Below are positions 1 through 64,000 of a stretch of DNA of 64,000 nucleotides, piece by piece. The notes beneath the pieces are model-generated. The model saw only the letters and a list, made by a program, of their open reading frames with translations, made no database searches and was not told the DNA's origin. Source of the DNA: Bryobacterales bacterium (GTDB lineage Bacteria > Acidobacteriota > Terriglobia > Bryobacterales > Bryobacteraceae); contig CAVXRP010000011.1 in the NCBI GenBank assembly GCA_963764105.1, positions 70,851 to 134,850 of the forward strand, given 5' to 3'. The position numbers were made by a program, and so were the translations under genes. Positions within the stretch are counted from its first letter, which is position 1; the number at the start of each line of letters is the position of its first letter.

Positions 1-38
1 CTGGCGCTTTGCCGTAGGATAGAGGATCAGTTTGGGGG

Positions 39-1022
39 ATGGAAAAAACCTTGCGGCTTTGTTGTCTAACGCTGGTCTTCTGCTTGGTCGCGCTAAGTGG
101 TGGCGCGGCAACATTTCCGCAAGCGGAAATTTCAAACGGACTGATCAAAGCAAAGATTTTGCTGCCTGATCCCGAGCGCGGCTATTATCGTGGCAGCCGT
201 TTCGATTGGGATGGCGTGATTGAAAAGCTCACTTACCAGGGCCACGACTTCTTTGGGCAATGGTTTGAACATTACGACCCCACCTCTCATGACGCCATTA
301 TGGGACCGGTGGAAGAGTTTCGCGGCGACGAAGGAGCGTTGGGTTACAACGAGGCGAAAGCCGGTGGTTATTTCATCAAAATCGGTATTGGCATTCTGCG
401 AAAGCCGGACGACGAAAAATACCAGTTTTTTCGAACCTATCCCATTGTGAGCACCGGCAAGCGCATTGTCACGCCGGAAGCGGACCGTGTGATCTTCCGG
501 CAGGAGTTGAACAACGGTGAAGGTTACGCCTATGTGTACAAAAAGACGGTGCGGCTGGCGCGCGCCAAAGCGGAGCTGGTGATTGAGCATTCACTGAAGA
601 ATGTGGGACGCCGGGTGATTGACACCACCGTGTACAACCATGATTTCTACATGATCGACGGGCAACCAGCGGGGCCGGCCTACCGCGTGGTGTTTGCGTT
701 TGCGCCGCATGCGCAAGACGATCTGCAGGGTCTGGCGGAAATGCGCGGGAATGAACTGGCTTACACCCGTGAACTGAAGGCCGAAGGAGAATCGGTGGCA
801 ACGGCGGTGACGGGGTTTGGCAGCACGCCGAAGGATAACGATTTGATTGTGGAGAATGCGAAGGTGAAGGCGGGTGTACGCGAGATTGGCAATCGGCCGT
901 TATCGTCTTTGTATTTCTGGTCGATCCGTTCGACGGTTTGCCCGGAGGGTTATATCCACATGCGGATTGAGCCGGGGAAAACGTTTAATTGGAAAATTGT
1001 CTATCGGTTTTACACTTTGTGA
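39..1022 (+). CDS. hypothetical exported protein
   Basis: 327-aa ORF with an N-terminal signal-like segment (LRLCCLTLVFCLVALSGGAA). No family recognised by eye. Confidence 0.55.
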   Translation: MEKTLRLCCLTLVFCLVALSGGAATFPQAEISNGLIKAKILLPDPERGYYRGSRFDWDGVIEKLTYQGHDFFGQWFEHYDPTSHDAIMGPVEEFRGDEGALGYNEAKAGGYFIKIGIGILRKPDDEKYQFFRTYPIVSTGKRIVTPEADRVIFRQELNNGEGYAYVYKKTVRLARAKAELVIEHSLKNVGRRVIDTTVYNHDFYMIDGQPAGPAYRVVFAFAPHAQDDLQGLAEMRGNELAYTRELKAEGESVATAVTGFGSTPKDNDLIVENAKVKAGVREIGNRPLSSLYFWSIRSTVCPEGYIHMRIEPGKTFNWKIVYRFYTL

Positions 1023-1040
1023 GCAAGCCCGGTCTGTGTT

Positions 1041-2162
1041 TCAACTAACCGGAACAAATAAGAAGGATACCGGCGAAGGCATATCAAAGCTGCGATTAGT
1101 GAGGGCCAATTTGCCAGTGGCTTGATCGACAGTGAACAAGATAAATTTGTTCTGTTTCTGATCTCCCACAAAGAGAAGCTTGCCAGAGGGATCGAGTTCG
1201 ACGCCGCGCGGCTGGCTGCCACCAGTTTCGATGACTTGAATGCGAGATAGTTTGCCGGTGGCGTGGTCGACGGCAAATACGGCTATGGCGCCGTATTCGC
1301 GGTTGGAGGCGTACACGTAGTTGCCGGCGCGATCCAGCAGAATCTCGGCCGGATTGCTGACGCCTTTGAAGCCATCCGGCACGGAAGGAATGCTCTGTAG
1401 ATGAGTTAGAGCGCCAGTGGAAGGGTCGCGCGCGAAAACTCCCACTTGCGGAATGAGCTCATGCACTACATAAGCGAACTTGCCATCGTGGCTGAGCACA
1501 ATGTGGCGCGGTCCGGAACCAGGATCGGTTTGCGCGAACGGCGGATCGTTCGGTATTAGCTTGGCATGTTTGGCATCCACTTTGTAGATGCGGATCTCAT
1601 CCAAGCCCAGATCTGGCACGTAGGCGAATTTATTATCGGCCGAGAATACGGTTTCGTGCGCGTGCGGACCCTCCTGGCGCTCTTTGTTCGGACCGGTTCC
1701 GGTGGCCGTCATGAGTACGGATAGCTCGCCCAGCTTCCCGTCACGCCCAATGGGAAATGCGGGCACGCTGCCGGAGGTGTAATTCGCAGCGATCAGCATT
1801 TTGCCGGTATGATCCACCGCCAAATGACAGGGCGCTAAACCATCGGACGAACGGCTGTTCAGATCGGTTAATGCTCCTGTGGCTCGATTGATGGCGAAGC
1901 CGGCGACCGCGCCCGGTTTGTCGCCTTCCAATTCGCTCGCGGCGTAAAGATATTTGTAGTCGCGATCGGAAGCGAGAAAGGAGGGGTTCGTCACTTTGCC
2001 GACTAAACCCAAGGGAGCTAATGTGCCCGACGGTGCATCGTAGCGGTACGCGTGGATGCCTTCGCCGTAAGTGCCGACATACACAAAATAGTTGGAGTTG
2101 GAAGAAGAGTTCAAGATTGTCCCAGCCATGATGGCCAGCAGAGTGGCCATTTTCAGTTTCAT
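1041..2162 (-). CDS. lactonase family protein (7-bladed beta-propeller, 6-phosphogluconolactonase-like)
   Basis: 373 aa with a signal peptide. Repeated propeller blades and motifs typical of COG2706-type lactonases (YVGTYG, GPRH, repeated D..G..LY). Its start overlaps the stop of the upstream ORF as ATGA (2159-2162). Confidence 0.8.
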   Translation of the reverse strand: MKLKMATLLAIMAGTILNSSSNSNYFVYVGTYGEGIHAYRYDAPSGTLAPLGLVGKVTNPSFLASDRDYKYLYAASELEGDKPGAVAGFAINRATGALTDLNSRSSDGLAPCHLAVDHTGKMLIAANYTSGSVPAFPIGRDGKLGELSVLMTATGTGPNKERQEGPHAHETVFSADNKFAYVPDLGLDEIRIYKVDAKHAKLIPNDPPFAQTDPGSGPRHIVLSHDGKFAYVVHELIPQVGVFARDPSTGALTHLQSIPSVPDGFKGVSNPAEILLDRAGNYVYASNREYGAIAVFAVDHATGKLSRIQVIETGGSQPRGVELDPSGKLLFVGDQKQNKFILFTVDQATGKLALTNRSFDMPSPVSFLFVPVS

Positions 2163-2611
2163 TTTGCGTCCTTGCGCTTCTTGTCGCGGAGCGATTTGTG
2201 CAATATCAATTCGATGTGAACTTGCGGCATATCCATCACGAGAGATTTCGTTTGCGTGTCAACCTGGATTGTATAAGGACCATCGCGCGTGCCGAATTCA
2301 TCAAAGAACGCCAATTGATCGTCTTCCAGTGTATACGTTCCGTGGCGAGGCACGGCTTGGCCCTGGATTTTCACTTCCTGACTGAATTTGTTGTCGGTGG
2401 AAAACGTGAGCCGGCCGCTACACGTATCGGGATGGAGTTTGCCGTCGAAACAATCGTGATCGGTGCGCATCCCGTTGTCGGTCATCTTCAAGTATTCCCA
2501 GCCGGCGGGATCTTGAAACATCTTGAGCTGGTCGCGGCTCAGGTCGGAAAAGCCAGAGAGCGCAGCGGCCCCGGCCAACAAGAGAGTCACGCGAAAGGTT
2601 CTGGACAGCAT
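2159..2611 (-). CDS. hypothetical secreted protein
   Basis: 150 aa with a signal-like N-terminus (VTLLLAGAAALSG). Translationally coupled (ATGA overlap) to the lactonase gene. Confidence 0.5.
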   Translation of the reverse strand: MLSRTFRVTLLLAGAAALSGFSDLSRDQLKMFQDPAGWEYLKMTDNGMRTDHDCFDGKLHPDTCSGRLTFSTDNKFSQEVKIQGQAVPRHGTYTLEDDQLAFFDEFGTRDGPYTIQVDTQTKSLVMDMPQVHIELILHKSLRDKKRKDAK

Positions 2612-2631
2612 ATTTCATTTTCGCTCTTCCA

Positions 2632-3234
2632 CTAAAACAAGTGCCCCATCTTTTCGCGCTTTGTCTTGAGATACTCGGCAGTCGTATCCAGGGCGGGGGC
2701 GATGATGGGCGTTCGTTCAACCACCTCAATGCCCGCTTTTTCCAATGCCGCAATCTTTTCGGGGTTGTTGGAGAGCAGGCGAACTTTAGGAATTTTGAAG
2801 TAATTGACAATGGCGGCCGGAAGGGCGTAGTCGCGGAGATCGGCAGCGAAGCCAAGTTTCTCATTGGCCTCGACGGTATCCAGGCCCTGGTCCTGCAGTT
2901 CGTAGGCACGCAACTTGTTCAGAAGTCCGATGCCGCGACCTTCCTGGTGCTCGTAAATGAAGAGTCCGCGGCCTTCGCCGACAACTTTGTCGAGGGAGAT
3001 TTCGAGCTGGGAGCGGCAATCGCAGCGCAGGCTGTGAAACACATCGCCCGTCAGACATTCTGAGTGAATACGGACGAGCGGTGCCCCCAGAGCAGGGTTG
3101 AGATCCCCTAGGGCAAGAACCACCGCTTCTTCAGTTTCAGTGGAGCGAATGGCGGCAAAGCCGAAAATCCGGAACTTGCCGAAGCGAGTCGGGAAATCGG
3201 CTTCTGCTACTTTATTGAGCTTTAGATCGGACAA
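2632..3234 (-). CDS. ribA: GTP cyclohydrolase II
   Basis: RIHSECLTGDVFHSLRCDCRSQLE zinc/GTP motif, EHQEGRGIGLLNKLRAYELQDQGLDTVEAN, and LLSNNPEK. Length of 200 aa is typical. Confidence 0.9.
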   Translation of the reverse strand: MSDLKLNKVAEADFPTRFGKFRIFGFAAIRSTETEEAVVLALGDLNPALGAPLVRIHSECLTGDVFHSLRCDCRSQLEISLDKVVGEGRGLFIYEHQEGRGIGLLNKLRAYELQDQGLDTVEANEKLGFAADLRDYALPAAIVNYFKIPKVRLLSNNPEKIAALEKAGIEVVERTPIIAPALDTTAEYLKTKREKMGHLF

Positions 3235-3258
3235 CCTCTATTATAGAAGCCAAAGCTC

Positions 3259-4626
3259 ATGCTGAACCAAGATCAGCTGGCGGCGCTATTGCTGAAGATC
3301 GCGGTGTCGACTTCGCTAGCCAGCATCGTGATGCGCTTTGGGCCGATGCAGCGCATGCTGCTGCGCGACGATAGAACGCTGCGCGAACGGCTGCAACTGG
3401 CGTTCATTTTCGCGCTGCTGTTTGGGGCCAGCGCGGAGTTTCGGATCTTAAGTCACGATAAGTACCAGGCTGTCGATCTGGCGCTGGAAGGCTCGGTGAT
3501 TGCGGGCATTTTGGGCGGCTACGTGAGCGGGTTAATCACAGGGATGTGCGCGTCGCTTCCCGATATGTTCAATGACAAGTGGATGTCGATGGCCCTTTAT
3601 AGTGCGGCGGGCCTCATTGGCGCCTTGATTCACGATCTGGCGCCGCGGCGCGAGGACATATGGTCGTTTTCACCCTTCGTCGATTTAAATCTTTGGCGGC
3701 TGTTTCGCCAGCTCTTGCGCTTGAAGCGCGACGTGATCCAAAGGCGCTTACTTGAACTGGCGGCGTTTAACTTAACGTGCAATTTTCTAGTGGTGCTGGT
3801 GGAAGGGCTGCGTTGGGGCGTGAGGGGAATGTTTCAGGTGCATGGCACGTTCTTCCTATTCGAGTATCCACCTGCGAACTACTGGGTATTTCTCTATTGC
3901 GCTGCCACCACGCTGTTTGCCGTTTCCTTGCCGATTCGCGTGTGGAGCAGTTACCGGGCCGAGCGCCAATTGGAAACACAGCAAGCGCGACTAACTGAAG
4001 CACGGCTGGCGGCATTGACCAACCAGATCAATCCGCACTTTCTGTTCAATACGTTGAATTCAATCGCAACGCTCATTCGGATCAATCCAGACAACGCGCG
4101 CAACATGATTTACCGGCTTTCCAAGATTCTGCGGCGGCTCCTGCGGAAGACTGAGAACTATTCGCCGCTGCGGGAAGAGATCGCGTTCATTGACGATTAC
4201 CTGGCGATAGAAATGGTGCGCTTCGGCGAGAAGCTCAAATTCCAGAAGGACATCGAAACCGCTACGTTAAGCCGCCTCGTGCCAAGCATGATTTTGCAAC
4301 CCATTATCGAGAACTCAATCCGCCATGGTTTGGCGAGCAAGGTGGATGGCGGCACGGTGCGGTTAAGGGCATGGCTGGACGGGACTCGGTTGAACATTTC
4401 GGTGGAGGACGATGGCGTGGGCATTGACGAGGACAAGCTGGGGGCGCTGTTTGAATCGGGTATTGGCGTGAGCAATGTCAACGAGCGGTTGCGGGTGTTG
4501 TTTGGTTTCGGCTACCGGATGACGGTAGATAGTACGCCTGGCGGGGGTACGAAAACGCGGATTGAAATACCGGAATTGGAAGATGTGGGAGACGCGGTGC
4601 CGGCCGCCACAGTTTTTCGCGGGTAG
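3259..4626 (+). CDS. sensor histidine kinase, LytS/YehU family
   Basis: Multi-TM N-terminal half. His-kinase motif QINPHFLFNTLNSI and a C-terminal HATPase region (DDGVGI, GIGVSNVNERL). No adjacent LytTR response regulator. Confidence 0.85.
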   Translation: MLNQDQLAALLLKIAVSTSLASIVMRFGPMQRMLLRDDRTLRERLQLAFIFALLFGASAEFRILSHDKYQAVDLALEGSVIAGILGGYVSGLITGMCASLPDMFNDKWMSMALYSAAGLIGALIHDLAPRREDIWSFSPFVDLNLWRLFRQLLRLKRDVIQRRLLELAAFNLTCNFLVVLVEGLRWGVRGMFQVHGTFFLFEYPPANYWVFLYCAATTLFAVSLPIRVWSSYRAERQLETQQARLTEARLAALTNQINPHFLFNTLNSIATLIRINPDNARNMIYRLSKILRRLLRKTENYSPLREEIAFIDDYLAIEMVRFGEKLKFQKDIETATLSRLVPSMILQPIIENSIRHGLASKVDGGTVRLRAWLDGTRLNISVEDDGVGIDEDKLGALFESGIGVSNVNERLRVLFGFGYRMTVDSTPGGGTKTRIEIPELEDVGDAVPAATVFRG

Positions 4627-4676
4627 CTGAAACCTGGTAGCCAGAGGAAGCGTCCTCTAAGGCACTCGTTTGCTAG

Positions 4677-5093
4677 GTGGATCGGCCACAGGTGTCTTTG
4701 AGCGCGAATCGGAGAGCTTTTTTGCAAGTGTCAGCCGCCGTTTTAGGCTTGGCTGGCGATAGCTTTGCCCGGCAGGAGGAAAAACCCAAAGAGAAGGATA
4801 AGACGGTTTACACGCCAGGCGGCGACGTGAAAGCGCCCAAGGTGGTTCACTATGTCGAGCCGCAATTTTCCAGCTCGTCAAAAGAGGCATTTGTCGAAGG
4901 CGTGGTCAAACTAAAGACCACCGTCACGCCAGACGGGCTACCCAGCGATATCGAAGTCACCAAAGGCTTGAATACCGAAGAAAACCAAAGCGCGGTGGAG
5001 GCTGTAAAGCAATGGCGCTTTCAGCCTGGCACCAAGGCCGGCGAACCGGTTCATGTCCGGGTCAGCATCGAAATTGCCTTCAATCTGATGTGA
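4677..5093 (+). CDS. TonB C-terminal domain protein
   Basis: GTG start, NRRAFLQVSAAVLG signal/anchor, and a C-terminal TonB-like fold (PKVVHYVEPQFS ... AVEAVKQWRFQPG). Confidence 0.7.
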   Translation: MDRPQVSLSANRRAFLQVSAAVLGLAGDSFARQEEKPKEKDKTVYTPGGDVKAPKVVHYVEPQFSSSSKEAFVEGVVKLKTTVTPDGLPSDIEVTKGLNTEENQSAVEAVKQWRFQPGTKAGEPVHVRVSIEIAFNLM

Positions 5094-5095
5094 CG

Positions 5096-7849
5096 CTATT
5101 TGCTGGCGGTCGCAGCAGCGGCTTTCTTGAAGTCGCCGGCCTTGACGATGGAAATTCGATCCGGATCGATCACAGCGCGCATGGCGTCCAGCACCTGATC
5201 GGGCGTCAACTGGCGAACCTTGTTTTCCTGCTCTTCGTTGAAAGCGAAGGTGCGTCCGTCTTCTTGCTGGGTGACAAGCATTTGCGCTAACGACCGGTCG
5301 TCGCCGCGGCTAACCTGGCGCGACTGCAGCCAACCCACGCGATCATTATCCACTTCGCCGGGCGTGAAGCCGTCTTTCAAAGCTCGGGCCAATTCCTCCT
5401 TAAAGGCGGATTCGACTTTGGCAATATTCTGCGGAGCGGCGATTGCATACACCATGAATTCGCCATCGGGTTCATGAGACGATGCCGTCAGCCGCGAGCC
5501 AACGCCGTAGCTGAGGCCATCTTTCACGCGGATACGGGTGGCGAGACGGGAATTGAGGAAGCCGCCGCCGAGCATGTAGTTGCCGAAGACCAAGCCGGGA
5601 TAGTTGGGGTCGGTATCGGAAACATGAATCCGCTCGCCGGCCACGAAAATGGCATTTTGTTTATCCGGAGTTTCGATGGTTTTGTTGACCACCTCGGTCT
5701 TTTCAAAACCATATTTGATGCGTTCGAAGGGAGCGGCGTTCGTGAATGAGCCGAATAGTTCGCTGATTGCTTTCTTGGCTTCGGCCGGATCAAAATCACC
5801 CACAATGGACACGTCGGCATGATTCGCGCCATAAAACTGCTTATGGAAGGCGCGCGCCTCTTCCACTTTGAGTTTGCCAAGATCCTCAATCTCTTCTTCC
5901 ATGGAGACAGAACTGCGCACATCGCCGCGCGGATACGGGCGGATAATGCGGTTGAACTGGAGCGGCGCAATGGCCTGCGGTTCAGACTTGCTAAATTCCA
6001 GCCCGGTTAGCTCCTCTTTGCGAACCTCTTCAAATTCGCTTTCTGGAATCGTGGGTTTCTCGAGAATCTCGCTGGCAAGTTTCAGCACTGGGATCAAATT
6101 GGCGTGAACGGTTTCAATGGAAACGTTCGCGGTGGTGGCGCTGCCGCCGACATTCAGCTGCGCTTTCAGACGATCGATCTCATCCTGAATCTGCTGGCGA
6201 TTCATGCTGCTGGTGCCGCGAATAAGAGAGTTGGCGGTCATGGAGCCGAGTATGTCTTTGTTTTTCAGACTTTCCACAGTGCCGAAGTGAAGCGCGATTA
6301 CCGCATGCACGCTGGCGCCGCGCGTTTTCTTGGGCAGCAGGGCGACTTTCATGCCGTTCGGCAAGGTGAAGCGTTGCGTACGGGCGTCGATATTGGCGGG
6401 CGATGGATCAAACGCTTCGCCCTGCGCCATGGCGGCTTCGCCCTTATAATCTTTCACTTCGGCGGCGACATCGGTCTTGGCTGGGATGATGGCGCGATCC
6501 GGTTTGGCATCGGGAATGAACTCGCCGATGGTGCGGTTGGAGGGTTTCAAATAGGCAACGGCCACGCGCTTCACATCTTCCGGCGTAACGGCCTTGATGC
6601 GATCGCGATCGAGAAACAGCAGGCGCCAGTCGCCGCGCGAAATCCACTCACTCAAAAAGAGGCCGACCCTGTCGGAATCGCTCAAAGACAGATCGATGTT
6701 TTTCAGGAGCCGGGTCTTGGCGCGCTCTACTTCTTCTTTGCTGGGAGGTTCATTCGCCACCGCGGCAACGACGTTGAGCAAAGTGCCACGCGCGTCGTCG
6801 AGCGAGTCGGTCGTTCGAAGAATAGCGCCGGCTATCAGCAAGCCCGGTTCATCGAGATCCAAATGTTCCGTGAAGACCTCGCTCGCTTTCTTGTTATCGA
6901 CCAAAGACTTATACAGACGGCCCGAGGAAGGTTCGCCAAGTATGCCGGCGAGAACCTCAAGCGATGCGGAATCGGCGCTCCCGCTATCGGGCACGTGATA
7001 AGCCGCCATGATGCCTTGCACATCGCCAACGCGCCGGACGGTGGTGGTGCGTTCACCATCCTGCGGCGGCTCGACCGTATGGGTTGGCTCCAGAACGCGC
7101 GTGGGCCGCGGAATCTTACCGAAATAATCGTTCACCAGCGAAACAATCTGCGCTTCATCCACTTTGCCCGCAACCGTTAGGACAGCGTTATCGGGTTGGT
7201 AGAACTTGTGATAGAAGGCCTGGAGATCGGTAATGGGAACGCGTTCCACGTCCGAGCGGTTGCCAACGACAGGGCGGCCGTAGTTATGAGCGGTATACGC
7301 AGCTGCCATGGTGTGCTGAAAAAGGATGGCGAATGGATTGTTTTCGCCCGCTTCAAATTCATTGCGGACGACGGAGAATTCTTTGTCGAAATCCTCTTTC
7401 TTGATGAAAGAGTTGACCATGCGGTCGGACTCCAGATCGAGCGCCCAACGCAAATTGACATCCGAGGCTTGGAAGGTTTCGAAGTAGTTGGTGCGGTCCC
7501 AGGACGTGGTGCCGTTGGGGCGGGCGCCGTGCTCCGTTAGCTCCTGCGGAATGTTGGTATGCTTCGTGCTGCCTTTGAAGACCATGTGCTCAAGCAAGTG
7601 AGCCATGCCGCCTTCGCCGGACCCTTCATGACGCGAGCCGACGAGATACGTGATGTTGACCGTTATGGTGGCTTTCGATGGATCGGGAAAGACGAGGAGC
7701 TTCAGTCCGTTGTCGAATTGATATTGGGTGATGCCTTCGACAGAAGTGACCTTGGTGACACCCGCCGGCAGCGCGCCTTGGGCAACGCCGGATGGCGGAT
7801 AAAGATAAAAAATAGCAAACGCAATAAGGGCGAGAGCCGAATTCTTCAA
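5096..7849 (-). CDS. M16 family (pitrilysin-like) zinc peptidase, two tandem M16 units
   Basis: HLLEHMVFKGS (HxxEH) zinc motif and a duplicated M16 architecture. The ORF is open to 8110, but an in-frame TTG at 7849 is preceded by AGGAGG with a 6-nt spacer and followed by the signal-like LKNSALALIAFAIF. The start is therefore placed at 7849. Confidence 0.88.
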   Translation of the reverse strand: MKNSALALIAFAIFYLYPPSGVAQGALPAGVTKVTSVEGITQYQFDNGLKLLVFPDPSKATITVNITYLVGSRHEGSGEGGMAHLLEHMVFKGSTKHTNIPQELTEHGARPNGTTSWDRTNYFETFQASDVNLRWALDLESDRMVNSFIKKEDFDKEFSVVRNEFEAGENNPFAILFQHTMAAAYTAHNYGRPVVGNRSDVERVPITDLQAFYHKFYQPDNAVLTVAGKVDEAQIVSLVNDYFGKIPRPTRVLEPTHTVEPPQDGERTTTVRRVGDVQGIMAAYHVPDSGSADSASLEVLAGILGEPSSGRLYKSLVDNKKASEVFTEHLDLDEPGLLIAGAILRTTDSLDDARGTLLNVVAAVANEPPSKEEVERAKTRLLKNIDLSLSDSDRVGLFLSEWISRGDWRLLFLDRDRIKAVTPEDVKRVAVAYLKPSNRTIGEFIPDAKPDRAIIPAKTDVAAEVKDYKGEAAMAQGEAFDPSPANIDARTQRFTLPNGMKVALLPKKTRGASVHAVIALHFGTVESLKNKDILGSMTANSLIRGTSSMNRQQIQDEIDRLKAQLNVGGSATTANVSIETVHANLIPVLKLASEILEKPTIPESEFEEVRKEELTGLEFSKSEPQAIAPLQFNRIIRPYPRGDVRSSVSMEEEIEDLGKLKVEEARAFHKQFYGANHADVSIVGDFDPAEAKKAISELFGSFTNAAPFERIKYGFEKTEVVNKTIETPDKQNAIFVAGERIHVSDTDPNYPGLVFGNYMLGGGFLNSRLATRIRVKDGLSYGVGSRLTASSHEPDGEFMVYAIAAPQNIAKVESAFKEELARALKDGFTPGEVDNDRVGWLQSRQVSRGDDRSLAQMLVTQQEDGRTFAFNEEQENKVRQLTPDQVLDAMRAVIDPDRISIVKAGDFKKAAAATASK

Positions 7850-7855
7850 GTGCAG

Positions 7856-7861
7856 CCTCCT
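7856..7861 (-). promoter_or_regulatory. Shine-Dalgarno AGGAGG for the M16 peptidase TTG start
   Basis: CCTCCT on the plus strand equals AGGAGG on the minus strand, 6 nt upstream of the in-frame TTG at 7849-7847. Confidence 0.5.
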
Positions 7862-8427
7862 AGGCAAGAACGGAACTTCTAGTTTAGCGATACGGAATGG
7901 AAGGGAGAATCTGGAATATAGAACCCTGAAGAGAGACGTTAGAACGGGGCGTTCGTGAGGGGGCGGAACGGGAAAAACTGGGTATTTGGTCGCCCCTATA
8001 AAAATAAGAAGTGAAACGCGACAGAAACCCCCTCTTTTTTCCCTATTAGGGGCGAAGGATGCGCGGGTCGGGTGTGGCGTTTTCGTAGATTGCGAGGCTG
8101 TGGTCTTCATAAAACGTGTTTTGGGCGATTGCGTAAGGACCGCCTACGAAGAAAGCGTAGAACGGGGCAGGAGTGGACGGGCGGCGGATGGGAGTGGGAA
8201 ATGGAGGTAAGTGGTTGATCGGGATGGGTTAGAGGGAAATGAAATATTTTTGTGGGGTTGTGAACGGTTTTTTGGTGGGTTTGGAATGGAGGACCGGATT
8301 TTGGAATCGGAACGGACGTCCGAGATCGCGGCGTGTGGCTCGCGTTTGCCTTTTCGAGACAGGCGCCCTGGGCGTAGCCAGCAAAATTGAGGTTGAGCCG
8401 CGAAAGGGTTTTTCGTAGGCTTGAACT

Positions 8428-8652
8428 ATGGAAGTGCAATTCAGCCCAGACGTGCAAGCGCGGCTCGCGCAACGAGCCACACAAGAGGGCATGAACCCGG
8501 ATGAGGTTGTGCGCGATGTTGTGGCGCGTTATTTCAAAGAAGAAGACCGTTTTGTTGAAGCCGTTACACGAGGCGAGGCAGCTTTAGAGCGTGGCGAATT
8601 TCTCACGCACGAACAGGTAGGCAACCGCCTGCGGCGCGTTCTCAAACCCTGA
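8428..8652 (+). CDS. type II antitoxin (ribbon-helix-helix / ParD-like)
   Basis: 74 aa. Its stop overlaps the start of the downstream ParE-like ORF (TGATG at 8650-8654). Small acidic C-terminus, typical antitoxin position. Confidence 0.65.
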   Translation: MEVQFSPDVQARLAQRATQEGMNPDEVVRDVVARYFKEEDRFVEAVTRGEAALERGEFLTHEQVGNRLRRVLKP

Positions 8653-8920
8653 TGAAAATCAGGTGGTCTGTACCCGCCGCCGAAGACCTAGAGCGCAGAT
8701 GCGAGTGGATTGAACGCGACAACCCGGAAGCGGCCATGCGTGTTGCCACGATCATCTATGCAGGTTGCTCACAGCTTGAAGATTTTCCGAACATGGGAGG
8801 CAAAGCCGCATACCCGGACGCCGCGTGCTTCCTTTTCCGCCATTGCCTTATGTTGTTGTCTATCAGGTGAGAGGCGATGCTGTCGAAATCTCCCGCATCT
8901 TTCTCGGCGCACAGGACTGG
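8652..8920 (+). pseudogene. ParE/RelE-family toxin, frameshifted
   Basis: The N-terminal half is in one frame (WSVPAAEDLERRCEWIERDNPEAAMRVATIIYAGCSQLEDFPNMG). The C-terminal half is in another frame (PFPPLPYVVVYQVRGDAVEISRIFLGAQDW). The frame switch lies near 8810-8830. Confidence 0.65.
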
Positions 8921-8921
8921 C

Positions 8922-9446
8922 TTAAGCCTTGGTTGCCGCTTGCTGATGGAAGGCTTCGAGGGTCGGTTTTTCAAAATCGCCGTACCAGATACAGTTCAAG
9001 TTTGACGTGCAAGAGCTTTGCCGCAAGTAGGGCGACATTTGATAGCCCATCATCATGCGGAAAAGTACACCACGAGCCAAGGACCTGAAATTAATACACC
9101 CGTTTTCGATGAAACCAGCCAGGTGGAAGAAGCTCTTGCGGGAAGCTTCGGCACTGCCCACGATCACGAGAACGGCCATGTCACCCGGTAAGGGTATTTC
9201 ACCCATAGGCGCTCACTTTAGCGCGAAGACTTTCCTAGCAGCGCGACCAATGCGACGGCGCGCCAATCGATAGTACCGATAAACGCCGAAGTCGACGGCA
9301 ATCCACTTTGGCGAATGGGGCATGTCAGGTTCTAAGCGAACGCCGAGCAATCCTATTGGACGCGACGCGCATACGCTACGGTGGGCCGGAACATTCTGGC
9401 TTCCCTTGAGCCGCTGATCCATAGGGTTGTCAGCGATCCTGGACAA
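8922..9446 (-). pseudogene. hypothetical protein interrupted by an in-frame TGA
   Basis: ORFs 9213..9446 and 8922..9206 are in the same frame, separated only by TGA (9213-9215) plus two codons (..RKVFALK*APMGEIPLPGD..). No family recognised. Confidence 0.35.
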
Positions 9447-9467
9447 GCGGCTGGGGTATAAAGACTT

Positions 9468-10361
9468 TCATTGCGACTTGTAGAGAAACACAACCCCACG
9501 CTCGAACATCGCCGACCATGACCTTCCATCATGTGTTCCGCTCTGCTCCACCACACTCTCTACTTTGGCTTTCGCCATGTACGCAGTCTCGATATTCCTA
9601 ACGAGCGCCTGAAACATCCCGACCAATCCGGAGTTGAGAAGCGGCTGACCGGGAACTTCGTTTGTTCCCATGCTCAGGAAGACCTTACTTGGGGCCGCGA
9701 CGAGAAAGTCGGTATCCCGCAACAATTGCCCGTTGCCGACCTGTAGCGCAGGGCTCTCGATGATTCCCGCGCCGAACAAGTCCGGACGCATCAGCAAAGT
9801 GTAGAAGGCCGCGATGGCGCCATATGATGCGCCGCCCAGGGATGTGTATTTCGGGCCGGACTGGGTGCGATAGTTGATGTTGATGAATGGTAATACTTCA
9901 TTTCCGAGGAATTCAGGAAACTGCTTCCCGGCCGGCTCTGGCATTGTGGGGTAGACAACGACATCCTTGTAGGGAAGATACTCATGCATTCGTTCCTGCT
10001 CACCTAGGCTGTCGATGCCAACTACGATCGCCGGTTCGACAGAATGTCGCCGAAGCAGATCGGTCATTATTTCATCGACATGCCACTCAGTGGAATCGGA
10101 GGCGGTGCAGGCATCAAACAGATCTTGGCCATCCAGTAAATACAGGACCGGATATCGCCGGCTCACTTCTTCGACATAGTGAGGCGGGAGCCAGATCCGG
10201 AGTTTCCGTGTATTCCCAAAGACTCTGCTTTTCAGCGAACGAATGTCGAGCCGTCCAGTGACCGTCGAGCGACAAGTCGCCTCAGCGGTCTTGCCGGACG
10301 TCGGAGCAGAAAGCATAATACATGCGCCCACAAACCAAGTAGTGAGGAACTTTGCATACAT
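9468..10361 (-). CDS. alpha/beta hydrolase, putative esterase family (enterochelin-esterase-like)
   Basis: YPVLYLLDGQDLFD and GGASYGAIAAF (GxSxG nucleophile elbow). The ORF is open to 10655, but the internal ATG at 10361 precedes a signal-like MYAKFLTTWFVGACIMLSAPTSG. Confidence 0.75.
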   Translation of the reverse strand: MYAKFLTTWFVGACIMLSAPTSGKTAEATCRSTVTGRLDIRSLKSRVFGNTRKLRIWLPPHYVEEVSRRYPVLYLLDGQDLFDACTASDSTEWHVDEIMTDLLRRHSVEPAIVVGIDSLGEQERMHEYLPYKDVVVYPTMPEPAGKQFPEFLGNEVLPFININYRTQSGPKYTSLGGASYGAIAAFYTLLMRPDLFGAGIIESPALQVGNGQLLRDTDFLVAAPSKVFLSMGTNEVPGQPLLNSGLVGMFQALVRNIETAYMAKAKVESVVEQSGTHDGRSWSAMFERGVVFLYKSQ

Positions 10362-10624
10362 GGTCCCAGAATACGAGTCTCCCTGGGAGGGAGATATCTG
10401 TGCTGGCCATATTAGCCCGAAGCAGCCGATCGCTGCTAAGGCCATTTCTTGCCTGTTGCAAAGTGAACGATGCGCCAATGTGATTGTGTGAAGTCGCGCG
10501 GTGTTAAGGCATACTCCGATCTCGGGGCCGGGCGGATTACCCAACACATTGGCGTTGATCGTGAGGCATCGGGCCCAGGGAGGCTTGTATCGCCGCGCTT
10601 GTAGGTCTAAAGTTAAGGTTATGA

Positions 10625-10828
10625 GCCGCCAAACAAGCCAATTGCTTTGAGGCATTCGACGCTTTGCCGATCGAAGAAAAGCGGGCCTTTACAGCAGAGT
10701 TTTTCCGCCGCGCGATCCCGTTCGATTTGGGGCCGCTCGATGACGAAGAAACGGCTCGCGCTGCCGATGCAATTCTCGGCATGGTGGATGCAGAAGAGCC
10801 AGGCGAGAATGACGCCGCGTCGAGGTGA
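10625..10828 (+). pseudogene. antitoxin remnant (no start codon)
   Basis: Start-less reading frame ..FDALPIEEKRAFTAEFFRRAIPFDLGPLDDEETARAADAILGMVDAEEPGE... Its TGA overlaps the first codons of the MazF-like ORF, the classical antitoxin position. Confidence 0.35.
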
Positions 10829-11070
10829 GGTTTGGCTGTGGGATCTCGGCATGATCGAGAAAGTCCGGCCCGCTCTCGTGATGAGTGTCAGTTACGGCGA
10901 CCTTGATCGCGCTGATTACTGTTGTACCGGAATTCGAGATCACTGTTCCAGTAGCGTTCCTGAAACCCGGTGCCTTCCTAGTGTTCACATTCCCGTTTCC
11001 ACGGCCGCTGCGGCGTTTCCTGGGAATAGTCTCTCGCGTGGCGGCTGCCCATTCTTTATCCGGTTTATAG
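10809..11070 (+). pseudogene. PemK/MazF-family toxin, frameshifted and shortened
   Basis: MTPRRGEVWLWDLGMIEKVRPALVMSV in one frame continues as ..LITVVPEFEITVPVAFLKPGAFLV.. in the +1 frame (switch near 10910). Parts of the expected core are missing. Confidence 0.55.
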
Positions 11071-11380
11071 ATTTTCGATCACACCGGCGGCACGATCTCG
11101 CACCAGCATACGATCCCTCGTGTGATGCAGACACCCTACTATTAAGCTTTCGTCCGGGCTTATTTCAAGATATGGCGCATACGGAAAGTTGCGCAGATTG
11201 CACCGCCGCAATTGCCCGAAATGCAGGGGCATATCCCTCAGGATTCGCTTCAATCCGGTCAACGGCTTCGTCCACTCTCTCAACGAACTCGTCGCCCAAG
11301 CTGTCTTTCTCCCGCTCGTAGTGATCAGCAATGCGAGCGACGTCACCTAACGCCTGACGCGTGAAACGCGAGAGCTTCAA
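11065..11380 (-). pseudogene. ParE/RelE-family toxin, frameshifted
   Basis: N-terminus FTRQALGDVARIADHYEREKDSLGDEFVERVDEAVDRIEANPEGY in one frame. C-terminus LRRCNLRNFPYAPYLEISPDESLIVGCLHHTRD in another. Confidence 0.6.
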
Positions 11381-11556
11381 CGGAGCACGGACTGCTTGAG
11401 AGACTGGCGGAACTTGCGGATCTCCTCAAGGCCTGTCTTGCGATCGACGCTCTCTTTTTCGTCGGCATCAATCGTCAGCATGCGTTCTTCCAGTATCCGG
11501 CGCGTTTCGTCGTCAATCTCTGGCTTCGTGCCGGGTCGAGTGGGGTGGGTTGCCAT
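11377..11556 (-). CDS. type II antitoxin
   Basis: Small ORF immediately upstream of the ParE-like remnant and overlapping it by 4 nt. The likely start is the internal ATG giving MATHPTRPGTKPEIDDETRR... Confidence 0.5.
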   Translation of the reverse strand: MATHPTRPGTKPEIDDETRRILEERMLTIDADEKESVDRKTGLEEIRKFRQSLKQSVLR

Positions 11557-12045
11557 GGCTTTTTCCCACTGCCAATTGTTGCGCATCTGCACGGCGATCG
11601 CCCATTCAGGTAGTGTCCTAACGTTGCACCTTTAGCGTGGGACACTACCCGCTTAACGTGCGAAGCGCGTGGAGTTCGGTGCGCATCGATGGCGTACCTT
11701 GACCATACAGTGCCGCTCGCTAAATGCGATGTTTCCCTATTCTGTTCGATGCGGCTTTCAGCACTACAAGCGGCCCAATTGCTGGCGATTACGGCGATCG
11801 TCACTCCTGCCCAACCGGACGCGATTCCGCTCGACGCTGCTCCCAAGGCTGGCGCGGGCGGCTGAGCAGTGGGAAACGCTGGGAAGCGGGCGGATTGTAA
11901 GCAATGTTGTCGATCCCACGCAGACGCCCGTTTTGCCGTCACCGTCGAAGGCGACCGGGGGCGCCGAAAGAGTATCGGTCGCACCTGAACGTTCTTGACG
12001 CGAAGGCAGTCCAAAAGAGAGATGCCCCCCATTCCCACGATCTCC

Positions 12046-14490
12046 TCAGCGACGAACTCGCCCGATAATCGGGCTCGAACTCGCCCCTAGCGCTCTCTTC
12101 AGCGCCTGCTGAGCTTCACTCAAATTTCGCATTGCAGACGCGTCAATCGGGTCCTTCTGTAAGGCGTTCCTCGACAGTTCAGTGACTTCGCGGCAGAGTT
12201 GCGCAGCCATCTCCTTGGCATGCATGGAGAGCTCCGCATCGATCGCCCAAATATCACACAGCGCCAATGCCGCGGCCGCTTCCGCATCCGACCTATCCTT
12301 TGAATAGAGATCCCGTAAGGTGGAAAGCCCAGCGCGTATTAGGCGCACTCCTTCTTGTGTTCGCCCGTCAAAAATCATAGATCTTCCCAGCGCCACTTGC
12401 GAAAATCCTTCTATGCTCTGCCAGCCTGGATCGCGAGTCCTTTGCGCGGCCAATTGTTTGCTTGCCAGTAACAAAGCTTGCTTTGCATGGGGCAGAGCCT
12501 CCTGGTACTCCTTGGTGTCCACCAGCAGCATGGAGAAATCGACTTCGGCCATCGCCAGATAGCCGGTGGCCAGTTCATTCGATTGCATTCCGTGTGGTCC
12601 ATGGAGGATAGTCAACGCTGCTTCAAAATGTTGCCTCGCCTCCCTATATCGCTGCATACGCCAGAGCGCGCCACCGGTCATTGCCTCCATGCTGGCAACG
12701 TAAGGAAATCCGATAGGATTCTCGATATTTGCATCGCGCCACCGCTTGAAGCGCGCTAAAGTCTCCAACTGCCCTTTGAGCCCTTCTTCACACTTTCCCG
12801 CATAAGGCGCTTGTTCGTTACCAACGTAGTCGGTCGCTAGATTCCAACAGGAATTAGCCGCGCGCAAGTAATTTAGACCCTGCGCGGGTCCGGCAAAGAT
12901 GGGCTGTGCCAGCGCGCACGCCTCTTGGTGGTAGGCAATGGCTTGGCGGAGTTCACCGGATTGAACCAGCAGACCGCCAAGCTGCGATAACAGGTAGGCT
13001 AGCTGTCCGCGATCCACAATGTCGCCAGTCTTGCCGAATACGTTTCTGCGCAATTGAACCGCTTTGATCATGTTTTTGCGAGCCTGTTCGCGATCAACGT
13101 CGGATTGCGCCATCATGCGTTGGGTGCGCGCGATCAGAAAATACGCCTGCGCCAGTTCGCGGGTCAGCGGCACATCGCCTTGCGCATCCGCCGACATACG
13201 GTCCAAATACTCAAGGTTTCGCTGGGCTATTAAATTTCGCGCGTCCGTTGTGCCCGGCAACGCTTCTAATTTACGATCGACTTCGCCCAGGTACGACTGC
13301 ACCAGCTTCCGTCCGTTTTGGTAGCGGCGTTCGGCGATCGCCGCCTGCGCCTGCGCCACCGCATACCCGTGCCATACCGCGAACGCGGCCAGAGTGATGG
13401 CTACAAACGAAACCGCCGCGATCCCTACGATTGCCCTTCGTCGTTTGACGAACTTGCCTATCCTGTAGAGCAGGGCATCAGGTCGTGCCCGAACCGGCAG
13501 CTGGAGCAAGTAGCGGTCCAGGTCGGCCGCAAACGCTTCAACCGTTCGGTAGCGCCGGCTGGGTTCGCGATGGAGCGCCTGCCGGAGGATGGTGTCCAAA
13601 TCACCCCGCAACGTGCGCTTTAGAGACTTGGCATTGGTTCGTCTTGCCTCCGCCGCCCCTGCTGCCACGGCCTCGCTGACCAGTCTTGGTTCTGTTTCGG
13701 TCAGCAGGCGAATCGCCTCGGGTGGCGGAAGGCCGGCCACCGGATGGGGAAGCGAGCCGCTCAACAGTTCGAATAGCAACGCGGCCAACGAGTATACGTC
13801 GCTTCCTGTGCCGATCGGTTCACGAGACACCTGTTCCGGACTGGCATAACTGGGGGTGAGTAGCTGGACCGTTAAAGCGCCGTCGTCTGGCGCGGTGTCC
13901 AGCCATTTCGCAATGCCGAAGTCGAGCAGCTTGGGATCGCCACTGGAAGTAACCAGAATGTTGTCTGGTTTCAAATCCCGATGGACGATCAGATTCTGGT
14001 GCGCACTCTGAACCGCTTCGCAAATCCGTATGAACAGCTGAATGCGCTCGCGCACACTCAACTTTCCCTCATCGCAGAATTCGTCGATCCGTCGCCCTTC
14101 CACATACTCCATGACAAGGTAAGGGCGGCCATCCTCTGTCACACCGCCATCCAGCAGGCGCGCGATTCCAGGATGATTCAAGCGCGCAAGCGTTTGGCGC
14201 TCGCGCACAAAACGCTTCAGCGCATCACCAGACCCGATGTGGCCCTGGACTACCTTGATGGCTACCTTCTGTGAATAAGCTGCATCGGCCCGTTCAGCGG
14301 AATAAACAGAACCCATGCCGCCATGGCCGATTAAATTGAGAATGCGATAGGAGCCCATCCGCCTGCCGGGCGGCAGCAAGTCGATAGCGTGTAAACTCCA
14401 TCCGATATTGGCGAACAACGCTTCCGATTGCGTCTCGAGCGTGAGCAACTCCTTAATCTCAGAGCGAAGCTGTGGTTCGTCGCCGCACAT
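12046..14490 (-). CDS. serine/threonine protein kinase with TM helix and C-terminal TPR-like sensor region
   Basis: Kinase motifs GHGGMGSVY, VAIKVV, HRDLKPDNIL, DFGIAK and SPEQ. TM segment IVGIAAVSFVAITLAAFAVW. A conserved-looking N-terminal segment continues in frame upstream to a CTG at 14580 (see findings). Confidence 0.9.
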   Translation of the reverse strand: MCGDEPQLRSEIKELLTLETQSEALFANIGWSLHAIDLLPPGRRMGSYRILNLIGHGGMGSVYSAERADAAYSQKVAIKVVQGHIGSGDALKRFVRERQTLARLNHPGIARLLDGGVTEDGRPYLVMEYVEGRRIDEFCDEGKLSVRERIQLFIRICEAVQSAHQNLIVHRDLKPDNILVTSSGDPKLLDFGIAKWLDTAPDDGALTVQLLTPSYASPEQVSREPIGTGSDVYSLAALLFELLSGSLPHPVAGLPPPEAIRLLTETEPRLVSEAVAAGAAEARRTNAKSLKRTLRGDLDTILRQALHREPSRRYRTVEAFAADLDRYLLQLPVRARPDALLYRIGKFVKRRRAIVGIAAVSFVAITLAAFAVWHGYAVAQAQAAIAERRYQNGRKLVQSYLGEVDRKLEALPGTTDARNLIAQRNLEYLDRMSADAQGDVPLTRELAQAYFLIARTQRMMAQSDVDREQARKNMIKAVQLRRNVFGKTGDIVDRGQLAYLLSQLGGLLVQSGELRQAIAYHQEACALAQPIFAGPAQGLNYLRAANSCWNLATDYVGNEQAPYAGKCEEGLKGQLETLARFKRWRDANIENPIGFPYVASMEAMTGGALWRMQRYREARQHFEAALTILHGPHGMQSNELATGYLAMAEVDFSMLLVDTKEYQEALPHAKQALLLASKQLAAQRTRDPGWQSIEGFSQVALGRSMIFDGRTQEGVRLIRAGLSTLRDLYSKDRSDAEAAAALALCDIWAIDAELSMHAKEMAAQLCREVTELSRNALQKDPIDASAMRNLSEAQQALKRALGASSSPIIGRVRR

Positions 14491-14576
14491 GGCTTCCAGA
14501 AAGCTCTGGCGGCGTTCTTCCGGCTGCTCTAGTGCCGCCTCCAGCAGCCCCCTGACTCGCGCCCAGTGCTCCGCCG

Positions 14577-15128
14577 TCAGGTCGTTGCTCCACGTCCGAG
14601 TTCCCGTGCCAACCAGAGTTTTGCTGAAGCCCAGTCTCGATCCGCCGTGGCTGGAGAGACGGCTAGGACTTCGGCCACCTGGGAGGAATTTAATCCGCCA
14701 AAAAGCCGCAGTTCGGCCACCCTTCCTTGGCGCGCATCCAGGCCGTGGAGTTCTTCCAATAAATGGTCGATGTGGAAAAAATCGGTAGCGGATTGATTCG
14801 CCAGAGATTCCACCAGGCTCAATGTTACTTGCTGAAGACCGCCGGCGCGTTTTTGAGCATTGCGCCGCTCGGCATGAGAGGCCAGGACGCGCCGCATCAA
14901 AGTTGCGGCCAGACCAAGTACCTGCGCCTCGTTCTGCCAGTCGACTTTGTGCTGCTGAAGAAGCCGCAAGTAAGCTTCGTGAACTAGCGCTGTCGGTTGC
15001 AAAGTATGGTTGCGCCGCTCATTTCGCAGGTAGCTCCGAGCCAAACGGCGCAGTTCGGAATAAAGCGCCGGAACCAATTCATCTAGCGATACTGGCGCGG
15101 GCCGCGCTGCCGGGTCTGTTTGTTCCAT
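14577..15128 (-). CDS. ECF-type RNA polymerase sigma factor (kinase-associated ECF family)
   Basis: 183 aa. Region 2-like ALVHEAYLRLL. Region 4 HTH ELRLFGGLNSSQVAEVLAVSPATADRDWASAKLWL. Immediately upstream of and overlapping the kinase gene. Confidence 0.88.
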   Translation of the reverse strand: MEQTDPAARPAPVSLDELVPALYSELRRLARSYLRNERRNHTLQPTALVHEAYLRLLQQHKVDWQNEAQVLGLAATLMRRVLASHAERRNAQKRAGGLQQVTLSLVESLANQSATDFFHIDHLLEELHGLDARQGRVAELRLFGGLNSSQVAEVLAVSPATADRDWASAKLWLARELGRGATT

Positions 15129-15263
15129 TGCGTTGGCCGCAGACCTTTGGTAGAAGTCGGCTTGCTACCAGTATATCGGCCGATTCGCCACTCGGCCATG
15201 GTCCAGGCGGCGCCGCAGTAGCGGTACCGCCTAGACCAGCGAACTATTGAGCCCCTATAAAAA

Positions 15264-15968
15264 TTACTGTTTGCGGAGCTTGCGAGTGGCAAGCCCAACG
15301 AGACTCAAACCCGCACCGAGCAACAAGTTGGTAGAGGGTTCCGGCGTGGCGGAAACCGGCGCGCCGCCCACTGCATCGATGTTTGTAAATGTTAGCGATC
15401 CTCCGGCAGCCGCATTTGAGAAATGAAGAATTCCCCCACTGATCGGTGCCGCATTGTTTGATGAAAAGCCGATGAAGTCGCTCGAATACTGGTTCAAGAA
15501 CGCCAGCAACGTGGCTTGGTCGCCAGCTCCCAGTGCGGTCACGATGGACGCTTCTGAAGTTCCGCCAAAAACTTGACTCCAGGTCTCGGTACCCAGGGCC
15601 GTGTTATAGACACCCTCATTCACCGCAACGCTGACGCCGGTGCTTGAATAGAGGCCCAACGCCGTGGCGACACCGCTCGATATGAATTCCGGAACGGTCT
15701 CGGTGATTGGGAAAGTACCGCCGGGAATGAAGTGCGTTTGGCCGGTAAATGGGTTGGTGATCCCCACCCCTTTGGTGCCCGTTAAGGTCCCGCCATTGGC
15801 GTCGTAAACGAAGTAATCGTCATATTGGTTACTGGTAAGTGAAATGCTTCCGGTAAAGGTAGTCTGTGGACTAACCGCTGAGGCAGACAATATCCCCGCG
15901 CTGGCAAAGCTCAGCGCGACTAGGACACGAAAAGATTTTGACAAAATGTTTCCTCCATGGAAAAGCAA
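15264..15968 (-). CDS. PEP-CTERM sorting domain protein
   Basis: Signal peptide plus C-terminal TPEPSTNLLLGAGLSLVGLATRKLRKQ (PEP motif, TM helix, basic tail). Confidence 0.8.
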   Translation of the reverse strand: MLFHGGNILSKSFRVLVALSFASAGILSASAVSPQTTFTGSISLTSNQYDDYFVYDANGGTLTGTKGVGITNPFTGQTHFIPGGTFPITETVPEFISSGVATALGLYSSTGVSVAVNEGVYNTALGTETWSQVFGGTSEASIVTALGAGDQATLLAFLNQYSSDFIGFSSNNAAPISGGILHFSNAAAGGSLTFTNIDAVGGAPVSATPEPSTNLLLGAGLSLVGLATRKLRKQ

Positions 15969-16590
15969 TTAAACGTTAGGAGACTGGCTCCATACGATAA
16001 CGTCGAAATCGCATCCATGAATCCTCACAGCGAAGTACTAGCCGAGCGCCTCCGAGTACTGGGGTACTTTTGCTTCCGGCGCCTGCTGGCAAACCCTCAT
16101 CCCCCCTGTGAATCCGAGGAATCGTGGCTGCTCTTGCCTGCGCTGCGCCACCACCGCCGAACGCGCCTTCCAACGCGAACTCCGTCTCCTTCAACAGTTC
16201 TGTAAAGCCCACCCCTCGGTTGAAAGCCGCCCCGCTGCCCCCGCTTCGAACCCGCAGAACCCCATCCCAAACCTCGGGCTCGCCTCACCGTCGTGGGCGA
16301 AGATCCAACTAGCTAGCCCCACAGGCCTTACCCTGCTTCTCGAGAACATTGGCGGCATCAAAAATAGGGTCCCACGGCCGTATTGCCCTCCAGCCAAATC
16401 GCTGCCCGGCCGACCGCCGCCGCATGGTGAGCATTCTTGTCGGCAGGCAGCGTTCGGGTGGCCCGGGGCTTGTAATCCTGTGCTCATCCGTTCGGCGCCG
16501 AGAAAAATGAGTGACATTGTGTTAGCCTGTAAGTCGTTCCTAAGAACACGCTAAGTCCGCTTAGTTTCGCGGACCGGTAAGACCCAAGTC

Positions 16591-18069
16591 ATGTCGCTGC
16601 AAGTTTTTTTGCAAGCTCAAATCTCCGGCACTGAACGCTTCCTGACCGCTCCCTCCGCTGAGCAGCAGGATTCCATGGCGGATTTAAGTGGGCGTTGCGC
16701 CTGGCTGACGCTCGCCTGCGAAGTTCTACCGCGCGCGCTCCTTGCTGAACTGAAACTTTCGCCGATGCTGCTGGGTTCGAGCAGCGCCGAGCAGTTTCTG
16801 CTGGTGCTGGCGGAAGAAGACGTCGCGCGCGCCAACGATTTCCTGACGCGCGCGGCTGAAGAAATGGCCAAGCTGTCCGGCAGCACGCTGCGGCTGGTTT
16901 GGGCGAGCACCGAAAATCTGGGCGCTTGGCCCATTGCGCGTAAGCGGCTGGATGACGAGTTGCTCGCGAAGACGGTCGCGCCTCTGGCGGCAAGCGCCAA
17001 CGACTGGACGCAAGCCTTCGCGCCTTTCCTGCCGGCCGATACGGAAAAGGGCGACGCATATTTTGAAAAGTTCGGACTGGGCTTGGCCACTGCGCGCCAA
17101 GTGGGCTGGTCTGCTGATCAGCCGGCGCATCTTGTGTGGGACGGCGGACAATATAGCTGGACGCTCAAAGAACAATCGGGCGGTGAGGACGATGGCATTC
17201 TGTTCCCGCGCCGCTTTGCCATGGATGAGAACGGCAGCCATCCCAGTACGTTGCCTGAGCTGGCCGAGCGCCCTAGCGGCGCGCACAAGTGGGGTATTTT
17301 GCGCGGCGATGTGGATCATTTCGATCTGCAATTGCGGCGTGTCGCGTCGATTGAAGAACATATTCACCTTTCGGTATTGTTCAAAGAATTTTTCGCAGGC
17401 GAACTGGCGGTGCTGTGTACGCTGCCGGAGTTCTGGCGCAAAGTGACGATTCTCTATCGCGGTGGGGAAGATTTCGCGGTGGTCGGCACCTGGGATGCAC
17501 TGGTGCCGTTAGCACGCGAAATACAGCGACTGTTTGAAAAGTTCGTGGAACAAAATACCGCCATGTTTCCGAGTCTGGAAGCGCGCAGTATCAGCATGGC
17601 TATGGCGATTGCGCCCGATGCGGCCAGTCCGGCCGGCGCGATTTTTCAGGAGGCAGGCGTGCAGTTGCAAGCCGCCAAAGCGAGTGAGGTCGGCGGCTTC
17701 CGGCTTTTCGACCGCACGCTCGAGTGGAAGCGTTTAGGCGATGCCGAAGAGTTGAAGAGCAGCTTGATGCGTTTGGTGCGGGATTTTCGTTTTTCGCCCG
17801 ACTATGTGCATGATCTAGCTTCGGTGTATCGTGAATCGTTTTCGGCGCGCGCCCTGCGCCGCGGCAAAGGGATGAAAATCGATAAGCCGTGGCGCACGTT
17901 TATGCGCCTGTCAACGGTGATTCCGCAAGGGCGCGGCAAGGAATTGAATAACGTCCGGAACGCCGTGATCACGAATTTGGTGGGCAAGAAAACGGCTGGG
18001 TTGAAATTGCGACCTTCGGGCCGGGTGGGATTGGAGTGGGCGCGGCTGGCAGCCGGCGCCGATGAATAA
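16591..18069 (+). CDS. cas10: miniaturised Cas10/Csm1-like large subunit (Palm1 + Palm2, no HD domain, no Zn finger)
   Basis: Palm1-like LQAQISGTERFL, LSGRCAWLTL and GSSSAEQFLLVL. Palm2 WGILRGDVDHFD and ILYRGGEDFAVVGTWD (GGDD-equivalent), then SISMAMAIA. First gene of a csm-type operon. Only 492 aa, with an in-frame TAA 13 codons upstream of the ATG. Confidence 0.75.
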   Translation: MSLQVFLQAQISGTERFLTAPSAEQQDSMADLSGRCAWLTLACEVLPRALLAELKLSPMLLGSSSAEQFLLVLAEEDVARANDFLTRAAEEMAKLSGSTLRLVWASTENLGAWPIARKRLDDELLAKTVAPLAASANDWTQAFAPFLPADTEKGDAYFEKFGLGLATARQVGWSADQPAHLVWDGGQYSWTLKEQSGGEDDGILFPRRFAMDENGSHPSTLPELAERPSGAHKWGILRGDVDHFDLQLRRVASIEEHIHLSVLFKEFFAGELAVLCTLPEFWRKVTILYRGGEDFAVVGTWDALVPLAREIQRLFEKFVEQNTAMFPSLEARSISMAMAIAPDAASPAGAIFQEAGVQLQAAKASEVGGFRLFDRTLEWKRLGDAEELKSSLMRLVRDFRFSPDYVHDLASVYRESFSARALRRGKGMKIDKPWRTFMRLSTVIPQGRGKELNNVRNAVITNLVGKKTAGLKLRPSGRVGLEWARLAAGADE

Positions 18070-18103
18070 TCCGCGTGAAGCGTTAAGAAAAAAGGATTGA
18101 GCA

Positions 18104-18661
18104 ATGCCTGAAACAGAAGAAAAGAAACCCGAGGAGCGTAAAGGCGGCGACCGGCCAGCGCGCGAAGGGCGACCCAGTGGTCCGGGCGGCAGTGGCCCGC
18201 GTGGCGAGAATCGCGGCCCTGGCGGCGGCGATCGGGGCCGAGGCCCGGGAGGCGACCGGGGCGGTCCCGGTGGCGATCGCGGGCGCGGCGGACCGGCTGG
18301 CGACCGGCGCGGCGAAGGTCCGCCCGACATGGATATCGAGAAGTTGATTGCCGATCCGTTATATCTCGACAATCAGGCGCACGTGGTGGTCAGCCGCATG
18401 CGCGACATGGATTCCGGCACGAAGAGCCAGTTGCGCCGGCTCTATAACGCGGTGCGCCGTGCCACGCGAGCGCCCGAGAGCGAGCGCCAGCATGAATTTG
18501 TCATGGTGCGGGCGCGTTTGGCGTACACCATCGCGCGCCATTCCTTGCGCAGTCTAGACGCTCTGGAGCGTCTGCTGCTGCAAGTCACGCGCAAAAACGA
18601 TACGCGGGGCTACGAACGCTTCCGCGATCTGTTTGAAGCCATCATTGCTTATAACGAATAG
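18104..18661 (+). CDS. csm2: Cas11/Csm2-like small subunit with N-terminal Gly/Arg/Pro-rich extension
   Basis: The C-terminal ~105 aa are helical with Csm2-like landmarks (TKSQLRRLYNAV, RARLAYTIARH, FRDLFEAIIAYNE). The N-terminal ~75 aa are GGDRGRGPGGDRGGPGGDRGRGGPAGDRRG-type low complexity. AAGGA lies 9 nt before the ATG. Confidence 0.7.
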   Translation: MPETEEKKPEERKGGDRPAREGRPSGPGGSGPRGENRGPGGGDRGRGPGGDRGGPGGDRGRGGPAGDRRGEGPPDMDIEKLIADPLYLDNQAHVVVSRMRDMDSGTKSQLRRLYNAVRRATRAPESERQHEFVMVRARLAYTIARHSLRSLDALERLLLQVTRKNDTRGYERFRDLFEAIIAYNE

Positions 18662-18676
18662 GGTTGGGTTTTATTC

Positions 18677-19510
18677 ATGAGTTCTCACACGGCGGACACC
18701 GCACTTACATTTTTAGGAAAGCTGATTTTAGAAGGCGAGATTCATTGCCAGACCGGCCTGCATATTGGCGCCGGTAAAGGATCGCTGGAGATCGGCGGCG
18801 CCGATAATCCGGTGGTCAAGGACGCCTTCGGCATTCCGTACATTCCGGGCAGTTCCCTGCGCGGCCGCTTGCGCGCTCTGCTCGAACAAACCATGGGCCT
18901 GGCGGTGCCCGGCGAATTGGTTTATTTGTCTAAGCGCAAAGGGCAGGAAGTGCGCATCCATCAAAGCGATCGGGCCGATGACGAAATCTGCGTTTTGTTC
19001 GGCCGCAATCCCGGACGGGTGGATAGAGTAACCGGCGACCCTTTGGAAGGCGCCACGGCTACGCCGGCGCGTCTCACGGTTTTCGACGCGCCGCTGGTGG
19101 TGGATAGCATCACACCGCAGATGCGCGAAAACCTGGACGACGAATTGACCGAAGTGAAAAGCGAAAACGCGGTGGACCGCATCACCTCGCAGGCCAACCC
19201 GCGCACGCTCGAACGCGTGCCCGCCGGTGCGCGCTTCAAGTTCCGCATGGTGCTCGATATCCTCTGCGAAGAAGACAAGCCGCTAGTGGCGCGCGTGGCG
19301 GAAGGTTTGCGCCTGCTTGAAGACGATGCGTTGGGCGGCGGCGGCAGCCGTGGCAACGGCCGTGTCGCGTTTGCGGGTTTGAGCCTGTTGTGGCGCGGCA
19401 AAGATTATTACGCCAAGGGCGCGGCCGAAGAGAGCCTGCTCGCCGCTGCCGATCTGGCGGCGTTCCAGCAATTGGCCAGCGCCGGCGACTTCAGCGCGAA
19501 GCTAGCCTAA
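18677..19510 (+). CDS. csm3: Csm3 (Cas7 RAMP backbone subunit)
   Basis: Aligns by eye along its length with staphylococcal Csm3: TGLHIGAGKGSLEIGGADNPVVKD, IPGSSLRGRLRALLE, TEVKSENAVDRITSQANPRTLERVPAGARF, LEDDALGGGGSRGNGRV. The Asp of GGADNPVV corresponds to the RNA-cleaving Asp. Confidence 0.9.
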   Translation: MSSHTADTALTFLGKLILEGEIHCQTGLHIGAGKGSLEIGGADNPVVKDAFGIPYIPGSSLRGRLRALLEQTMGLAVPGELVYLSKRKGQEVRIHQSDRADDEICVLFGRNPGRVDRVTGDPLEGATATPARLTVFDAPLVVDSITPQMRENLDDELTEVKSENAVDRITSQANPRTLERVPAGARFKFRMVLDILCEEDKPLVARVAEGLRLLEDDALGGGGSRGNGRVAFAGLSLLWRGKDYYAKGAAEESLLAAADLAAFQQLASAGDFSAKLA

Positions 19511-19511
19511 A

Positions 19512-20897
19512 ATGCAGCCGGCAGTTTTGATACGGCTCCGTCCGCTCGGCGCTTGGCGCTTTGGACCGGCGGACGGCGGCCACGACCAGGTAGACACGCT
19601 CTATCGCAGCGACCGCTTGTATTCCGCGGTGACGCTCGCCATGCAGCGCTTGGGCCTGCTGGACGAGTGGCTGGACGCTACCGCGCGCGCCGCCAAACCG
19701 GCGCTGGTTTTCAGCTCGCTGTTTCCATTTCAAGGCGACACGCTCTATGCCATTCCGCCTGCCACTTTGTGGCCGCCGCCACTGGCGCTGCTCACTACGC
19801 CCAGTCCAGTTTTCTTGACCAAGATCCGCTGGAAGACCGCGCATTTCGTGCCGCTGAGTGTGATCGATTCTTTAATCACCGGCCAGCCGATTCTGGCCGA
19901 TCAATGGCTGCCCGACCCCGAAAGCGCCTGCCTGCTGCGGCGCGACCGGCCCAGTTCAAGTCCGTTTCGCGTCGTCATGCGCAGCACTGCGGCGGTCGAC
20001 CGCCTCACGCATTCGAGCGATGAAATCAAGCCTGTCGCTTGCGTCGAGTTCGAGCAAAATGCCGGCTTGTGGACTGTGGCGCGCTTTGCCGGTGCAGAGG
20101 AAGAGCAGGTGTGGAGCAGCCGATTGCAAGCGGCCCTGCGGCTGTTAAGCGATTCCGGTTTTGGCGGCGGACGCAGCCGAGGTTGGGGCCAGACGCAAGA
20201 GGCCGATTTCCAGAGCGGTTCTTGGCCTGCGATTCTGTTGCCGAAGTTAGGCCGCCTCTTGCGCAACGCCCCGCCAGCCGAGCTTGAACATGGTGCTGGG
20301 GCGCTCTATTGGCTGCTCTCGCTTTATTCGCCCGCGGCCGTCGATAAAGTTGATTGGACCGGCGGAAACTATTCTCTGACCTTACGGGGCGGCCGCGTGG
20401 ACAGCAATTCGGGTCAAGGCGCTACCAAGAAGAACGTACGCATGGTAAGCGAAGGCTGCGTGTTGGCCGCGGGCGATGAACCGGTGGGTGTCGCGGTCGA
20501 TGTAGCTCCCGACGGCTTCGCGCATCCCGTTTACCGCTCGGGTTTGGCCTTGGCTTTGCGGTTGCCAGTGGTTGAAGTACAACAGAAACCGATAGAGGAG
20601 CCCTCTACCGAGGAAGCCGTGATCGAACAGTTCGTTGAACCGACGGTGCATGAACCTGAAACGCCGATGGAACCGCCGGCAGCTGTCGAAGAGCCCGCTC
20701 CCCCATCCCCGCCAGAACAGGAGCCGCCGACAATCGAACAGGCAGCTGAGCCCGCAGTGCCCGGTCCCGAGATCCGTGAGCCCGAAGCGCCAGTGGAACC
20801 ACCGCCAGCTATAGAAGAGCCAACTCCGCCATCGCCGCCGGAACAGGAGCCGCCGCTTGAGTCTCCACCTCTGGAGGAGCTGCCGCATGAAGTATAA
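19512..20897 (+). CDS. csm4: Csm4 (Cas5 RAMP) with ~115-aa Pro/Glu-rich C-terminal extension
   Basis: LRPLGAWRFG, YRSDRLYSAVTLA, FSSLFPF, SDSGFGGGRSRGWGQ and HPVYRSGLALALRLPV (canonical Csm4 C-terminus), followed by the extra PE-rich tail. Starts 1 nt after the csm3 stop. Confidence 0.85.
   Translation: MQPAVLIRLRPLGAWRFGPADGGHDQVDTLYRSDRLYSAVTLAMQRLGLLDEWLDATARAAKPALVFSSLFPFQGDTLYAIPPATLWPPPLALLTTPSPVFLTKIRWKTAHFVPLSVIDSLITGQPILADQWLPDPESACLLRRDRPSSSPFRVVMRSTAAVDRLTHSSDEIKPVACVEFEQNAGLWTVARFAGAEEEQVWSSRLQAALRLLSDSGFGGGRSRGWGQTQEADFQSGSWPAILLPKLGRLLRNAPPAELEHGAGALYWLLSLYSPAAVDKVDWTGGNYSLTLRGGRVDSNSGQGATKKNVRMVSEGCVLAAGDEPVGVAVDVAPDGFAHPVYRSGLALALRLPVVEVQQKPIEEPSTEEAVIEQFVEPTVHEPETPMEPPAAVEEPAPPSPPEQEPPTIEQAAEPAVPGPEIREPEAPVEPPPAIEEPTPPSPPEQEPPLESPPLEELPHEV
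20652..20855 (+). repeat. imperfect tandem duplication (126-bp period) inside the csm4 3-prime end
   Basis: The 78-bp cores 20652-20729 and 20778-20855 encode EPETPMEPPAAVEEPAPPSPPEQEPP and EPEAPVEPPPAIEEPTPPSPPEQEPP. Confidence 0.8.
20873..20879 (+). promoter_or_regulatory. Shine-Dalgarno GGAGGAG for csm5
   Basis: GGAGGAG lies 7 nt upstream of the ATG at 20887, inside the csm4 3-prime end. Confidence 0.5.
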
Positions 20898-22029
20898 AGT
20901 GACTGCGCTCACGCCGCTCCTGGTCGGCGACGGCCGCGAACTCTCGCCCATCGACTACATGGTCTGGAAAGACCAGGTCAACGTACTCGATCAGACGCGC
21001 ATTTTCAAGCTGCTTTCGCGCGGCCCTCGCCTGGATGGTTATCTGGCCCAGCTGCGCAAGGCAAGCAAACTCGATTTCGCATCCTGGGGCGGCTTCGCGC
21101 AAAACTTCTCGCAGCGCCGCATTCCCTTTGAAACGCCCGATGCCACCGCAATTTGGAATAACGCGCCGCCGGAAGCACTCTTCATCCCCACCTTCGCCGC
21201 CAATTATCGCGGCCCTTATCTGCCCGCTTCGGCGCTCAAGGGCGCGTTGCGCAGCGGCCTGGTCTTTTCGCGCTGGTCTTTGAGCACCATGGAGCGAGCC
21301 GCCGCGGCGATGGAAGGCGACCGCTTGCCGCGCCGCGTGAGCGACAGTGCCGAAGGGAGCGCGCAAGCATCGCAAATGCGCGTCTTGGCTGTGGCCGATA
21401 GCGAACCCATTTCCACCAGCGCCTTCAAAGTGTATGTATCGCGGACGGCATCGCTCGATTTTCGGCAAGCGGGCGATCCGCAGCTAGTTTGGAAAGTGGC
21501 CGGCCGCGGAAGTGTCGCTGCGCAACGCGTGAACGAAGCTACGCCGGTATTTGCCGAAATGGCGATACCCGGAACCGAATTCGCCGGCCGATGCGATGAG
21601 CGCACATTTTTGGAGCAGCCCGATATGGCGCGTAGCCTGGGCTGGCGTAGCCCGCCCAACATTGACGCGATTGTCACAGCTGCCAATCAGTTTGCCGCCT
21701 CGCAATTGGAAATGCAAGCGCGTTATGCGCAAGCTACCGGCCTGCCGCAAGTGCAGGAGACGGTCGCGCATTTGCAATCCGAGTTGCAAGCCGCGCAAAC
21801 CAACCCGCTCTCCTGTCTCTTATGTTTGGGTTGGGGTGGCGGCTTTCTGAGTAAAGCCTGTTTTCACGATACAGATTCGGAAGCCTACCGCAAAATATTG
21901 CGCTCTGTGCCCTCCATTAGCAGGGCGATTCGCGACAAGGTGCCCTTTCCAAAGACTCGCCGGTTGATATTTGCAGGGGGTAAGCCGGCCAGCGTTCCCG
22001 GGTGGGTCCGCTTGCATGTGGAAGCATAG
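20887..22029 (+). CDS. csm5: Csm5 (Cas7-like RAMP)
   Basis: MKYKVTALTPLLVGDGRELSPIDYMV, PYLPASALKGALRSGL and C-terminal LGWGGGFLSK (G-rich loop). ATG at 20887 is preferred over the upstream start at 20857. Overlaps csm4 by 11 nt. Confidence 0.85.
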   Translation: MKYKVTALTPLLVGDGRELSPIDYMVWKDQVNVLDQTRIFKLLSRGPRLDGYLAQLRKASKLDFASWGGFAQNFSQRRIPFETPDATAIWNNAPPEALFIPTFAANYRGPYLPASALKGALRSGLVFSRWSLSTMERAAAAMEGDRLPRRVSDSAEGSAQASQMRVLAVADSEPISTSAFKVYVSRTASLDFRQAGDPQLVWKVAGRGSVAAQRVNEATPVFAEMAIPGTEFAGRCDERTFLEQPDMARSLGWRSPPNIDAIVTAANQFAASQLEMQARYAQATGLPQVQETVAHLQSELQAAQTNPLSCLLCLGWGGGFLSKACFHDTDSEAYRKILRSVPSISRAIRDKVPFPKTRRLIFAGGKPASVPGWVRLHVEA

Positions 22030-22191
22030 TATTCCAATATTAATCTGGGTTTTACGGGTCTTTAATTAGGACTTTGCGAGTGTCGCTTGGTTGTCCAACT
22101 CGGGTATGATAGGTTGTGGGAGTTCCCCACTAAACCAATCATCGGCGGCTTGGCCGCCTGACTTGTACCGAGGTCCCGTAGAGGGTCAACC

Positions 22192-23100
22192 ATGCAAAGC
22201 GCTATTTACAACCCATATTTCGGGTTTAGTGAGAACCCATTTAACATCAGTCCGGATCCGGAGTTCTTGTATCGCAGCCCGCAGCACGAAGAGGCGTTGG
22301 CGAACTTGATCTATGGCGTCCGGAGCCGCAAAGGTTTTATTGTTTTAACGGGTGAAGTCGGTACCGGCAAGACAACCATGCTCGAGTGTTTGCGCGATTA
22401 CCTGGACACCATGCGCACCGAGTTTGCGTTTATTTTTAATTCTCGCTTAACGCCGGACCAGTTCTTTGAAATGATGGCGTTCGATTTCGATTTGGAGTGC
22501 GACCGCAAATCGAAAACGGATGTGCTGTTTGCTTTGAACACGTTGCTGATCAAGCAGGCCGAAAAAGGCCGCACTTGCGTGCTGTTGGTGGATGAAGCTC
22601 ACAACTTGGAGTGGGACGTTTTGGAGGAAATTCGTTTGCTGGGCAATCTGGAAAATCGCGGTGGTAAGCTGCTGCAGATTATCCTGGCGGGGCAACCGGA
22701 ATTGGACCGCAAGCTGGACGCACCGAATCTGCGGCAACTGAAACAGCGCATTGTTTTGCGTTGCAACTTGAATCCGCTTGAGCCGGACGAAGCAGTGGCG
22801 TACATTGAGACGCGCATGGCGCGTGCGGGCATGCCGGAGCAAACGGTCTTTTCGCCCGAACTGCTGGAAGAGATTTACCGGCGCGCGCGGGGTATCCCGC
22901 GCGTGATTAACCTGATCTGCGATAACCTGTTGGTGACCGCTTTCGCCATGGAGCGCAAAACTGCAACTGTAGAAATGCTGGATGAGGTTTGCCAAGATCT
23001 GCGTCTGGAGTGGCCGGGTTCTGGCCGGCGCGGGCGTTCGCGCTTCAACGTCGACGAAGAACACCAGTTTCCCGACGCCATTACCGCGCGTGGCGATTAG
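22192..23100 (+). CDS. ExeA/GspA-like AAA ATPase (PEP-CTERM-locus type secretion ATPase family)
   Basis: N-terminal YNPYFGFSENPFNISPDPEFLYRSPQHEEAL, Walker A GEVGTGKTT, Walker B VLLVDEAHNL, and QIILAGQPEL. Confidence 0.85.
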   Translation: MQSAIYNPYFGFSENPFNISPDPEFLYRSPQHEEALANLIYGVRSRKGFIVLTGEVGTGKTTMLECLRDYLDTMRTEFAFIFNSRLTPDQFFEMMAFDFDLECDRKSKTDVLFALNTLLIKQAEKGRTCVLLVDEAHNLEWDVLEEIRLLGNLENRGGKLLQIILAGQPELDRKLDAPNLRQLKQRIVLRCNLNPLEPDEAVAYIETRMARAGMPEQTVFSPELLEEIYRRARGIPRVINLICDNLLVTAFAMERKTATVEMLDEVCQDLRLEWPGSGRRGRSRFNVDEEHQFPDAITARGD

Positions 23101-23487
23101 ACGCTCGGCGATATGTTTCTGCGCCTGTGCCACTGCCTGCTGAGCCGACCGCCCAGATCTGAACCCGTAGCTGCTTTCAGAAAACGTCCGGTCCCACCGC
23201 CTCTGGAGAACCCGCATCACCGACGGTGCTGAATCAATCGATCCAGCACCGTCGGAATGCCCGCGCCACCCTTATTGGCCTTTAACCCGCTGCCCTGCTT
23301 TTTTCAGGTTTTCTCGCTCCCTACTTCCTCCATCCATCGATTCGTGGCTGGCTGGGCTTTCGGGGTTATTCACCGTCGAGAGCGATTCGATCTCCTCGCT
23401 CCCCGCTTCGCGGGCTTCACCCGCTGGCGTGGAAGGGAATTCCAGTTCGACCTGAATACTCTGCTTCATTTCGCTCCTGAGATGCAT
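23101..23487 (-). pseudogene. group II intron reverse transcriptase remnant (5-prime part only, frameshifted, internally deleted)
   Basis: Minus-strand pieces in three frames: RENLKKAGQRVK, ANKGGAGIPTVLDRLIQ, and VLQRRWDRTFSESSYGFRSGRSAQQAVAQAQKHIAE (RT0-RT2 motifs). Homology stops abruptly at 23100, where the ATPase gene ends. Confidence 0.65.
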
Positions 23488-23860
23488 GCCCTACTTGCCG
23501 CTCCTCTCGTTCGGGCTTTCCAACCGTCTCCTGTGCACAGACAGTCCCAGGGGCTAAACTCTGCTTTGCGAGGGCTTTGGGGAGAGCGAAACCACTGTCC
23601 CGAGGCCGTTTTCACGTCCACCAGGATCGCCGCCGCCCGCCGTTCACCCCCATAAAGATCTTGTCGTGCGCCAAGCCGAAGAACCATGACCGCATTTTGC
23701 CTACTGACGATATTGGGTCGAAACTTCGAACAGGAAAAACCGTCCTGCGGCCGGGAAGAAAAGTCTTAGGGGCTGATGTAGGGATATATAGCCCAGCTCA
23801 GGTCTTTTCGGCCACCTCGGCGTTAAGAAATTCCAAGAGCTCACGAACGAACAACTCGAA

Positions 23861-25168
23861 GTGAAAATCGCGAAAGCGGCGAGTTGTTACGAAACATGGA
23901 AGAAGAAGTCTTATGCGGAGCGAGCGCTGATCGTCGCGAAGGCGGCGGAACTCATGCATGCCGAGGTGGATAAGTTTGCTAAACACGCCACGGTGGAGAT
24001 GGGGAAGCTGATCAATGAAGCGCGCGGCGAGGTTGACTTCAGCGCAAACATTCTGGCCTCTTACGCCAAAAACGGCGAGCGTTTTCTGGCGCCGGTGAAG
24101 CTGAATCCGACGCATGGAGAAGCGCATATGGAAAGCAGCCTGATTGGCGTGATTTTCGGCGTAGAACCGTGGAACTTCCCTTACTATCAGCTGGCGCGGG
24201 TAGCCGGTCCTCATCTCATGGCGGGTAACACGCTTCTGGTGAAGCACGGCGGCCGCGTTCCACAATGCGCCATCGAGTTTGAAAAGCTTTGGATGGACGC
24301 CGGCGCACCGGAAGGCCTCTATACGAATCTTCTAATCTCGCACGAACAATCGGACAAGGTCATCGACGATCCGCGCATCAAGGGCGTCGCGCTCACCGGC
24401 AGCGTGGCGGCCGGCAGAAGCATCTCGGCTAGAGCGGGAACCAATCTCAAAGTCTCTTCCATGGAACTGGGCGGCAGCGATGCGTTCATAGGGCTGGAGG
24501 ATGCGGATCTCGAGAAGACCATTCCCTGGGCTGTCTGGGGAAGAATGTACAACGCGGGGCAGACCTGCTGCGCGTCGAAGCGCTTCATTGTTGTAGAAGA
24601 GATCGCCGATCAATTTCTGGCGAAATTCAAGGTCGCCCTGGAAGCACTGAAACCCGGGGATCCCATGGACGAGAAGACCACGCACGGCCCGCTCTCCACT
24701 GAGTCGGCGCTGGTCGATTTGCTCAAACAGGTGGATAACGCGGTGGCGAAGGGTGCGAAGGTGGCGTTAGGCGGCAAACGGATCGACCGAGCCGGCTCGT
24801 TCATGCAAGCCACCATCCTGACCGATGTGAAACCCGATAATCCTGCCTTTCGCGATGAGTTCTTTGGACCGGTGGCCATGTTCTTCCGGGTGAAGGATGA
24901 GGCTGCGGCCATTGCACTGGCCAACGATTCCGACTTTGGCTTGGGCGGCTCGGTCTTTACCAAAGATATCGCGCGCGGCAAGCGTGTCGCTTCGCAGGTT
25001 GAGACGGGGATGATGTTCATCAACAACATCGATTGGTCGGACGCGGAGCTTCCTTTTGGAGGCATCAAAGATTCCGGGTACGGGCGCGAATTGGGCAATA
25101 TGGGAATCGAGGAGTTTGTGAACAAGAAGCTGGTTCGTATACACGACATGGCTGCCCCCTTGGTATAG
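23861..25168 (+). CDS. NAD(P)-dependent aldehyde dehydrogenase (succinate-semialdehyde dehydrogenase-like), apparently 5-prime truncated
   Basis: ELGGSDA, catalytic GQTCCASKR, and EEFVNKK. GTG start. Family-like sequence (KKFQELTNEQLE) continues in frame upstream of the GTG, without any start codon, back to a TAG at 23789. Confidence 0.85.
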   Translation: MKIAKAASCYETWKKKSYAERALIVAKAAELMHAEVDKFAKHATVEMGKLINEARGEVDFSANILASYAKNGERFLAPVKLNPTHGEAHMESSLIGVIFGVEPWNFPYYQLARVAGPHLMAGNTLLVKHGGRVPQCAIEFEKLWMDAGAPEGLYTNLLISHEQSDKVIDDPRIKGVALTGSVAAGRSISARAGTNLKVSSMELGGSDAFIGLEDADLEKTIPWAVWGRMYNAGQTCCASKRFIVVEEIADQFLAKFKVALEALKPGDPMDEKTTHGPLSTESALVDLLKQVDNAVAKGAKVALGGKRIDRAGSFMQATILTDVKPDNPAFRDEFFGPVAMFFRVKDEAAAIALANDSDFGLGGSVFTKDIARGKRVASQVETGMMFINNIDWSDAELPFGGIKDSGYGRELGNMGIEEFVNKKLVRIHDMAAPLV

Positions 25169-25281
25169 GCGGATGGGGAAGGCTTCAGCCTGCCGCTGGA
25201 GATTGTCAATCGGTGCCTGGTTTTTTGCATAGGGCCTCACCTTCACAGATTTGGTAGAGGCCCCAAAGGGAAAGTCAAAAA

Positions 25282-26283
25282 ATGTACGTCAATGTTGCGG
25301 TTTTACGTGAAACGCTCGCGCATGAACGTCGTGTGGCTCTGATGCCATCCGTTACCGCCGGGCTGGTGAAGGTAGGCGCGAAACTACACATGCAGTGCGG
25401 CGCGGGTGAGGCGAGCAGTTTCCCCGATGAGTCCTATAAGGACGTGGTCTTCATGAAAGACCGGGCGCAAATGGTGGCGGACGCAGACATCGTGCTGGCG
25501 GTTCAGCCGCCCGCGCTCGAAGTGGTTGATGCCATGAAGGAGGGGTCGGTTTTGATCTGCTTCGTCTATGCCGAGCATCAGAAACCGCTGCTGAAACGGC
25601 TCGTAGAAAAGAAAATCACCTGCTTCGCCATGGAGCGTGTACCGCGCATTACCCGCGCGCAGTCGATGGACGCCCTGTCAAGTCAATCCGCGTTGGGCGG
25701 CTATTATGCGGTGGAACTGGGAGCAACGAATTTGACGCGGGTTCTGCCCAAGATCACATCTGCGGCGGGGGCCATCGGGCCAGCGCATGTCTTAGTCATG
25801 GGACTCGGAGTGGCCGGGCTTGAAGCGGTGGCTACCGCTCACCGTTTGGGCGCCGTGGTGGAAGGATATGACATTCGTCCCGATACGGAAGAACAGGTTC
25901 TATCGCTGGGCGCGACCTTCGTCCAGACCGGTGTGGACGCGCACGGCAAGGGCGGCTATGCGCGCGAACTCACGCCTGAGGAAAAGACCAAGGTGGCAAG
26001 TGTTCTGACGAAACACATTCAACAAGCGGACCTTATCATTACCACCGCGGCCATTCCCGGCAAACCATCACCCAAACTGATCAGCAGCGAGCAAGTAAAG
26101 GGTATGAAGCCGGGCGCGGTGATTGTCGATTTGTCCGCGGAGGGTGGCGGCAACTGTCAAGATACCCAGCCGGGAAAGACCGCGCGCATTGGTCCGGTGA
26201 CGATTGTTGCGCCGCTCAATGTGCCGTCACTGCTGGCCCAGGATGCAAGCGACCTTTACTCCAGAACCAGTACAACCTGTTAA
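25282..26283 (+). CDS. pntA: NAD(P) transhydrogenase subunit alpha part 1 (PntAA), 3-prime end frameshifted
   Basis: AlaDH/PNT fold with Rossmann VMGLGVAGLEAV. After ..DLYSR the family-typical C-terminus (NQYNLLKLILKDNIITIDWGDEVL..) continues in the +1 frame to about 26430. The lesion looks like AAA to AA at about 26264. Confidence 0.85.
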   Translation: MYVNVAVLRETLAHERRVALMPSVTAGLVKVGAKLHMQCGAGEASSFPDESYKDVVFMKDRAQMVADADIVLAVQPPALEVVDAMKEGSVLICFVYAEHQKPLLKRLVEKKITCFAMERVPRITRAQSMDALSSQSALGGYYAVELGATNLTRVLPKITSAAGAIGPAHVLVMGLGVAGLEAVATAHRLGAVVEGYDIRPDTEEQVLSLGATFVQTGVDAHGKGGYARELTPEEKTKVASVLTKHIQQADLIITTAAIPGKPSPKLISSEQVKGMKPGAVIVDLSAEGGGNCQDTQPGKTARIGPVTIVAPLNVPSLLAQDASDLYSRTSTTC

Positions 26284-26457
26284 AGCTGATCCTTAAAGAC
26301 AACATCATCACGATTGACTGGGGCGATGAGGTGCTTGCCAAGACCGCGCTGACGCATGCTGGCAAGTTGCAAAGCTCGGGCGAAAAAGCTGAACCGGAAA
26401 AAACCGCAGCATCCCCGGGGAAAGCCGCTTAAGTCAACCTCAAAAAGAGAACATTTT

Positions 26458-26820
26458 ATGAACTTTGAAATCTCGATTACCGGCTTTGTCGCTATCTATA
26501 TCTTCATGCTGGCCGCTTTCGGCGGTTGGGTCATCATCGGCAACGTACCCGCCATTCTGCATACCTCGCTTATGTCGGGTTCGAATTTCGTGCACGGCAT
26601 CGTGGTTGTCGGTGGTCTTTTCACGTTGCTGAATGCCGGCAATGTGACTCAGCAGACGATTGGATTTTTTGCCGTGCTGATGGGTGCCGGCAACGTGGCC
26701 GGAGGATACGCCGTGACCGACCGGATGCTGGCCATGTTCAAAACCAGCGGACACCCGGCACACGCGGCGCATCCGATTCGCCCCACGGCGCAGAAGAAAA
26801 GTTCGGCGAAGAAAAGCTAG
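26458..26820 (+). CDS. NAD(P) transhydrogenase subunit alpha part 2 (PntAB)
   Basis: Small membrane protein MNFEISITGFVAIYIFMLAAFGGWVIIGNVPAILHTSLMSGSNFVHGIVVVG in the expected position between pntAA and pntB. Internal ATG at 26458 chosen. Confidence 0.85.
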   Translation: MNFEISITGFVAIYIFMLAAFGGWVIIGNVPAILHTSLMSGSNFVHGIVVVGGLFTLLNAGNVTQQTIGFFAVLMGAGNVAGGYAVTDRMLAMFKTSGHPAHAAHPIRPTAQKKSSAKKS

Positions 26821-26829
26821 GGATTCCAC

Positions 26830-28280
26830 ATGCTGACTGACATGATTCATTTGATTACCGGCACGGCCGATCTGATTGCCGCCTTTTTGTTCCTCTACGG
26901 CCTGAAGCGCATGTCCTCACCGGTGTCCGCACCGTCGGGCATTCGCGTTGCCGGCTTGGGAATGCTGCTGGCTATTTTCGCCAACATGCTCGATGTCTTC
27001 ACAGTGGATGCCGCCGCTAAACCTCATCGCACCGTCAACATCGCTCTAGCCGCGACGGCTTTGCTGCTGGGCGCCTCCGTCGCCTGGTTCAAGGGCAGGA
27101 CCGTTGCCATGACAGAGATGCCACAGATGGTGGCCATCTATAACGGTTTGGGCGGCGGCGCCGCCGGGGCGATTGCGGCGGTCGAGTTGTTCGGGAACAA
27201 GACGCACGGCGCAAGCCAACTCGTAGTGACGCTGCTGGGTGGACTGATTGGCGGCGTTTCGTTATCGGGTTCAGTCATTGCCTGGGCGAAGCTCGACGAG
27301 ATTCTGAAGAAGCCACTGCGCTTTCCCGGTCAGCGGTTCCTGAACGCGATCGTTTTTCTCGCCGCGCTTACCGTGGCCGGATACATTGTCTTCACCGCCC
27401 TCTACGGCGGCGCCACACTTTTGCCCATCAGCTCTATTCTGTGGATATTTTTCGGCCTTACCCTGCTGTCTGGCATTGTAACGACACTGCCGATTGGCGG
27501 TGCTGATATGCCTGTGGTGATCTCGATTTATAACGCCGCCACAGGTTTGGCGGTAGGTTTCGACGGCTATGTCCTCGGAGACCCGGCGTTGATGATCGCG
27601 GGCATGGTCGTGGGCGCCGCCGGAACACTGCTTACCGTCCTTATGGCTAAGGCTATGAATCGATCGGTGAGTAACGTGCTGTTTTCGAACTTCGGAGAAG
27701 TCAGCAAAAAGAAGCAGGGCAAGATCGTCGGCAGCGAGAAACCGGTAGAAGCCAGCGATGCCGGGATCTTTATGCGCTACGCGGCGAGTGTCATCTTGAT
27801 GCGGGATACGGCCTCGCCGTAGCTCAGGGGCAGGAGAAACTTTACGACTTTGTGAAGCTATTGCAGGCGGCGGGCGTGAAAGTGAGATTCGCCATTCACC
27901 CCGTGGCGGGACGCATGCCGGGACAGATGGACGTACTGCTCGCGGAAGCCGGCGTTCCGTACGATCTCATTTTCCAGTTAGATGCCATCAACGACGACTT
28001 CGCGACCACGGACGTGGCGCTCGTGATTGGCGCCAACGACGTGGTGAATCCGGCAGCGCGCGCGGACAAGTCATCGCCCATCTTTGGCATGCCCATTCTG
28101 AACGCCGATAAGGCAAAGAAGGTTTATGTCGTGAAGCGCGGCCAGGGTGAAGGTTACTCCGGTATTGAAAACCAGCTTTTCTACGACGAGAACTGCTCCA
28201 TGGTTTACGGCGATGCGCAGGCCGTGCTGGTGCAGATGATTGAAGCAGTGAGAGGGCTCGGCTCGGCCGTAGCCGCTTAG
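26830..28280 (+). pseudogene. pntB: NAD(P) transhydrogenase subunit beta (PntB), split by a frameshift (or sequencing indel)
   Basis: The TM half (26830-27822) ends ..AASVILMRDTASP*. The NADP(H) domain (27852-28280) contains IHPVAGRMPGQMDVLLAEAGVPYD. Restoring one C at about 27803 (ATGCGGG to ATGCCGGG) gives the expected ..VILMPGYGLAVAQGQEKLYDFVKLL... Confidence 0.85.
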
Positions 28281-28308
28281 AGTTTACAACCATAAAGAGG
28301 AGCTATCA

Positions 28309-29679
28309 ATGGCAAATAAAACGATGATGAGAGCGGAAGTTGTGGAAGCGTTCGGCAAGCCTCTGGTGGCTCGCGAATGGGACATGCCGAGCGCGGGCAG
28401 CGGCCAGATTGTGGTCAAGACAGAGGCGTGCGGCGTCTGTCACACAGATTTGCACGCCGCCAGCGGCGACTGGCCGCTCAAGCCAACCTTACCCTTCATT
28501 CCCGGGCATGAAGCGATCGGGATTGTGAGCGCCGTAGGTAAAGGCGTGACGCTAATCAAGGAGGGTGACCGGGTGGGTGTGCCGTGGCTCTATTCGGCGT
28601 GCGGCCATTGTGAGTACTGTCTGAGCGGATGGGAGACGGTTTGCCCGGACGCGCAGTATGGCGGCTATACCAAGAACGGCGGTTTTGCCGAATATATTCT
28701 AGCCGACCCTCAGTATGTGGCTCACATCCCTAAAGGCTTGGCCGCTACTCAGGCCGCGCCACTGATTTGCGCGGGCATTACGACTTACAAAGGGATCAAG
28801 CAGACAGAGGCCAGACCGGGTGAGTGGATTGCCATCTCCGGCTGCGGTGGACTGGGACACCTTGCCATTCAATATGCCCGAGCCATGGGTCTCCATGTGT
28901 GCGCTGTCGATATTGACGAAGAGAAACTCGCGCTTGCCAAATCGCTCGGCGCCGATCTGACATTCAATGCCAGGCACGGCGATCCGGCGGCTGCGTTGAA
29001 AAAGGAGACAGGAGGCGGAGCGCAGGGAGTGCTGATTACCGCCCCGTCACTCGTTGCCTTTAAACAAGGTGTTGGAATGACGCGTAAGCGCGGCACTTGC
29101 GTTCTGGTCGGCCTGCCTCCGGGCGACTTTCCGGTACCGCTGTTCGATGTGGTCGCAAACTGCATCACCATTCGCGGCTCTTTTGTCGGAACGCGCGAGG
29201 ACATGGCAGAGGCGCTCGCCTTCGCCGTCGAAGGCAAGGTCAAGGCAGACGTAGAACTTCAGCCGCTCTCCGCCATCAACGACATCTTCAAGCGCCTCGA
29301 ACATGGCGATGTAGCCGCTCGCGTGGTGATCGACTACGTCGGGAAACGAGTGGCCGAAACGAAAGTCAACGACAAGAAGTTTATGCAAATTAATCGAATG
29401 TGCCTCACCGTGGCAGGCCTGGGTTTGCTAACGGCCGGCTCATCCTGCGCACAGAATTCCGCCTGGGAAGGGGAGACAGGCGTCTTTATTACCCCGATGG
29501 CCTACACGGCAGCGTCCACTGCGAATGGCTTCGGGCTTCCCATTGTCGGCTATCACTACCTAAATGGCGGCAACGTGCTCGGCGACTTCCACGAGGTATC
29601 CATTACCGACGGCGCATTCGGGCGCTTCGAGTTTGGTTACACACGAGCTCTCACACGGAGGGAAGTATTGCATCGCTAA
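28309..29679 (+). CDS. Zn-dependent alcohol dehydrogenase (AdhP-like); ORF reads through into the next gene
   Basis: GVCHTDLH, GHEAIGIV, CGHCEYC and GCGGLGH. ADH homology ends at ..ARVVIDY (about 29337), but no stop codon follows, so the ORF fuses in frame to the signal peptide of the downstream gene. Confidence 0.8.
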   Translation: MANKTMMRAEVVEAFGKPLVAREWDMPSAGSGQIVVKTEACGVCHTDLHAASGDWPLKPTLPFIPGHEAIGIVSAVGKGVTLIKEGDRVGVPWLYSACGHCEYCLSGWETVCPDAQYGGYTKNGGFAEYILADPQYVAHIPKGLAATQAAPLICAGITTYKGIKQTEARPGEWIAISGCGGLGHLAIQYARAMGLHVCAVDIDEEKLALAKSLGADLTFNARHGDPAAALKKETGGGAQGVLITAPSLVAFKQGVGMTRKRGTCVLVGLPPGDFPVPLFDVVANCITIRGSFVGTREDMAEALAFAVEGKVKADVELQPLSAINDIFKRLEHGDVAARVVIDYVGKRVAETKVNDKKFMQINRMCLTVAGLGLLTAGSSCAQNSAWEGETGVFITPMAYTAASTANGFGLPIVGYHYLNGGNVLGDFHEVSITDGAFGRFEFGYTRALTRREVLHR

Positions 29680-30248
29680 GTCCCTTCTGGCACAACGGCT
29701 TCAATATATTTCACTCCAAGTTTAATCTCTTGCCGGAGAACGCCGGCAAGAAAGCCTGGGTGCCAGCTCTATCAATTGGTTTCATCGTTCGCAGCCAAGT
29801 CCACGACGTGGGCGCGGCCATTCTCGACAAAAGCGTGACAAACGGCGACGTCTACTTGGTGGCTACCAAGACCATCACCCAGACAAAGCAGGTACCCATC
29901 ATTCTGAGCGGCGGTATCCGAGGGACAAACGCCGAGCTATGGGGCATGGGAGGCAACACCCCGAATTTTGGGGAGCGCGCCTTTGGCGCCGTCGGTTTTG
30001 TGTTCAAAGGGCCGGCGCATACCTCCTTTATTCTCGCTTCCGAGTTTTCCCAGCAACCCCGCCATCCCGATCAGTTGCCGAAGGCAGTCATACCTACGAC
30101 GATCACGTATGCGGTGAGGTTTGTGCCTGCGGCGGAGCATAGAATTAACCTCGATTTCGGAGTGGCGCAAATCGCCGGCGAGATCGCGCCCGGCGTGAAC
30201 CTGCAGGCTCGCGCGCAAGTGGCGGCTCAAGTATCGTATGGCTTCTAA
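29383..30248 (+). pseudogene. putative outer-membrane beta-barrel protein, frameshifted
   Basis: Signal peptide MQINRMCLTVAGLGLLTAGSSCAQ. The first ~95 aa are in the ADH frame and the remainder in the frame of ORF 29400..30248 (switch near 29660). The protein ends ..QVSYGF, a typical OMP terminal aromatic. Confidence 0.5.
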
Positions 30249-30315
30249 CGCAGCCTGAGAGGCGCCATGTCCGCTCTAGGTTGACAGTCAATCTACATGG
30301 TGTCTCATGGTAGCA

Positions 30316-30687
30316 ATGCCGGAAAAGAAAACCGATCTCATCCGGGGGACCCCTTGATCTCCTTATCCTGAAACAGCCGCTCAAGGCCCAATTCACGGCT
30401 AAGGAACCGCTCAAAACATTCTGCTCGCCTCCAACGAAATTCCGCAGGTGCATCAGGGCTCCCTTTATCCCGCGCTCCAACGGCTCGAGCGCAAGGGCCT
30501 GTTAAAATCGGAGTGGCGGGAATCCGGCAACGGTCCGATGGCGAGGCTGTACTCGCTGACCGCCGCCGGCCGCAAGCAGTTCCAGGAGGAGCGCGCTCTC
30601 TGGCAGCGTTACGGGGGCGCGATAGCACTTGTTCTGGACCCTTTGGGGGTGCTGAGTGAGGCGCATCAGGGCAGCCGTTTTACGTGA
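30316..30687 (+). pseudogene. PadR-family transcriptional regulator with multiple lesions
   Basis: MPEKKTDLIRGT / LDLLILK / AAQGPIHG* / GTAQNILLASNEIPQVHQGSLYPALQRLERKGLL.. are spread over frames. There are two frame switches plus a TAA where the conserved HGY Tyr codon is expected. Confidence 0.65.
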
Positions 30688-31759
30688 GATAGGGCAACCG
30701 TTGCGGATCGAAGAATGCGAGTTGGACGGTCCCGGTCCGGGCGAGGTTTTGGTGCGCATTCGAGCGGCCAGTTTATGCCACTCCGACCTAAGCGCGATAG
30801 ACGGCAGCCGCCCGCGCGTGATGCCCATGGTTCTTGGGCACGAAGCGGCGGGCGAAGTGGTCCAGCCGGGCGACGGAGTCAATGATCTTACCGCCGGAGA
30901 TAAGGTGGTATGCATTTTTGTGCCGAATTGCGGGCACTGCGCTCGCTGCCACGAAGGCCGGCCGGCTTTATGTGAGCCAGGCGCCCAAGCCAATCTGGCG
31001 GGAACGCTCTTAGGCGGCGGCAGGCGCTTGCGATTGGCCGGTGCGCCAGTGAATCATCATCTGGGCGTTTCCGGCTTCGCGGAGTGCGCCGTGGTTTCGC
31101 GTACATCGCTGGTGAAAGTGAGTGCGGATATCAGCTCTGAAACGGCGGCGCTGTTTGGCTGCGCAATTATAACCGGAGTGGGCGCTGTCTTGAACACGGC
31201 GAATGTGCCGGTGGGGAGTACAGTGGCCATCGTGGGCGCGGGCGGCGTTGGATTGAGCTGCGTGTTAGGCGCGTTGTTGGCTGGCGCGAAAAGAATTATT
31301 GTGGTGGATCTGAACAAGAAGAAGTTAGCCTTCGCGCAAGAGCTGGGCGCGACCGATGTGTTCGACGCCGCGGCGGAAAGCGTGGTAGCGGCTATCAAAG
31401 AGGCAACCGGCGGCGGGGTTGATTTTGCCTTTGAAACTGCCGGCGCCGCGCCCGCTTTGGCGCTCGCTTATCAGATTACCCGGCGCGGTGGCACAACCGT
31501 AACGGCCGGCTTACCGAATCCGAATCATCAATTTTCCATTCCGCAGATTTCGCTCACTGCTGAGGAGCGAACGCTGAAAGGCTCGTACATGGGATCGTGC
31601 GTCCCGCAGCGCGACATTCCGAATTACATCGAAATGTTTCAACGCGGACGTTTGCCGGTGGAACGCCTAGTGACTCACCGGATCAAGCTTGAGGAGATCA
31701 ACGAGGGCTTTGATTTGCTGGCGAGCGGCGATGCGGGGCGGATCTTGATGGCTATCTGA
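30656..31759 (+). CDS. Zn-dependent alcohol dehydrogenase (class III-like)
   Basis: ASLCHSDL, GHEAAGEVV, CGHCARCHEG, and Rossmann VAIVGAGGVGL. Confidence 0.85.
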   Translation: MRRIRAAVLREIGQPLRIEECELDGPGPGEVLVRIRAASLCHSDLSAIDGSRPRVMPMVLGHEAAGEVVQPGDGVNDLTAGDKVVCIFVPNCGHCARCHEGRPALCEPGAQANLAGTLLGGGRRLRLAGAPVNHHLGVSGFAECAVVSRTSLVKVSADISSETAALFGCAIITGVGAVLNTANVPVGSTVAIVGAGGVGLSCVLGALLAGAKRIIVVDLNKKKLAFAQELGATDVFDAAAESVVAAIKEATGGGVDFAFETAGAAPALALAYQITRRGGTTVTAGLPNPNHQFSIPQISLTAEERTLKGSYMGSCVPQRDIPNYIEMFQRGRLPVERLVTHRIKLEEINEGFDLLASGDAGRILMAI

Positions 31760-31774
31760 GCCGCCCGCATTTCT

Positions 31775-32248
31775 CTACCAACCCAAATCGCGTTCCATTT
31801 GCAGATCGTGCGCCACGTGCCTGACAAAATTCATGGCGGCGTCAATGTGCCGGTAGGCAAGATCGCGCCAGCCGATCGCGCTGGGGTCGTCTTCTTCACG
31901 GCCAATGTCGGCGCGGGCACGCTGCAGCAATTCCATGGCTTTGCGGAAACGGCCGCGGCGGTCGAGACTGGTATCGATGGGCGGATGATCGTTCAGATCT
32001 TTGTGATCGAAGCGGGCGGCCACATCCATTTCGTGAATGGCGCGATCGATTTCTACGTCGGCTTGGTGAATTCGGCGCATCACATCCGGATCGTCATGAA
32101 CGCGCATCAGCCATTGAGCCGTGCGCAGATCGCTGCGGGCGTGCAGGTAGGCTGGATGACGGCCAGGCGTATCGGCGCGCAGTAGCGACGGCGAAGAAAC
32201 AGCCGCGGCGAGAAAGACTACAGAGAACAGCTTGTGAGCAGTAAGCAT
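31775..32248 (-). CDS. hypothetical secreted protein
   Basis: 157 aa with a signal peptide (FSVVFLAAAVSSPSLLRA). No family recognised. Confidence 0.55.
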   Translation of the reverse strand: MLTAHKLFSVVFLAAAVSSPSLLRADTPGRHPAYLHARSDLRTAQWLMRVHDDPDVMRRIHQADVEIDRAIHEMDVAARFDHKDLNDHPPIDTSLDRRGRFRKAMELLQRARADIGREEDDPSAIGWRDLAYRHIDAAMNFVRHVAHDLQMERDLGW

Positions 32249-32376
32249 GGTTTTACCCTTTCAGCCCACAAGACGAACCTGTCAAACATACGGATTACCA
32301 GCTACCCCATTCTCAACGGATTTTAATTGCTTTCGTTGAGAAGCGGCGCCAGACTCCGGCTCATACAGGGCACCTG

Positions 32377-32796
32377 TCAGCCGAGCGCGACCACTAGTTC
32401 AAAACCACGCTTGGATAGTTGGGGAGCATGGGCGGCGATGTCATCCATAAATTCCCGAGCATTCTGCGGCGCGATCAGCAAACTGCCTGCGCCGTAATCG
32501 ATCTCGATTCGATCCAGAGACAGAGCCAAGGCGCTGCGGCTGTCGTTGGATGGTCGAACGGCCGTGATCTTGGGGTAAGGAATGACACGTGTCGTCAGAC
32601 CAGAGCGGATGATCAACGCATCGGGTTTAGTTTCATACGACTGCGGATAGGAGATGCCAAAGACTAAGGCCGCCGCGAAAACCGACGCCAGCGACATCCA
32701 CGGTAGGTTTAGCGTGATGGCGATAAACGCCGGCGCCGCGATACCAACCAGCATGGAAACACCGATGAACCAATCCACCTTGGCCTTGTAGCGCAT
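32377..32796 (-). CDS. membrane protein with bacterial PH-like domain
   Basis: Two N-terminal TM helices followed by a ~80-aa domain resembling YdbS/YdbT-type bPH domains. Weak call. Confidence 0.5.
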   Translation of the reverse strand: MRYKAKVDWFIGVSMLVGIAAPAFIAITLNLPWMSLASVFAAALVFGISYPQSYETKPDALIIRSGLTTRVIPYPKITAVRPSNDSRSALALSLDRIEIDYGAGSLLIAPQNAREFMDDIAAHAPQLSKRGFELVVALG

Positions 32797-32802
32797 TCTT
32801 CC

Positions 32803-33993
32803 TTAATGTACCGCTTCAAAAAGACCCGCCACACCCTGCCCGCCGCCCACGCTCATAGTGACCACGCCATAGCGCGAACCGGGCCGGCGAGCCATTTCGT
32901 TCGCCAGCGTGCCGGTGAGGCGCGATCCTGTCATGCCGAAGGGATGCCCCATGGAGATCGCGCCGCCGTTCACATTCAACTTGTCCATGGAGATGGCCAG
33001 TTGATCGCGGCAGTAAACCACCTGCACCGCGAAGGCTTCATTGAGCTCCCACAAATCAATATCGTCAATCGACAGCCCATAGCGCCTTAGTAACTTCGGC
33101 ACCGCAAACAAAGGGCCGAGACCCATTTCTTCCGGTTCACAGCCGGCGACTAGGAAAGCGCGAAAAATCAGATTGTATGGAATGCCCAACTCATCCGCCC
33201 GCTCGCGCGACATTAGTAAAGTGGCGGAAGCACCATCGGCAAACTGCGAAGAGTTGCCGGCCGTAACGGTCCCCTTGCCACTGGTCTGATCAAACACGGG
33301 CTTCAGCGAAAGCAGAGTTTCCAGGGTGGTCTCAGGCCGGTTGCATTCGTCGCGATCGCAGCATGTCTCCGCCGTGCCGACGCTGATGCCGGTATTCCTA
33401 TCGATCAACGCCATGGTGACGTAAATGGGGGCGATTTCGCGCTCAAAAAAGCCCTCGTCCTGCGCGCGTGCCGTCCGCTTCTGGCTGATCCATGCGTATT
33501 CATCTTGCGATCCGCGGCTGATGCGGTAGCGTTGCGCCAGGATCTCGGCGGTGGCACCCATCTCCATGTAAATTCCTGGAACGTTGCGCACTAATTGAGG
33601 ATGCGGGTCTACATCGCGGGGTGTGAGGCTGAAACTTTCAACACCGCCACCGATGGCGGCGTCCGCGCCTTCGTTAACAATCAAATGCGCGGCCATGGCG
33701 ATAGCATCCAGGCCAGAAGAGCAAAAGCGATTCACCGTCACGCCGGGAACGGAAACCGGCAATTGTGCGAGCAGCGCTGCCTTGCGTGCGACATTCGCGC
33801 CCTGCGGCCCATGCGGTTGCGCACACCCCAGAATGACGTCTTCTATCTCTTGCGGATCAAGCAGGGGAACTTTGCGCAAGACATCGCGCAGGCAATGCGC
33901 GGCCAAATCCTCTGGCCGGGTCATATTGAAGGAGCCGCGATATGATTTGGCAAGCCCCGTCCGTGAACTAGCAACGACAACAGCTTCACGCAT
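32803..33993 (-). CDS. acetyl-CoA C-acyltransferase (thiolase)
   Basis: VNRFCSSGLDAI (active-site Cys), NEAFA, GHPFGMTGSR and GGGQGVAGLFE. Confidence 0.92.
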   Translation of the reverse strand: MREAVVVASSRTGLAKSYRGSFNMTRPEDLAAHCLRDVLRKVPLLDPQEIEDVILGCAQPHGPQGANVARKAALLAQLPVSVPGVTVNRFCSSGLDAIAMAAHLIVNEGADAAIGGGVESFSLTPRDVDPHPQLVRNVPGIYMEMGATAEILAQRYRISRGSQDEYAWISQKRTARAQDEGFFEREIAPIYVTMALIDRNTGISVGTAETCCDRDECNRPETTLETLLSLKPVFDQTSGKGTVTAGNSSQFADGASATLLMSRERADELGIPYNLIFRAFLVAGCEPEEMGLGPLFAVPKLLRRYGLSIDDIDLWELNEAFAVQVVYCRDQLAISMDKLNVNGGAISMGHPFGMTGSRLTGTLANEMARRPGSRYGVVTMSVGGGQGVAGLFEAVH

Positions 33994-34052
33994 GGTGAAT
34001 GGAACCGATCCATTAGTGTAGCGTCATTCGATGGGTTGGGCTGCGAGGAGAT

Positions 34053-36173
34053 TTGATGGCTGAACTTGTGCGGCTTGCCCAGCGTGGCGGTATCGCGGTG
34101 ATCACGATTGATAATCCGCCGGTGAACGCGCTGAGCCCCGGCGTGCCCGAAGGAATCGACGCGGCGGTGAAACAAGCGCTGGCCGATGGGCAGGTGCGGG
34201 CCATCGTAATCATAGGGGCGGGATCGACGTTTATTGCCGGAGCGGACATTCGCGAATTCGGCAAAATCGTCGCGGGGGAGCGGCCAAAGCTGACGCTGTT
34301 GCCTTACTTGCTGAACATTGAGGATTCGCCCAAACCGGTAGTAATGGCCATCCACGGGCAGGCGTTAGGCGGTGGTTTGGAAGTGGCGATGGCGGGGCAC
34401 TATCGAGTGCTGGCGCCCAAAGCGCAAGTCGGGCAGCCGGAGGTGAAGCTCGGCATCATTCCGGGCGCTGCCGGAACGCAGCGATTGCCCCGGCTGGCGG
34501 GGGTGGTGAAGGCGCTGGAGATGTGTGCGGAAGGCAATTCTATCAGGGCGCACGAAGCCGTTGAATTAGGAATCGCGGACAAGGTGATAGAGGGCGATCT
34601 TCTGGAAGGGGCAGTCGAGTTTGCGCGCCAAGTGGCGGAGAAAGCGGCTCCCAAAACACGCGAACGGAACGAAAAGCTCAAGGGCGTACCGGCCGCGGTC
34701 TTTCAAGCTGCCCGCGAGCAGGCGCGGCAAAAGGCGCGCCGGATGCGTGCTCCGCTGGCTGCGATTGACGCGATAGAAGCAGCCACCAAGCTCGATTTTT
34801 CTGCGGGTTGCGAAGAAGAGGCGCGGCTTTTTAATGACTGCTTGTTCTCAACCGAGGCGCAAGCGATGATCCACGTGTTTTTCGGCGAGCGAGCCGTGGG
34901 CAAGATCCCAGGCCTTCCCAAGGATGTCAAGCCGATGGAAATTCGGCAGGCGGCCGTGATTGGCGCGGGAACCATGGGCGGTGGCATTGCTATGAACTAC
35001 GCCAACGCCGGCATTCCTGTGATTGTCAAAGAGACTGCACAGCAGGCGCTTGATCGCGGCATGAGCACGATTCGCGGCAATTACGCGAAGAGCGTCGCCA
35101 AAGGCAAGCTTTCGCAGGAGGCGATGGAACAGCGCATGGCGCTGATCACTCCACAACTGACCTGCGACGGATTTGGCGAGGCGGACATCATCACGGAAGC
35201 CGTGTTCGAGAGCATAGCAGTGAAGAAGCAGGTCTTCTCGGAGCTGGATAAAATCGCCAAGTCGGATGCGATTCTTGCGACTAATACGTCAACTCTCGAT
35301 ATTGACGAAATCGCCGCCGTGACGAGCCGTCCCGCGATGGTCATCGGTACCCACTTCTTTAGTCCGGCGAATGTGATGAAACTGCTCGAAGTGGTGCGCG
35401 GTAAAGCGAGCAGTCCGGAAGTGATCGCGACCGCGATGGCGTTGGGTAAGAAGCTCGGCAAAGTGGCCGTATTGGCCGGCAATTGTCATGGCTTTATCGG
35501 CAACCGTATGGTTGCGCCTTATTTTCGAGAGGCTTATTTCTTGGTGGAGGAAGGCGCCTCGGTCGAAGCGGTGAATCAGGCGCTTTATGATTTCGGCATG
35601 GCGATGGGGCCGTTAGCGGTGGAGGATTTGGCTGGGTTAGATATAGGATGGGCGATTCGCAAAGAACGCGCGGCGCACGCGAAGCTTGGAGTGCGTGTGC
35701 CGTTAGTGGTCGATAAGCTTTGCGAGCAGGGCCGCTTCGGGCAGAAATCGGGCCGGGGGTGGTCGAAGTACGACGAGAATCGCCAGGCGTCGGCCGATCC
35801 TGAAACAGCGGCGCTGATTGAAAGCGCAGCGCGCGCTGCCGGGATTGAGCGGCGACAGATTTCGAATGAAGAGATTGTCGAGAGGTGCGTTTACGCGCTG
35901 ATCAATGAAGGGGCCCGGGTCTTGGAAGATGGCATTGCGTTGCGCGCGGTTGATATCGATATCACTTATATTTACGGCTATGGTTTCCCGGTTTGGCGCG
36001 GTGGGCCGATGTTTTTTGCGGATACGGTTGGACTTCCGAAGGTGCTGGCGCGGATTGAGGAGTTTAAGGAGAGGCATGGCGCGGAGTTGTGGGAACCAGC
36101 GCCTTTGTTGAAAGAGTTGGTAGCGGAGCGTGGGACATTTACGGGGTTGGATAAGCAGAAGGAACAACGTTAA
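34053..36173 (+). CDS. multifunctional enoyl-CoA hydratase / 3-hydroxyacyl-CoA dehydrogenase (FadB/FadJ-like)
   Basis: N-terminal crotonase fold ([25 protein letters not shown]). Central NAD-binding [12 protein letters not shown]. 706 aa. Divergently paired with the thiolase gene. Confidence 0.92.
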
Positions 36174-36176
36174 TAT

Positions 36177-36458
36177 TCATGCCCTGCGCTTTGCCTTCAG
36201 CGCGAAGTTGATGCAGGTTTGCCTTTGCAATACGGCGATAACGCCGAACACATTCGAAGCGGAGGGGTTGCCTTTCGGGCTGAACATCCTCTTTAAGCTT
36301 GGCGACGGGGTTCGGACCGAACGGACGAGCGCCTTACCCGTGGCGACATCACCGGAGAGCATTTGTTCGATAGCTTCTTGTAATAATGCACGTCTGAAGT
36401 CCGGGTCCCTTTGCACCCGCTCGCGCAACGTCTGCCGAAAATCTTTCGTCAATGGCAT
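36177..36458 (-). CDS. HTH DNA-binding protein, HigA-like antitoxin family (appears shortened)
   Basis: MPLTKDFRQTLRERVQRDPDFRRALLQEAIEQMLSGDVATGKALVR and ..LKRMFSPKGNPSASNVFGVIAVLQ resemble the antidote family paired with RelE/HigB toxins. The middle HTH segment looks shorter than expected, and no intact toxin lies upstream. Confidence 0.55.
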   Translation of the reverse strand: MPLTKDFRQTLRERVQRDPDFRRALLQEAIEQMLSGDVATGKALVRSVRTPSPSLKRMFSPKGNPSASNVFGVIAVLQRQTCINFALKAKRRA

Positions 36459-36591
36459 TGCTTTCGTAAATGACTAGCTAACGCCGGAATAGGTCGCTTA
36501 CGCTTCCGGCTCCGCTTCGGATGTACCTTTTGGAGTGTGAAAGTAGCGGTCACCTATACGTCATTGAAGTGTCAACCTCCGGCGCGCCCTC

Positions 36592-37689
36592 TCAAGCCCG
36601 TCGCACTTGCTCCACAATTTCCGCTATAACACTCAGCGCGATCTCCGCCGAGGTTTGCGCCCCAATCGAGATTCCAGGCTTGGTTCGAACATGCGCGATT
36701 TGCTCCGCCCTGAGACCTTTCAGACTGAGGCTGTGTAAAACCTCCTGGGAGCGTTTTTTGTTAGCCACCAATGCGATGTAGGGAATCGCAGCAGCGATCG
36801 CTTGCTCGATACCTTCCTCATCAAAACGCCCCATGCTGGCCACCACGCAGAACCGTTGGTTTGCCACTGGCAATCGAGCGAAGTCCATGACGCGTAAAAT
36901 CGTCGTTGCTTCCGGCGTGTCCGCGAACGTGAGCAGCGGATCAACTACGGCGACGCGAAAATCTAACAGATGAGCAAATTTTGCAAGCGCAACCGCGACG
37001 CCTTCCCGGCCTACCAGGACAAGCTCAGGCGCGGGCGCGAGGTCGCTCGCCGCAGTCTCCATTTCCGGGAGGTCGAAGGAATCGCTCTCATAAATTTTCC
37101 TGAGCAGATGCAGGTCCTGCGGACGGTCGGCATCGAGTAAAACACCCGCGTCATTCACCTCAATCTTGCGAATATTATCGAGATGATCGCCAAAGATGGC
37201 GCGGCCGCCTGTGTCTCCGTGCAGAGCGGCGATTTCCGGAAAAACCGACCGGTCCAAGAGCACCGGGTTGCCACGAAACCCGCGGTATAGGGGAATAAGG
37301 ATTTGCGATTTGTGCTCAAGATAATCACTGATGAGCCGATTGAGGGTCGCAGGCTTGACTAAGGGTTGGTCGGCGAGAACGACCAAGGTGGCACCAGCTT
37401 GCGAACTGAGTTCCGCGAGCCCGCGCTGGAGTGAACTGCCCATGCCGGCTTGAAACCCGTCATTCACAACCACCCTCACGATCTCATCACTCGGAATGTG
37501 CGGGCGGACGGCTTCCGCCGCCGAGCCTAACACCACCACGATCTCTCTAACCTGAGAGGCTCTCACACTCTCTAACGTGTGCTCGAGCAGTGTCTTTGAT
37601 CCTAGCCGCAAAAGCTGCTTCTGGCTGCCCATGCGACTGGACGAGCCGGCGGCGAGGATGATGGCGGAGATAGAAACAGCAGAAGACAT
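36592..37689 (-). CDS. MobA/MocA-like nucleotidyltransferase fused to XdhC/CoxI-family Rossmann domain
   Basis: N-terminal AIILAAGSSSRMGSQKQLL (NTP-transferase P-loop). The C-terminal half resembles the XdhC accessory domain. Confidence 0.75.
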   Translation of the reverse strand: MSSAVSISAIILAAGSSSRMGSQKQLLRLGSKTLLEHTLESVRASQVREIVVVLGSAAEAVRPHIPSDEIVRVVVNDGFQAGMGSSLQRGLAELSSQAGATLVVLADQPLVKPATLNRLISDYLEHKSQILIPLYRGFRGNPVLLDRSVFPEIAALHGDTGGRAIFGDHLDNIRKIEVNDAGVLLDADRPQDLHLLRKIYESDSFDLPEMETAASDLAPAPELVLVGREGVAVALAKFAHLLDFRVAVVDPLLTFADTPEATTILRVMDFARLPVANQRFCVVASMGRFDEEGIEQAIAAAIPYIALVANKKRSQEVLHSLSLKGLRAEQIAHVRTKPGISIGAQTSAEIALSVIAEIVEQVRRA

Positions 37690-37760
37690 GCGCTGCTATT
37701 ATCCCAACTGGGAGTTCGCGAATGAATTGCAACTCCGAGTGTGTTACCCTCAACGTCCAA

Positions 37761-40586
37761 ATGCGTCTTTCCGCTTTCTTCATTCTCATTTCTCTGCTCG
37801 CGGCCGCCGAAACCAAGCCACCGGCTGCCCCTGCCGACTATGGCCAATGGGAAACGCTGGTTCCCAACCCACGCTTTGGCGGGCTTTCACCCGACGGCAA
37901 ATGGCTCGCGTACGGGATCGACCGAGCTAATGGCAGCAACGAACTGCGAATTGCCAACATCGCCGCGGCCACAAATAAAGTCGTCGCTTTTGGCACGCAG
38001 GCCATTTTCTCCTCAAACTCTCGATGGGTGGCCTACAGCATTGGCTACTCGGAAACTCAACAAGATGAGCTGCGCAAGGACAAGAAGCCGGTCCACAACA
38101 AGCTCGGCTTACTGAATCTCGCAACGGACGAGCAAACGGTGGTAGAAGATATCGAATCCTTCGCCTTTAGTCCCACAGGCACCTTGTTGGCGATGCGCCG
38201 CTATGCGGCCGAGAAAAAAGATCCGCCCACACCCGTGACTCCTCCCGACGAAGAACCTCCGCCACCCGGCGCTACGTTGATTGTCAGGCAGCTTGCGACT
38301 TCTCGCGACACTACATTCGGCAACGTGGTTGAATTCGCCTGGCAAGATCTGCGTCTGCATGGCCACTTACTCGCCATGACGATCAATGCGGCGGATGACA
38401 AGACCGGCAACGGCGTCCAGCTATTTGATTCCGAAACCGGCACCCTCCGCGTGCTTGACTCCGCCGCACTCGACTACAGCGGTCTGGCCTGGCGCAAAGA
38501 GAGTTCCGATCTCGCTTTCCTCCGCTCAAGAGGAGATGACAAACACTACGGCGCCATCACCGTGGCCATGGCATGGCGCCATCTAGGCGAAGCGACCGAG
38601 GCCTCGTATCGGTACGACCCTTTGGCCGATGCGAAATTTCCAGCAGGCATGCGCACTGTCTCATACCGCAAACCTACTTGGTCCGAGGACGGCCAGACGG
38701 TCCTTCTCGGGATGGCGAAATGGCTGGAGAAACCACCTGTCGCGAAAAAGCCTGCCTCCGAAAAAGAGGCTGCGACTGACGCTGACGAACCCGCCGCAGT
38801 GGACGTTTGGCACTGGCATGATCTCGACGTAATGCCGAAGCAAAAGATCAACGCCCGTAACGATTCACAGCGCAACCTGCTCGCCGCCTGGCATCTTGAA
38901 TTGGGTTCACTCACGCAACTGGGCCGTGCTCTCACTGAGCAGGTCACTCCCATTCAGCATCAGAACCTAGCTTGGGCGGCTGACTGGAAGGCTTACGCCC
39001 TCGATCGGACCATCGGTCGTCCAGCGGCGGACATCTACCTTGTCGATTTAACAACGGGCGATCGCACGAAGGTTCACGAAAACCTGATCGCCGATCACTA
39101 CGTTCAATCCAGTCCGGGCGGCCGCTACTTGCTTTACCTGCAGGACAATCATTATTGGACCGTCAACACCGCCACGCGCGTGGTTGTGAATATTACCAAG
39201 AACGTGAAAACATCCTTCGTCGATCGCGAATCGGATTACACGCAAAAGCAGAAGCCTGCTTTTGGCGTGGCCGGCTGGACCAAAGACGATGCCAGTGTCA
39301 TCCTCTACGACAAATTCGATCTGTGGCAGGTGACACCCGATGGGTCGCATGCCACACGCATCACCGACGGCGCGGAAAACGAAACCCGCCATCGCTACGT
39401 GCGCCTCGACCCTGATGAGGAGTTCATCGATACATCGAAAGCCCTCTACCTGAGCCTGTTTGGGATTTGGACGAAGCAATCCGGCTACGCGAGCCTTGAA
39501 CCGGGCGCCTCTAAGGACCACCATCTCATCTGCGAAGATAAGAGCGTTTCGAGACTCGGCAAAGCGAAGGACTCCGATGTGTTCGAGTATGTCTCCGAGA
39601 CGTTTGAAGAATCTCCGAACATCTTCGTCACCAGCCTTGACAGCAAGGTCGACTGGAAAGAGGCTCGACAAATAACGAAAACAAACGAGTTTCAAAGCAA
39701 ATACGCCTGGGGCCGCTCAGAGTTAATTGAATACAAGAACAGTCAAGGTCAGAGGCTGCAAGGATCTCTCTACTATCCAGCGGGGTACGAAGCCGGTCGC
39801 AAATATCCCATGGTCGTGTATCTATACGAAAAGCTCTCCGATTCGCTGCACCACTATAGTTCCCTTTCGGAGCGCAATTACTATAATCCCGGCGCTGTTA
39901 CCAGCCATGGCTACTTCCTGCTCATGCCCGATATCGTGTTTCGTCCGCGTGAACCAGGCGTTTCGGTTGCCGACTGCGTGACCGCTGCCGTAAAGAAGGT
40001 GTTGGAAAAAGGGATAGTGGATGAACACAAGATTGGCGTTATGGGTCACTCCTGGGGAGGTTTTGATTCCACTTATCTTGCGACTCACAGCAGCATTTTC
40101 GCCGCAGCTGTGGCGGGTGCTCCCATCACCGACCTGGTGAGCAACTATGGCAATCATCACTGGAGCTCCGGTATCGCCGAAACCGATCACATCGAAACCG
40201 GCCAGCAGCGCATGGAAGTGCCGCTGTGGGAGGATTTACCAGCTTACATACGCAACTCTGCGGTATTCAACGCCCAGAACATGACCACACCACTTCTGAT
40301 TGAGGTGGGAGACAGCGACGGCACTGTGTTCTTTCATCAGGGAGTTGAACTCTATAACATCGCCCGTCGCGCGAAAAAGGAGGTGGTCCTGATCGTTTAT
40401 GCCGGCGAGGATCACGGGCTCAAAAAGAAGCAAGATCAGATTGACTACCAAAGCCGCATCTTCGCCTGGTTTGGGCACTACTTGAAAGGCGAAACAGCAC
40501 CGGCCTGGATTACCGATGGCGAGAGCTATCTGGATCGCCAGCGGGAAGTAAAAGCTCTCAAATCAGAGAGTGAGACAGTTCGGTAG
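37761..40586 (+). CDS. S9 family serine peptidase with N-terminal beta-propeller
   Basis: Signal peptide MRLSAFFILISLLAAAE (internal ATG preferred over 37722). Catalytic triad context GHSWGG, GDSDGTV and GEDHGL. Confidence 0.88.
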   Translation: MRLSAFFILISLLAAAETKPPAAPADYGQWETLVPNPRFGGLSPDGKWLAYGIDRANGSNELRIANIAAATNKVVAFGTQAIFSSNSRWVAYSIGYSETQQDELRKDKKPVHNKLGLLNLATDEQTVVEDIESFAFSPTGTLLAMRRYAAEKKDPPTPVTPPDEEPPPPGATLIVRQLATSRDTTFGNVVEFAWQDLRLHGHLLAMTINAADDKTGNGVQLFDSETGTLRVLDSAALDYSGLAWRKESSDLAFLRSRGDDKHYGAITVAMAWRHLGEATEASYRYDPLADAKFPAGMRTVSYRKPTWSEDGQTVLLGMAKWLEKPPVAKKPASEKEAATDADEPAAVDVWHWHDLDVMPKQKINARNDSQRNLLAAWHLELGSLTQLGRALTEQVTPIQHQNLAWAADWKAYALDRTIGRPAADIYLVDLTTGDRTKVHENLIADHYVQSSPGGRYLLYLQDNHYWTVNTATRVVVNITKNVKTSFVDRESDYTQKQKPAFGVAGWTKDDASVILYDKFDLWQVTPDGSHATRITDGAENETRHRYVRLDPDEEFIDTSKALYLSLFGIWTKQSGYASLEPGASKDHHLICEDKSVSRLGKAKDSDVFEYVSETFEESPNIFVTSLDSKVDWKEARQITKTNEFQSKYAWGRSELIEYKNSQGQRLQGSLYYPAGYEAGRKYPMVVYLYEKLSDSLHHYSSLSERNYYNPGAVTSHGYFLLMPDIVFRPREPGVSVADCVTAAVKKVLEKGIVDEHKIGVMGHSWGGFDSTYLATHSSIFAAAVAGAPITDLVSNYGNHHWSSGIAETDHIETGQQRMEVPLWEDLPAYIRNSAVFNAQNMTTPLLIEVGDSDGTVFFHQGVELYNIARRAKKEVVLIVYAGEDHGLKKKQDQIDYQSRIFAWFGHYLKGETAPAWITDGESYLDRQREVKALKSESETVR

Positions 40587-40686
40587 TGCAAGTGCCACAT
40601 GCCATCGCGTCCCGGTCGAAGATGAGTTTGGCGGCAAAGGGTCTATCCCCTTTGCCGCCTCTGCGCTTCCATGCGATACTCCAACA

Positions 40687-41565
40687 ATGATTCTCCGCCG
40701 GTCTGTGTTGGTCACCGCGCCCTGGCTGCTGATCGGGGCCACTAAAGCAACGCAATCTAAGGCCGCCGATCAACCACAGACGGTTTCTTTGTTGGGTCGA
40801 AAACTTTATGCTTTGCCAGACGACGATGGCGCGATCCAAGCAGCGCAGACCAAACTCGCTGCCGATCCCAAAGATGTTCCGCTTGCCTTGAAACTCTCCA
40901 AGGCGCAAGCGGCCAAACGCCAATATCGACAGGCCATTGCCACTTGTACGGCGGCTCTCACTACAGCTCCAAACAACGCAGATTTGTTAGTGGAACGCGG
41001 ACACCGTGAGCTCGGTCTGCGCGAATTCAAAGCAGCGTTAGCGGATCTTCGCCGCGCCGGGACATTGGATCCGGAGCAACTGGATGCGCAATACCATCTT
41101 GGTCTCGCCTATTACTTTCTCCGTCAGTTTGGAAATGCCGCGGACGCATTCGGCCGCGCGCTGGCACTGGCTCAATCGGCCGATAGCGTCATTGATTGTT
41201 CGAACTGGCGATACGTGTCGCTTCGCCGCAACGGCCAGACATCGGATGCGGCGCGCGTCCTCGCACGCATCACTCCTGACGTTAAGAACACCGAGCCGCA
41301 TTTGTTCTTCTATTTGCAGTTGCTGCACTTCTATCAAGGCAAGCTGTCGGAGGCGCAAGTACTGCCTCCGAAACCGTCCGGTCCAGCGGATATAGAGGCT
41401 GAGTTGTCTTTCAATACCATCAACTACGGGGTCGGTAACTGGCACCTTTATAACGGCGATCCGTCGTATGCCGTCGCGTTTTTCAAGAACGCCACCAGCG
41501 GTTCCGCTTGGAATAGCTGGGGCTTCATAGGATCGGAAGTGGAACTGGCGAACGGCCCACGCTAA
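40687..41565 (+). CDS. TPR repeat protein, exported
   Basis: MILRRSVLVTAPWLLIGA signal (internal ATG). TPR-like helices (AIATCTAALTTAPNNADLLVERGHRELGLREFKAALADL..). Confidence 0.7.
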   Translation: MILRRSVLVTAPWLLIGATKATQSKAADQPQTVSLLGRKLYALPDDDGAIQAAQTKLAADPKDVPLALKLSKAQAAKRQYRQAIATCTAALTTAPNNADLLVERGHRELGLREFKAALADLRRAGTLDPEQLDAQYHLGLAYYFLRQFGNAADAFGRALALAQSADSVIDCSNWRYVSLRRNGQTSDAARVLARITPDVKNTEPHLFFYLQLLHFYQGKLSEAQVLPPKPSGPADIEAELSFNTINYGVGNWHLYNGDPSYAVAFFKNATSGSAWNSWGFIGSEVELANGPR

Positions 41566-41570
41566 CGAGC

Positions 41571-42836
41571 CTAGCGCTCACAAACGTTTGTTCCGCCGGC
41601 GCGCTTGATTTCGTCCGCCACCTCACTGAAACTGTTCTCAAGCGCAGCCTGATAAGGTGTCTTCCGATTCTTGCCGCACAAGTTGGGATTCGCTTTGTGT
41701 TGTAAGAGCAGCTTTGCTGTGGTCCCTTTGCCAAAGGAGGCAGCCGAATACAGGGCGGTTGTCCCTGAACTGCCGCTGATACGATTCACTAGAGCGCCCT
41801 CCTCAAGCAGCATTTCCGCAATCGCGTCAAAGCCTTGCAAAGAGGCATCCGCCAAAGGGTAAGTTCCGTTCGGGCCGCTGAGATTTGGATCGGCGTGGTC
41901 TTTCAAGAGCACGCCTACAACCTTCGCCGCGCCCGTGAACGCCGCCGTGTCCAGCGCGCTAGAGCCCGAAGGTAGAATACTGTTGGCCGATGCGCCGTGG
42001 CGAAGAAGAGTTTTCACTACCAGGGACTCATCTTTTCGAACCGCCGTCTCCATCGCCCTCTCCAATAAGAGCGGCGTCTCTTTCTCCTTCGGCTCCGCTT
42101 CGAGCAGGAGGACAGCGCAATCCTCTTTCCTCATTCTGATGGCATTGTCTAAAGGGCGGTAACCGTTCTTGTCGGGAATGCCAAGGTCCGGATTGAAGCG
42201 AAGCAGATACTCAACAAGCCGCGCGTGGCCCTTGTAGGCGGCTTCGTTGATGGGTGTTGCGCCCGTTCTAGGCTCGATTTCATTGAGGCGCGCGCCATGC
42301 GCCAGCAGAACAGCGGTTTCATCGAGAAATCCATACCAAACTGCTTCATCTAACGGGCTCGTGCCATCCTGGTCGCGAGCATTGACATCGGCGTCCTTGG
42401 CAAGGAGCAACTGGATGACGGCTAACTGTCCATTCGCGAAGTGGAGAGCCGTCCGACCTGTCGGCCCTTTGGCGTTTACCTGAGCCCCGGCCGCAATCAA
42501 TATCGCAGCGATGCGCACGTTGCCTGACTCGGCCGCATATTGAAGCGGGCTGTTTGACGATTCGCGCTCGCCGCGGCCGTCTAACTGTAAGTTCGGATCG
42601 GCATGGTAGGCAAGCAACAACTCAACAAGTTGGGTTTGGTTAAATGACACCGCATAGGTTAGAGGAGTCTGCCCATATTGGTCAGCCAGATTCGGACCGA
42701 CGCCGGACGAAAGAAGGCTCTCCGCCCTTTTTAGATCGCCGAGCCTGGCTGCTTTCGTAAGCATCTCCGCGGCGGCATCGGCGTCGGCTGCGAACGCGTT
42801 CGCCGCCAGCCCTAAAACGAAAAGGATCAGCCGCAT
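41571..42836 (-). CDS. ankyrin repeat protein, exported
   Basis: Signal peptide followed by at least 10 repeats of the G.TPL..A......V..LL..GA..N type. Confidence 0.88.
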   Translation of the reverse strand: MRLILFVLGLAANAFAADADAAAEMLTKAARLGDLKRAESLLSSGVGPNLADQYGQTPLTYAVSFNQTQLVELLLAYHADPNLQLDGRGERESSNSPLQYAAESGNVRIAAILIAAGAQVNAKGPTGRTALHFANGQLAVIQLLLAKDADVNARDQDGTSPLDEAVWYGFLDETAVLLAHGARLNEIEPRTGATPINEAAYKGHARLVEYLLRFNPDLGIPDKNGYRPLDNAIRMRKEDCAVLLLEAEPKEKETPLLLERAMETAVRKDESLVVKTLLRHGASANSILPSGSSALDTAAFTGAAKVVGVLLKDHADPNLSGPNGTYPLADASLQGFDAIAEMLLEEGALVNRISGSSGTTALYSAASFGKGTTAKLLLQHKANPNLCGKNRKTPYQAALENSFSEVADEIKRAGGTNVCER

Positions 42837-42949
42837 ACACTCATTTCATTTTGCGATATACTGCGCAGGTTGCTTAGCGAATTATCAGGGGCGCGCGCAA
42901 TTGTCGTACAATGCCTCAATTAGTCCTCAATCCGTTCATTGGAATCTAA

Positions 42950-44269
42950 ATGGCCTCTGCTGACCGTACATTACACATCAAGCCAGTGGTTCTCATGCCC
43001 GGTTGGCATCTGGGACCGCGCATCGCCTTTCGCTTCTGTTTTCTTTATTTCGGCCTGTTTTGTCTTTCTACGCAAATCCTCGGCGGCTTTCTTCCGATTC
43101 CAAAAGTCGACATACCCGATTTTTCTTTGCTGTGGCAACCCATCGTTTTCTGGACCGCCGCGCACGTTTTTAACGCCAAGCTTCCGCTCGTCTCGACCGG
43201 CAGCGGCAGCGGAGACAACACATTTGACTGGGTGCTGGTATTCTGCCTGCTCATTTTCTCGCTGGTGGCCACCGCCCTCTGGTCCTTTCTTGATCGCAAG
43301 CGTTCCAACTACGCGATACTGCACAAATGGTTTCGGGTTTTCATCCGCTTTTCCCTGGCGGGCCAAATGCTTTCCTATGGCATGGCAAAAGTTATTCCGC
43401 TGCAAATGCCTTTCCCGTATCTTACGCAACTACTTGAACCGCTTGGGAATTTTTCTCCCATGGGCGTGCTCTGGTCCTCCATCGGGTCCTCACGTGGTTA
43501 CGAAATATTCGCCGGATGCGCCGAAACGCTGGCCGGCGGCTTGCTCGTTTTCGCCCGGACCACTCCCCTTGGCGCGCTACTCGGCCTGTTTGAAATGACC
43601 CATGTGTTCATGCTCAACATGACTTATGACGTCCCGGTGAAGCTTTTCTCGTTCCACTTAATCCTGCTAAACCTATTGCTGCTCGCGCCCGAGATGCCCC
43701 GCTTTATTAACTTTTTCATCCGAAATTCCGTTGCGTTACCGTCGCCTGAGATTCCGCTCTTCGAAGATCCTCGCCGCAACCGCATTGCATTCTGGGCGCA
43801 GGTCGGCTTGGGCGTCTGGCTCTTGACAATGAACCTCTATGGCAACGGCCAGCTGTGGTTTGAATATGGTGGAGGGCGCGAGAAATCCCCTCTCTACGGC
43901 ATTTGGCATGTGAGGGGAATGTCCATTGACGGTCGTCTCCGCCCGCTTCTGCTCACCGACGCCGATCTATGGCGCAATGCCGTTTTCGACTTTCCCGAAA
44001 GGATGACAGTGCAGCGCATGAACGGCGAGTTCACCCATTACAACGTCTCACTCAAAATGGATGCCAAGACTCTCGAACTCACCCGCAGCCATGAAAAAAA
44101 TGCGCAAGCCAATCTCGCATTTCAGCAGCCGGCGCCCGGCCAACTGGTCCTCGATGGATTGCTAGACGGCCACAAGGTTCACATGCAACTCGAAGAGATG
44201 GATCGCAACCAATTCCTTCTGGGCAATCGCGGTTTCCATTGGGTGCAGGAATACCCTTTAAACCGCTAG
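42950..44269 (+). CDS. hypothetical integral membrane protein
   Basis: 439 aa with several predicted TM helices in the first ~270 aa and a soluble C-terminal domain. No family assigned. Confidence 0.6.
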   Translation: MASADRTLHIKPVVLMPGWHLGPRIAFRFCFLYFGLFCLSTQILGGFLPIPKVDIPDFSLLWQPIVFWTAAHVFNAKLPLVSTGSGSGDNTFDWVLVFCLLIFSLVATALWSFLDRKRSNYAILHKWFRVFIRFSLAGQMLSYGMAKVIPLQMPFPYLTQLLEPLGNFSPMGVLWSSIGSSRGYEIFAGCAETLAGGLLVFARTTPLGALLGLFEMTHVFMLNMTYDVPVKLFSFHLILLNLLLLAPEMPRFINFFIRNSVALPSPEIPLFEDPRRNRIAFWAQVGLGVWLLTMNLYGNGQLWFEYGGGREKSPLYGIWHVRGMSIDGRLRPLLLTDADLWRNAVFDFPERMTVQRMNGEFTHYNVSLKMDAKTLELTRSHEKNAQANLAFQQPAPGQLVLDGLLDGHKVHMQLEEMDRNQFLLGNRGFHWVQEYPLNR

Positions 44270-44799
44270 GGCGTCAAGACCCTGATATCTCCCAAGTTGC
44301 GGTAGTCTTCTGCATAGTCCAGGCCATACCCAACCACAAACTCGTCCGGAATTTGGAAGCCAATATATTTCACATCCACGTGCGCCAATCGCCGCTCCGG
44401 CTTATCCAGTAGCGTCGCGATGGCAAGCGATTTCGGATGCCGCTGTTCCAGCAGACGCTTTAAATAGCTCAGGGTGACACCGCTGTCGATGATGTCTTCC
44501 ACAATCAAAACTTGCTGGCCTTCGATATTGACGTCCAAATCGCGCGTCACCTTCACTTGGCCGGAGCTCGTCTTCTGATTGCCATAGCTGGAAATCGCCA
44601 TAAACTCAATGCGCACCGAAGAGCGTTTCAGGGCCCGCACCAGATCGGCCACAAAAATGAATGCCCCTTTCAGGATAGAAACGATGTAAATAGGGCCTTC
44701 CGGATAATCGCGCTCAATCTGCGCCGCCATCTCGTGCACGCGCTTTTGAATTTGCTCCGCGGAAATAAGAATTCGCTCGGCTGCAGCAGGCATGCCCAC
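44266..44799 (-). CDS. hpt: hypoxanthine phosphoribosyltransferase
   Basis: VSILKGAFIFVADL, PRPP motif VLIVEDIIDSGVTL, and GYGLDYAEDYRNL. Confidence 0.92.
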   Translation of the reverse strand: MGMPAAAERILISAEQIQKRVHEMAAQIERDYPEGPIYIVSILKGAFIFVADLVRALKRSSVRIEFMAISSYGNQKTSSGQVKVTRDLDVNIEGQQVLIVEDIIDSGVTLSYLKRLLEQRHPKSLAIATLLDKPERRLAHVDVKYIGFQIPDEFVVGYGLDYAEDYRNLGDIRVLTP

Positions 44800-44909
44800 A
44801 ATCTTAGCGTTGATGGGAATTTTCCTTCAGGAGAGTGACGATCTGGCTGAAGCGTCCTTCTTTACTTGAAGATCGTATGCTCAACCGTCCCCAATAAATA
44901 TAATGGTAA

Positions 44910-45146
44910 GTGATGCATTTCGACAGCAATCAATGGATCACGATTATTGTGGCGCTCATCGCGGCAGGCGGACCCACAGGTACTGCTGTCTTTGCCCTAA
45001 TTAGCAGTAATAAACGCCTGGACGACATTGCCCGGCGACTCGACCGGATCGAAATACGTCTGGATAAACTTGACGAAAACGTCGGCAACGTAAAGGAACG
45101 CCTCGTACGGCTAGAGGAGCGGGCTGGCGTGATATCGACCCGCTAG
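44910..45146 (+). CDS. small membrane / coiled-coil protein, hypothetical
   Basis: 78 aa. One TM helix (WITIIVALIAAGGPTGTAVFALI) followed by a heptad-like segment. Confidence 0.4.
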   Translation: MMHFDSNQWITIIVALIAAGGPTGTAVFALISSNKRLDDIARRLDRIEIRLDKLDENVGNVKERLVRLEERAGVISTR

Positions 45147-45198
45147 TTTCCTTTTATAAGCAACAATGAGCAACACAATCGACTTCTGACGCATCACG

Positions 45199-45549
45199 AT
45201 GAGACAGATGGCCAAGAAGAAAACCTCCAAACCAGCCAAGAAAACCAAAAAGAAACCCACGAAACCGAGCAATCCTGTCGGTCCGGTGTCGAGCGGGAGC
45301 GGCTCGAGCACCGGACAGCCGATTTTTGCGCAGCCGCAACCTTCGCCCGATCCGACCGGCTTTAAAGATCCCGTTACCGACCAGAGCGAGCAGGAACTCA
45401 CGACCCTTGGCATCGTGCCCGAGCCGGTGGGGAATGCTGTCGAACCGATACTGACGTTGGCGCAAGTCTACGGGAGCGCGGGTGCAGCCAAAACGCAAGC
45501 GATTCAACAGGCCGGACAAATTGTTTGCGCTTCATGCCCCCAAAGCTGA
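45199..45549 (+). CDS. hypothetical protein with Lys-rich N-terminus, possibly a truncated gene
   Basis: 116-aa ORF (MAKKKTSKPAKKTKKKPTKP..) that terminates where the coding signal of block 1 is lost. Confidence 0.35.
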   Translation: MRQMAKKKTSKPAKKTKKKPTKPSNPVGPVSSGSGSSTGQPIFAQPQPSPDPTGFKDPVTDQSEQELTTLGIVPEPVGNAVEPILTLAQVYGSAGAAKTQAIQQAGQIVCASCPQS

Positions 45550-45641
45550 ACGTGATCGCACCAAAAAACAACGGCATTTCAAGTGCACAAAAAAGTCAGC
45601 GCAACCGGTGGGTCGCGCTGGCTGATGGGAGGAGAAAAAAT

Positions 45642-45902
45642 TTAGCTGTTGGCCTCAACGCCGGCGAAGTGGGTGGCCATGATCGCCTCGGTGCGCGAAA
45701 CTTCGAAGTCCCGCTTTTTCATGATCTGCGAATTCTCAAGCTCGCTGACCGCGAACTCTTCGAAGACGGTGCCGTCGGGGGCGGTCCACGTGGAGCGACC
45801 CTCGATCTGCTTGGCGGCGGATTCCAAGTTCGTCAGGAGAAAGGAGAGAATCTGGAGTGTGCCAAAAACTCCGACGAATGCGGCAAGGATTTCGAGGGTC
45901 AT
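45642..45902 (-). CDS. hypothetical small protein
   Basis: 86-aa ORF with one hydrophobic N-terminal helix. No homology recognised. Confidence 0.3.
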   Translation of the reverse strand: MTLEILAAFVGVFGTLQILSFLLTNLESAAKQIEGRSTWTAPDGTVFEEFAVSELENSQIMKKRDFEVSRTEAIMATHFAGVEANS

Positions 45903-46262
45903 AGGTGCTTTTTTCTTCGTTGCTATAATCGAGAAGTAGGCGAATTTTGGCGCAGCGTCAACAGAAAAATAGGAAGATTATGCGCTGTTGTTAGAAAAAA
46001 TTTGAGTTCCAGAATGGCATTTTCAAGCTATGGATAGGCATATATTGCCTGTTTTTGACACTTTTGGGCCTTTTCTAAAAACATTGCAATTATAATATGC
46101 TTTCCTTTAGTTACTTACAAATTAATGATATTTGTGTGCCAATTCCATGAATAACACAATTTTTAGAATCAAGTTACACTTTCAAATTTCGCGCGAGCGC
46201 TTCTTTCCTTTTCTGCGCACTTTCGCCGTGCAGTTTGCCCGTCTCATGGCAAACTCAGGGCC

Positions 46263-47390
46263 ATGGACATCGTCGAAGCAACGCGCAAGTTCGAAGCTTG
46301 GCTGAAGGGCCGGATCGCCATCGTCCGCCGCGACATCGCCTACAAGCATGAGCAGATGCGCGCCGACCCGTTTCTGTTCTTTCGCGCCACTTACTACCGC
46401 TGGGCGCAAATTTGGCCGAGCAATGCCCGCAAACTGGCGCGCGCGGCCGAGGTCTACGCCGTCGGCGATCTCCATATCGAGAATTTCGGCACATGGCGCG
46501 ATGCCGAAGGCCGGTCTGTCTGGGGCGTCAACGATTTCGACGAGGCCCACCCGATGGCCTTTACCAACGATCTCGTGCGTCTGGCCGTCAGCGCGCTGCT
46601 GGCCGCCGATAGCGTCGCGCGGTTTCAACCTCAGGCCCGGCGGAAATTTGCGCCGCAGAATCGCCGACGGCTACCGCGCTGAGATCGAGCGGGAGGCGAA
46701 CCGTTTGTCTGATGGAGATCCAATCCCGAGCTGCGCCGCATGGCCATCCAGGATTTCCGTCAGCCCGCGGCCTTTTGGGAGACGGCTCGAAGGCCAAGTC
46801 GGCGCCGCATGCGCGGCGCTTGCCGGCCTCCGGCGCGCAAGGCCTTCGCGAATATGCTATCCAGAAGGGCGCCGAGGCCACATATCGCGTGCTCACAAAA
46901 CTCCGAAAGGCCTCGGCAGCCTGGGCCGGCAGCGCTTCCTGGCCTGGCGCGATTGGCAGGGCGGCACGATGGCGCGCGAGGTCAAGGAAGTCGCGCCCTC
47001 CGCCTCGGCGGGCCTCTGGGCAAGGGTGACCGCGCCGGCGAGGGCAATCCCTGGCTGGAGAAAACCGTCCGCGTCGGCCGTGCGCTGCGCCGATCCGTGG
47101 TGGGAAGTCCGGCGGGGCTGGCTGGTGCGCCGGCTCGGGCCCCGATTGCAGCCGCATCGACATCGAGGAACTCGTCCATCACGAAGACCTCGCCGCGCTC
47201 CTGCATCGCCATGGGCCGCGAGACCGCCAATATCCACCTCGGCACGCCCAAGGGCCGCAAGCGCCTGCGCGCCGCGTTGGCCGAGCTGCCGGACGACTGG
47301 CTTCTGGGCGTGGCGCGGCAGATGCACAAGCGCAGCCTGAAAGAATGGCGCGACTTCAAGCGCGGGGCCAAAAGGAAGCTCGCGGGCTGA
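46263..47390 (+). pseudogene. DUF2252 family protein, multiple frameshifts
   Basis: FFRATYYRW, AVGDLHIENFGTWRD and NDFDEA are in the first frame. Later family-like pieces (GLGSLGRQRFLA, MGRETANIHLGTP, LKEWRDF) lie in the two other frames, so at least 3 frame switches. Confidence 0.7.
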
Positions 47391-47411
47391 AACGCGCTTC
47401 TCTATAACGAG

Positions 47412-47933
47412 GTGCGATCCATGTTTCGCCTCGCCCTCGTCCTTCTCCTGCCGCTGGCGCTGCCCGCGCGCGCGAACCTCGGCGAAAGCGTGGTCGATTG
47501 CGTCAAGCGCTACGGCAAGCCGATGGCCTTTTCCGAGGCTGGCGCGAAAAACCCGTTCGGCACGATGGTCTTCATCGCCGGCCCCTACCAGTTGCTCGTT
47601 TTTCTCAGTGATACGGTCGAGGTCGGCGCGCGCGTGACCAAGAAAGACAAGAGCGCGTTCACGGATGCCGAGATGAAAACCATCATGGACGCCGACGCCT
47701 CCACGCCGTGGATCCCCGCCGCCAGCACCGATCCCACCTGCCTGCAATGGACCCGCGCCGACCAGGCGACGGTGCTCTACGACAAGGACAAGAAAATACT
47801 CATCTTCACTTCGCCCCAGATGGCCGATGCGATGAAATCCAGGCCGCCGCCTGCACCCGCCGCGGCTACTCCGCCGGCGCCGCCGCGACCCCCGGTTCCC
47901 CTTGCGCCGCCGTTCCCACGCCGTGGGATCTGA
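47412..47933 (+). CDS. hypothetical exported protein with Pro-rich C-terminus
   Basis: Signal peptide FRLALVLLLPLALPARA. 173 aa, apparently intact. Confidence 0.5.
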   Translation: MRSMFRLALVLLLPLALPARANLGESVVDCVKRYGKPMAFSEAGAKNPFGTMVFIAGPYQLLVFLSDTVEVGARVTKKDKSAFTDAEMKTIMDADASTPWIPAASTDPTCLQWTRADQATVLYDKDKKILIFTSPQMADAMKSRPPPAPAAATPPAPPRPPVPLAPPFPRRGI

Positions 47934-48038
47934 TCTCGACCAACGCCGCCGCGGCGGCCTCCACGAACGGCCGCCCGCGAAGCCATAGCCCGCCGCGAAC
48001 CCGCCTTTGACAACCCACCCGATATCCTGTCCCTTGGG

Positions 48039-48794
48039 ATGGATGGAATACGCCTGCGCGATCACGCGGCCTCGTCAAACGCTTCGGGCCCAAGACCGCC
48101 GTCGACGGCCTGAGCCTCCGCGTGCCGGTCGGCATGCTCTACGGCTTCCTCGGCGTCAACGGCGCGGGCAAGACCACCACCCTGCGCGTGATCTCCGGCC
48201 TCATCCGGCCCGACGCGGGCGAGATTCGCGTCTGCGGCCTCGACGCCGTCGCCGAGCCGCAGCGCGCCAAGCAGCCGCTCGCCTACATCCCCGACGACCC
48301 CGTCCTCTACGGCAAGCTCAACCCGATGGAGCATCTCGAATTCGTCGCCGCACTCTGGAACGTCGAGCCGGTCCCTCGCCCGCCGGCGCGCGCAGCACCT
48401 GCTCGAACGCCTCGGCCTCTGGGACCGCCGGCATGAGTGGATCGAATCCTACTCGCGCGGCATGAAACAAAAAGTCGCGCTGGCCAGCGGGCTCATCCAC
48501 GAGCCCAAGCTGCTCCTGCTCGACGAGCCGCTCACCGGGCTCGACGCCTCCGCCGCGCGGCTGGTCAAGGACATCCTGCTCGAGTTCCTGCGCGCGGGCG
48601 GCTCGGTCATCCTCACCACCCACATCCTCGAGGTCGCCGAGCGGCTGGCCGAGCGCATCGGCATCATGAGCGGCGGTCGCCTCATCGCCGAGGGCACCAT
48701 GGCGCAACTGCGCTCCCATTCCGGCCAGGCCGCCGGTTCGCTCGAGGACATCTTCCTGCAATTGATCCAGGAAGAACGCGGGGAGATGCGATGA
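48039..48794 (+). pseudogene. ABC transporter ATP-binding protein, two frameshifts
   Basis: MDGIRLRD.. / KRFGPKTAVDGLSLRVPVGMLYGFLGVNGAGKTT (Walker A) / YSRGMKQKVALASGL (signature) and LLLLDEPLTGLD (Walker B) lie in three frames, with switches near 48062 and 48370. Confidence 0.8.
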
Positions 48795-49319
48795 AAATCA
48801 TCGCCCCGGTCATCGAATGCAACGAGCGGCACCTGCCGGCCATCCGGGATATTCTTAACGACGCCATCCTCAACTCGACCGCGATCTACGATTACGGGCC
48901 GCGCACGCCGGGCATGATCCAGCAATGGTTCGAGCACAAGCGCGACGAAAATTTTCCCGTGCTCGGCATCGAGACCACCGGCGGCGCGCTGGCCGGCTTC
49001 GCCACCTACGGACCGTTCCGCCCTTTTTCCGCCTTCAAATACACCGTCGAGCATTCGGTCTACGTGGAGCGCTCGCTGCGCGGGCAGGGATTCGGCAAGG
49101 TGCTCATGCGCGCGCTGATCGACACCGCGCAGGCGCAGCACCTGCACGTGCTCATCGGCGCCATCGACGCCTCCAACGAGGCCAGCATCCGCTTCCATCG
49201 CTCCTTCGGCTTCACCTCGTGCGGCGCCATCCGGCAGGCCGCCTACAAGTTCGGCCGCTGGCTCGACCTCGCTTTACCAACTCATCCTCCGCACCCCCGA
49301 CGCCCCGACCGAGGGGTAA
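48791..49319 (+). CDS. GNAT N-acetyltransferase (phosphinothricin-acetyltransferase-like), frameshift near 3-prime end
   Basis: ATGA overlap with the ABC gene. VYVERSLRGQGFGKVLM (acetyl-CoA motif) and FHRSFGF. After ..RWLDLA the expected FYQLILRTPDAPTEG* is in the -1 frame (TTT to TT at about 49274). The uncorrected ORF runs to 49381. Confidence 0.78.
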
Positions 49320-49325
49320 CGAATT

Positions 49326-49410
49326 TAGATAATGATTATAACGATTTTGATGAAGGGAACGGTCCATTTTGCTCTGAATAATCCTTTCAATCATTATTAA
49401 TCATTATCTA
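49326..49410. repeat. AT-rich element with 12-bp perfect inverted termini
   Basis: TAGATAATGATT (49326-49337) and AATCATTATCTA (49399-49410) flank 61 bp of AT-rich sequence between convergent genes. Confidence 0.6.
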
Positions 49411-50194
49411 GCCGTAGGTTGTCCCTCCAAACCAATTCCGCCTCACCCCATCCTCGGCTGCGCGCGTTTCCCGTCCCAATTCTCGCCCAGCTTCGGTGGC
49501 TGGCGCGCAGAGATGATAGCAAATCACCGTCGGGAGATGAACGCGGTTGCCGCGCGGCCATTGCTCGGCGAAGAGCACATCATCGTGCTGCGCCGTGCCG
49601 AGCGACCACGGATAATCCTTCTGCGCGCTCGCGTGCCAGAGCTGGAAAAAGCCGATCGGCACATAACCGCGCAGCGTGTCCACGTAGCGCGCGCCGATGT
49701 CGCGCTCGTGCACCGGATCGAGCAGGAAACTCCACGCCGCCTGCGGCGATTTCTGCCACTGCGTCGCGCAATTGCCGCAGCTCGTCGCGGCCGATCACGT
49801 CGATCCGGTCCGCGCCATAGATCGAGTTCGGGTCGAGATGCGTGTGGTTGAAGAGCACGCGCCGGAAATTGTCCGGCAGGATGATGTCCGAGTCGAGATG
49901 CAGCCGCCAGCCGTGGTACTGGAAGCGGCCGAACCCGGCGTTGATCGCCGCGCCCTTGTTGAAGTGGCGGCCGTTTTTGGTGAAGAGATCGGTCTGCACG
50001 CAGATCGCGCCGTGCTTCTTCGCGACCTGCTGCGTCGCGCGATCCTCGTGGCTCGTCACGACGATCATCGTGTCGAGATGCGGATGATTCAGCGGCAGCG
50101 TCAGGTCCAGCATATCGTCGAAGCCGACGCAGACCGTGACCGCTTCGAGCCGGAGCGACTCGAGGGCAAATTTGGCGGGGAGGGAATAGTTCAT
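49408..50194 (-). pseudogene. putative GT-A-fold glycosyltransferase-like protein, frameshifted
   Basis: The N-terminal 2/3 is in one frame (VTVCVGFDDMLD, NKGAAINAGF, HLDSDIILP). The C-terminal part (HERDIGARYVDTLRGYVPIGFFQLWHA..) is in another, with the switch near 49720. Family assignment is weak. Confidence 0.45.
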
Positions 50195-50283
50195 GGAGAG
50201 ATTAAGGTTTGAGGTTAAAAAATGGGCGCTATTTTCAGGTTGGCCCGGACAACTTGGGACTTGCGAATGTCACTGCTTGATGA

Positions 50284-50407
50284 TCCCGGAGGGATAACAG
50301 AGCCGTAGCCGGTGGTAGAGCGAGTTACTGCCGTGCGCAGCACCGAGCGTCACCACCGGAACAAAACAAAAAAGCGAACGCACCCCGGCAGGGGTGCCGG
50401 CACTCGG
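50284..50407. repeat. partial copy of the hairpin unit shared with the MITE family
   Basis: CCGGAGGGATAACAGAGCCGTAGCCGGTGGT..CACCACCGG..CCCCGGCAGGGGT resembles 52933-53030 and both arms of 62979-63270. Confidence 0.6.
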
Positions 50408-51102
50408 TGACTGCACAGAGGCCTCAACCTAGTTGTCCTGCTTTCGCTGGCACGGCATTGCGAGCGAAGAGGAAGTCGCCCGTAACGATGTGACCGATAG
50501 TTTTGTTTGCGCGGCAACGAAACGGCTCACGCCGCTTCCTGCCACACCGGTTCGGAATTTTCCGCGGCGGACTCGTCCGCCGCGCGGGGTGTGAGGAAAA
50601 AGTGCTCGCCTTCGACGACCTCCATGCCGGCGGCACGGAGTTCCTCGCGCGAAAGTTTTCCCAGGTCGGCCACCAGCGCCTCCTGGTCGACCACCGGCTC
50701 GGGGATGCGCAGGTAGCGCCGGCCCCACGGCAGCGCCGCCAGGGCCGTCGCGATGCGCGACCACGTCCAGCGCCGGCTCGCGCGCTCGATCCTCGGCAGC
50801 TCCGCGCGAAAACCGATCGTCAGGCGCGGCGGAGGTGAGCGAGCCATCCGGTCCAAATTCGTCCCGGTGGTCGCGCGCCCACGCCTCGGCCCAGTTCGTT
50901 TCGAGCGCGAGAAGATTTGCAGCTCGGTCAACTGGGCGCGATGACGCTGGCGCACGGCGGCGATCTCGGTTTCCTGCGCGCCCCCACTCCTCCTCGCGCT
51001 CGCGGTGCAGCTCGGCGATGTTTTCCAGCAACGCCTCAAGTTGCGCCCGCGAGCGGATCGCCGGCGCGGCCGGCGCCGGATGGGCGGGGACCGCGGGCGC
51101 GT

Positions 51103-51390
51103 TCACGCGGCCATCGCAAAGGGGTTCGCCAGCGCCCGCTCCAGCGGATGGCCGAACCGGCCCCGATAGAAATTGCAAAGGCTGTTCCGCGTCACGCGCA
51201 CGTGAAGGCGCGGCCGCTTCCCCTTCGCCGTTATCTTCGAGGGATTGATCGGCTGCGCCTTCAGGTCGCCGCTGTCGATCAGTTTGTGGACCGTGTGGCG
51301 CGAAACAGAGAGCAACTGGGCAACTTCGCGGATTTTAACGAGGGGCGGAACGGGTTCTTTCTTGTTGAATAAGTTAATATTTGTCGACAT
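51103..51390 (-). CDS. excisionase-family helix-turn-helix DNA-binding protein
   Basis: LVKIREVAQLLSVSRHTVHKLIDSGDL is a typical MerR/excisionase-type HTH. 95 aa. Confidence 0.55.
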   Translation of the reverse strand: MSTNINLFNKKEPVPPLVKIREVAQLLSVSRHTVHKLIDSGDLKAQPINPSKITAKGKRPRLHVRVTRNSLCNFYRGRFGHPLERALANPFAMAA

Positions 51391-51629
51391 AAGATTGGGG
51401 TATTTTCACTCGACGGACGAACTGCCCCGCCGAGGGAGGACGAGCTTTTTAGCGAAAAAAGAGCAGCTAAGTCAACAAATATCAACAAAACATCGCCTTT
51501 TCCGTAAAAAAAATCAGCCCGCCGCCGCAGTACTCCAAGCTGGCCCAATTCCCGCGCGGTGCGTAGCATCGGTGTCAAAACCGCCTTTCTCCATGAAAAC
51601 CACCGGCCACGTGCCAGGAGGGCAACCCT

Positions 51630-52726
51630 ATGACCTCGCGGGAACGAATGCTCGTCGCCCTGGAAAACGGCCGCCCGGACCGGCTTCCCTGCCAGGTCAC
51701 GGCTGGATGGACTATTACCTGAACCATTACCTGGGCGGCATCGACTGGTACGAAGCCTGCGCGAAGTTCGGCCTGGACTACGCCATCTACGTCTCGCCCG
51801 ACTATACCTACGCCCATCCGACCTCGCCCAGTGGCAGAAAGACCGCCGCGACCTGGGTCTGGACCCGCAGGGCAATCGTTGCTGGAAGGAGACCATCACG
51901 ACGCCCAAGGGCAAACTCCACCACGCCGGGGCTTCCAATGAAATCACCCGTTGGACGACCGAACACCTCATCAAGAACGAAGCCGATTTTGCCTTATGGG
52001 ATCGATTCTGCCCGGTTCCCGTTGCGGCGATTTCGAGAAAATCCAGGCCGCGCGGGACAAGCTGGGCGATAAAGGCATCGTGCGCAGCCATCCCTTCAGC
52101 CCTGGACAGGGAAGCCCCTGGCAAAGCTTCTGCATGCTCGTCGATGTCGAGCCCGCCATCATGTTGGCCATGGACGAGCCCGGGTTTGTGCATCATGCCC
52201 TCCAATCGATCCTGCAGCGCACCTTGCGCGTGACCGAAATGTGGCAGGGCACGCCCGCCGACATGGTCGAGACCGGTGGCGGCGCCGGTTCCAACACCGT
52301 GATCAGCCCGAAGATGTTCGAGGAATTCTGCCTGCCCTACGATCAGCGCCAACACGCGGCCCTGCGCGCGGTTGGACTGAAAATCGTCTACCACCTTTGC
52401 GGCGGCCTCATGCACCTGCTCGAACTCGTCGCGCAAAACGGCGCGCACGGCCTCGAGACGATGACGCCGCGCTCCATGGGTGGCGACTGCGACCTGCGCG
52501 AAGCCTCACGCCGCGTCGGCGACCGCCTCTTTTTATCGGCGGATTCGACCAAAACGCCGGCTTCGAGCGCGGCACCCCCGCGGCGGCGCGCCAGCTTGTT
52601 TTCGATTGCTTCGAGGCGACCAAGGATCACGCCGGCTACATCCTCGCGCCCTCGGACCATTTCTTCCACGGCGCGCCCGAGAATCTGCTCGCCTTCGCCC
52701 AGGCCGCCCGCGAATGCCGATACTGA
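51630..52726 (+). pseudogene. uroporphyrinogen-decarboxylase (URO-D) superfamily protein, at least 4 frameshifts
   Basis: MTSRERMLVALENGRPDRLPCQV / HGWMDYYLNHYLGGIDWYEAC.. / DLAQWQKDRRDLGLD.. / GDFEKIQAARDKLGDKGIV..EEFCLPYDQR..YHLCGG.. / FIGGFDQNAGFERG..ILAPSDHFF are distributed over the three frames. The two switches I localised to the base (near 51686 and 52021) are each a lost base in a homopolymer. Confidence 0.72.
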
Positions 52727-52734
52727 TCTCGCGT

Positions 52735-53040
52735 TAGGGCCTGTTCACACTAAGGTGATGGGGGCCTGCCTTTATCCCGGAGAAGACCTCTAAAACTCAA
52801 AAAACTAGCTCTCCGTCATCCCGAGCTTGTCGAGGGATCAGTTCAGTCGAGGCGAGAACCGAGGTGCGGAACTGATCCTTCGACTTCGCTCAGGATGACA
52901 GAACTTGCAGAGAGAGCTTTTCGCAGAGGTCTCCGGAGGGATGACAGAACTGTAGCCGGTGGTAAGCCTGCGAAGCAGGCGCCACCACCGGTTTGTGGCC
53001 CATAAAACGATTCCGACCCCGGCAGGGGTCGCAGCACCTT
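52735..53040. mobile_element. MITE family copy A (one terminus only, carries a nested insertion)
   Basis: Starts with TAGGGCCTGTTCACACTAA. After removal of 52783-52938 it is colinear with the reverse complement of the right half of copy B (62979-63270). Confidence 0.7.
52783..52932. mobile_element. nested 150-bp MITE with 8-bp TIRs and 6-bp target-site duplication
   Basis: TIRs AGACCTCT (52784-52791) and AGAGGTCT (52925-52932). Flanking direct repeats CCGGAG (52777-52782 and 52933-52938). Contains an 85-bp hairpin (arms 52815-52844 and 52869-52899). Confidence 0.75.
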
Positions 53041-53118
53041 CTCCTCGTTCCCAAGCGGCAGCAAACCCCGTCAACGATCAGGTCGGCCTGTAGCGGCGGT
53101 CTCTGACCGTCGCCGATT

Positions 53119-53289
53119 GAGCCCCAACGGGGCGACACAAGAGAGCCCGGGGCAACGCCCCGGGAAAAACCAACTAGCGACCAGCCCTGAAAGGGCGCGA
53201 CACATTGTTTCGCCCTTTCAGGGCTGGAATTCCATTCCCTGCCCACCCAGGGCGATGCCCTGGGCTACCAGTTTCGCCCCGTTGGGGCT
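53119..53289. repeat. 171-bp nested-hairpin element (outer 16-bp stem enclosing three hairpins)
   Basis: Outer stem AGCCCCAACGGGGCGA / TCGCCCCGTTGGGGCT (53120-53135 / 53274-53289). Inner stems CCCGGGG/CCCCGGG (53146-53164), AGCCCTGAAAGGGCG/CGCCCTTTCAGGGCT (53183-53225) and CCCAGGG/CCCTGGG (53246-53264). Confidence 0.75.
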
Positions 53290-53663
53290 TCTGACTGTGG
53301 CCAAGGTTCCAACGCCTTCTTCACGCTGTTTTTTCTGCAACCGCGGACACCGTTTTAATTAACTTGCTCTACCTCCTCTCTGCGAAACCTGCCTTCCCGC
53401 CTCTCATCCGGGATGCCCGGCTGTCACCAAAATGTTGCAAATGAATTAAACAATGAGGTTGACTTATCGCTCGGACCGAGCACGATAAGCATTGCTTACT
53501 TGAAGTAATGCGCCCCGTCTGATTTTAAGTCGGGCTTATGTTGAACCGATTTTGGTCAGAAATCGACGCATGATTAGCAGCGCTCATTGATGAACCATTG
53601 CTTCCAACCACCCCATATAAAGCTGTCGACCCTCGGAAATCACCCAACCCAAAAGGGAAGAAA

Positions 53664-54335
53664 ATGAAAACACCCCACTCCACCTCCAAAAAATTAATCG
53701 GCGGACTGTTTGCCGCCCTCCTCGGCCTATGCTCGTTCAGCGCAGCCCACGCACAATTGATCTCCATTGATTTCAATTCGCTCGATTTTAGCAACGGCCC
53801 GGTTGAGGGAACAGCGTTGGATAACTTTTTCGCCGGTTACGGCATCACCTTGACCAACAACAATCCGTCTAATACAACTCTTATCATATATGATAACGAT
53901 GGCGCAGGTATCATTCCGCCATATTTAAAGCAAAATGTTGGTAATAATGAGGGTGTAAGCTTCACTATGAATTTCTCACAACCGGTTTCAGATATAAGTT
54001 TTGATCGTGCTCCTACCGGGAATATTCAGACTTATCCCCAATGGTCCGTTACTGCATTCTCTGGAGCCACAAATCTTGGGTCAGTGGGAGCAGGGCTGTC
54101 TTGGGTCTACAATGCACCTGCAGAGAATTTCACCTTGAATTACAACAACATCACCTCACTCACATTGGAAGCGGACAATTACTATTTTGCTGGCCTAGGT
54201 GCGCCGCTGCTAAACAACTTCACCTATACGCAGAATGGGGCCCCGTCATCTGTTCCCGAACCCTCGACTTGGGCGATGCTGCTAGGCGGGCTGGGAATGC
54301 TGTTTTTTGGGCATCGTCGTAAGCTCAAGGCTTAA
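53664..54335 (+). CDS. PEP-CTERM sorting domain protein
   Basis: Signal peptide MKTPHSTSKKLIGGLFAALLGLCSFSAAHA (internal ATG). C-terminal VPEPSTWAMLLGGLGMLFFGHRRKLKA. Confidence 0.8.
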   Translation: MKTPHSTSKKLIGGLFAALLGLCSFSAAHAQLISIDFNSLDFSNGPVEGTALDNFFAGYGITLTNNNPSNTTLIIYDNDGAGIIPPYLKQNVGNNEGVSFTMNFSQPVSDISFDRAPTGNIQTYPQWSVTAFSGATNLGSVGAGLSWVYNAPAENFTLNYNNITSLTLEADNYYFAGLGAPLLNNFTYTQNGAPSSVPEPSTWAMLLGGLGMLFFGHRRKLKA

Positions 54336-54646
54336 GGGTAGAATCCCCTCTGGGTAGCGACAAATATGAGTCCCACCACACTCTATCTGGCGTCCGGAGC
54401 CGTTCTGGTGCTTGCTTCTTTGGTCGGGATGAATACCTCCACCATCGGCAGAGTCGGCGGCTTGAGATACAAAAACGGGCCCGGCGGAATCTGGCCATTG
54501 CCCTTCTTATTGTTACTTTCGTCCTGTTCGCCTTTGGTCTGTTGGCTCAATTAGAGACAGCGATGTATCTCCCCGGCCCGGCCCATTGAATTGCTCCTCG
54601 TTCCCGAGTTTCTGAATCTGCCCCGAAAAAATGGACAGAGGGTTGT

Positions 54647-54657
54647 GGGGGGGGGGG
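54647..54657. repeat. G11 homopolymer
   Basis: Eleven consecutive G residues, about 10-20 bp outside the left end of the IS4 element. Confidence 0.9.
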
Positions 54658-54665
54658 AAGTGTGT

Positions 54666-56240
54666 GAAAAAGAGGACGGGCATGAATGGCGCTAAGATAA
54701 GCGAACTTTAAGTAGTAATAATTGCGATTGGAATGCCTCTTGCTCAGAGGTGGAAATGACATCTACCACCCCGTTTTTCAAGCCGTTTGGAGCGTTACTT
54801 TTTGGCCGCCGCGGCCAGTCGGCGCTGGATTCTATATCGAGGCTCGAAAGCCTGGAAGATCTCTATGCGATCTTTGGCGATTTGTTTGCCGAGCGCCTAT
54901 TGGAACGCAGCGACAAGGGAATCAACAGTCGCCGCCGGAGCTTGCCGCCGCCGGTGACGTTTTGGGCCTTTGTGGCGCAGGCCTTGAGTCCGAAAACATC
55001 GTGCCGCGAGGTGGTGCGGCGGGTGGAGGCGTGGTGGCGCTGGGGCCAATTGCGCTCGGCCTCATCGATCACCGATAGCGCCTATATTCAGGCCCGGCAA
55101 CGGCTCGATCTTTCCACCCTGCGTTTGATCCGCGGCCAGGTGGCCTGGCAGTTGGAACGCACGGTCTTGAAGGAGGAGCGTTGGCTGGAGGGGCGCGAGG
55201 TGAAGATCATCGACGGCACGAGCTTTTCCATGCCCGATACGGCGGCCAATCAGGCGGTGTGGCCGCAGCCCAGCGGACAACAAAGCGGCTGCGGTTTTCC
55301 GGTGGCCAAGATGATGGGGCTTTTTTCCCTTTCCAGCGGGGCGTTGCTGGAGGAGTGCGTGGGCGATCTTCATCACCATGACAGCCTGCTTTTCCGCTCC
55401 TTGTGGGATCGACTCTCCAAGGGCGACATTGTTTTGGGAGATCGGGGCTTCTGCTCCTATGGGGCGATGGCGGCTCTGTCGGAGCGTGGGGTGGACACGG
55501 TCATGCGACTGCATCAACTGCGTAAAGCTGATTTGCGCCGGGGCCAACGACTCGGGCCGGGCGATCAACTCGTGGAGTGGAGCAAACCGGCCAAGCCGCC
55601 TCTCCATGTCACGCCAGCCCAGTGGGAGTTATTGCCGCCAACCCTGTCCGTGCGCCTTATCCGCGTGGTGGTCGAAACGCCCGGCTTTCGCACCCGCAGC
55701 GTGCTTATCGCCACCACGCTCACCGCTGCCGCGCTTTATCCCGCCGACGCCATCCGCGAACTCTACGCCCGGCGCTGGACCATCGAACTCCACTTCGCCC
55801 AGATCAAAACCATCCTCCAACTCGACGTGCTGCGCTGCCAGAGCCCCGGCATGATCCACAAGGAACTCCAAATCCATTTGATCGCCTACAACCTCGTGCG
55901 CGCCCTCATGCAAAAGGCCGCCCACCTCCACGACGTTGTGCTGGAGCGCATCAGCTTCAAAGGCACCCTCGACACCTTGCGCCACTGGGCGGCGGCCATC
56001 CACGCCTCCTCCAAGACCCCGCGCAAGCAGGCCGAACTCATCCGCCGCATGTTGGAGGCCATCGCCGCTGATCCGCTGCCCTTGCGCCCAGGTCGGGCCG
56101 AACCCCGCGCCAAAAAACGAAGACCTAAAAACTATCAGCTTCTCAATAAACCGAGGCACGAAATGAAACCCTCGCCCCACCGCAACAAACGTCCTAAAAC
56201 CGCCTTATCTTAGCGCCATTCATGCCCGCCCCTTTTCTCC
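54666..56240 (+). mobile_element. IS4-family insertion sequence
   Basis: 25-bp perfect terminal inverted repeats CGGGCATGAATGGCGCTAAGATAAG (54677-54701 and 56204-56228), with imperfect extension to about 54666/56240. A single transposase ORF whose stop codon lies inside the right repeat. Confidence 0.85.
54750..56213 (+). CDS. IS4-family DDE transposase
   Basis: 487 aa, intact. DDE context IIDGTSFSM, VLGDRGFCS and YARRWTIELHFAQIK (Y-2-R-3-E-6-K-like). Confidence 0.9.
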   Translation: MEMTSTTPFFKPFGALLFGRRGQSALDSISRLESLEDLYAIFGDLFAERLLERSDKGINSRRRSLPPPVTFWAFVAQALSPKTSCREVVRRVEAWWRWGQLRSASSITDSAYIQARQRLDLSTLRLIRGQVAWQLERTVLKEERWLEGREVKIIDGTSFSMPDTAANQAVWPQPSGQQSGCGFPVAKMMGLFSLSSGALLEECVGDLHHHDSLLFRSLWDRLSKGDIVLGDRGFCSYGAMAALSERGVDTVMRLHQLRKADLRRGQRLGPGDQLVEWSKPAKPPLHVTPAQWELLPPTLSVRLIRVVVETPGFRTRSVLIATTLTAAALYPADAIRELYARRWTIELHFAQIKTILQLDVLRCQSPGMIHKELQIHLIAYNLVRALMQKAAHLHDVVLERISFKGTLDTLRHWAAAIHASSKTPRKQAELIRRMLEAIAADPLPLRPGRAEPRAKKRRPKNYQLLNKPRHEMKPSPHRNKRPKTALS

Positions 56241-56278
56241 TTGACTTGTCCCATGAAACATTTCTGTTAATTGGCGAG

Positions 56279-56620
56279 ATGAACGCAAGACTACCCTTTG
56301 TCTTATCCTTCGTCATTATCGCTTCTCTATTCCTGTCAGGCTGTAAGGATAAAGACGAAGCTAAACATATACTGCCTAGTGTAGATGCTGCTTTCCCAAA
56401 CTCATACATACTAAAAATTGATCCTCGCCTGCTATGGATACAGACGCATGTATCTGGAATAAGTCCCATCACAGCGGAACAGATGTACGTTGAAGCCTGC
56501 AAAAAAGCTACAATTCCCATAATCGGAAAGATCAAGATTAATTGGGGATTCATCAAATCAAATGGCCACATGAGTCTCTTTGCGCAACGGTGTGAGACTG
56601 GTCCTCAAATCCGTTGCTAG
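56279..56620 (+). CDS. lipoprotein, hypothetical
   Basis: MNARLPFVLSFVIIASLFLSGC lipobox at the internal ATG. Lies in a low-GC segment. Confidence 0.55.
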   Translation: MNARLPFVLSFVIIASLFLSGCKDKDEAKHILPSVDAAFPNSYILKIDPRLLWIQTHVSGISPITAEQMYVEACKKATIPIIGKIKINWGFIKSNGHMSLFAQRCETGPQIRC

Positions 56621-58138
56621 GAATTGAGTGTCCTCTTCTGGAGCTCTCATCTTCGTGGCAAATAATTGCACTCCCTCGTCGATGGGTGACTCTCCATCGA
56701 AATCAGCAAGCCAGGTTATCAGAGGAGCCAAGAGTTCACTTTGCACATGTTTTAGACGAAAACCCGATCCAGAGTCGCCCGAATAAACATAGCGGTTCAA
56801 GAGCCACCATTCATACGCATGGGCGAGACATTGGCAGACCGTTTCGGCGTGAGCCTCAAAACCTGCCGAAGAAACGGCTTCACATTCTTGAAGTATGGAG
56901 GTTCGGACTTTGACGTAGGCGGCAAGAATTTTGAGATAACAAGCAGGCCCCCCGGGAAGATGAGCCGCCACGACTGATTGCAAGGTTGATTGGATGAGTC
57001 GCTCGGGCAAATTGTCGGGAATATCCTGGAGCCCGCGCCGGAGACAATCCCAAGCCGGAATAAGTAACTCCGGATCCCCACCCAGAAACTTGGCCAGATC
57101 ACGCAAAACTTCGTCGTCGCTGCGCTCAAGGTAGGTCCAATCTTGCGCAGCTCTGCCGAAGAAATAGAGATTGGGCAAAGCTGTGATCGGCTGCTGGGCG
57201 TTGCCCATAATTCCTCGCGCCCGTGCTATCAATTCCTTTTCTTGACGGAACACCCGCCGGATATGATCAAATTGGATGGTTATACCTGGCGGAGTCGGCT
57301 CGAATTCAATCAGTTCATAGGTGAGGAGGACTGATTGTGAAATCAAGCCAGCTTCCTCGGCCAAGGCGAAGTTGGTTCGTCCGTTGGCCCAATCATCCCG
57401 GTGACTGCGTCCGGGCATTAACTCCCATGGCTCGCGCATGACGCGTTTGATTTCCTCAAGCAAGGGACGATTTAAAAGCTCGATCGGCTCGTTCCACAAA
57501 CCGTTTTTCTCCCAATCCGCGCCCCAACCGCTCCAGAGCCAAGGTATAATTTTCTGCGTAGAGGGATGAGTACCGTGCCGATCTATATTGGCCCGATCGG
57601 CTAGAAGAACATCAACGAAAGCTTGAGGCTTGGCGTCAGGATAGCTGCCCGGGTCTCCATCGATGGTTACATAGGCGTCGGCATTATTGAGAATTTTCTG
57701 CATTTCACTGCGATGGGCCAAATAAGCATCGCGAGCCGCCGAATCATCTAAACGGACGTCAACGCGATAGGGATACAGATGTCTTTCTTCGACAGGGATG
57801 GCTGCGATTTCTGGACGAACCGTGCAATTGGGAGTTTGAGCAACCCAAACTTCGAGCCCTTTTCTCCGGGCCCGCTCAACGAGGTCGCGATAGAAAAGGA
57901 GCTGATGATGTTCCGCTTTCCCAATAGGTGCCGGTGTCGACTCAAAAGGCGGCCAGAACATGACCAAATTAAAACCGAACTCACGCAGAAACGTAAACAT
58001 CCCTTCAAAATCAGCGGCAGTCCAAGTACGGACTGCAAAAGGATAATTAAACGTCCAGCAGGCGTGGAGGTAAAAGCCGCAACGAAAAGGAGAAGAAGTT
58101 TGAGTGGAAAGGACTTGCCTTGATTTAGGCTTCATCAC
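56558..58138 (-). CDS. hypothetical protein (526 aa, possibly TIM-barrel glycosidase-like)
   Basis: Long intact ORF in a lower-GC segment between the two IS elements. No confident family; the glycosidase-like impression is weak. Confidence 0.6.
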   Translation of the reverse strand: MMKPKSRQVLSTQTSSPFRCGFYLHACWTFNYPFAVRTWTAADFEGMFTFLREFGFNLVMFWPPFESTPAPIGKAEHHQLLFYRDLVERARRKGLEVWVAQTPNCTVRPEIAAIPVEERHLYPYRVDVRLDDSAARDAYLAHRSEMQKILNNADAYVTIDGDPGSYPDAKPQAFVDVLLADRANIDRHGTHPSTQKIIPWLWSGWGADWEKNGLWNEPIELLNRPLLEEIKRVMREPWELMPGRSHRDDWANGRTNFALAEEAGLISQSVLLTYELIEFEPTPPGITIQFDHIRRVFRQEKELIARARGIMGNAQQPITALPNLYFFGRAAQDWTYLERSDDEVLRDLAKFLGGDPELLIPAWDCLRRGLQDIPDNLPERLIQSTLQSVVAAHLPGGPACYLKILAAYVKVRTSILQECEAVSSAGFEAHAETVCQCLAHAYEWWLLNRYVYSGDSGSGFRLKHVQSELLAPLITWLADFDGESPIDEGVQLFATKMRAPEEDTQFLATDLRTSLTPLRKETHVAI

Positions 58139-58311
58139 ACATGCTTAACATAGGTATGTTTTTATTCAATATTTTTTACACCAGACCGCTTTATGAATAA
58201 TCAAATCAATGTAACCATATGCACATTAAATTTATAAGATACAATTTAAAGCTGAGTAGGAAGTTGTGTTGCATTTGCTCTGTTGAAAAGCCTTTGCGCT
58301 GCGGGAGTCCA

Positions 58312-58630
58312 CTAACGATTGAGGGCGTAGGCCAGCACCTTGAAGGCGGCTTCTTTGAGAAGGTTGGTTGGTTTGCGGGCCAGCAGGGTTGAGCCGGTGG
58401 TCCGTTTAAGCCGGGATTTCCCATTTGACTCGATGTTCACGGTCTCTAAGTGGTTCTCTCGCGGCGTTTTCGGAATACTCTTGCCAAGGCTGGCCGTTGT
58501 CAAGCCTTTTCCAGATCCCAAAGGTATCAATTTGGTGACATTGGCCCGTTGTTGGACGATTTTCGCTCGCTGAGTCGGACTTCTTGGCCCAACGCAGAGA
58601 CACTTCACCCGTGTTTAACTGATTTTTCAT
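58312..58630 (-). pseudogene. possible HU/IHF-like DNA-binding protein remnant
   Basis: Minus-strand pieces in two frames (MKNQLNTGEVSLRWAKKS.., ..GKGLTTASLGKS.., ..NAAREPLRDREHRVKWEIPA, ..ARKPTNLLKEAAFKVL) loosely resemble the HU fold pattern. Very tentative. Confidence 0.25.
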
Positions 58631-58676
58631 GCGGTTTTCCATTCATCCACTGGCCGAGACGGGCAATCGCAAGCGG

Positions 58677-60009
58677 TCAATGGCTTTGAAGGATGGCTCG
58701 GAACAACTCCCGTGGAACCGCCACCTCTGCCATCTGGAAGATGACCCTGCGGGCATGAGTCACCACCTTGGCACCGATCTTGATCAGTTTCTCCCGCAAA
58801 GTCGTCAACGTCCAGTGACTCACCGAACGGGGCAACACAGCCTGCCGAAGATAGTTCCCCAGATTGTAGGCCAGAACGAACAGCAATAATCTTACCTCGT
58901 TATCGACGAAATCATGGCAGGAAAGCCGTGTCCACCTTATGGCATTCTTCCCCTCCTTGATCCACTGTTCAGCCGTCCCCCGCTGATTGTAAAAACGCAC
59001 CACTCGTTTTGCCGACCGGCTCAGATTGGTGACGATGAATCCGATGCGAGGGAACAACTCCCCCCGGTGCCATTCCACTTTGGCAATCACCCGGCGGGGA
59101 CAGTTCCAACTCTTGGCCTGATAGGCAAAGTCCCTATACCGCACCTGAGGTTTTTCAGGGGGTCTTCCCACCGGACGAACCGTAAGTGGTTCAATCATTT
59201 TGTTCAAGGTGTCATTGGCTGGAAGTCGGATGGCATACAAAAAGCCTTCCTCTTCCAGATACTCATAGATGTCTGGATTGGCAAAGGCGGCATCGCCCCG
59301 AAAGTAGCAGTCGATCTCTTGGCCGCGATAACGGGCGACAATCGGTTCGAGTACGGCCTGCCAGTCCTTGGCGCTATGCACGTTGCCTTCGCGCAGCAGC
59401 GTGCCTTCCACGTCGCCAAACTGGTTGAAGCAGAATAAAGGATGATAACAGGTGCAGGCAAAATGTCCGTTGTAGGCGCTGCCCTCCTGATCCCCGTAGG
59501 TTTCGCTCACCGAGCTGTCCATGTCCAGAACCAGCTCCTTCATCGGTCTTGTGTTGATGAAGCCGTTCATTCCACATTCCCGGCATCTTTTTCAAGGCTA
59601 TGAGATTTTCAGTTTGGGTCAGCACCTCGGTCTCAAATCGACTCATCTGGCTGGTCGAAGCCGCTTGATGTTCGCAGGCCCTGCCGCCCACCACATAACG
59701 CATGGCGGGATCAACCGAGAGACGCTCGGCGTCATTGGTGTCCTCATATCCTGCCAGACGACTGAAAACCGATTGCCTCAAAAGTGCTACCATCGAGTGC
59801 TGGGTGTTCTTGCCTGTGCGTTGATCGGTGAAGATATCGCGTGCCATCGTGGTCAGATTCAACGCCTCGTCGAGTTCTCGATAAGCGAGTAAACCCGCGT
59901 CGGATGTCACCTTCGATCCATGAAATTCCAGCTTTAACCGACCGTCAAATTCGACTCCAAGACCTTGTTTTTTGCTTTCACCCGTTGATTTCGCTAGTTT
60001 TGCAATCAT
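58677..60009 (-). pseudogene. IS1380-family transposase, one frameshift
   Basis: N-terminal part (60009-59570) [38 protein letters not shown]-terminal part (59570-58677) [43 protein letters not shown]-like end. The frame switch lies at about 59570. Element ends are tentatively 58639 and 60197 (weak CCATTC..ATCC(C)AC inverted match). Confidence 0.8.
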
Positions 60010-60462
60010 TTCATGACCTTCTATTTACTATATTCTCCTCTGAGAATCACGTTTTCTAGTATATAGATTTCATTCTCTACATCAATCACTATCTGGGAAA
60101 TATGGGTTAATATAAAGGAAGAGCTTGCGATAGATGATAGGAAGTACCTGCTAGTAGGATTCACAAACATTTATTTAGGGTGGGATGTAAGGAATGGAAT
60201 AGACGTAAATGGAATCCCAAGAGGGGTAGAGGTTATGGACGGAGCAGGCGTAAAGGTCTGGCTACAGCAGCGCTTAGGATACGTTCCTTCAAAAGATCAG
60301 CTATTAGTGGAGCGTCTACAGGACATACAAAATACTCCTCCCGGTCAGCCTATGATGCTTAAGACATTAGCTGAATTGCAGAATGAAAATCGTGCGCGAT
60401 TGCAACAGGAACAGGTACAGCAAGACATCAATAACCAGTAAGCTAGAATTTTTTTTCTCGTT

Positions 60463-60586
60463 CTCAAGTTGAACTTGGGAACGCGATTGCCGAGGCAGTT
60501 GTACTGCCGATTTGCGTGCCCGGGGAAGAATGCACGAAGTACAACTTCGCGCGGATCAAGTAACGCTCCCAAGTTCAACTTGGGGG
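60463..60586. repeat. 124-bp nested palindromic element
   Basis: CTCAAGTTGAACTTGGGAACGCG (60463-60485) pairs with CGCTCCCAAGTTCAACTTGGGG (60564-60585). Inner pair GTTGTACT / AGTACAAC (about 60498-60545). Each arm is itself palindromic. Confidence 0.65.
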
Positions 60587-60716
60587 CGAGGAGTAGTGCG
60601 ACTTGGGAGCGAGGAATGAAACGCGGGGAGCATAAGCTCTGCGGTCTTCGTCTGACGGGCGGGGAGATGGTTTTGCTTTTACTGGCGCCTGGAATGGGCA
60701 GATTCTCGGGTTCCGC

Positions 60717-62826
60717 ATGAAACCGCTCTCCCTTTCCCATCAATTCGGACGCATCGATTTGCTGGAATCGTCCGCCACTCTCTGGCGCTATCAAATCAAA
60801 GCGACCGGACGGAGCATCGCCCTCGCTCCGCCGGTTTTTGAGATCGACGGCAAGCCGATAGTGGCCAGCCTCAAAAAGATTCGGTCCGCGGGCAAACCCC
60901 GCAAGCTTGCCAACGGGGCAGTCGAGGCAGTTTTTATTGGCGACCTTGCCCAGGCCAAGGAGCTGCGGCTCCAGATGACCTTTCGCCTCGTCCCGGCCAA
61001 TCCCGTGATCCGCTTCAAGTACGAACTCCAGAGCAGCCATCCGATTGCGCTGACGAAAAAGGCGGGCCGCGACGCGGTGGACTATTTCCGCTTCTCGATG
61101 AGAGGCTTGAAGGCCCGCCGGGAAATCCGCCTCAGCGAGTTCGACGAGTCGATTCACAGCTTCCGGCTGATCGAGCGCGAGGTGCTTCCTTCCGCCTTCG
61201 CCGAGTCGCTGGGCGTGATGGGGCCGCTGCTCGTCGCCTCGGGCGAAAGGGAAAGCGTCCTGCCGCTTATGAACACGGCTCGCAGGCGCCGGACGCCTTC
61301 GTCCAGTTCCGACTGGCCCGGACCGCTCCGCGACGGTATCCGCGGTCAAGGGCAATTACTACCGCAACCGGGTCGTTGCTGCGGAGCATCCCTATGAAAC
61401 GCTCTGGTTTCAGTTCGCGGCGATCAAGGGAACGGGAAACGACCTGGCGTCCCATTACCGCACCTTTGTGCTGCGTCACCTGACGCTGAACGCGGCGAGC
61501 CGCAAGCCCTGGATTTTCTACAACACGTGGGATTACCAGGAGCGAAACAAGTGGTGGAACCAGAAGATTTCTCGACTCGATGACCGAGGAGCGGATCCTG
61601 GCCGAAATCGAGGTGGCGCACCGCATGGGCATCGACGTTTTCGTCCTCGATACCGGGTGGTACCAAAAAACCGGCGATTGGGAGGTGAATCTACAGCGGT
61701 TTTCCCCCCATCTGGCCGCGGATTAAAAAGAAGCTCGACGGCTATGGCATGAAGCTCGGCCTGTGGTTTGGCCCCACCGTTTGCGGCCGCGAGCAGCCGG
61801 ATTCTCGCGCGCCACATGGCAGACTGGGTGATGGCGGCAGGGCAAGCTGCAGGGCCCCTCGCGGGTCGTGGGAAACGGAGGAGAGCCATACGCATGTGCC
61901 TGGTCAGCCGCTACTGGCGAAGCCTTTGCCGATGAACTCATCCGACTTGTCCGGGAAATAGGCGTGACCTATTTCAAGTGGGACGCGATCGGGCAATATG
62001 GCTGCGACGATCCCCATGCGCCATGCACGGCGGCCAAGAACACTCACGCGCCAAGGAACGCGCGGACTGCTACGCCTTTGAACTCGTCCGTGACATGCCG
62101 CGGGTCGTCGACGGCTTGTGCCGGGCATGTCCCGAGGCCATCGTCGACTTCGACATTACCGAGGGCGGGCGCTGCGTCGGCCTGGCCTTCCTGGCCGCCG
62201 GAAAATACTTTCTCGATCAACAACGGCCCCTATTACCGCAACTACGATATCCCGTGACATTTTCGCCGGAGACTTGGGGTAACATCTTCGTCTATCCCGG
62301 CGCCGGCCCGCGCCTGGATCTGCCGCGCGCCGCTTGACTTCGATCAGGTGGATTCCATCGGTGCTCTTCCTCACCCACTACCTGCCCGACGATCCCGAAA
62401 GCGTCGCAGTTGATCAACATCGCCTCGCTCATCCTCGGGCAAAACGGCATCTGGGGCGACTTACCCGCCATCTCGAAAGAAGGCGTTGCCCGCTTCGGCC
62501 AGCTTCTCGGTTACTATAAGCAGGTGCGCGATGACATCACCGCAAGCGATCCCGTGCGCTGCGGCGTGACCGGCGGGAGCCCGGAGGTGCACGAGAAAAT
62601 CAACGCCAAAACCGGACGGGGCGTGATCTGCCTCTTTGCCGAAGCGGCCGGCGCCTATACCCACATCACCACCAACAAAGTCAGTAAAAAGTTTTGGACT
62701 CAGGACGGCACCAGGGTTACGCGGCTCAGGAGCGGTCAGGCTCGTCTCGACTTTGTCATCACCCACCCCTCAGCGCGGCTGGTCTTTTTTGGGGTGGATG
62801 AGAGGGCGCTTGTTTCGCCCCGTTGA
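60717..62826 (+). pseudogene. GH36-like alpha-galactosidase family protein, many frameshifts
   Basis: Family-like pieces are scattered over all three frames: WIFYNTWDYQE, MGIDVFVLDTGWYQKTGDW, GMKLGLWF, VTYFKWDAIGQYGC, AIVDFDITEG, and the C-terminal ORF 62410-62826. At least 7 frame switches. Confidence 0.6.
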
Positions 62827-62978
62827 GGCTCCTGATGGCGAGGGACGCGATTCGCACCGTCACCCACAGGTCCGTCCATTGCGTATCGCCGCTGGGGCTC
62901 CGGATGGTGCGGCGTCACGGAGATGGCGGGGTAGGACAGATGGGACGGATAGGACGAATGATGTCCTGGCGCGTCCCC

Positions 62979-63270
62979 TAGGGCCTGTTCACACTAAATC
63001 GCAGTGCCGATTGGTCAGCAGCAAGCCGGAGGCTTGCCGGAGCCGTAGCCGGTGGTTGAGCGCCCGCAGGGCGCGATACCACCGGAAAAGGCCCCAAAAC
63101 CAGAGCATCCCGGAAGGGATGCCAGCTTCTGCGACCCCTTCAGGGACGGGTTTATTTTTTGGCCACAAACCGGTGGTGGCGCCCGCTCCGCAGGCTTACC
63201 ACCGGCTACAGCTCTGTCATCCCTCCGGGATAAAGGTGGAACCCCATCATTTTAGTGTGAACAGGCCCTA
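62979..63270. mobile_element. MITE family copy B (complete, 292 bp)
   Basis: Perfect 20-bp TIRs TAGGGCCTGTTCACACTAAA (62979-62998) and TTTAGTGTGAACAGGCCCTA (63251-63270). The interior holds two inverted copies of the GTAGCCGGTGGT..ACCACCGG hairpin unit. No ORF. Confidence 0.8.
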
Positions 63271-63285
63271 AGTCCTATTCCGTTT

Positions 63286-64000
63286 TAAGCATGCGGCCGG
63301 AGAGGTTGAGGCGGCGGACGATGCTGAGGGCGGCGGAGAGATCGCTGCTGCGGCGCGAGAGCGATCTTGACCAGGCTTTCGGAGTGCTCGAAGGCGTCGG
63401 CGGCCTCGTCTTCCTGGCCGAGCTTTTGCAGCGCGACGCCGAGGTCGTACCAAGCCTTGGCGTCTTCGGGCGCGAGTTCGACTTCGCGCTGAAAATAGCC
63501 GCGCGCCTCCTCGTGTTTGCCCTGGTCGGAGGCGAGCAGGCCGAGATTGTGCCAGGCAGCGGGATTTCCGGGCGCAGTTCGGTCGCGCGCAGGTAGGCCG
63601 CGCGCGCGCCATCGGGCTTCTCGGCGCGATGCAGGGCGGTGCCGAGCGCGAGCCAGCCGGAAAAATCCTCGGGATACTTCTCGGTGATCTGGCTGAAGAG
63701 GTCGGCGGCGACTGGTGATCGCCGTCCTTGGTGTAGGCGGCGGCGATCTCCTTCACGGCGGAGGTTTCGAGCTCGTTGTCGGGATCGGCCACGCGCGCGT
63801 CCTCCAATTTTTCCAGCGCCATCTCGATTTCGCCCCGGCGCGCGGCGATCATGGCGAGATAATAGAGCACGTAGGCGAAAAGTCGGATTGCCCTCGGTCG
63901 ACGTTGAACGCCTCGACCGCCATGAACATGTTGTCGAGCTGGAAATTGACGACGCCGTACTTGAACCACGCGGAGTGAAGGCCCGGCTGGATTTTGATGG
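63286..64000 (-). pseudogene. TPR repeat protein, frameshifted, 5-prime end outside the window
   Basis: Minus-strand TPR-like segments in different frames (..YYLAMIAARRGEIEMALEKLEDARVADPDN.. and ..ELAPEDAKAWYDLGVALQKLGQEDEAADAFEHS..). Stop at 63286-63288. Confidence 0.55.

Follow-up and report, generated by a model that had tools for sequence, protein, structure and literature searches.

Introduction

Canonical type III-A systems, such as those of S. epidermidis, S. thermophilus, L. lactis, E. italicus, and T. onnurineus, encode a Cas10 subunit of about 750-800 aa and are accompanied by an array, cas6, csm6, and cas1-cas2. Several departures from this plan have been described. The HD domain is found in only about 65% of III-A systems and is thus not strictly defining for the subtype (PMC11229360), and type III loci are often without their own array, cas6, and cas1-cas2 and borrow those of other loci (PMC12669027). 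Hoikkala et al. (2024) reported 133 of 1113 type III loci, all in complete genomes, that are HD-less and cyclase-positive and have no known effector, and explained them by inter-locus signalling (PMC11229360). [quoted passage not shown]

Here we describe a five-gene Csm module within a 64-kb stretch of Bryobacterales DNA (the window). The module has in common with canonical III-A systems the gene order, the Csm1 fold, the Asp loop of Csm3, and DxD/GGDD-type motifs in Palm2. It differs from them in its 492-aa Cas10, which has no HD domain, in the absence of array, cas6, csm6, and cas1-cas2, in an RGG-like Csm2 extension and an acidic Csm4 tail, and in its vertical, core-gene-like inheritance with a linked AAA+ ATPase. 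Identity to canonical proteins is about 30% by sequence for Cas10 (11-17% in structure-based alignments) and 35-39% for Csm3.

The module resembles III-G and III-H in being reductive and without adaptation modules or CARF/SAVED ancillary genes, and it resembles III-G in having no array at the locus. However, its pattern is the reverse of theirs: the HD domain is lost, the Csm3 (Cas7) Asp is kept, and the cyclase is mostly kept, which rules out membership of either type. The 133 loci of Hoikkala et al. are treated as ordinary defence, maybe signalling to other type III loci, and were not reported to be array-less, order-wide, syntenic, and slowly evolving (PMC11229360), whereas the module is all four. 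Unlike those loci, it is also cyclase-less in one whole clade. Exapted CRISPR effectors are known from CRISPR-associated transposons, type IV, and nuclease-dead type V. Like the module, these have kept the effector, lost nuclease and/or adaptation functions, and are associated with an AAA_22-kind ATPase (compare TnsC/TniB), but their guides still come from arrays or are atypical ones encoded in cis. The module, in contrast, has no transposase or TniQ, and its ATPase is of the ExeA/MshM/PEP-CTERM type rather than TnsC. We estimate a probability of roughly one half that the module is a domesticated, vertically inherited, RNA-targeting Csm complex with a host function and a guide that does not come from a local array.

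Results

HMM and structure searches identified the five co-directional genes at 16591-22029 as cas10, csm2, csm3, csm4, and csm5 (Table 1). They are spaced by gaps of 34, 15, and 1 nt and then by an 11-nt overlap between csm4 and csm5. An initial annotation, made from the sequence alone, had called these packed ORFs a stand-alone type III-A-derived effector operon. That identity was right, the coordinates and spacing were reproduced, and every RAMP landmark motif quoted for Csm3, Csm4, and Csm5 was found.

Table 1. Features of the Csm module and its flanks in window coordinates
Feature	Position	Strand	Basis
cas10 promoter and 5' leader, conserved	16518..16590	+	only conserved non-coding block at clade A loci
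cas10/csm1 without HD domain, 492 aa	16591..18069	+	PF22335, PDB profile, AF2, Foldseek
csm2 (Cas11)	18104..18661	+	TIGR01870 and PF03750, residues 88-184
csm3 (Cas7 backbone RNase)	18677..19510	+	TIGR02582 2e-60
csm4 (Cas5)	19512..20897	+	TIGR01903 4e-37 and Csm4_C
csm5	20887..22029	+	TIGR01899 6e-15; PADLOC Csm5 1e-22, full length
csm5-ATPase intergenic region, ATPase promoter-like block	22030..22191	+	alignment of 65 loci, motif table of 39
ExeA/MshM-family AAA+ ATPase (AAA_22)	22192..23100	+	TIGR03015 5.8e-88

Csm2, Csm3, Csm4, and Csm5 all scored above their NCBIfam cut-offs, in type III-A gene order: 40.9 bits for Csm2 (cut-off 30.6, with PF03750 also above its cut-off), 204 for Csm3 (cut-off 90), 128 for Csm4 (cut-off 55), and 55.6 for Csm5 (cut-off 38.3). 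The catalytic Asp43 of Csm3, invariant in every clade, lies within the loop LEIGGADNPVVKD, which does not vary among 74 clade A loci or in clades B, C, and D. Csm2 has an N-terminal extension of ~85 aa that is rich in G, R, E, P, and D and RGG-like; the extension is 65-156 aa long in clade A, and the C-terminal core is almost invariant among 58 loci. Csm4 ends in an acidic, Pro/Glu-rich tail of ~110 aa, which among loci ranges from 0 to 242 aa and is E/P/A-rich. We placed the start of csm5 at the ATG at 20887, within a longer ORF that opens with TTG at 20857, and conservation of Csm5 starts at MKYKVTAL.

Cas10 was recognized through its Palm2 domain (PF22335, 57.7 bits against a cut-off of 27, 1.7e-15). 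With the full-length equivalog TIGR02578 it reached 115.6 bits, below the cut-off of 170, and matched only model positions 490-703 of 753. In the PDB profile, residues 7-80 align to SeCas10 255-327 and residues 208-323 to 501-617, and the alignment begins at Palm1, which is SeCas10 residue 255. The AF2 model has a pLDDT of 91.3, and its best Foldseek matches are Csm1 chains (TMq 0.70-0.76). The protein is arranged as Palm1-D2-Palm2-D4 and is a full Csm1 except for the HD nuclease. The initial annotation named the gene "mini-cas10" and described a Palm core, but the protein is more than that. An exhaustive search returned a closed family of 433-525 aa, down to 34% identity; below it comes a gap, and the next matches are canonical Cas10 proteins of 770-800 aa (E ~1e-19).

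The window Cas10 carries GDVDHF and GGEDF, its predicted cyclase motifs. We tallied these motifs in bins of identity to the window Cas10. At ≥58% (clade A), 115/122 proteins have GGDD or GGED (82 and 33, respectively); at 38-57%, mostly clade C, GGDD is present in 91/111; and below 38%, mostly the Bryobacter genus clade B, the motif is degenerate in 25/29, with GIEG or GMEG in its place and DxD changed to AVD. DxD and GGDD/GGED are both kept in clades A, C, and D. That most clades keep GGDD implies that the complex signals, which weighs against the domesticated reading. This retention, together with that of the Csm3 Asp, is consistent with an ordinary III-A antiviral module that takes crRNAs and Cas6 from other loci and sends cOA to a remote CARF/SAVED effector, and the reported borrowing and inter-locus signalling give it precedent. 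We consider that explanation possible but doubtful; the Bryobacter clade keeps the module despite loss of the cyclase.

All 90 related loci that were read (80 genome loci and ten from four more deep clades) have the order cas10-csm2-csm3-csm4-csm5 with the short Cas10. The module was matched in at least 136 species-level genomes, and almost every one of these carries the label Bryobacterales, Bryobacteraceae, or another acidobacterial (Acidobacteriota) name. The host group consists of soil acidobacteria of the order Bryobacterales. No close relatives of the module were found on plasmids or phages. Its neighbourhood is of the housekeeping kind and partly conserved, with ileS-lspA-lgt-1130aa-VWA-SDR upstream and thiolase-fadB downstream.

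The five ORFs are intact in every locus long enough to show them, and dN/dS values of 0.05-0.13 show strong purifying selection on all five genes. The earlier claim that the ORFs are intact and maintained is thereby upheld, but the many frameshifted neighbours cited alongside it were weakly supported, as two split genes were found (pntB and a transposase of the IS4 family). Across deep clades, the identity of Csm3 ranges from 65 to 95%; in comparisons between clades it is 65-79%, with GGADNP invariant. Computed on the same locus pairs, mean pairwise identity is 85% for Csm3, 82% for Csm2, 83% for the ATPase, 68% for Csm5, 66% for Cas10, and 61% for Csm4, and among the neighbours it is 74% for lgt, 78% for thiolase, 71% for fadB, and 71% for SDR. 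Divergence of Cas10 correlates with that of neighbours as well as neighbours correlate with each other. We conclude that the module evolves at the same slow pace as the core genes around it. Defence loci usually have a patchy distribution, are mobile, and evolve fast, and synteny with core-gene rates across at least 136 species argues against ordinary defence.

These data also bear on whether the module is what remains, without function, of a CRISPR-Cas locus that has decayed. In favour of decay, the array, adaptation genes, cas6, and HD domain have all been lost, and the Cas genes of S. usitatus were read in 2011 as leftovers after CRISPR loss (PMC3174227). Decay is nonetheless highly improbable and effectively refuted by the selection data: besides the intact ORFs and low dN/dS, motifs for catalysis and structure have stayed unchanged between deeply diverged loci.

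The flanks had been described as free of direct repeats, and a search for direct-repeat families and CRISPR-like arrays extended this to the whole window, reaching up to 42 kb from the module; an Rfam scan that included the CRISPR-DR models gave no match there either. The reported absence of cas1, cas2, cas6, CARF, and SAVED genes also held, with PADLOC and Pfam scans empty for the 65-67 other window ORFs of ≥90 aa. The array and Cas6 and/or adaptation module of a full CRISPR-Cas system are absent at the locus, and no known cOA-activated effector is encoded with the module in the window. At related loci, where we scanned ±10 kb, no CRISPR-like array was present in 1.59 Mb of flanks of 80 loci, nor in about 1.7 Mb once additional loci were included. 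Ten related loci with Pfam gene lists had no match to cas1, cas2, or cas6, and no recurrent CARF/SAVED-type gene cluster surrounds the module in the 80 loci. We reject the idea that the window holds a fragment of an ordinary III-A locus, because 90/90 related loci, including complete chromosomes, are HD-less and, within the ±10 kb scanned, array-less. For Ca. Solibacter usitatus, a member of Bryobacterales with a complete genome, no CRISPRs and three Cas genes, Acid_0892, 0893, and 0895, were reported (PMC3174227); matched by numbering alone, these fit csm2, csm3, and csm5 of the module. Both the array-free flanks and this complete genome of the order speak against an ordinary antiviral module supplied from elsewhere.

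The initial annotation saw no further partner, but a conserved AAA_22 ATPase follows csm5 as a sixth partner. It has a Walker A motif (GEVGTGKTT) and a Walker B motif (LLVDEAHN). Of about 72 clade A loci that extend far enough to tell, 67 (about 93%) have it directly after csm5; its orthologues adjoin csm5 in clades B and D and in the L209 clade and lie 1-3 kb away in two clade C loci. ATPases of clades B and C, in which Cas10 is only ~34-49% identical to the window Cas10, are 64-70% identical to that of the window. Apart from the ATPase, the module has no conserved partner. It aligns over its full length to the XrtA/PEP-CTERM model TIGR03015 (5-272 of 269) at 294.8 bits, below the cut-off of 324.5; given this score and csm5, not EPS genes, as the conserved neighbour, we rejected the label of XrtA/PEP-CTERM system-associated ATPase.

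Csm proteins and ATPase could form one system in which the module is a regulator rather than an immune effector, for example with Csm RNA recognition coupled to an ATP-driven output that is PEP-CTERM/exopolysaccharide- or envelope-linked. We regard both the single system and this example as unlikely. The ATPase is the sole neighbour conserved across all deep clades, it is better conserved than Cas10 in clade A (83% versus 66% mean identity), its full-length match is to a PEP-CTERM ATPase model, and a PEP-CTERM protein is encoded upstream in the window. On the other hand, the ATPase has its own promoter-like block in a gap of 100-220 nt, unrelated genes can separate it from csm5, and it is missing beside the module at six loci (L036, L049, L053, L083, L087, and L210). 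ATPases of this family are not known to bind RNA or Cas10-made nucleotides. The promoter-like block in relatives reads TTGGCA-N5-AATTGCCGAT...TATGAT, with a sigma-54-like GG-N10-GC spacing that is a consensus match only, and the block is degenerate in the window.

The cas10 leader begins with an extended -10-like element, TGTGTTAGCCT (16518-28), followed by hairpin 1 (16533-16549), hairpin 2 (GTCCGC/GCGGAC, 16555-16574), and a conserved single-stranded tail, CGGTAAGACC (consensus CGCYACGACC). Hairpin 2 shows compensatory changes in all 5 predicted pairs, and hairpin 1 covaries between AGAGCGT/ACGCTCT and TTAGCGT/ACGCTAA. The block is present in a single copy at each locus and was not found in clades other than A.

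Discussion

Lineage-wide vertical conservation favours exaptation over the use of a distant array. Because inheritance is vertical and conservation housekeeping-like, the module may be kept for an array-free job. We give about even odds to the view that a type III-A-derived Csm ribonucleoprotein has been domesticated here, its genes forming a vertically inherited, strongly conserved chromosomal unit of Bryobacterales, usually paired with an ExeA/MshM-type ATPase.

In our model of the domesticated complex, HD-less Cas10 and Csm4 would cap a Csm3/Csm2 filament on a putative RNA guide, with Csm5 closing the filament. Complementary RNA would be bound and then cut by Csm3 in 6-nt steps; DNA cleavage should be impossible for such a complex. 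In most clades, and also in the window (GGED and DVD), the Palm cyclase is probably still switched on when a target is bound, and the receptor for its product would be encoded elsewhere. Since the Bryobacter clade is without cyclase motifs and keeps all else, the family-wide function would be RNA binding and cleavage rather than signalling. Host RNases may load a non-CRISPR RNA, or one encoded at a distance, as the guide. In place of adaptive immunity, the module may serve the host by surveying or regulating RNA or by constitutive defence.

More tentatively, the module could be an order-wide domesticated type III effector that has no array, is guided by non-CRISPR cellular RNA, and perhaps works with the ExeA-type ATPase. 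The conserved host function of the domesticated complex would then be to cleave or sense RNAs, either endogenous or invading. If this is true, no other type III system that is both array-independent and vertically inherited would have been known before it.

Gene content of the module and the window

Profile searches unambiguously identified the five ORFs of the module as cas10, csm2, csm3, csm4 and csm5, and all five matched their HMM above the cut-off (Table), in agreement with the Cas10 and Csm2-5 identities proposed in the initial annotation. The positions and strand of the ORFs, the gaps of 34, 15 and 1 nt, the 11-nt overlap and each quoted motif were likewise found as described. The window had also been reported to lack an array, cas1, cas2, cas6 and any CARF or SAVED gene. 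We detected no CRISPR-like repeat family, no Rfam family and no tandem array besides short coding repeats in the window, and PADLOC and Pfam searches of the other 65-67 ORFs (at least 90 aa) returned zero matches to any Cas, CARF or SAVED family. A permissive Rfam scan including CRISPR-DR models (15.5-24 kb) gave nothing relevant, and a scan for promoter and terminator consensus sequences (15.9-23.9 kb) gave nothing beyond chance. The statement that many neighbouring genes are frameshifted was borne out weakly: the genes found to be split were pntB and an IS4-family transposase. One further ORF of the window matched PADLOC PDC-M72A (1.9e-49). The kinase, sigma factor and PEP-CTERM protein upstream of cas10 are not kept beside the module in other genomes.

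Table. Features of the module and of the surrounding window
Feature	Position (nt)	Strand	Observation
Kinase, sigma factor, PEP-CTERM trio	12046-15968	-	Ser/Thr kinase with long helical/TPR-like tail (PADLOC PD-T4-6 kinase models, E = 8e-63), ECF sigma factor, PEP-CTERM-anchored protein
cas10 leader	16518-16590		~75 nt, directly 5' of cas10
cas10	16591-18069	+	PF22335 (second Palm domain), 57.7 bits (cut-off 27)
csm2	18104-18661	+	TIGR01870, 40.9 bits (cut-off 30.6)
Csm2 N-terminal extension	18104-18360		aa 1-85; RGG-like, Gly/Arg-rich, disordered; TRF matches 18223-18315
csm3	18677-19510	+	TIGR02582, 204 bits (cut-off 90)
csm4	19512-20897	+	TIGR01903, 128 bits (cut-off 55)
Csm4 C-terminal tail	20568-20897		aa ~353-461; acidic, Pro/Glu-rich
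csm5	20887-22029	+	TIGR01899, 55.6 bits (cut-off 38.3)
csm5-ATPase gap	22030-22191		Window copy of conserved block degenerate
ATPase	22192-23100	+	ExeA/MshM-family AAA+ (AAA_22)
CcsR1-like match	23184-23260		In 760-nt non-coding stretch; 17 bits (gathering score 65), E = 2.2
pntB, apparently split	26830-28280		ORF 26830-27822 = PNTB model 4-306 of 456; rest in ORF 27852-28280
IS4-type transposase, intact	54750-56213		Second copy
IS4-family transposase, split	58677-60009	-	DDE_Tnp_1_4, two overlapping frames: ORF 59374-60009 = model 4-135, ORF 58677-59570 = 134-428
Ankyrin-repeat protein	41571-42836	-	PADLOC 'Ankyrin' model, 7e-25
G+C-rich segment	46000-52000		G+C 0.62-0.64 (flanks ~0.55-0.58); many long ORFs overlapping on both strands

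Distribution of the module

More than 1,400 homologues are present in a large protein database; the best 120 are 486-527 aa long and 64-100% identical, and the named ones come from Bryobacteraceae or Acidobacteriota MAGs. Exact look-ups of the window Cas10 and of the Bryobacter aggregatus protein found no record. Scanning a single genome for each species, we located relatives in 136 species and read the best 80 loci, seven of them on complete chromosomes, with ±10-kb flanks. The order cas10-csm2-csm3-csm4-csm5 and its spacing were constant wherever the contig was long enough, and the module is a conserved unit throughout the lineage.

Exhaustive HMMER searches of 1.84 billion representative proteins delimited a closed family of full-length Cas10s (433-525 aa) reaching down to 34% identity (E ~1e-64). 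Beyond it lies a gap, and then canonical Cas10s of 770-800 aa at E ~1e-19, alignable over Palm2 and D4 only. Besides the window's own clade A, the family contains at least four deep clades, namely B (the genus Bryobacter, including the B. aggregatus protein), C, D and one represented by locus L209; their named members are all Bryobacterales or Bryobacteraceae, bar two MAGs that are probably mislabelled. In plasmid and phage collections we found canonical Csm3 only (at most 39% identity), zero Cas10 matches and no close relative.

A k-mer search for arrays, taken as three or more repeats at regular intervals, found none in the 1.59 Mb of the 80 loci, and none were found in the loci of clades B, C and D, L209 and the isolate-derived contig L210. 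Matches resembling arrays in two loci proved to be coding tandem repeats of the Csm4 tail, and a 48-nt tandem repeat in three copies (L208, 11120-11240) lies inside a small ORF just past the csm-linked ATPase; neither has unique spacers, and we do not consider them CRISPRs. Clustering of all flanking ORFs of the 80 loci revealed no recurrent cas6, cas1, cas2 or CARF gene. The main alternative, which we consider less likely than the reading proposed in the Discussion, is an ordinary defence module that relies on other parts of the genome for its arrays, Cas6 and effectors. Hoikkala et al. 2024 (PMC11229360) counted 133 HD-less, cyclase-positive type III loci without an effector and suggested signalling between loci.

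Cas10 domains and cyclase motifs

The initial annotation described the first gene as a mini-Cas10 Palm core. In the family profile, residues 7-80 align to residues 255-327 of S. epidermidis Cas10, where Palm1 starts, and residues 208-323 align to its Palm2 (501-617). An AF2 model from 15 close homologues alone was unusable (pLDDT 48); an alignment of 104 sequences spanning the deep clades was used instead and yielded a pLDDT of 91.3 and a pTM of 0.91. When this model was compared with the PDB using Foldseek, the top matches were all Csm1 chains, with TM-scores of 0.70-0.76 normalised to the query and of about 0.5 normalised to the target, the latter because the Csm1 targets have an additional HD domain. 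The profile alignment and the Foldseek matches indicate that the modelled protein is a complete Palm1-D2-Palm2-D4 Csm1 in which the HD nuclease is the sole absent part. The identification as Cas10 was thus upheld, and "core" is replaced by a full Csm1 minus HD.

The Palm2 motifs of the window Cas10 are GDVDHF and GGEDF. We tallied the cyclase motifs by identity to this protein. GGDD or GGED is present in 115 of 122 clade A proteins (at least 58% identity) and GGDD in 91 of 111 proteins in the 38-57% band, mostly clade C; clade D also keeps GGDD. Below 38%, mostly in clade B, 25 of 29 proteins have GIEG, GMEG or SIEG instead of GGDD, and AVD at the DxD position. To judge from these motifs, the cyclase in the window's clade is probably still active. 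In clade B, where GGDD and DxD are replaced and the rest is kept, the module has therefore persisted beyond the loss of its cyclase. The function shared by the whole family is accordingly predicted to lie in the Csm backbone, which would bind and cleave RNA, and not in cOA signalling.

Csm subunits and the neighbouring ATPase

Between clades, Csm3 is 65-79% identical while the Cas10s of the same clades are only ~33-49% identical, and the Csm3 catalytic loop LEIGGADNPVVKD is invariant. The N-terminal extension of Csm2 (65-156 aa across loci) and the C-terminal tail of Csm4 (0-242 aa) vary in length by locus and are both encoded by short tandem repeats; such additions are not usual on Cas11 or Cas5.

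An orthologue of the ATPase follows csm5 by 100-220 nt in 67 of the ~72 clade A loci whose contigs extend that far. The protein is 64-70% identical between clades, with intact Walker motifs. The five-gene module of L081 (clade B), L208 (clade D) and L209 is followed by the ATPase after 58-108 nt, and upstream L209 also retains lgt, the VWA gene and the gene for a 1,117-aa protein. Two clade C loci, L085 and L086, have the ATPase 1-3 kb from the module, past an inserted gene; two others, L083 and L087, have none. L210 has ileS-lspA-lgt upstream and no ATPase adjoining the module. The ATPase is a probable, unproven partner of the Csm module. The insert in L085 (15237-16073) encodes a PG_binding_1/glycoside-hydrolase-19 protein, which recalls the peptidoglycan-binding domain that ExeA of type II secretion systems carries as a fusion.

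In the gap from csm5 to the ATPase, 65 related loci share a conserved TTGGCA-N5-AATTGCCGAT, with TATGAT 6-10 nt further on; as a consensus match, the GG-N10-GC spacing agrees with that of a sigma-54 -24/-12 promoter. Past the ATPase, the sub-threshold match to the Rfam CcsR1 sRNA is almost certainly due to chance.

A conserved leader upstream of cas10

In clade A, the leader of cas10 consists of a TGn-extended -10-like box, two hairpins and a conserved single-stranded tail; compensatory changes back both hairpins. We considered whether it could be a solo CRISPR repeat with its guide, the hairpin and CGCYACGACC forming the 3' half of the repeat and the start of cas10 the "spacer". This idea was rejected because the leader occurs in clade A only and in one copy per locus, because the stretch past the tail is variable in length and sequence, and because there is no similarity to Rfam CRISPR-DR models. 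When a metagenome collection was scanned with the 17-mer core of the leader, 79 of 80 loci read back were chance matches in unrelated coding DNA. After masking of the six module genes, an all-against-all blastn search for other conserved ncRNAs near the module found the leader alone. The leader is most simply read as a putative cis-regulatory 5' UTR.

Inheritance and selection

CRISPR-Cas loci are known as patchy, mobile and fast-evolving defence islands. The commonest upstream neighbours of the module are a short-chain dehydrogenase (SDR; 52 loci), a VWA protein (44) and a ~1,130-aa protein (40), with lgt, lspA and ileS farther upstream; thiolase and fadB recur downstream, and in the window this pair is displaced to 32.8-36.2 kb. 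Computed on the same locus pairs, mean identities were 85% for Csm3, 83% for the ATPase, 82% for Csm2, 68% for Csm5, 66% for Cas10 and 61% for Csm4, and among the neighbours 82% for VWA, 78% for thiolase, 74% for lgt and 71% for both SDR and fadB. Pairwise Cas10 divergence correlated with that of the neighbours (Spearman 0.25-0.67; none with thiolase, 153 pairs) about as well as the neighbours did with one another (0.32-0.46). Between closest relatives, dN/dS was 0.06 for cas10, 0.07 for csm2, 0.05 for csm3, 0.13 for csm4, 0.10 for csm5 and 0.03 for the ATPase, and 0.05-0.11 for neighbour genes. These selection data exclude the reading of the module as a non-functional remnant of a CRISPR-Cas locus.

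Challacombe et al. 2011 (PMC3174227) reported three Cas genes but no CRISPRs in the complete genome of Ca. Solibacter usitatus and took these genes to be leftovers. By gene numbering alone, Acid_0892, 0893 and 0895 fit csm2, csm3 and csm5 of the module; S. usitatus proteins were absent from the best-120 match lists and the cluster look-ups, and we found no mention of these genes in the literature beyond that study.

Discussion

As the best-supported reading we propose, with a probability of about 0.5, that the module encodes an HD-less Csm ribonucleoprotein, domesticated and passed on vertically. Such a complex would bind and cut RNA using a guide that originates outside any locus-associated array, and in the window's clade its cyclase would probably still be active. 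The most novel version, an array-independent type III system with a non-CRISPR guide, is in our view less likely and, should it hold, would be highly interesting.

[quoted passage not shown] We found no description of this family there, in Hoikkala et al. 2024, or in the literature on Bryobacter or Solibacter plus Csm.

Builders of RNA-targeting tools may also take an interest in the compact Cas10 without HD and in the strongly constrained core of Csm3 and Csm2. Here a type III effector has been kept to the depth of a bacterial order with housekeeping-like conservation, with no array in the loci scanned and without a DNase, and one clade lacks the cyclase as well; the function of a Csm complex without CRISPR thereby becomes directly testable. 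Carriers in culture are B. aggregatus, an isolate represented by a 6.7-Mb contig and, in all probability, Ca. Solibacter usitatus. The outcome would be either a new exaptation of a class 1 effector, in which a non-CRISPR guide directs the regulation or surveillance of RNA, possibly with coupling to the AAA+ ATPase, or an unusually stable defence module that depends on components in trans.

Follow-up and report, generated by a model that had tools for sequence, protein, structure and literature searches.

A 492-residue Cas10 lacking the HD domain and zinc finger, encoded in a vertically inherited csm gene module of soil Acidobacteria

The window analysed here, a 64-kb stretch of a Bryobacterales genome, encodes a short Cas10/Csm1 protein of 492 residues (16591..18069, plus strand, from an ATG start to a TAA stop), consisting of Palm1, an inter-palm region without a zinc finger, Palm2 and D4. 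Judged by profile, fold and selection, the ORF is a real Cas10/Csm1 at levels above chance. Quite probably the gene is functional and its product serves as large subunit in a Csm effector complex of the III-A-like type (Cas10-Csm2-Csm3-Csm4-Csm5).

The assignment to Cas10 relies on two Palm domains in Cas10 order followed by a helical D4, and this arrangement was found in the 492-residue protein. The ORF matches the Pfam domain Cas10-Cmr2_palm2 (PF22335) with an E-value of 1.7e-15, and its residues 215-435 match positions 490-703 of the Csm1 family TIGR02578, albeit with 115.6 bits against a family cutoff of 170. The closest full-length relatives are Csm1 proteins of the III-A type. In a profile-profile alignment, columns 9-489 of the short family correspond to positions 259-783 of the 790 of canonical III-A Csm1 (hhalign, probability 100%, E 1e-44), with about 23% identity at the profile level. 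A comparison of the predicted structure with known Csm1 proteins, which an earlier sequence-only reading of this DNA had called for, gave the same result, as the AF2 model (pTM 0.80) retrieved III-A Csm1 chains in Foldseek with E ~1e-11 and a TMq of 0.64. The gene is under purifying selection (dN/dS 0.05-0.09).

The start of cas10 is secure: all related loci share the N-terminus MS(L/V)Q(V/I)F, and 5' of the gene lies a conserved promoter-like element. Moreover, the ORF cannot be extended upstream, as had been pointed out before, because of an in-frame TAA at 16552-16554, 13 codons before the ATG. The promoter-like element, TGTGTTAGCCTG (16518..16529, plus strand), lies about 72 nt 5' of the ATG and fits an extended -10 box (TGnTAnnnT). 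The exact motif TGTG[CT]TAG[GC]CTG was found in 48 of 89 loci and near-variants in most of the remaining main-clade loci; the varying base is the 'n' of TGn. An analogous TGnTAnnnT-GAG..TTCG element, closer to the ATG, is present in the clade with 46-47% identity and in loci L015 and L016. A scan with the sigma-70 consensus returned nothing at 16518..16529, and its conservation suggests that the element is a promoter. It is followed in main-clade loci by a GC-rich 5' leader hairpin, GTCCGC-TTAGTTTC-GCGGAC (16555..16574, plus strand), with one compensatory pair (T-A versus C-G) at stem position 2. For the conserved block 5' of cas10 as a whole, RNAalifold gave no consensus structure and Rfam no match. 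A crRNA-like guide gene at this place was considered and rejected, as comparison across the clades resolves the block into an extended -10 box and a leader. The spacer between csm5 and the ATPase gene described below is conserved among close relatives only.

The sequence-only reading had described the protein as a Cas10 reduced at both ends and in the middle. The HD domain and the zinc finger are indeed missing, while the C-terminal domain is intact. The protein begins directly at Palm1: the Palm1 core (residues ~1-100; 16591..16890, plus strand), with ISGTERFL, LSGRCAWL and the LLGSSSAEQFLLVL hairpin, aligns to the canonical Csm1 profile from position 259 onwards, and the HD domain of about 258 residues is absent. 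The N-terminus aligns with residues 255-327 of S. epidermidis Cas10, matching SGIQDFI, LRSRSFYL and LLYTGGGHAYLLV, in agreement with the equivalences proposed earlier for ISGTERFL and LSGRCAWL; the canonical GDISGIQ reads AQISGTE. No HD dipeptide occurs in the N-terminal region. A split gene can be dismissed as well. A same-frame ORF at 16108-16554 was rejected as a separate HD gene (hhalign probability to the HD domain 0.1%); it has no match in Pfam, NCBIfam or PADLOC and is conserved no further than the nearest relatives. The genes upstream of cas10 vary between loci, and none of the short-family members carries an N-terminal fusion.

Cysteines are found only at residues 36, 43 and 276, without any CxxC, and the same absence of CxxC holds for every short-family member examined. 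Where canonical Csm1 has its two CxxC knuckles (about 26 residues), the short family shows a gap in the profile alignment. A canonical-length relative, P0267, likewise has no CxxC; the zinc finger is thus not universal. The D4 helical domain (residues ~346-492; 17626..18066, plus strand) is complete, since the profile alignment extends to its final helix, reaching template position 783 of 790 with VALEWARL against VAVRWAExL; the AF2 model has helices at 348-488. The supposed truncation went back to a miscount, as 152 residues rather than about 110 follow SISMAMAI (residues 333-340); from GGEDF to the C-terminus there are 197. The smaller size is therefore almost wholly due to loss of the HD domain, which leaves 532 of 790 aligned positions to compare with 489, and deletion of the zinc knuckles accounts for most of the remainder.

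The metal-binding strand and the cyclase loop of Palm2 have both been kept, as had been claimed from their motifs. The first metal-binding strand contains GDVD (residues 239-242; 17305..17316, plus strand) within GILRGDVDHFD (residues 235-245), which aligns to solved Csm1 structures; D242 is invariant, D240 occurs in nearly all members, and a GD[VI]D strand is present in 96 of 96 loci. In the same alignment the homologue of the GGDD cyclase loop is GGED (residues 291-294; 17461..17472, plus strand), part of GGEDF (291-295). The marker of an active cyclase, a GGDD loop with an upstream metal-binding Asp strand, is therefore present in the form of GGED plus GDVD. Among the 96 loci the loop reads GGDD in 69, GGED in 16 and other variants in 11. 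The D-to-E exchange is thus a natural variant of this protein and not a signature of the family, being a minority allele in a family with mostly GGDD. Variants listed for loci with known effectors include GGED (PMC11229360). It is expected to permit catalysis, and the Cas10 cyclase is probably active, as predicted from these residues. The suggested link to GG(D/E)EF diguanylate cyclases is an analogy only: a Pfam scan at E <= 0.1 gave no GGDEF domain match and returned PF22335 as its sole hit. In about 10% of the loci the second Asp of GGDD has been lost (GGDG, EGDG, AGDG), and in several deep lineages the motif is wholly degenerate (GVAG, SNDG, GASD, GLGE, GIEG) with the protein retained. Because the motif has been lost while the protein was kept, cyclase activity appears to be dispensable in at least some lineages.

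Downstream of cas10 and on the same strand lie four further csm genes, all of which score over their NCBIfam cutoffs (TIGR01870, TIGR02582, TIGR01903 and TIGR01899) and which complete the III-A effector gene set. The first, csm2 (Cas11; 18104..18661, plus strand), encodes 185 residues, with a Gly/Arg-rich N-terminal extension of 75 residues before the Csm2 domain (Pfam Csm2_III-A, 8.6e-10; TIGR01870). Such an extension was found in 77 loci, with a median length of 73 residues, and the C-terminal 110 residues keep 86-100% identity between loci in which that of Cas10 is only 46-95%. The csm3 (Cas7) gene (18677..19510, plus strand; 277 residues) matches TIGR02582 with 204 bits, the cutoff being 90. 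Its catalytic residue D43 (nt 18803-18805) lies in EIGGADNPVVK, a segment found unchanged in 66 of the 70 readable loci, the Asp itself being present in all 70. The product of csm4 (Cas5; 19512..20897, plus strand; 461 residues; TIGR01903 with 128 bits, Pfam Csm4_C) ends in a repetitive Pro/Glu-rich tail of about 100 residues, the repeats of which differ between loci. Finally, csm5 (20857..22029, plus strand) encodes about 380-390 residues, the listed ORF beginning at a TTG (20857) with its exact start uncertain; it matches TIGR01899 with 55.6 bits (cutoff 38.3) and the PADLOC Csm5 profile with 9.6e-23. All 38 loci with sufficient sequence have the order cas10-csm2-csm3-csm4-csm5, showing that cas10 is obligately linked to csm2-5. 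All genes of the module are under purifying selection, with dN/dS values of 0.01-0.05 for Csm2, Csm3 and the ATPase.

This ATPase, a GspA/ExeA-like AAA+ protein of 302 residues (22192..23100, plus strand), is a recurrent partner of the module. It has a Walker A motif GEVGTGKTT and a Walker B motif LLVDEAH, matches Pfam AAA_22 (1.3e-26) and reaches 295 bits with TIGR03015, under the cutoff of 324. Its gene adjoins csm5 in 28 of 38 loci, and two out of two independently chosen ATPase homologues sit in the same csm module. With GspA/ExeA, the XrtA/PEP-CTERM ATPases of TIGR03015 and the MuB/TnsC/Cdc6 loaders it shares the AAA_22 fold, a YxxFFG..PF N-terminal motif and Walker A and B; in contrast to the GspA/ExeA-type relatives it has no membrane or peptidoglycan-binding part, and, unlike these and MuB/TnsC, it is linked to a Csm operon and not to secretion or transposition genes. 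A match to the PHROG family 'DNA transposition protein' was also found (4.4e-26). A PDB sequence search gave no homologue, and the nearest folds, Cdc6/Orc1, MuB and TnsC, are only a hint of kinship, with TM values of only 0.3-0.4 from a low-confidence AF2 model (pLDDT 62). Loci with a degenerate cyclase motif keep the ATPase. In loci without the ATPase gene, a search for alternative effectors found housekeeping genes only.

The short-Cas10 clade comprises more than 1,400 clusters, all of about 450-500 residues, with identities down to 35%, and belongs mainly to the Acidobacteriota. Tandem Repeats Finder, repeat finding and a custom k-mer chain scan, applied to the window and all loci, revealed no CRISPR array in the window and none within 10 kb at the 98 loci, which together span about 1.1 Mb. 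The array candidates that did appear were rejected, being coding tandem repeats in the RGG region of Csm2, the Pro/Glu tail of Csm4 and a Pro-rich ORF of L015, and, in L012, a REP-like cluster. In seven annotated neighbourhoods there are no cas6, cas1/2 or CARF/SAVED genes, and the flanks consist of housekeeping genes and not of a defence island.

From these data we consider it most likely that the short Cas10 serves as large subunit in a Csm complex that targets RNA, its cyclase being probably active. The ancestor of the clade would have lost the HD nuclease domain at the N-terminus together with both zinc knuckles and retained Palm1, Palm2 and D4. An RNA-loaded Csm complex would bind complementary RNA, and Csm3 would cleave it, as suggested by the presence of the catalytic Asp in every readable locus. 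Target binding would activate the Palm pocket of Cas10 to produce a signal nucleotide, which would be cyclic oligoadenylate or a related molecule; with the HD domain gone, no DNase activity of Cas10 would be expected. Since neither the guide RNA nor the receiver of the signal is encoded next to the module, both would be supplied in trans from other loci or be non-canonical.

What such a complex would do for the cell can be read in two ways. First, it is quite possible, albeit tentatively, that the Csm complex has been recruited by Acidobacteriota for a host function, for example RNA-guided or RNA-binding control of host transcripts with a non-CRISPR or fixed guide, in which Cas10 would mainly have a scaffolding or regulatory role and the AAA+ ATPase would be a partner. 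Besides the housekeeping flanks and the absence of arrays from all 98 loci, this is favoured by the vertical inheritance of the module in soil Acidobacteria: synteny with VWA and GFO_IDH_MocA genes holds while Cas10 drops to 35% identity, and Csm2-C (78%), Csm3 (66%) and the ATPase (76%) are then as slow as the flanking genes (63-70%). The low dN/dS values of Csm2, Csm3 and the ATPase, the conservation of the promoter-like element between clades, and the repeated loss of the cyclase motif from modules that were kept, along with their ATPase, point in the same direction, and the family was not found in plasmid and phage collections. In addition, for the complete genome of Ca. Solibacter usitatus a cluster of three cas genes, Acid_0892, 0893 and 0895, has been reported together with the absence of any CRISPR array (PMC3174227), a pattern that would fit csm2, csm3 and csm5 of this module. 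On the other hand, GGDD or GGED and the catalytic Asp of Csm3 are kept in most members, as in defence systems, and no candidate for a fixed guide RNA was found near the module, where the sole conserved non-coding element reads as promoter plus leader and Rfam gave no match. A fuller version is on the doubtful side of possible: the Cas10 without HD domain and zinc finger would act with an RGG-tailed Cas11, Cas7, Cas5 and Csm5, encoded by a vertically inherited, housekeeping-like chromosomal operon without array or Cas6, and, using a non-CRISPR guide or direct RNA binding and often together with a MuB/TnsC/Cdc6-like ATPase, would serve surveillance or regulation of host transcripts and not adaptive immunity.

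Secondly, the module may be engaged in conventional III-A interference in trans, with crRNAs and Cas6 from another locus of the genome and CARF/SAVED effectors encoded elsewhere, a reading that we hold with similar reserve. Every catalytic feature of a standard HD-less Csm complex is present, and a census of type III loci counted 133 in which Cas10 is cyclase-positive and nuclease-deficient and an effector in cis is lacking, for which sharing in trans was discussed (PMC11229360). Array-less III-G loci have also been proposed to take crRNAs in trans (PMC12669027). However, defence genes are not usually inherited vertically with conserved synteny, nor do they usually evolve as slowly as Cas11 and Cas7 do here; moreover, the annotated flanks contain no cas or defence gene, none of the 98 flanks has an array, the family is absent from the mobile-element collections, and the Bryobacterales genome mentioned above, whose link to the module is likewise presumptive, was reported to be wholly array-less (PMC3174227). 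Finally, a decaying remnant, either a truncated pseudogene that outlived a lost CRISPR locus or a longer gene whose start was called wrongly, is most improbable: the Solibacter cas genes were once taken for leftovers (PMC3174227) and the Csm1 score is below its cutoff, but this reading is refuted by the dN/dS of cas10, a length kept at 450-500 residues across more than 1,400 clusters at identities as low as 35%, the invariant N-terminus behind an in-frame stop and a conserved promoter-like element, and five intact csm genes in 38 of 38 loci.

The reduction of Cas10 is in itself largely ordinary and adds little, because HD-less Cas10s and GGED loops have already been documented: in a census of 1,113 loci the HD domain was present in only 39% of Cas10s and absent in 61% (PMC11229360), so that its absence is the majority state, and GGED is one of the variants listed there. 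It is the setting that matters, a large clade of type III effectors just under the 500-residue Cas10 filter of that census and hence not covered by it. The full-text literature searched, which includes few subscription journals, holds no account of the Acidobacteria module or of an association of Cas10 with ExeA/GspA. With its unusually conserved Cas11 and Cas7 and its recurrent AAA+ ATPase, the clade resembles a conserved chromosomal operon more than a mobile defence island, and a vertically inherited Csm gene set with no array nearby could now be serving a host function. If it works without CRISPR arrays, it would exemplify the natural exaptation of a class 1 effector for a host function, and non-defence roles of type III systems would be directly testable in culturable Acidobacteria; if crRNAs are borrowed in trans, it would still be a minimal form of Csm that is widespread among abundant bacteria of the soil.

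Among known systems, the module is closest to III-A. The short Cas10 has the same Palm1-Palm2-D4 order as the Csm1 proteins of S. epidermidis (7uzw_F), E. italicus (9g9a_A), T. onnurineus (4uw2/6mua) and S. thermophilus (6ifn), a homologous metal-binding strand and GGDD loop, the csm1-csm5 operon order, and its best structural and profile matches there. It differs from III-A Csm1 in the missing HD domain, the deletion of both knuckles, the degenerate GDISGIQ and a score under the NCBIfam cutoff, and from III-A loci in that no cas6, csm6 or array was seen nearby (in the annotated neighbourhoods and, for arrays, the 98 loci). Other Cas10s that are cyclase-positive without an HD nuclease, such as the III-B Cmr2 of Vibrio metoecus (PMC8682760) and most of III-D, likewise are expected to combine RNA cleavage with nucleotide signalling, but have arrays and an identifiable effector (NucC, a CARF protein), of which none was found in the annotated neighbourhoods here. 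A comparison with subtypes with a reduced Cas10, as recommended by the sequence-only reading, did not place the module in III-G, III-H or III-I. In III-G as well as in III-H the HD domain is apparently active, the Palm inactivated and Cas7 without its catalytic Asp (PMC12669027), the reverse of the present situation, where the Palm motifs are kept, the HD domain is absent and Csm3 retains its Asp in 70 of 70 loci. Furthermore, Cas11 takes the place of the Cas10 C-terminal domain in III-H (PMC12669027), whereas here D4 is intact and csm2 a separate gene, and III-I has a Cas7-11i fusion and a Cas10 without the N-terminal cyclase domain (PMC12669027), in contrast to the separate csm2, csm3, csm4 and csm5 genes and the two Palm domains found here. 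What the module shares with these three subtypes is reductive evolution and a locus without an adaptation module (PMC12669027), which is array-less as in III-G.

The cas10/csm1 gene of the module (16591–18069, + strand) encodes a short form of 492 aa with an ATG start and a TAA stop, and an in-frame TAA lies 13 codons 5' of the ATG, as the sequence-only reading had claimed. The motifs quoted in that reading are all found in the ORF, i.e. ISGTERFL (residues 11–18), LSGRCAWL (32–39), GILRGDVDHFD (235–245), GGEDF (291–295) and SISMAMAI (333–340). A chance ORF in GC-rich DNA is ruled out by matches to Pfam Cas10-Cmr2_palm2 (E 1.7e-15) and to the NCBIfam Csm1 model (model positions 490–703 of 753), and by a low dN/dS of 0.05–0.09 versus close relatives.

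A domain map was obtained by profile-profile comparison of the short family with its ten nearest full-length Csm1 proteins (767–800 aa); each of these ten carries an HD motif at its N-terminus, and two CxxC motifs occur in nine. The short family aligns with canonical positions 259–783 of 790 (probability 100%, E 1e-44), so that it lacks the HD domain (about 258 aa) and shows a gap of about 26 residues where the two CxxC knuckles would lie; Cys occurs in the window Cas10 at residues 36, 43 and 276 only, and there is no CxxC. Both absences had been recognized earlier. Palm1, Palm2 and a complete D4 including its last helix are all retained, and the C-terminal truncation that had also been proposed was an error; the stretch after SISMAMAI is 152 residues long, where about 110 had been miscounted. 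The family profile places residues 7–80 on S. epidermidis Cas10 255–327, the start of Palm1, in agreement with the motif equivalences drawn there previously, and residues 209–326 on 502–620, i.e. Palm2 with GGDD, which bears out the supposed homology of GGEDF to the GGDD loop. An AlphaFold2 model made from 49 homologues has a pTM of 0.80, and type III-A Csm1 chains match its full length in Foldseek (E about 1e-11, TMq 0.64). On the basis of the domain map, the short Cas10 is a Csm1 minus the HD domain and the Zn knuckles, and not a generally shrunken Cas10.

More than 1,400 clusters came up in a word-indexed search with the short Cas10. Lengths among the best 120 all lie between 458 and 527 aa (most 487–500 aa), and those named by taxon belong to Bryobacteraceae, Acidobacteriaceae or Acidobacteriota MAGs. 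When 1.84 billion representatives were searched exhaustively, the short form (450–495 aa) persisted to about 36% identity, below which there is an abrupt switch to canonical HD-bearing Csm1 proteins aligning at Palm2 and D4 only. Every locus of the short family keeps MS(L/V)Q(V/I)F at the N-terminus. The check for a split gene was negative, since no N-terminal fusion was found in members of the short family, the same-frame upstream ORF is ruled out as an HD remnant (it has no profile similarity to the HD domain), and the genes upstream of cas10 vary from locus to locus.

The cyclase motif at residues 291–294 was tallied across 96 related loci. GGDD is present in 69 and GGED in 16, followed by GGDG, EGDG or AGDG in nine (including one also read as GGDN, placed with GGDG) and GGDE or GGND in two; GGED is therefore a conservative minority allele of the short family. 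The first metal-binding strand of Palm2, GD[VI]D, is kept in 96/96 loci. GGDD is found in 13 of 22 deep representatives, and five have clearly degenerate motifs (GVAG, SNDG, GASD, GLGE, GIEG). The window Cas10 is probably cyclase-competent, and, as the motif has been lost more than once in other parts of the clade, cyclase activity is dispensable in some lineages. A published census explicitly includes GGED among variants from loci with known effectors and finds that only 39% of Cas10s carry an HD domain; the short-Cas10 clade is missing from it because Cas10s of fewer than 500 aa were left out (PMC11229360). What stands of the earlier finding is a Cas10 with GGED and without HD domain or Zn finger; it was overstated in that HD loss and GGED are ordinary in Cas10.

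Downstream of cas10, csm2 to csm5 are present in all 38 loci with enough sequence, an obligate co-occurrence. Residues 1–75 of Csm2, the Cas11 subunit (gene 18104–18661, extension 18104–18328), form a low-complexity, Gly/Arg-rich N-terminal extension of RGG/GDR repeats. Such extensions occur in 77 related loci, with a median length of 73 aa and a content of about 35% Gly and 20% Arg, in both the main clade and the 47% clade, and are replaced by a Pro/Gln/Glu-rich stretch in locus L015. Cas11 proteins are not known to carry Gly/Arg-rich tails of this kind, which may serve in RNA binding or promote condensation. Csm3 (18677–19510) keeps its catalytic Asp, D43. Csm4 (19512–20897) carries a repetitive, Pro/Glu-rich C-terminal tail of about 100 aa (20574–20897), which overlaps the annotated start of csm5 (20857–22029, start position uncertain) and differs in repeat number among loci (coding repeats of 24, 39 and 111 nt in L005, L012 and L001).

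A GspA/ExeA-like AAA_22 (AAA+) ATPase of 302 aa (22192–23100) lies 3' of csm5 in 28 of 38 loci, its position being occupied by ordinary genes where it is lacking. The linkage is reciprocal, as two ATPase homologues picked independently were both inside the same module, and the ATPase is retained at loci with a degenerate cyclase motif. It was likened to XrtA/PEP-CTERM ATPases by a TIGR03015 match below cutoff. The nearest folds of a low-confidence model (Cdc6/Orc1, MuB and TnsC loaders), and also a match to PHROG 'DNA transposition protein', give only a hint of nucleic-acid-dependent oligomerisation.

Two loci with common flanking genes, L003 and L015, have Cas10 proteins of only 35% identity. 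Csm4 (35%) and Csm5 (37%) are similarly divergent, and identities are 66% for Csm3, 76% for the ATPase and 78% for the Csm2 C-terminal domain, versus 49%, 70% and 63% for a flanking ~1,130-aa protein, VWA and GFO_IDH_MocA, respectively. Purifying selection is strong, with dN/dS of 0.01–0.05 for csm2, csm3 and the ATPase. The 110-aa C-terminal domain of Csm2 (18329–18661; compared with loci L001–L096) is 86–100% identical among loci with Cas10 at 46–95%, and has a dN/dS of 0.01–0.03. Among type III subunits, Cas11 usually ranks with the fastest to evolve, and its constancy here against Cas10 divergence to 46% is particularly odd. The same unannotated ~1,130-aa protein and VWA-domain gene lie upstream of cas10 in L003, L009, L015 and L097, and the GFO_IDH_MocA oxidoreductase also flanks the module, downstream, in L003 and L015. 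The ~1,130-aa/VWA synteny holds across very deep divergence and may indicate where on the chromosome the module ancestrally lay.

Upstream of the window cas10 (16518–16574), a conserved element, TGTGTTAGCCTG, fits an extended -10; 3' of it come a leader, CGTTC..., that is also conserved, and a GC hairpin in which one pair is compensatory. An extended -10-like TGnTAnnnT is found upstream of cas10 in all clades, with an analogous form in distant ones, and its retention over such evolutionary depth suggests conserved regulation. The short-Cas10 family was absent from plasmid and phage collections. Together with synteny, identities, low dN/dS and the conserved -10, this is the behaviour of a chromosomal operon passed on by vertical inheritance, a pattern that is unusual among defence systems.

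No CRISPR array was found in the 64-kb window or in 98 related loci, whose flanks add up to about 1.1 Mb, and the annotated neighbourhoods consist of housekeeping genes, with no cas6, cas1/2 or CARF genes. The module is type III-A in its effector gene content and order and in its nearest Cas10 relatives, but has no adjacent array, cas6 or csm6, and the short Cas10 scores under the Csm1 equivalog cutoff. Neither III-G/III-H, in which HD is active, the Palm is dead and Cas7 has no catalytic Asp, nor III-I, with its Cas7-11i, fits the module (PMC12669027). A full-text literature search, which mostly did not reach subscription journals, returned no account of the clade or of a Cas10-GspA/ExeA association, a silence that is not proof of novelty.

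We propose that an RNA-loaded Csm complex would bind complementary RNA, that Csm3 would cleave the bound RNA and that the Palm pocket of Cas10 would make a nucleotide signal; DNase activity would be absent from the complex because the HD domain is absent. The module may borrow crRNA, Cas6 and effectors from elsewhere, for which effector-less type III loci (PMC11229360) and array-less III-G loci (PMC12669027) are precedents. About equally likely, it has been recruited for a host function, for which its evolutionary profile argues. A candidate link to such recruitment comes from Ca. Solibacter usitatus, whose complete genome is reported to lack CRISPR arrays and yet to contain a cluster of three cas genes, Acid_0892, 0893 and 0895 (PMC3174227), the spacing of which fits csm2, csm3 and csm5 of the module as a candidate correspondence. 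A non-defence role is plausible but unproven.

Some further features were observed around the module. About 5 kb upstream of cas10 in locus L012 (4760–5090), short REP-like or MITE-like direct repeats form a cluster of 30–38-nt units with CCCGTGAATCC cores, which was rejected as a CRISPR in view of irregular spacing and overlapping units. The divergent genes upstream of the window cas10 (- strand, 12046–15968) are not conserved in other loci and encode a PEP-CTERM-motif protein (15264–15968), an ECF sigma factor (14577–15128) and a Ser/Thr kinase with TPR repeats (12046–14490) that matches PADLOC kinase models (PD-T4-6, mad6) via its kinase domain only. Downstream of the ATPase, a 132-aa ORF (23257–23655) has no Pfam, NCBIfam, PADLOC or PHROG match and no counterpart in related loci, and may not be a real gene. 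Finally, PntB (transhydrogenase beta subunit) is encoded in two adjoining ORFs (26830–27822 and 27852–28280) matching Pfam PNTB positions 4–306 and 326–455, a break that may be natural, may stem from a frameshift or stop in this genome, or may be an assembly error.

Follow-up and report, generated by a model that had tools for sequence, protein, structure and literature searches.

Positions 16591-23100 of the 64-kb stretch of Bryobacterales DNA analysed here (the window) hold what is, judged from the sequence, an intact type III-A CRISPR effector operon, predicted to encode five Csm subunits and adjoined by the gene of an AAA+ ATPase. The reading favoured here, to which we assign a probability of roughly 45%, is that of a complete and functional III-A-derived operon with its ATPase, giving rise to an array-independent Csm ribonucleoprotein that would cleave RNA, would probably signal by means of a nucleotide and would lack a DNase output. 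The initial annotation of this DNA had concentrated on the missing DNase domain and effectors. The anomalies that it overlooked are the stronger ones, namely that array, cas6 and adaptation genes are absent, that the cassette is a constrained fixture throughout its lineage, and that the cyclase site is degenerate in some branches.

Layout of the operon and identity of the Csm subunits

The open reading frames recomputed here agree with the coordinates given earlier for this region. The first gene, cas10/csm1 (16591..18069, + strand), encodes an HD-less protein of 492 aa with a degenerate Palm1, a short linker, Palm2 and a helical D4 domain. It is followed on the same strand by csm2, encoding the Cas11 small subunit (18104..18661, +; PF03750 and TIGR01870 match residues 88-184), csm3, encoding the Cas7 backbone RNase (18677..19510, +; TIGR02582, 1.9e-60), csm4, encoding Cas5 (19512..20897, +; TIGR01903, 3.7e-37 over residues 7-350) and csm5 (20887..22029, +; TIGR01899, 6e-15; Csm5 in PADLOC). 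The reading frame of csm5 is open from a TTG at 20857, although translation probably begins with the ATG at 20887; the csm5 genes as called in relatives encode 380 aa. The matches to TIGR01870, TIGR02582, TIGR01903 and TIGR01899, all encoded in one operon, exceed their cutoffs, and PADLOC agrees on Csm2-Csm5.

Two subunits carry unusual ends. Csm2 starts with a low-complexity, RG/RGG-rich extension of ~75 aa, and tandem repeats lie inside the gene at 18223-18315; its C-terminal core is 91-98% identical to relatives. Csm4 ends in an acidic, Pro/Glu-rich tail of ~110 aa, and csm4 contains a pair of 79-nt direct repeats (20651-20729 and 20777-20855).

The catalytic aspartate of Csm3

Column by column, LEIGGADNPVV of Csm3 lines up with LKIGGTDNPVI (PDB 4qts) and SEIGGIDNPVI (6muu/6iqw), and D43 (codon 18803-18805) is identified by these PDB alignments as the catalytic Asp. 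The motif IGGADNPV[VI] is found in 63/63 related loci that cover this stretch. The claim that the Asp for target-RNA cleavage is retained was thus borne out, and proper alignment, which had been named as the step in which the residue might be lost, left it in place. As read from these residues, Csm3 of this operon keeps a predicted RNA-cleaving active site.

Cas10, the missing HD domain and the cyclase site

In Pfam, the second palm domain alone was detected in Cas10 (PF22335, 1.7e-15), and the scan gave no match to an HD domain. Against TIGR02578 (Csm1), the protein scored 115.6, under the cutoff of 170, because the C-terminal third of the model alone is matched (positions 490-703 of 753). 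PADLOC labels the large subunit Cas10/Cas10a, and the best Foldseek matches of its AF2 model are Csm1 chains (E 3e-11, TM 0.62-0.65). In the family profile, residues 7-80 correspond to residues 255-327 of the S. epidermidis Cas10, the start of Palm1, and residues 209-324 correspond to residues 502-618 (Palm2). As the Palm1 alignment begins near residue ~250 of the S. epidermidis protein, the ~250 N-terminal residues of the latter (HD and linker) are without a counterpart here. The closest canonical Cas10 relatives are 780-800 aa long and carry PF01966, while nearly all of the 120 best homologues measure 486-527 aa and 119/120 begin with MSLQVFLQ. A conserved promoter-like and 5'UTR region lies immediately upstream of cas10, and the short N-terminus is therefore not a start mis-call. 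Family-profile alignment, homologue lengths and upstream conservation together confirm a Cas10 without HD domain, as first proposed.

The metal-binding motif of Palm2, GDVD (residues 239-242; 17305..17316, +), aligns with GDVD/LDVD of solved Csm1 structures; across 120 homologues, G239 and D240 never change, and V241 and D242 are retained in 118/120 and 119/120, respectively. At the canonical GGDD position, this Cas10 has GGED (residues 291-294; 17461..17472, +), which aligns with GGDD of 6iqw, 4uw2 and 6kc0. The 120 best homologues carry GGDD (87/120) or GGED (32/120), so that GG[D/E]D is present in 119/120, and the related loci carry GGDD (~50), GGED (17) or GGDG/AGDG/EGDG (9). Degenerate motifs (GGDG, AGDG, EGDG, GVAG, SNDG, GASD, GIEG) affect ~10% of the close members as well as several deep branches, and signalling is thus not universally required. 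By analogy with the GGEEF/GGDEF diguanylate cyclases, Glu may be tolerated in GGED; we know of no test of such a motif in Cas10.

These patterns bear on an RNA-only output, in which the Palm would be vestigial or structural and the complex would serve solely as a guide-directed RNase or as a regulator that binds RNA, whether or not the ATPase takes part. Such an output would agree with an invariant Csm3 Asp beside a less conserved GGDD, whose second Asp is lost in ~10% of close members, with the several deep branches in which the cyclase motif is destroyed and the operon kept, and with the lack of a receptor gene in cis. However, GDVD varies hardly or not at all, and ~90% of members have preserved GG[D/E]D under strong selection, which a purely structural loop hardly explains, and an RNA-only output appears rather unlikely to us.

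Array, adaptation genes and effectors in the neighbourhood

No CRISPR array was found across the 64-kb window, a point not raised in the initial annotation, nor in the 104 related loci (1.05 Mb in total, read within +/-10 kb of each). Pfam and NCBIfam searches of the ~40 larger open reading frames of the window gave no CARF, SAVED, CHAT, Lon, Cas6 or Cas1/2 domain, PADLOC gave no CARF/SAVED effector match in the window, and no CARF, SAVED, Cas6 or Cas1/2 was found in the Pfam-annotated flanks of six related loci. That no CARF/SAVED effector is encoded nearby, as stated earlier, holds for the 64-kb window and the six annotated related loci, and an adjacent csm6, csx1 or can gene, which had been named as possible counter-evidence, was found in no related locus.

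An operon of this kind might take part in ordinary trans-acting type III defence, with remote arrays and Cas6, with cOA acting on remote CARF/SAVED effectors and with the ATPase as a mere syntenic neighbour. That type III systems can share arrays and Cas6 in trans is established and speaks for this explanation, as do the mostly intact cyclase and Csm3 motifs and the ATPase gene, which has a promoter-like element of its own and is missing from some loci. It is further in line with the work of Hoikkala et al. 2024 (PMC11229360), who described 133 type III loci that are HD-less and cyclase-positive and have no known effector; such loci are over-represented in genomes where several type III loci coexist. 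Given these 133 loci, a type III locus of this make-up is not rare, and the initial framing of its outputs as unusual for a III-A-like operon needs correction in this respect. On the other hand, 1.05 Mb of flanks are without an array, and so, as reported, is the complete genome of one member of the order Bryobacterales, Ca. Solibacter usitatus Ellin6076, in which Cas genes (Acid_0892/0893/0895) and no CRISPRs were described (PMC3174227); these genes are possibly, not necessarily, the present cassette.

Distribution, selection and inheritance

The five csm genes recur in the 104 related loci, all of which are assigned to Bryobacterales/Acidobacteriota. The Cas10 family comprises >1,400 clusters, of which the 120 best are ~490 aa long, and the named clusters are all Bryobacteraceae, Bryobacterales, Acidobacteriaceae or Acidobacteriota. 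One deep-branch locus with PSCyt/DUF1501 neighbours (L094) was considered as a member of another phylum. This was rejected, as its relatives are named Bryobacteraceae/Bryobacterales, and no cross-phylum claim is made.

Purifying selection acts strongly on each of the six genes, with dN/dS of 0.015-0.13 at dS up to ~2 (cas10 0.05-0.07, csm3 0.02-0.05, ATPase 0.015-0.04). The missing array, adaptation genes and HD domain could also be taken as marks of a decaying remnant of a lost CRISPR-Cas locus, and left-over Cas genes were proposed in 2011 for Ellin6076 (PMC3174227). A remnant is difficult to reconcile with six open reading frames that are intact in dozens of genomes, with such low dN/dS at such high dS and with conserved catalytic motifs and promoter/5'UTR; the selection analysis effectively refutes it, and we consider it highly improbable.

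Thiolase/FadB synteny was found downstream of the cassette in 12 loci. Thiolase identities of 96, 93, 86, 83, 76 and 74% were accompanied by Cas10 identities of 95, 89, 86, 86, 69 and 66%. The six genes thus diverge in step with their thiolase/FadB neighbours, which indicates that the csm-ATPase cassette is vertically inherited in Bryobacterales in a housekeeping context. No relatives of the cassette were found in viral contigs. The window also encodes, further upstream, a PEP-CTERM protein, the synteny of which does not extend to relatives. Vertical co-divergence, very low dN/dS and the lack of a viral or mobile context are atypical of defence islands and argue against trans-acting defence, as do an ATPase linkage that spans the deepest split of the family and the survival of the cassette in branches without the cyclase motif. 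Trans-acting defence is possible in our estimate, though doubtful.

The adjoining AAA+ ATPase

The gene after csm5 (22192..23100, +) encodes a putatively soluble ExeA/GspA-like AAA+ ATPase of 302 aa (AAA_22; PF13401, 1.3e-26) with invariant Walker motifs (Walker A GEVGTGKTT, 22351-22377, +; Walker B DEAH, 22591-22602, +). Against TIGR03015, it scored 294.8 bits, under the cutoff of 324.5, with positions 1-268 of 269 matched. Source annotations call it 'general secretion pathway protein A', and its N-terminus, read by eye, is taken by us to be an ExeA-type motif. It resembles the XrtA/PEP-CTERM ATPase (TIGR03015) and GspA/ExeA/MshM in the full-length TIGR03015 match and the AAA_22 domain, whereas its score is below the cutoff and the gene conserved beside it is csm5, in place of exosortase/EPS or secretion genes. 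GspA/ExeA consists of an AAA+ domain, a transmembrane segment and a periplasmic peptidoglycan-binding domain; here, the AAA_22/AAA_16 domain alone was detected, and Pfam gave no peptidoglycan-binding match. A PDB sequence search gave no match, and PADLOC gave P-loop-level matches and nothing more specific. Foldseek returned Cdc6/ORC, TnsC and RuvB (TM 0.25-0.38), that is, generic initiator-clade AAA+ proteins, and these matches are weak because the model is poor (pLDDT 58).

Adjacency of the ATPase to the csm operon, as noted initially, was confirmed. The gene lies directly after csm5 in 30/35 informative loci, and csm5 is without a neighbouring ATPase in 5/35 and also in the locus L102. In the deep-branch locus L094 (identities: Cas10 34%, Csm4/5 37%, Csm3 67%, ATPase 70%), the ATPase still follows csm5 and all other neighbours differ. 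Both look-ups anchored on the ATPase (L103 and L104, 2/2) fall downstream of a csm cassette. The earlier suggestion that the ATPase might be an unconventional partner of the complex gains support from this synteny, part of which could be inherited, as for FadB. A tie between loss of GGDD and absence of the ATPase was considered and rejected, as 4/4 readable ATPase-less acidobacterial loci have GGDD; L102 is the sole locus without both the ATPase and an intact cyclase motif.

Proposed mechanism

In the favoured reading, the five Csm proteins would form a complex around a guide RNA that comes from another part of the genome; a guide locus is absent in cis, and the existence of the guide is what we infer. 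The complex would pair with complementary transcripts, and these would be cut by Asp43 of Csm3, as suggested by the invariant active-site motif; a DNase output would not be expected, the HD domain being absent. In most members, and probably here too (GDVD and GGED), target binding might activate Palm2 to produce a nucleotide signal, the receptor of which would presumably not be encoded beside the operon. The AAA+ ATPase, observed in synteny, may be a dedicated partner, most plausibly an oligomeric switch or remodeller that would either load or reset the complex or operate downstream of it. The guide repertoire would be fixed and host-encoded, for innate surveillance or RNA regulation instead of adaptive immunity. 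Such a fixed-guide, non-adaptive reading is favoured because the cassette is array-less, strongly constrained and co-diverging with housekeeping neighbours.

Core-gene-like inheritance, the lack of an array and the ATPase neighbour suggest a CRISPR machine outside classical adaptive immunity. It is conceivable, and for now tentative, that Csm has been domesticated as a core machine that would use host non-CRISPR guides and the ExeA-like ATPase, with a Palm that signals to a new kind of receptor, possibly the ATPase. The role of such a machine, equally speculative as part of the same domestication reading, might be endogenous RNA regulation or innate transcript surveillance.

Comparison with known systems

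The cassette shares with the type III-A Csm systems of S. epidermidis, S. thermophilus, T. onnurineus and M. tuberculosis the five subunits and their gene order, the catalytic Asp of Csm3, the Palm1/Palm2/D4 architecture of Cas10 and the GDVD and GGDD-type motifs, and by sequence and structure it is Csm1 and Csm3 chains that it matches best. It differs in that HD, array, cas6, cas1/2 and csm6 are absent (in the window), Palm1 has degenerated, low-complexity tails are present on Csm2 and Csm4, and the genes are vertically inherited in a housekeeping context with a linked AAA+ ATPase.

The 133 effector-less loci are similar in their nuclease-deficient Cas10, their cyclase motif and the lack of a CARF/SAVED partner in cis (PMC11229360). 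They were regarded as defence systems whose signals presumably act on other loci, and as a rule they have arrays, whereas the present cassette has no array, is conserved lineage-wide and has a specific, recurring ATPase neighbour. Another HD-less example is the Vibrio metoecus Cmr system with NucC (PMC8682760). Subtypes III-G/III-H, in which the cyclase is inactivated, HD is active and Cas7 is without the catalytic Asp (2025, PMC12669027), have likewise evolved by reduction, have lost ancillary signalling genes and are without adaptation modules, and III-G loci also have no array; the pattern is reversed here, as HD is gone, the Cas7 Asp never varies and most members retain the cyclase motif. 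CRISPR-associated transposons (TnsC; I-F3, I-B, V-K) also couple a guide-RNA effector without DNA nuclease to an AAA+ ATPase. This is an analogy only, since transposase, TniQ and transposon ends are absent here and the effector is an RNA-targeting type III complex. A description of this Csm variant was not found in the 2025 classification or in the 2023 terascale, 2018 accessory-gene and 2024 type III surveys.

Significance

The exaptations of CRISPR effectors known so far concern types I, IV and V, taken up by transposons or plasmids. Type III would join this list with a complete complex that is fixed, array-less, across a bacterial order; if the domestication is true, this would be the first case in which such a complex was exapted for a non-adaptive role and passed on vertically. 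Bryobacterales are abundant in soil, and the system is therefore environmentally widespread (>1,400 sequence clusters); it escapes discovery pipelines anchored on CRISPR arrays. Questions arise as to which RNA guides the complex, what an HD-less Cas10 signals to when no CARF/SAVED gene is at hand, and what job a GspA-like ATPase does for a ribonucleoprotein. Should a fixed host RNA serve as the guide, the complex would amount to a naturally occurring, programmable tool for targeting RNA, free of collateral DNase.

Upstream and intergenic elements

About 80 aligned upstream regions define the box TTGTGTTAGCCTG (16517..16529, +) with an extended -10-like element (TG-n-TAGCCT, 16520-16528), which is inferred to be a putative promoter element of the csm operon; deep-branch loci have just a TGnTAnnnT-like box at the equivalent place. 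A hairpin in the 5'UTR (GTCCGC-loop-GCGGAC; 16555..16574, +) was obtained with RNAalifold from 82 sequences, with six pairs and compensatory double changes in 6/6 of them, such as C-G to U-A in 18 sequences. The leader upstream of cas10 (the hairpin, then ..CGCUACGAC) was considered as a solo-repeat or crRNA-like guide and rejected: deep-branch loci are without the hairpin and keep the TGnTAnnnT box alone, and the leader is therefore read as promoter and 5'UTR. Between csm5 and the ATPase gene, a conserved motif derived from 30 aligned intergenic regions (..TGCCGAT..N..gTATGATgG) contains the -10-like hexamer TATGAT (22105..22110, +), a putative own promoter of the ATPase gene. A simple sigma-70 scan called neither of the two proposed promoters.

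Rfam gave nothing at the gathering threshold over 64 kb, and CcsR1, the sole match at E<10 near the operon, was dismissed as chance-level. A repeat in one related locus (L008) was rejected as a CRISPR array, as it is a (CCCGTGAAT)n microsatellite. A guide RNA embedded within the genes was likewise rejected after a synonymous-site entropy scan of the six genes, in which constraint was confined to codons 1-12 of cas10 (0.45, compared with a mean of 0.81), most simply a translation-start effect.

Operon organisation and gene identities

We class the cassette as a novel form of type III-A that works like a Csm complex; set against the features that define type III-A membership, it is without an HD domain, an adjacent array or Cas6, and a CARF effector. 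At a probability of roughly 45%, we propose an array-independent Csm ribonucleoprotein that would cleave RNA, would likely make a nucleotide signal, would have no DNase output, would work with the AAA+ ATPase as a partner and would serve a fixed-guide function.

Six genes lie in the same orientation on the forward strand (window 16591–23100), namely cas10 (16591–18069, 492 amino acids), csm2 (18104–18661), csm3 (18677–19510), csm4 (19512–20897), csm5 (open from 20857, with a probable ATG start at 20887, and ending at 22029) and, after a gap of 160 nt, a gene for an AAA_22 ATPase (22192–23100). Csm2, Csm3, Csm4 and Csm5 were identified above threshold by Pfam, NCBIfam and PADLOC, and Cas10 was recognised by the same resources via its second palm domain only. 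Together with the open reading frames, these searches bear out the coordinates and gene identities of the initial annotation. Csm2 carries an RG/RGG-rich low-complexity extension of about 75 amino acids at its N-terminus (18104–18330), and the last 110 or so amino acids of Csm4 form an acidic, Pro/Glu-rich tail composed of two 79-nt direct repeats (20560–20897). Both tails differ in length and sequence between relatives (Csm4 has 332–509 amino acids), and a basic and an acidic tail together on one complex are unusual for Csm proteins.

Catalytic sites of Csm3 and Cas10

The observation that the cassette keeps the RNA-cleaving Asp of Csm3, has lost the HD domain of Cas10 and has no CARF/SAVED effector nearby was confirmed. 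In an alignment, LEIGGADNPVV of Csm3 matched the GGxDNPV active-site loop of the solved Csm3 structures 4qts, 6muu and 6iqw residue for residue, and the RNA-cleaving Asp is therefore D43. The motif was invariant in 63 of 63 loci.

Cas10 lacks an HD domain. When a profile of its family was aligned to Staphylococcus epidermidis Cas10, residues 7–80 matched residues 255–327, where Palm1 opens with its first strand and hairpin (QAQLLGAEEFL...GSSSAEQFLLVL against MDMSGIQDFI...YTGGGHAYLLV in S. epidermidis), and residues 209–324 align with Palm2. An AF2 model of Cas10 (pLDDT 70, pTM 0.74) matched Csm1 chains over nearly the whole length with TM scores of 0.62–0.65. The nearest canonical Cas10 relatives have 780–800 amino acids and an HD domain, whereas the window Cas10 has 492 and none.

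In Palm2 of the window Cas10, GDVD is kept and GGED replaces the canonical GGDD. Among the best 120 of more than 1,400 homologous clusters, G239 and D240 of GDVD were invariant and D242 was found in 119, and the second motif read GGDD in 87 and GGED in 32. About 10% of the locus set have GGDG, AGDG or EGDG at this position, and several deep Cas10 clusters have GVAG, SNDG, GASD, GLGE or GIEG, with GDVD degraded too. Across the locus set, loss of the GGDD motif did not track with loss of the ATPase. Given the invariant Csm3 motif and the variable GGDD site, RNA cleavage looks like the chemistry retained throughout the family. Judged from these motifs, nucleotide synthesis would be retained in most lineages, probably including that of the window, and appears dispensable. 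In the deep-branch locus L102, both palm motifs of Cas10 are gone from the cassette (1576–6962 of that locus; LAEVD, GVAG), and csm5 is followed by a PfkB kinase gene rather than the ATPase; this cassette could represent a naturally "signalling-dead" version.

Arrays, effectors and neighbouring genes

Neither a CRISPR array nor a match to an Rfam family was found in the 64-kb window, and the comparative set of 104 related loci (1.05 Mb in total) was likewise devoid of arrays. The main rival reading, that the cassette is an ordinary defence module acting in trans, is regarded as less likely than the preferred array-independent ribonucleoprotein. The only candidate array, a repeat in the related locus L008, proved to be a 9-nt microsatellite: a dense (CCCGTGAAT)n tract with longer 70-nt repeats, at 4760–5110 of that locus and some 5 kb upstream of its cassette.

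Pfam and NCBIfam scans of about 40 larger open reading frames across the window revealed no CARF, SAVED, CHAT, Lon, Cas6, Cas1 or Cas2, in line with the earlier claim that no CARF/SAVED effector is nearby. The scanned frames were housekeeping or unannotated, including an M16 peptidase, an esterase, a Ser/Thr kinase, an ECF sigma factor, a PEP-CTERM protein, aldehyde dehydrogenase, transhydrogenase PntAB, Zn-dependent alcohol dehydrogenases, thiolase and a FadB-like protein; neighbours in six loci with Pfam-annotated flanks were housekeeping only. Just upstream of the operon, the reverse strand (12046–15968) encodes the Ser/Thr kinase with TPR repeats, the ECF sigma factor (TIGR02999) and the PEP-CTERM-sorted protein. 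These genes are not syntenic in relatives and so probably have no connection with the cassette, even though its ATPase resembles a PEP-CTERM-system ATPase model. A gene for an IS4-family DDE transposase (PF01609, PF13006) lies at 54750–56213.

From the literature, the complete 9.9 Mb genome of Ca. Solibacter usitatus Ellin6076, which belongs to Bryobacterales, was reported to contain the Cas genes Acid_0892/0893/0895 but no CRISPRs, and the genes were read as leftovers (Challacombe et al. 2011, PMC3174227). Going by locus numbers, these would fit csm2, csm3 and csm5 of the cassette. A later survey counted 133 type III loci that have no known effector and whose Cas10 is HD-less and cyclase-positive, and proposed inter-locus signalling for them (Hoikkala et al. 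2024, PMC11229360). The output problem by itself thus belongs to a category already described. A lineage-wide, array-less, ATPase-linked variant was not found described in the 2025 classification or the other surveys searched.

Family, selection and inheritance

Homologues of the short Cas10 form more than 1,400 clusters, of which the best 120 are almost all 486–527 amino acids long and, in 119 cases, start with MSLQVFLQ. Every named source was Bryobacteraceae, Bryobacterales, Acidobacteriaceae or Acidobacteriota. A search of 1.84 billion 50%-identity representatives yielded about two dozen full-length family clusters with identities down to 36%, and ordinary Csm1 proteins appeared only from E ~1e-19. 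The order cas10-csm2-csm3-csm4-csm5 was seen in all loci reaching far enough, and no relative of the cassette was present in the viral contig collection.

Compared with four relatives (dS 0.3 to about 2), dN/dS was 0.015–0.04 for the ATPase, 0.02–0.05 for csm3 and csm2, 0.05–0.07 for cas10 and csm5, and 0.10–0.13 for csm4; values of 0.015–0.13 across six genes rule out a decaying remnant of a CRISPR locus. A thiolase/FadB pair downstream of the cassette is syntenic in 12 loci, with thiolase identities to the window copy of 96, 93, 86, 83, 76 and 74% against 95, 89, 86, 86, 69 and 66% for Cas10. Such a fall in step is expected if the cassette has long been inherited vertically in the chromosome.

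Linkage of the ATPase to csm5

In 30 loci csm5 is followed by the ATPase; five others have room for it but lack it. In the deep-branch locus L094 it is retained at 70% identity, next to a Cas10 at 34% and Csm4/Csm5 at 37%, with no other neighbour in common. Two look-ups begun from ATPase homologues rather than from Cas10 both led to just downstream of a csm cassette. Counter-evidence comes from the PfkB gene in the ATPase position of L102 and from a TTGCCGAT..TATGAT motif conserved in the csm5–ATPase spacer, which suggests transcription of the ATPase from its own promoter. We conclude that the ATPase and the csm operon share a genuine, long-standing linkage, and infer a functional role of the ATPase with it. 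Of the three outputs proposed initially (RNA only, a remote effector or the ATPase as partner), the last gains support from this linkage, so that the interpretation stands in part.

The ATPase is probably soluble, has invariant Walker A and B motifs and matches the XrtA/PEP-CTERM-associated ATPase model over its full length, although below the cutoff (294.8 against 324.5 bits). It has no sequence relative in the PDB. Foldseek matches to Cdc6/ORC, ShCAST TnsC, RuvB and DnaA/Hda indicate an AAA+ core only, as the AF2 model was poor.

A block of about 7.5 kb (23100–30650) separates the ATPase from a Zn-dependent alcohol dehydrogenase gene (30656–31759) and contains aldehyde dehydrogenase (23861–25168), PntAA/PntAB/PntB (25282–28280) and another Zn-dependent alcohol dehydrogenase (28309–29679). 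In L008, L009, L011, L082 and L093, related loci with Cas10 84–95% identical, no more than about 300 nt separate the first-named gene from the ATPase, and the block is therefore read, from synteny, as a lineage-specific insertion between the ATPase and its ancestral neighbour. At its left edge, a frameshifted putative group II intron-type reverse transcriptase fragment (23100–23260, reverse strand) abuts the ATPase stop codon; it was identified by motif recognition only (GIPTVLDRLIQ and FSESSYGFRSGRSAQQAVAQAQKHI in two frames).

Leader region and guide RNA

Conserved non-coding DNA in cis is limited to some 75 nt upstream of cas10, with an extended -10-like box (TG-n-TAGCCT, 16520–16528) and a 5'UTR hairpin (16555–16574) with compensatory base changes over about 80 relatives. 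The leader was rejected as a guide RNA: deep-branch loci keep only the box, so it is read as a promoter and leader. The guide, if any, is encoded elsewhere than in the cassette. The hairpin may act as an attenuator or bind a regulator, and a second, more variable one (AGCGTTC...GAACACGCT) may precede it.

In a scan of synonymous-site entropy, constraint was confined to the first dozen codons of cas10. Relative synonymous entropy was 0.45 over codons 2–12 (16594–16626), the mean for the gene being 0.81. Codon 8, for example, was CAA in 86 of 86 sequences and codon 7 TTG in 75 of 86; the GC content of the genome is about 58%. This early constraint probably reflects translation initiation or pairing with the leader.
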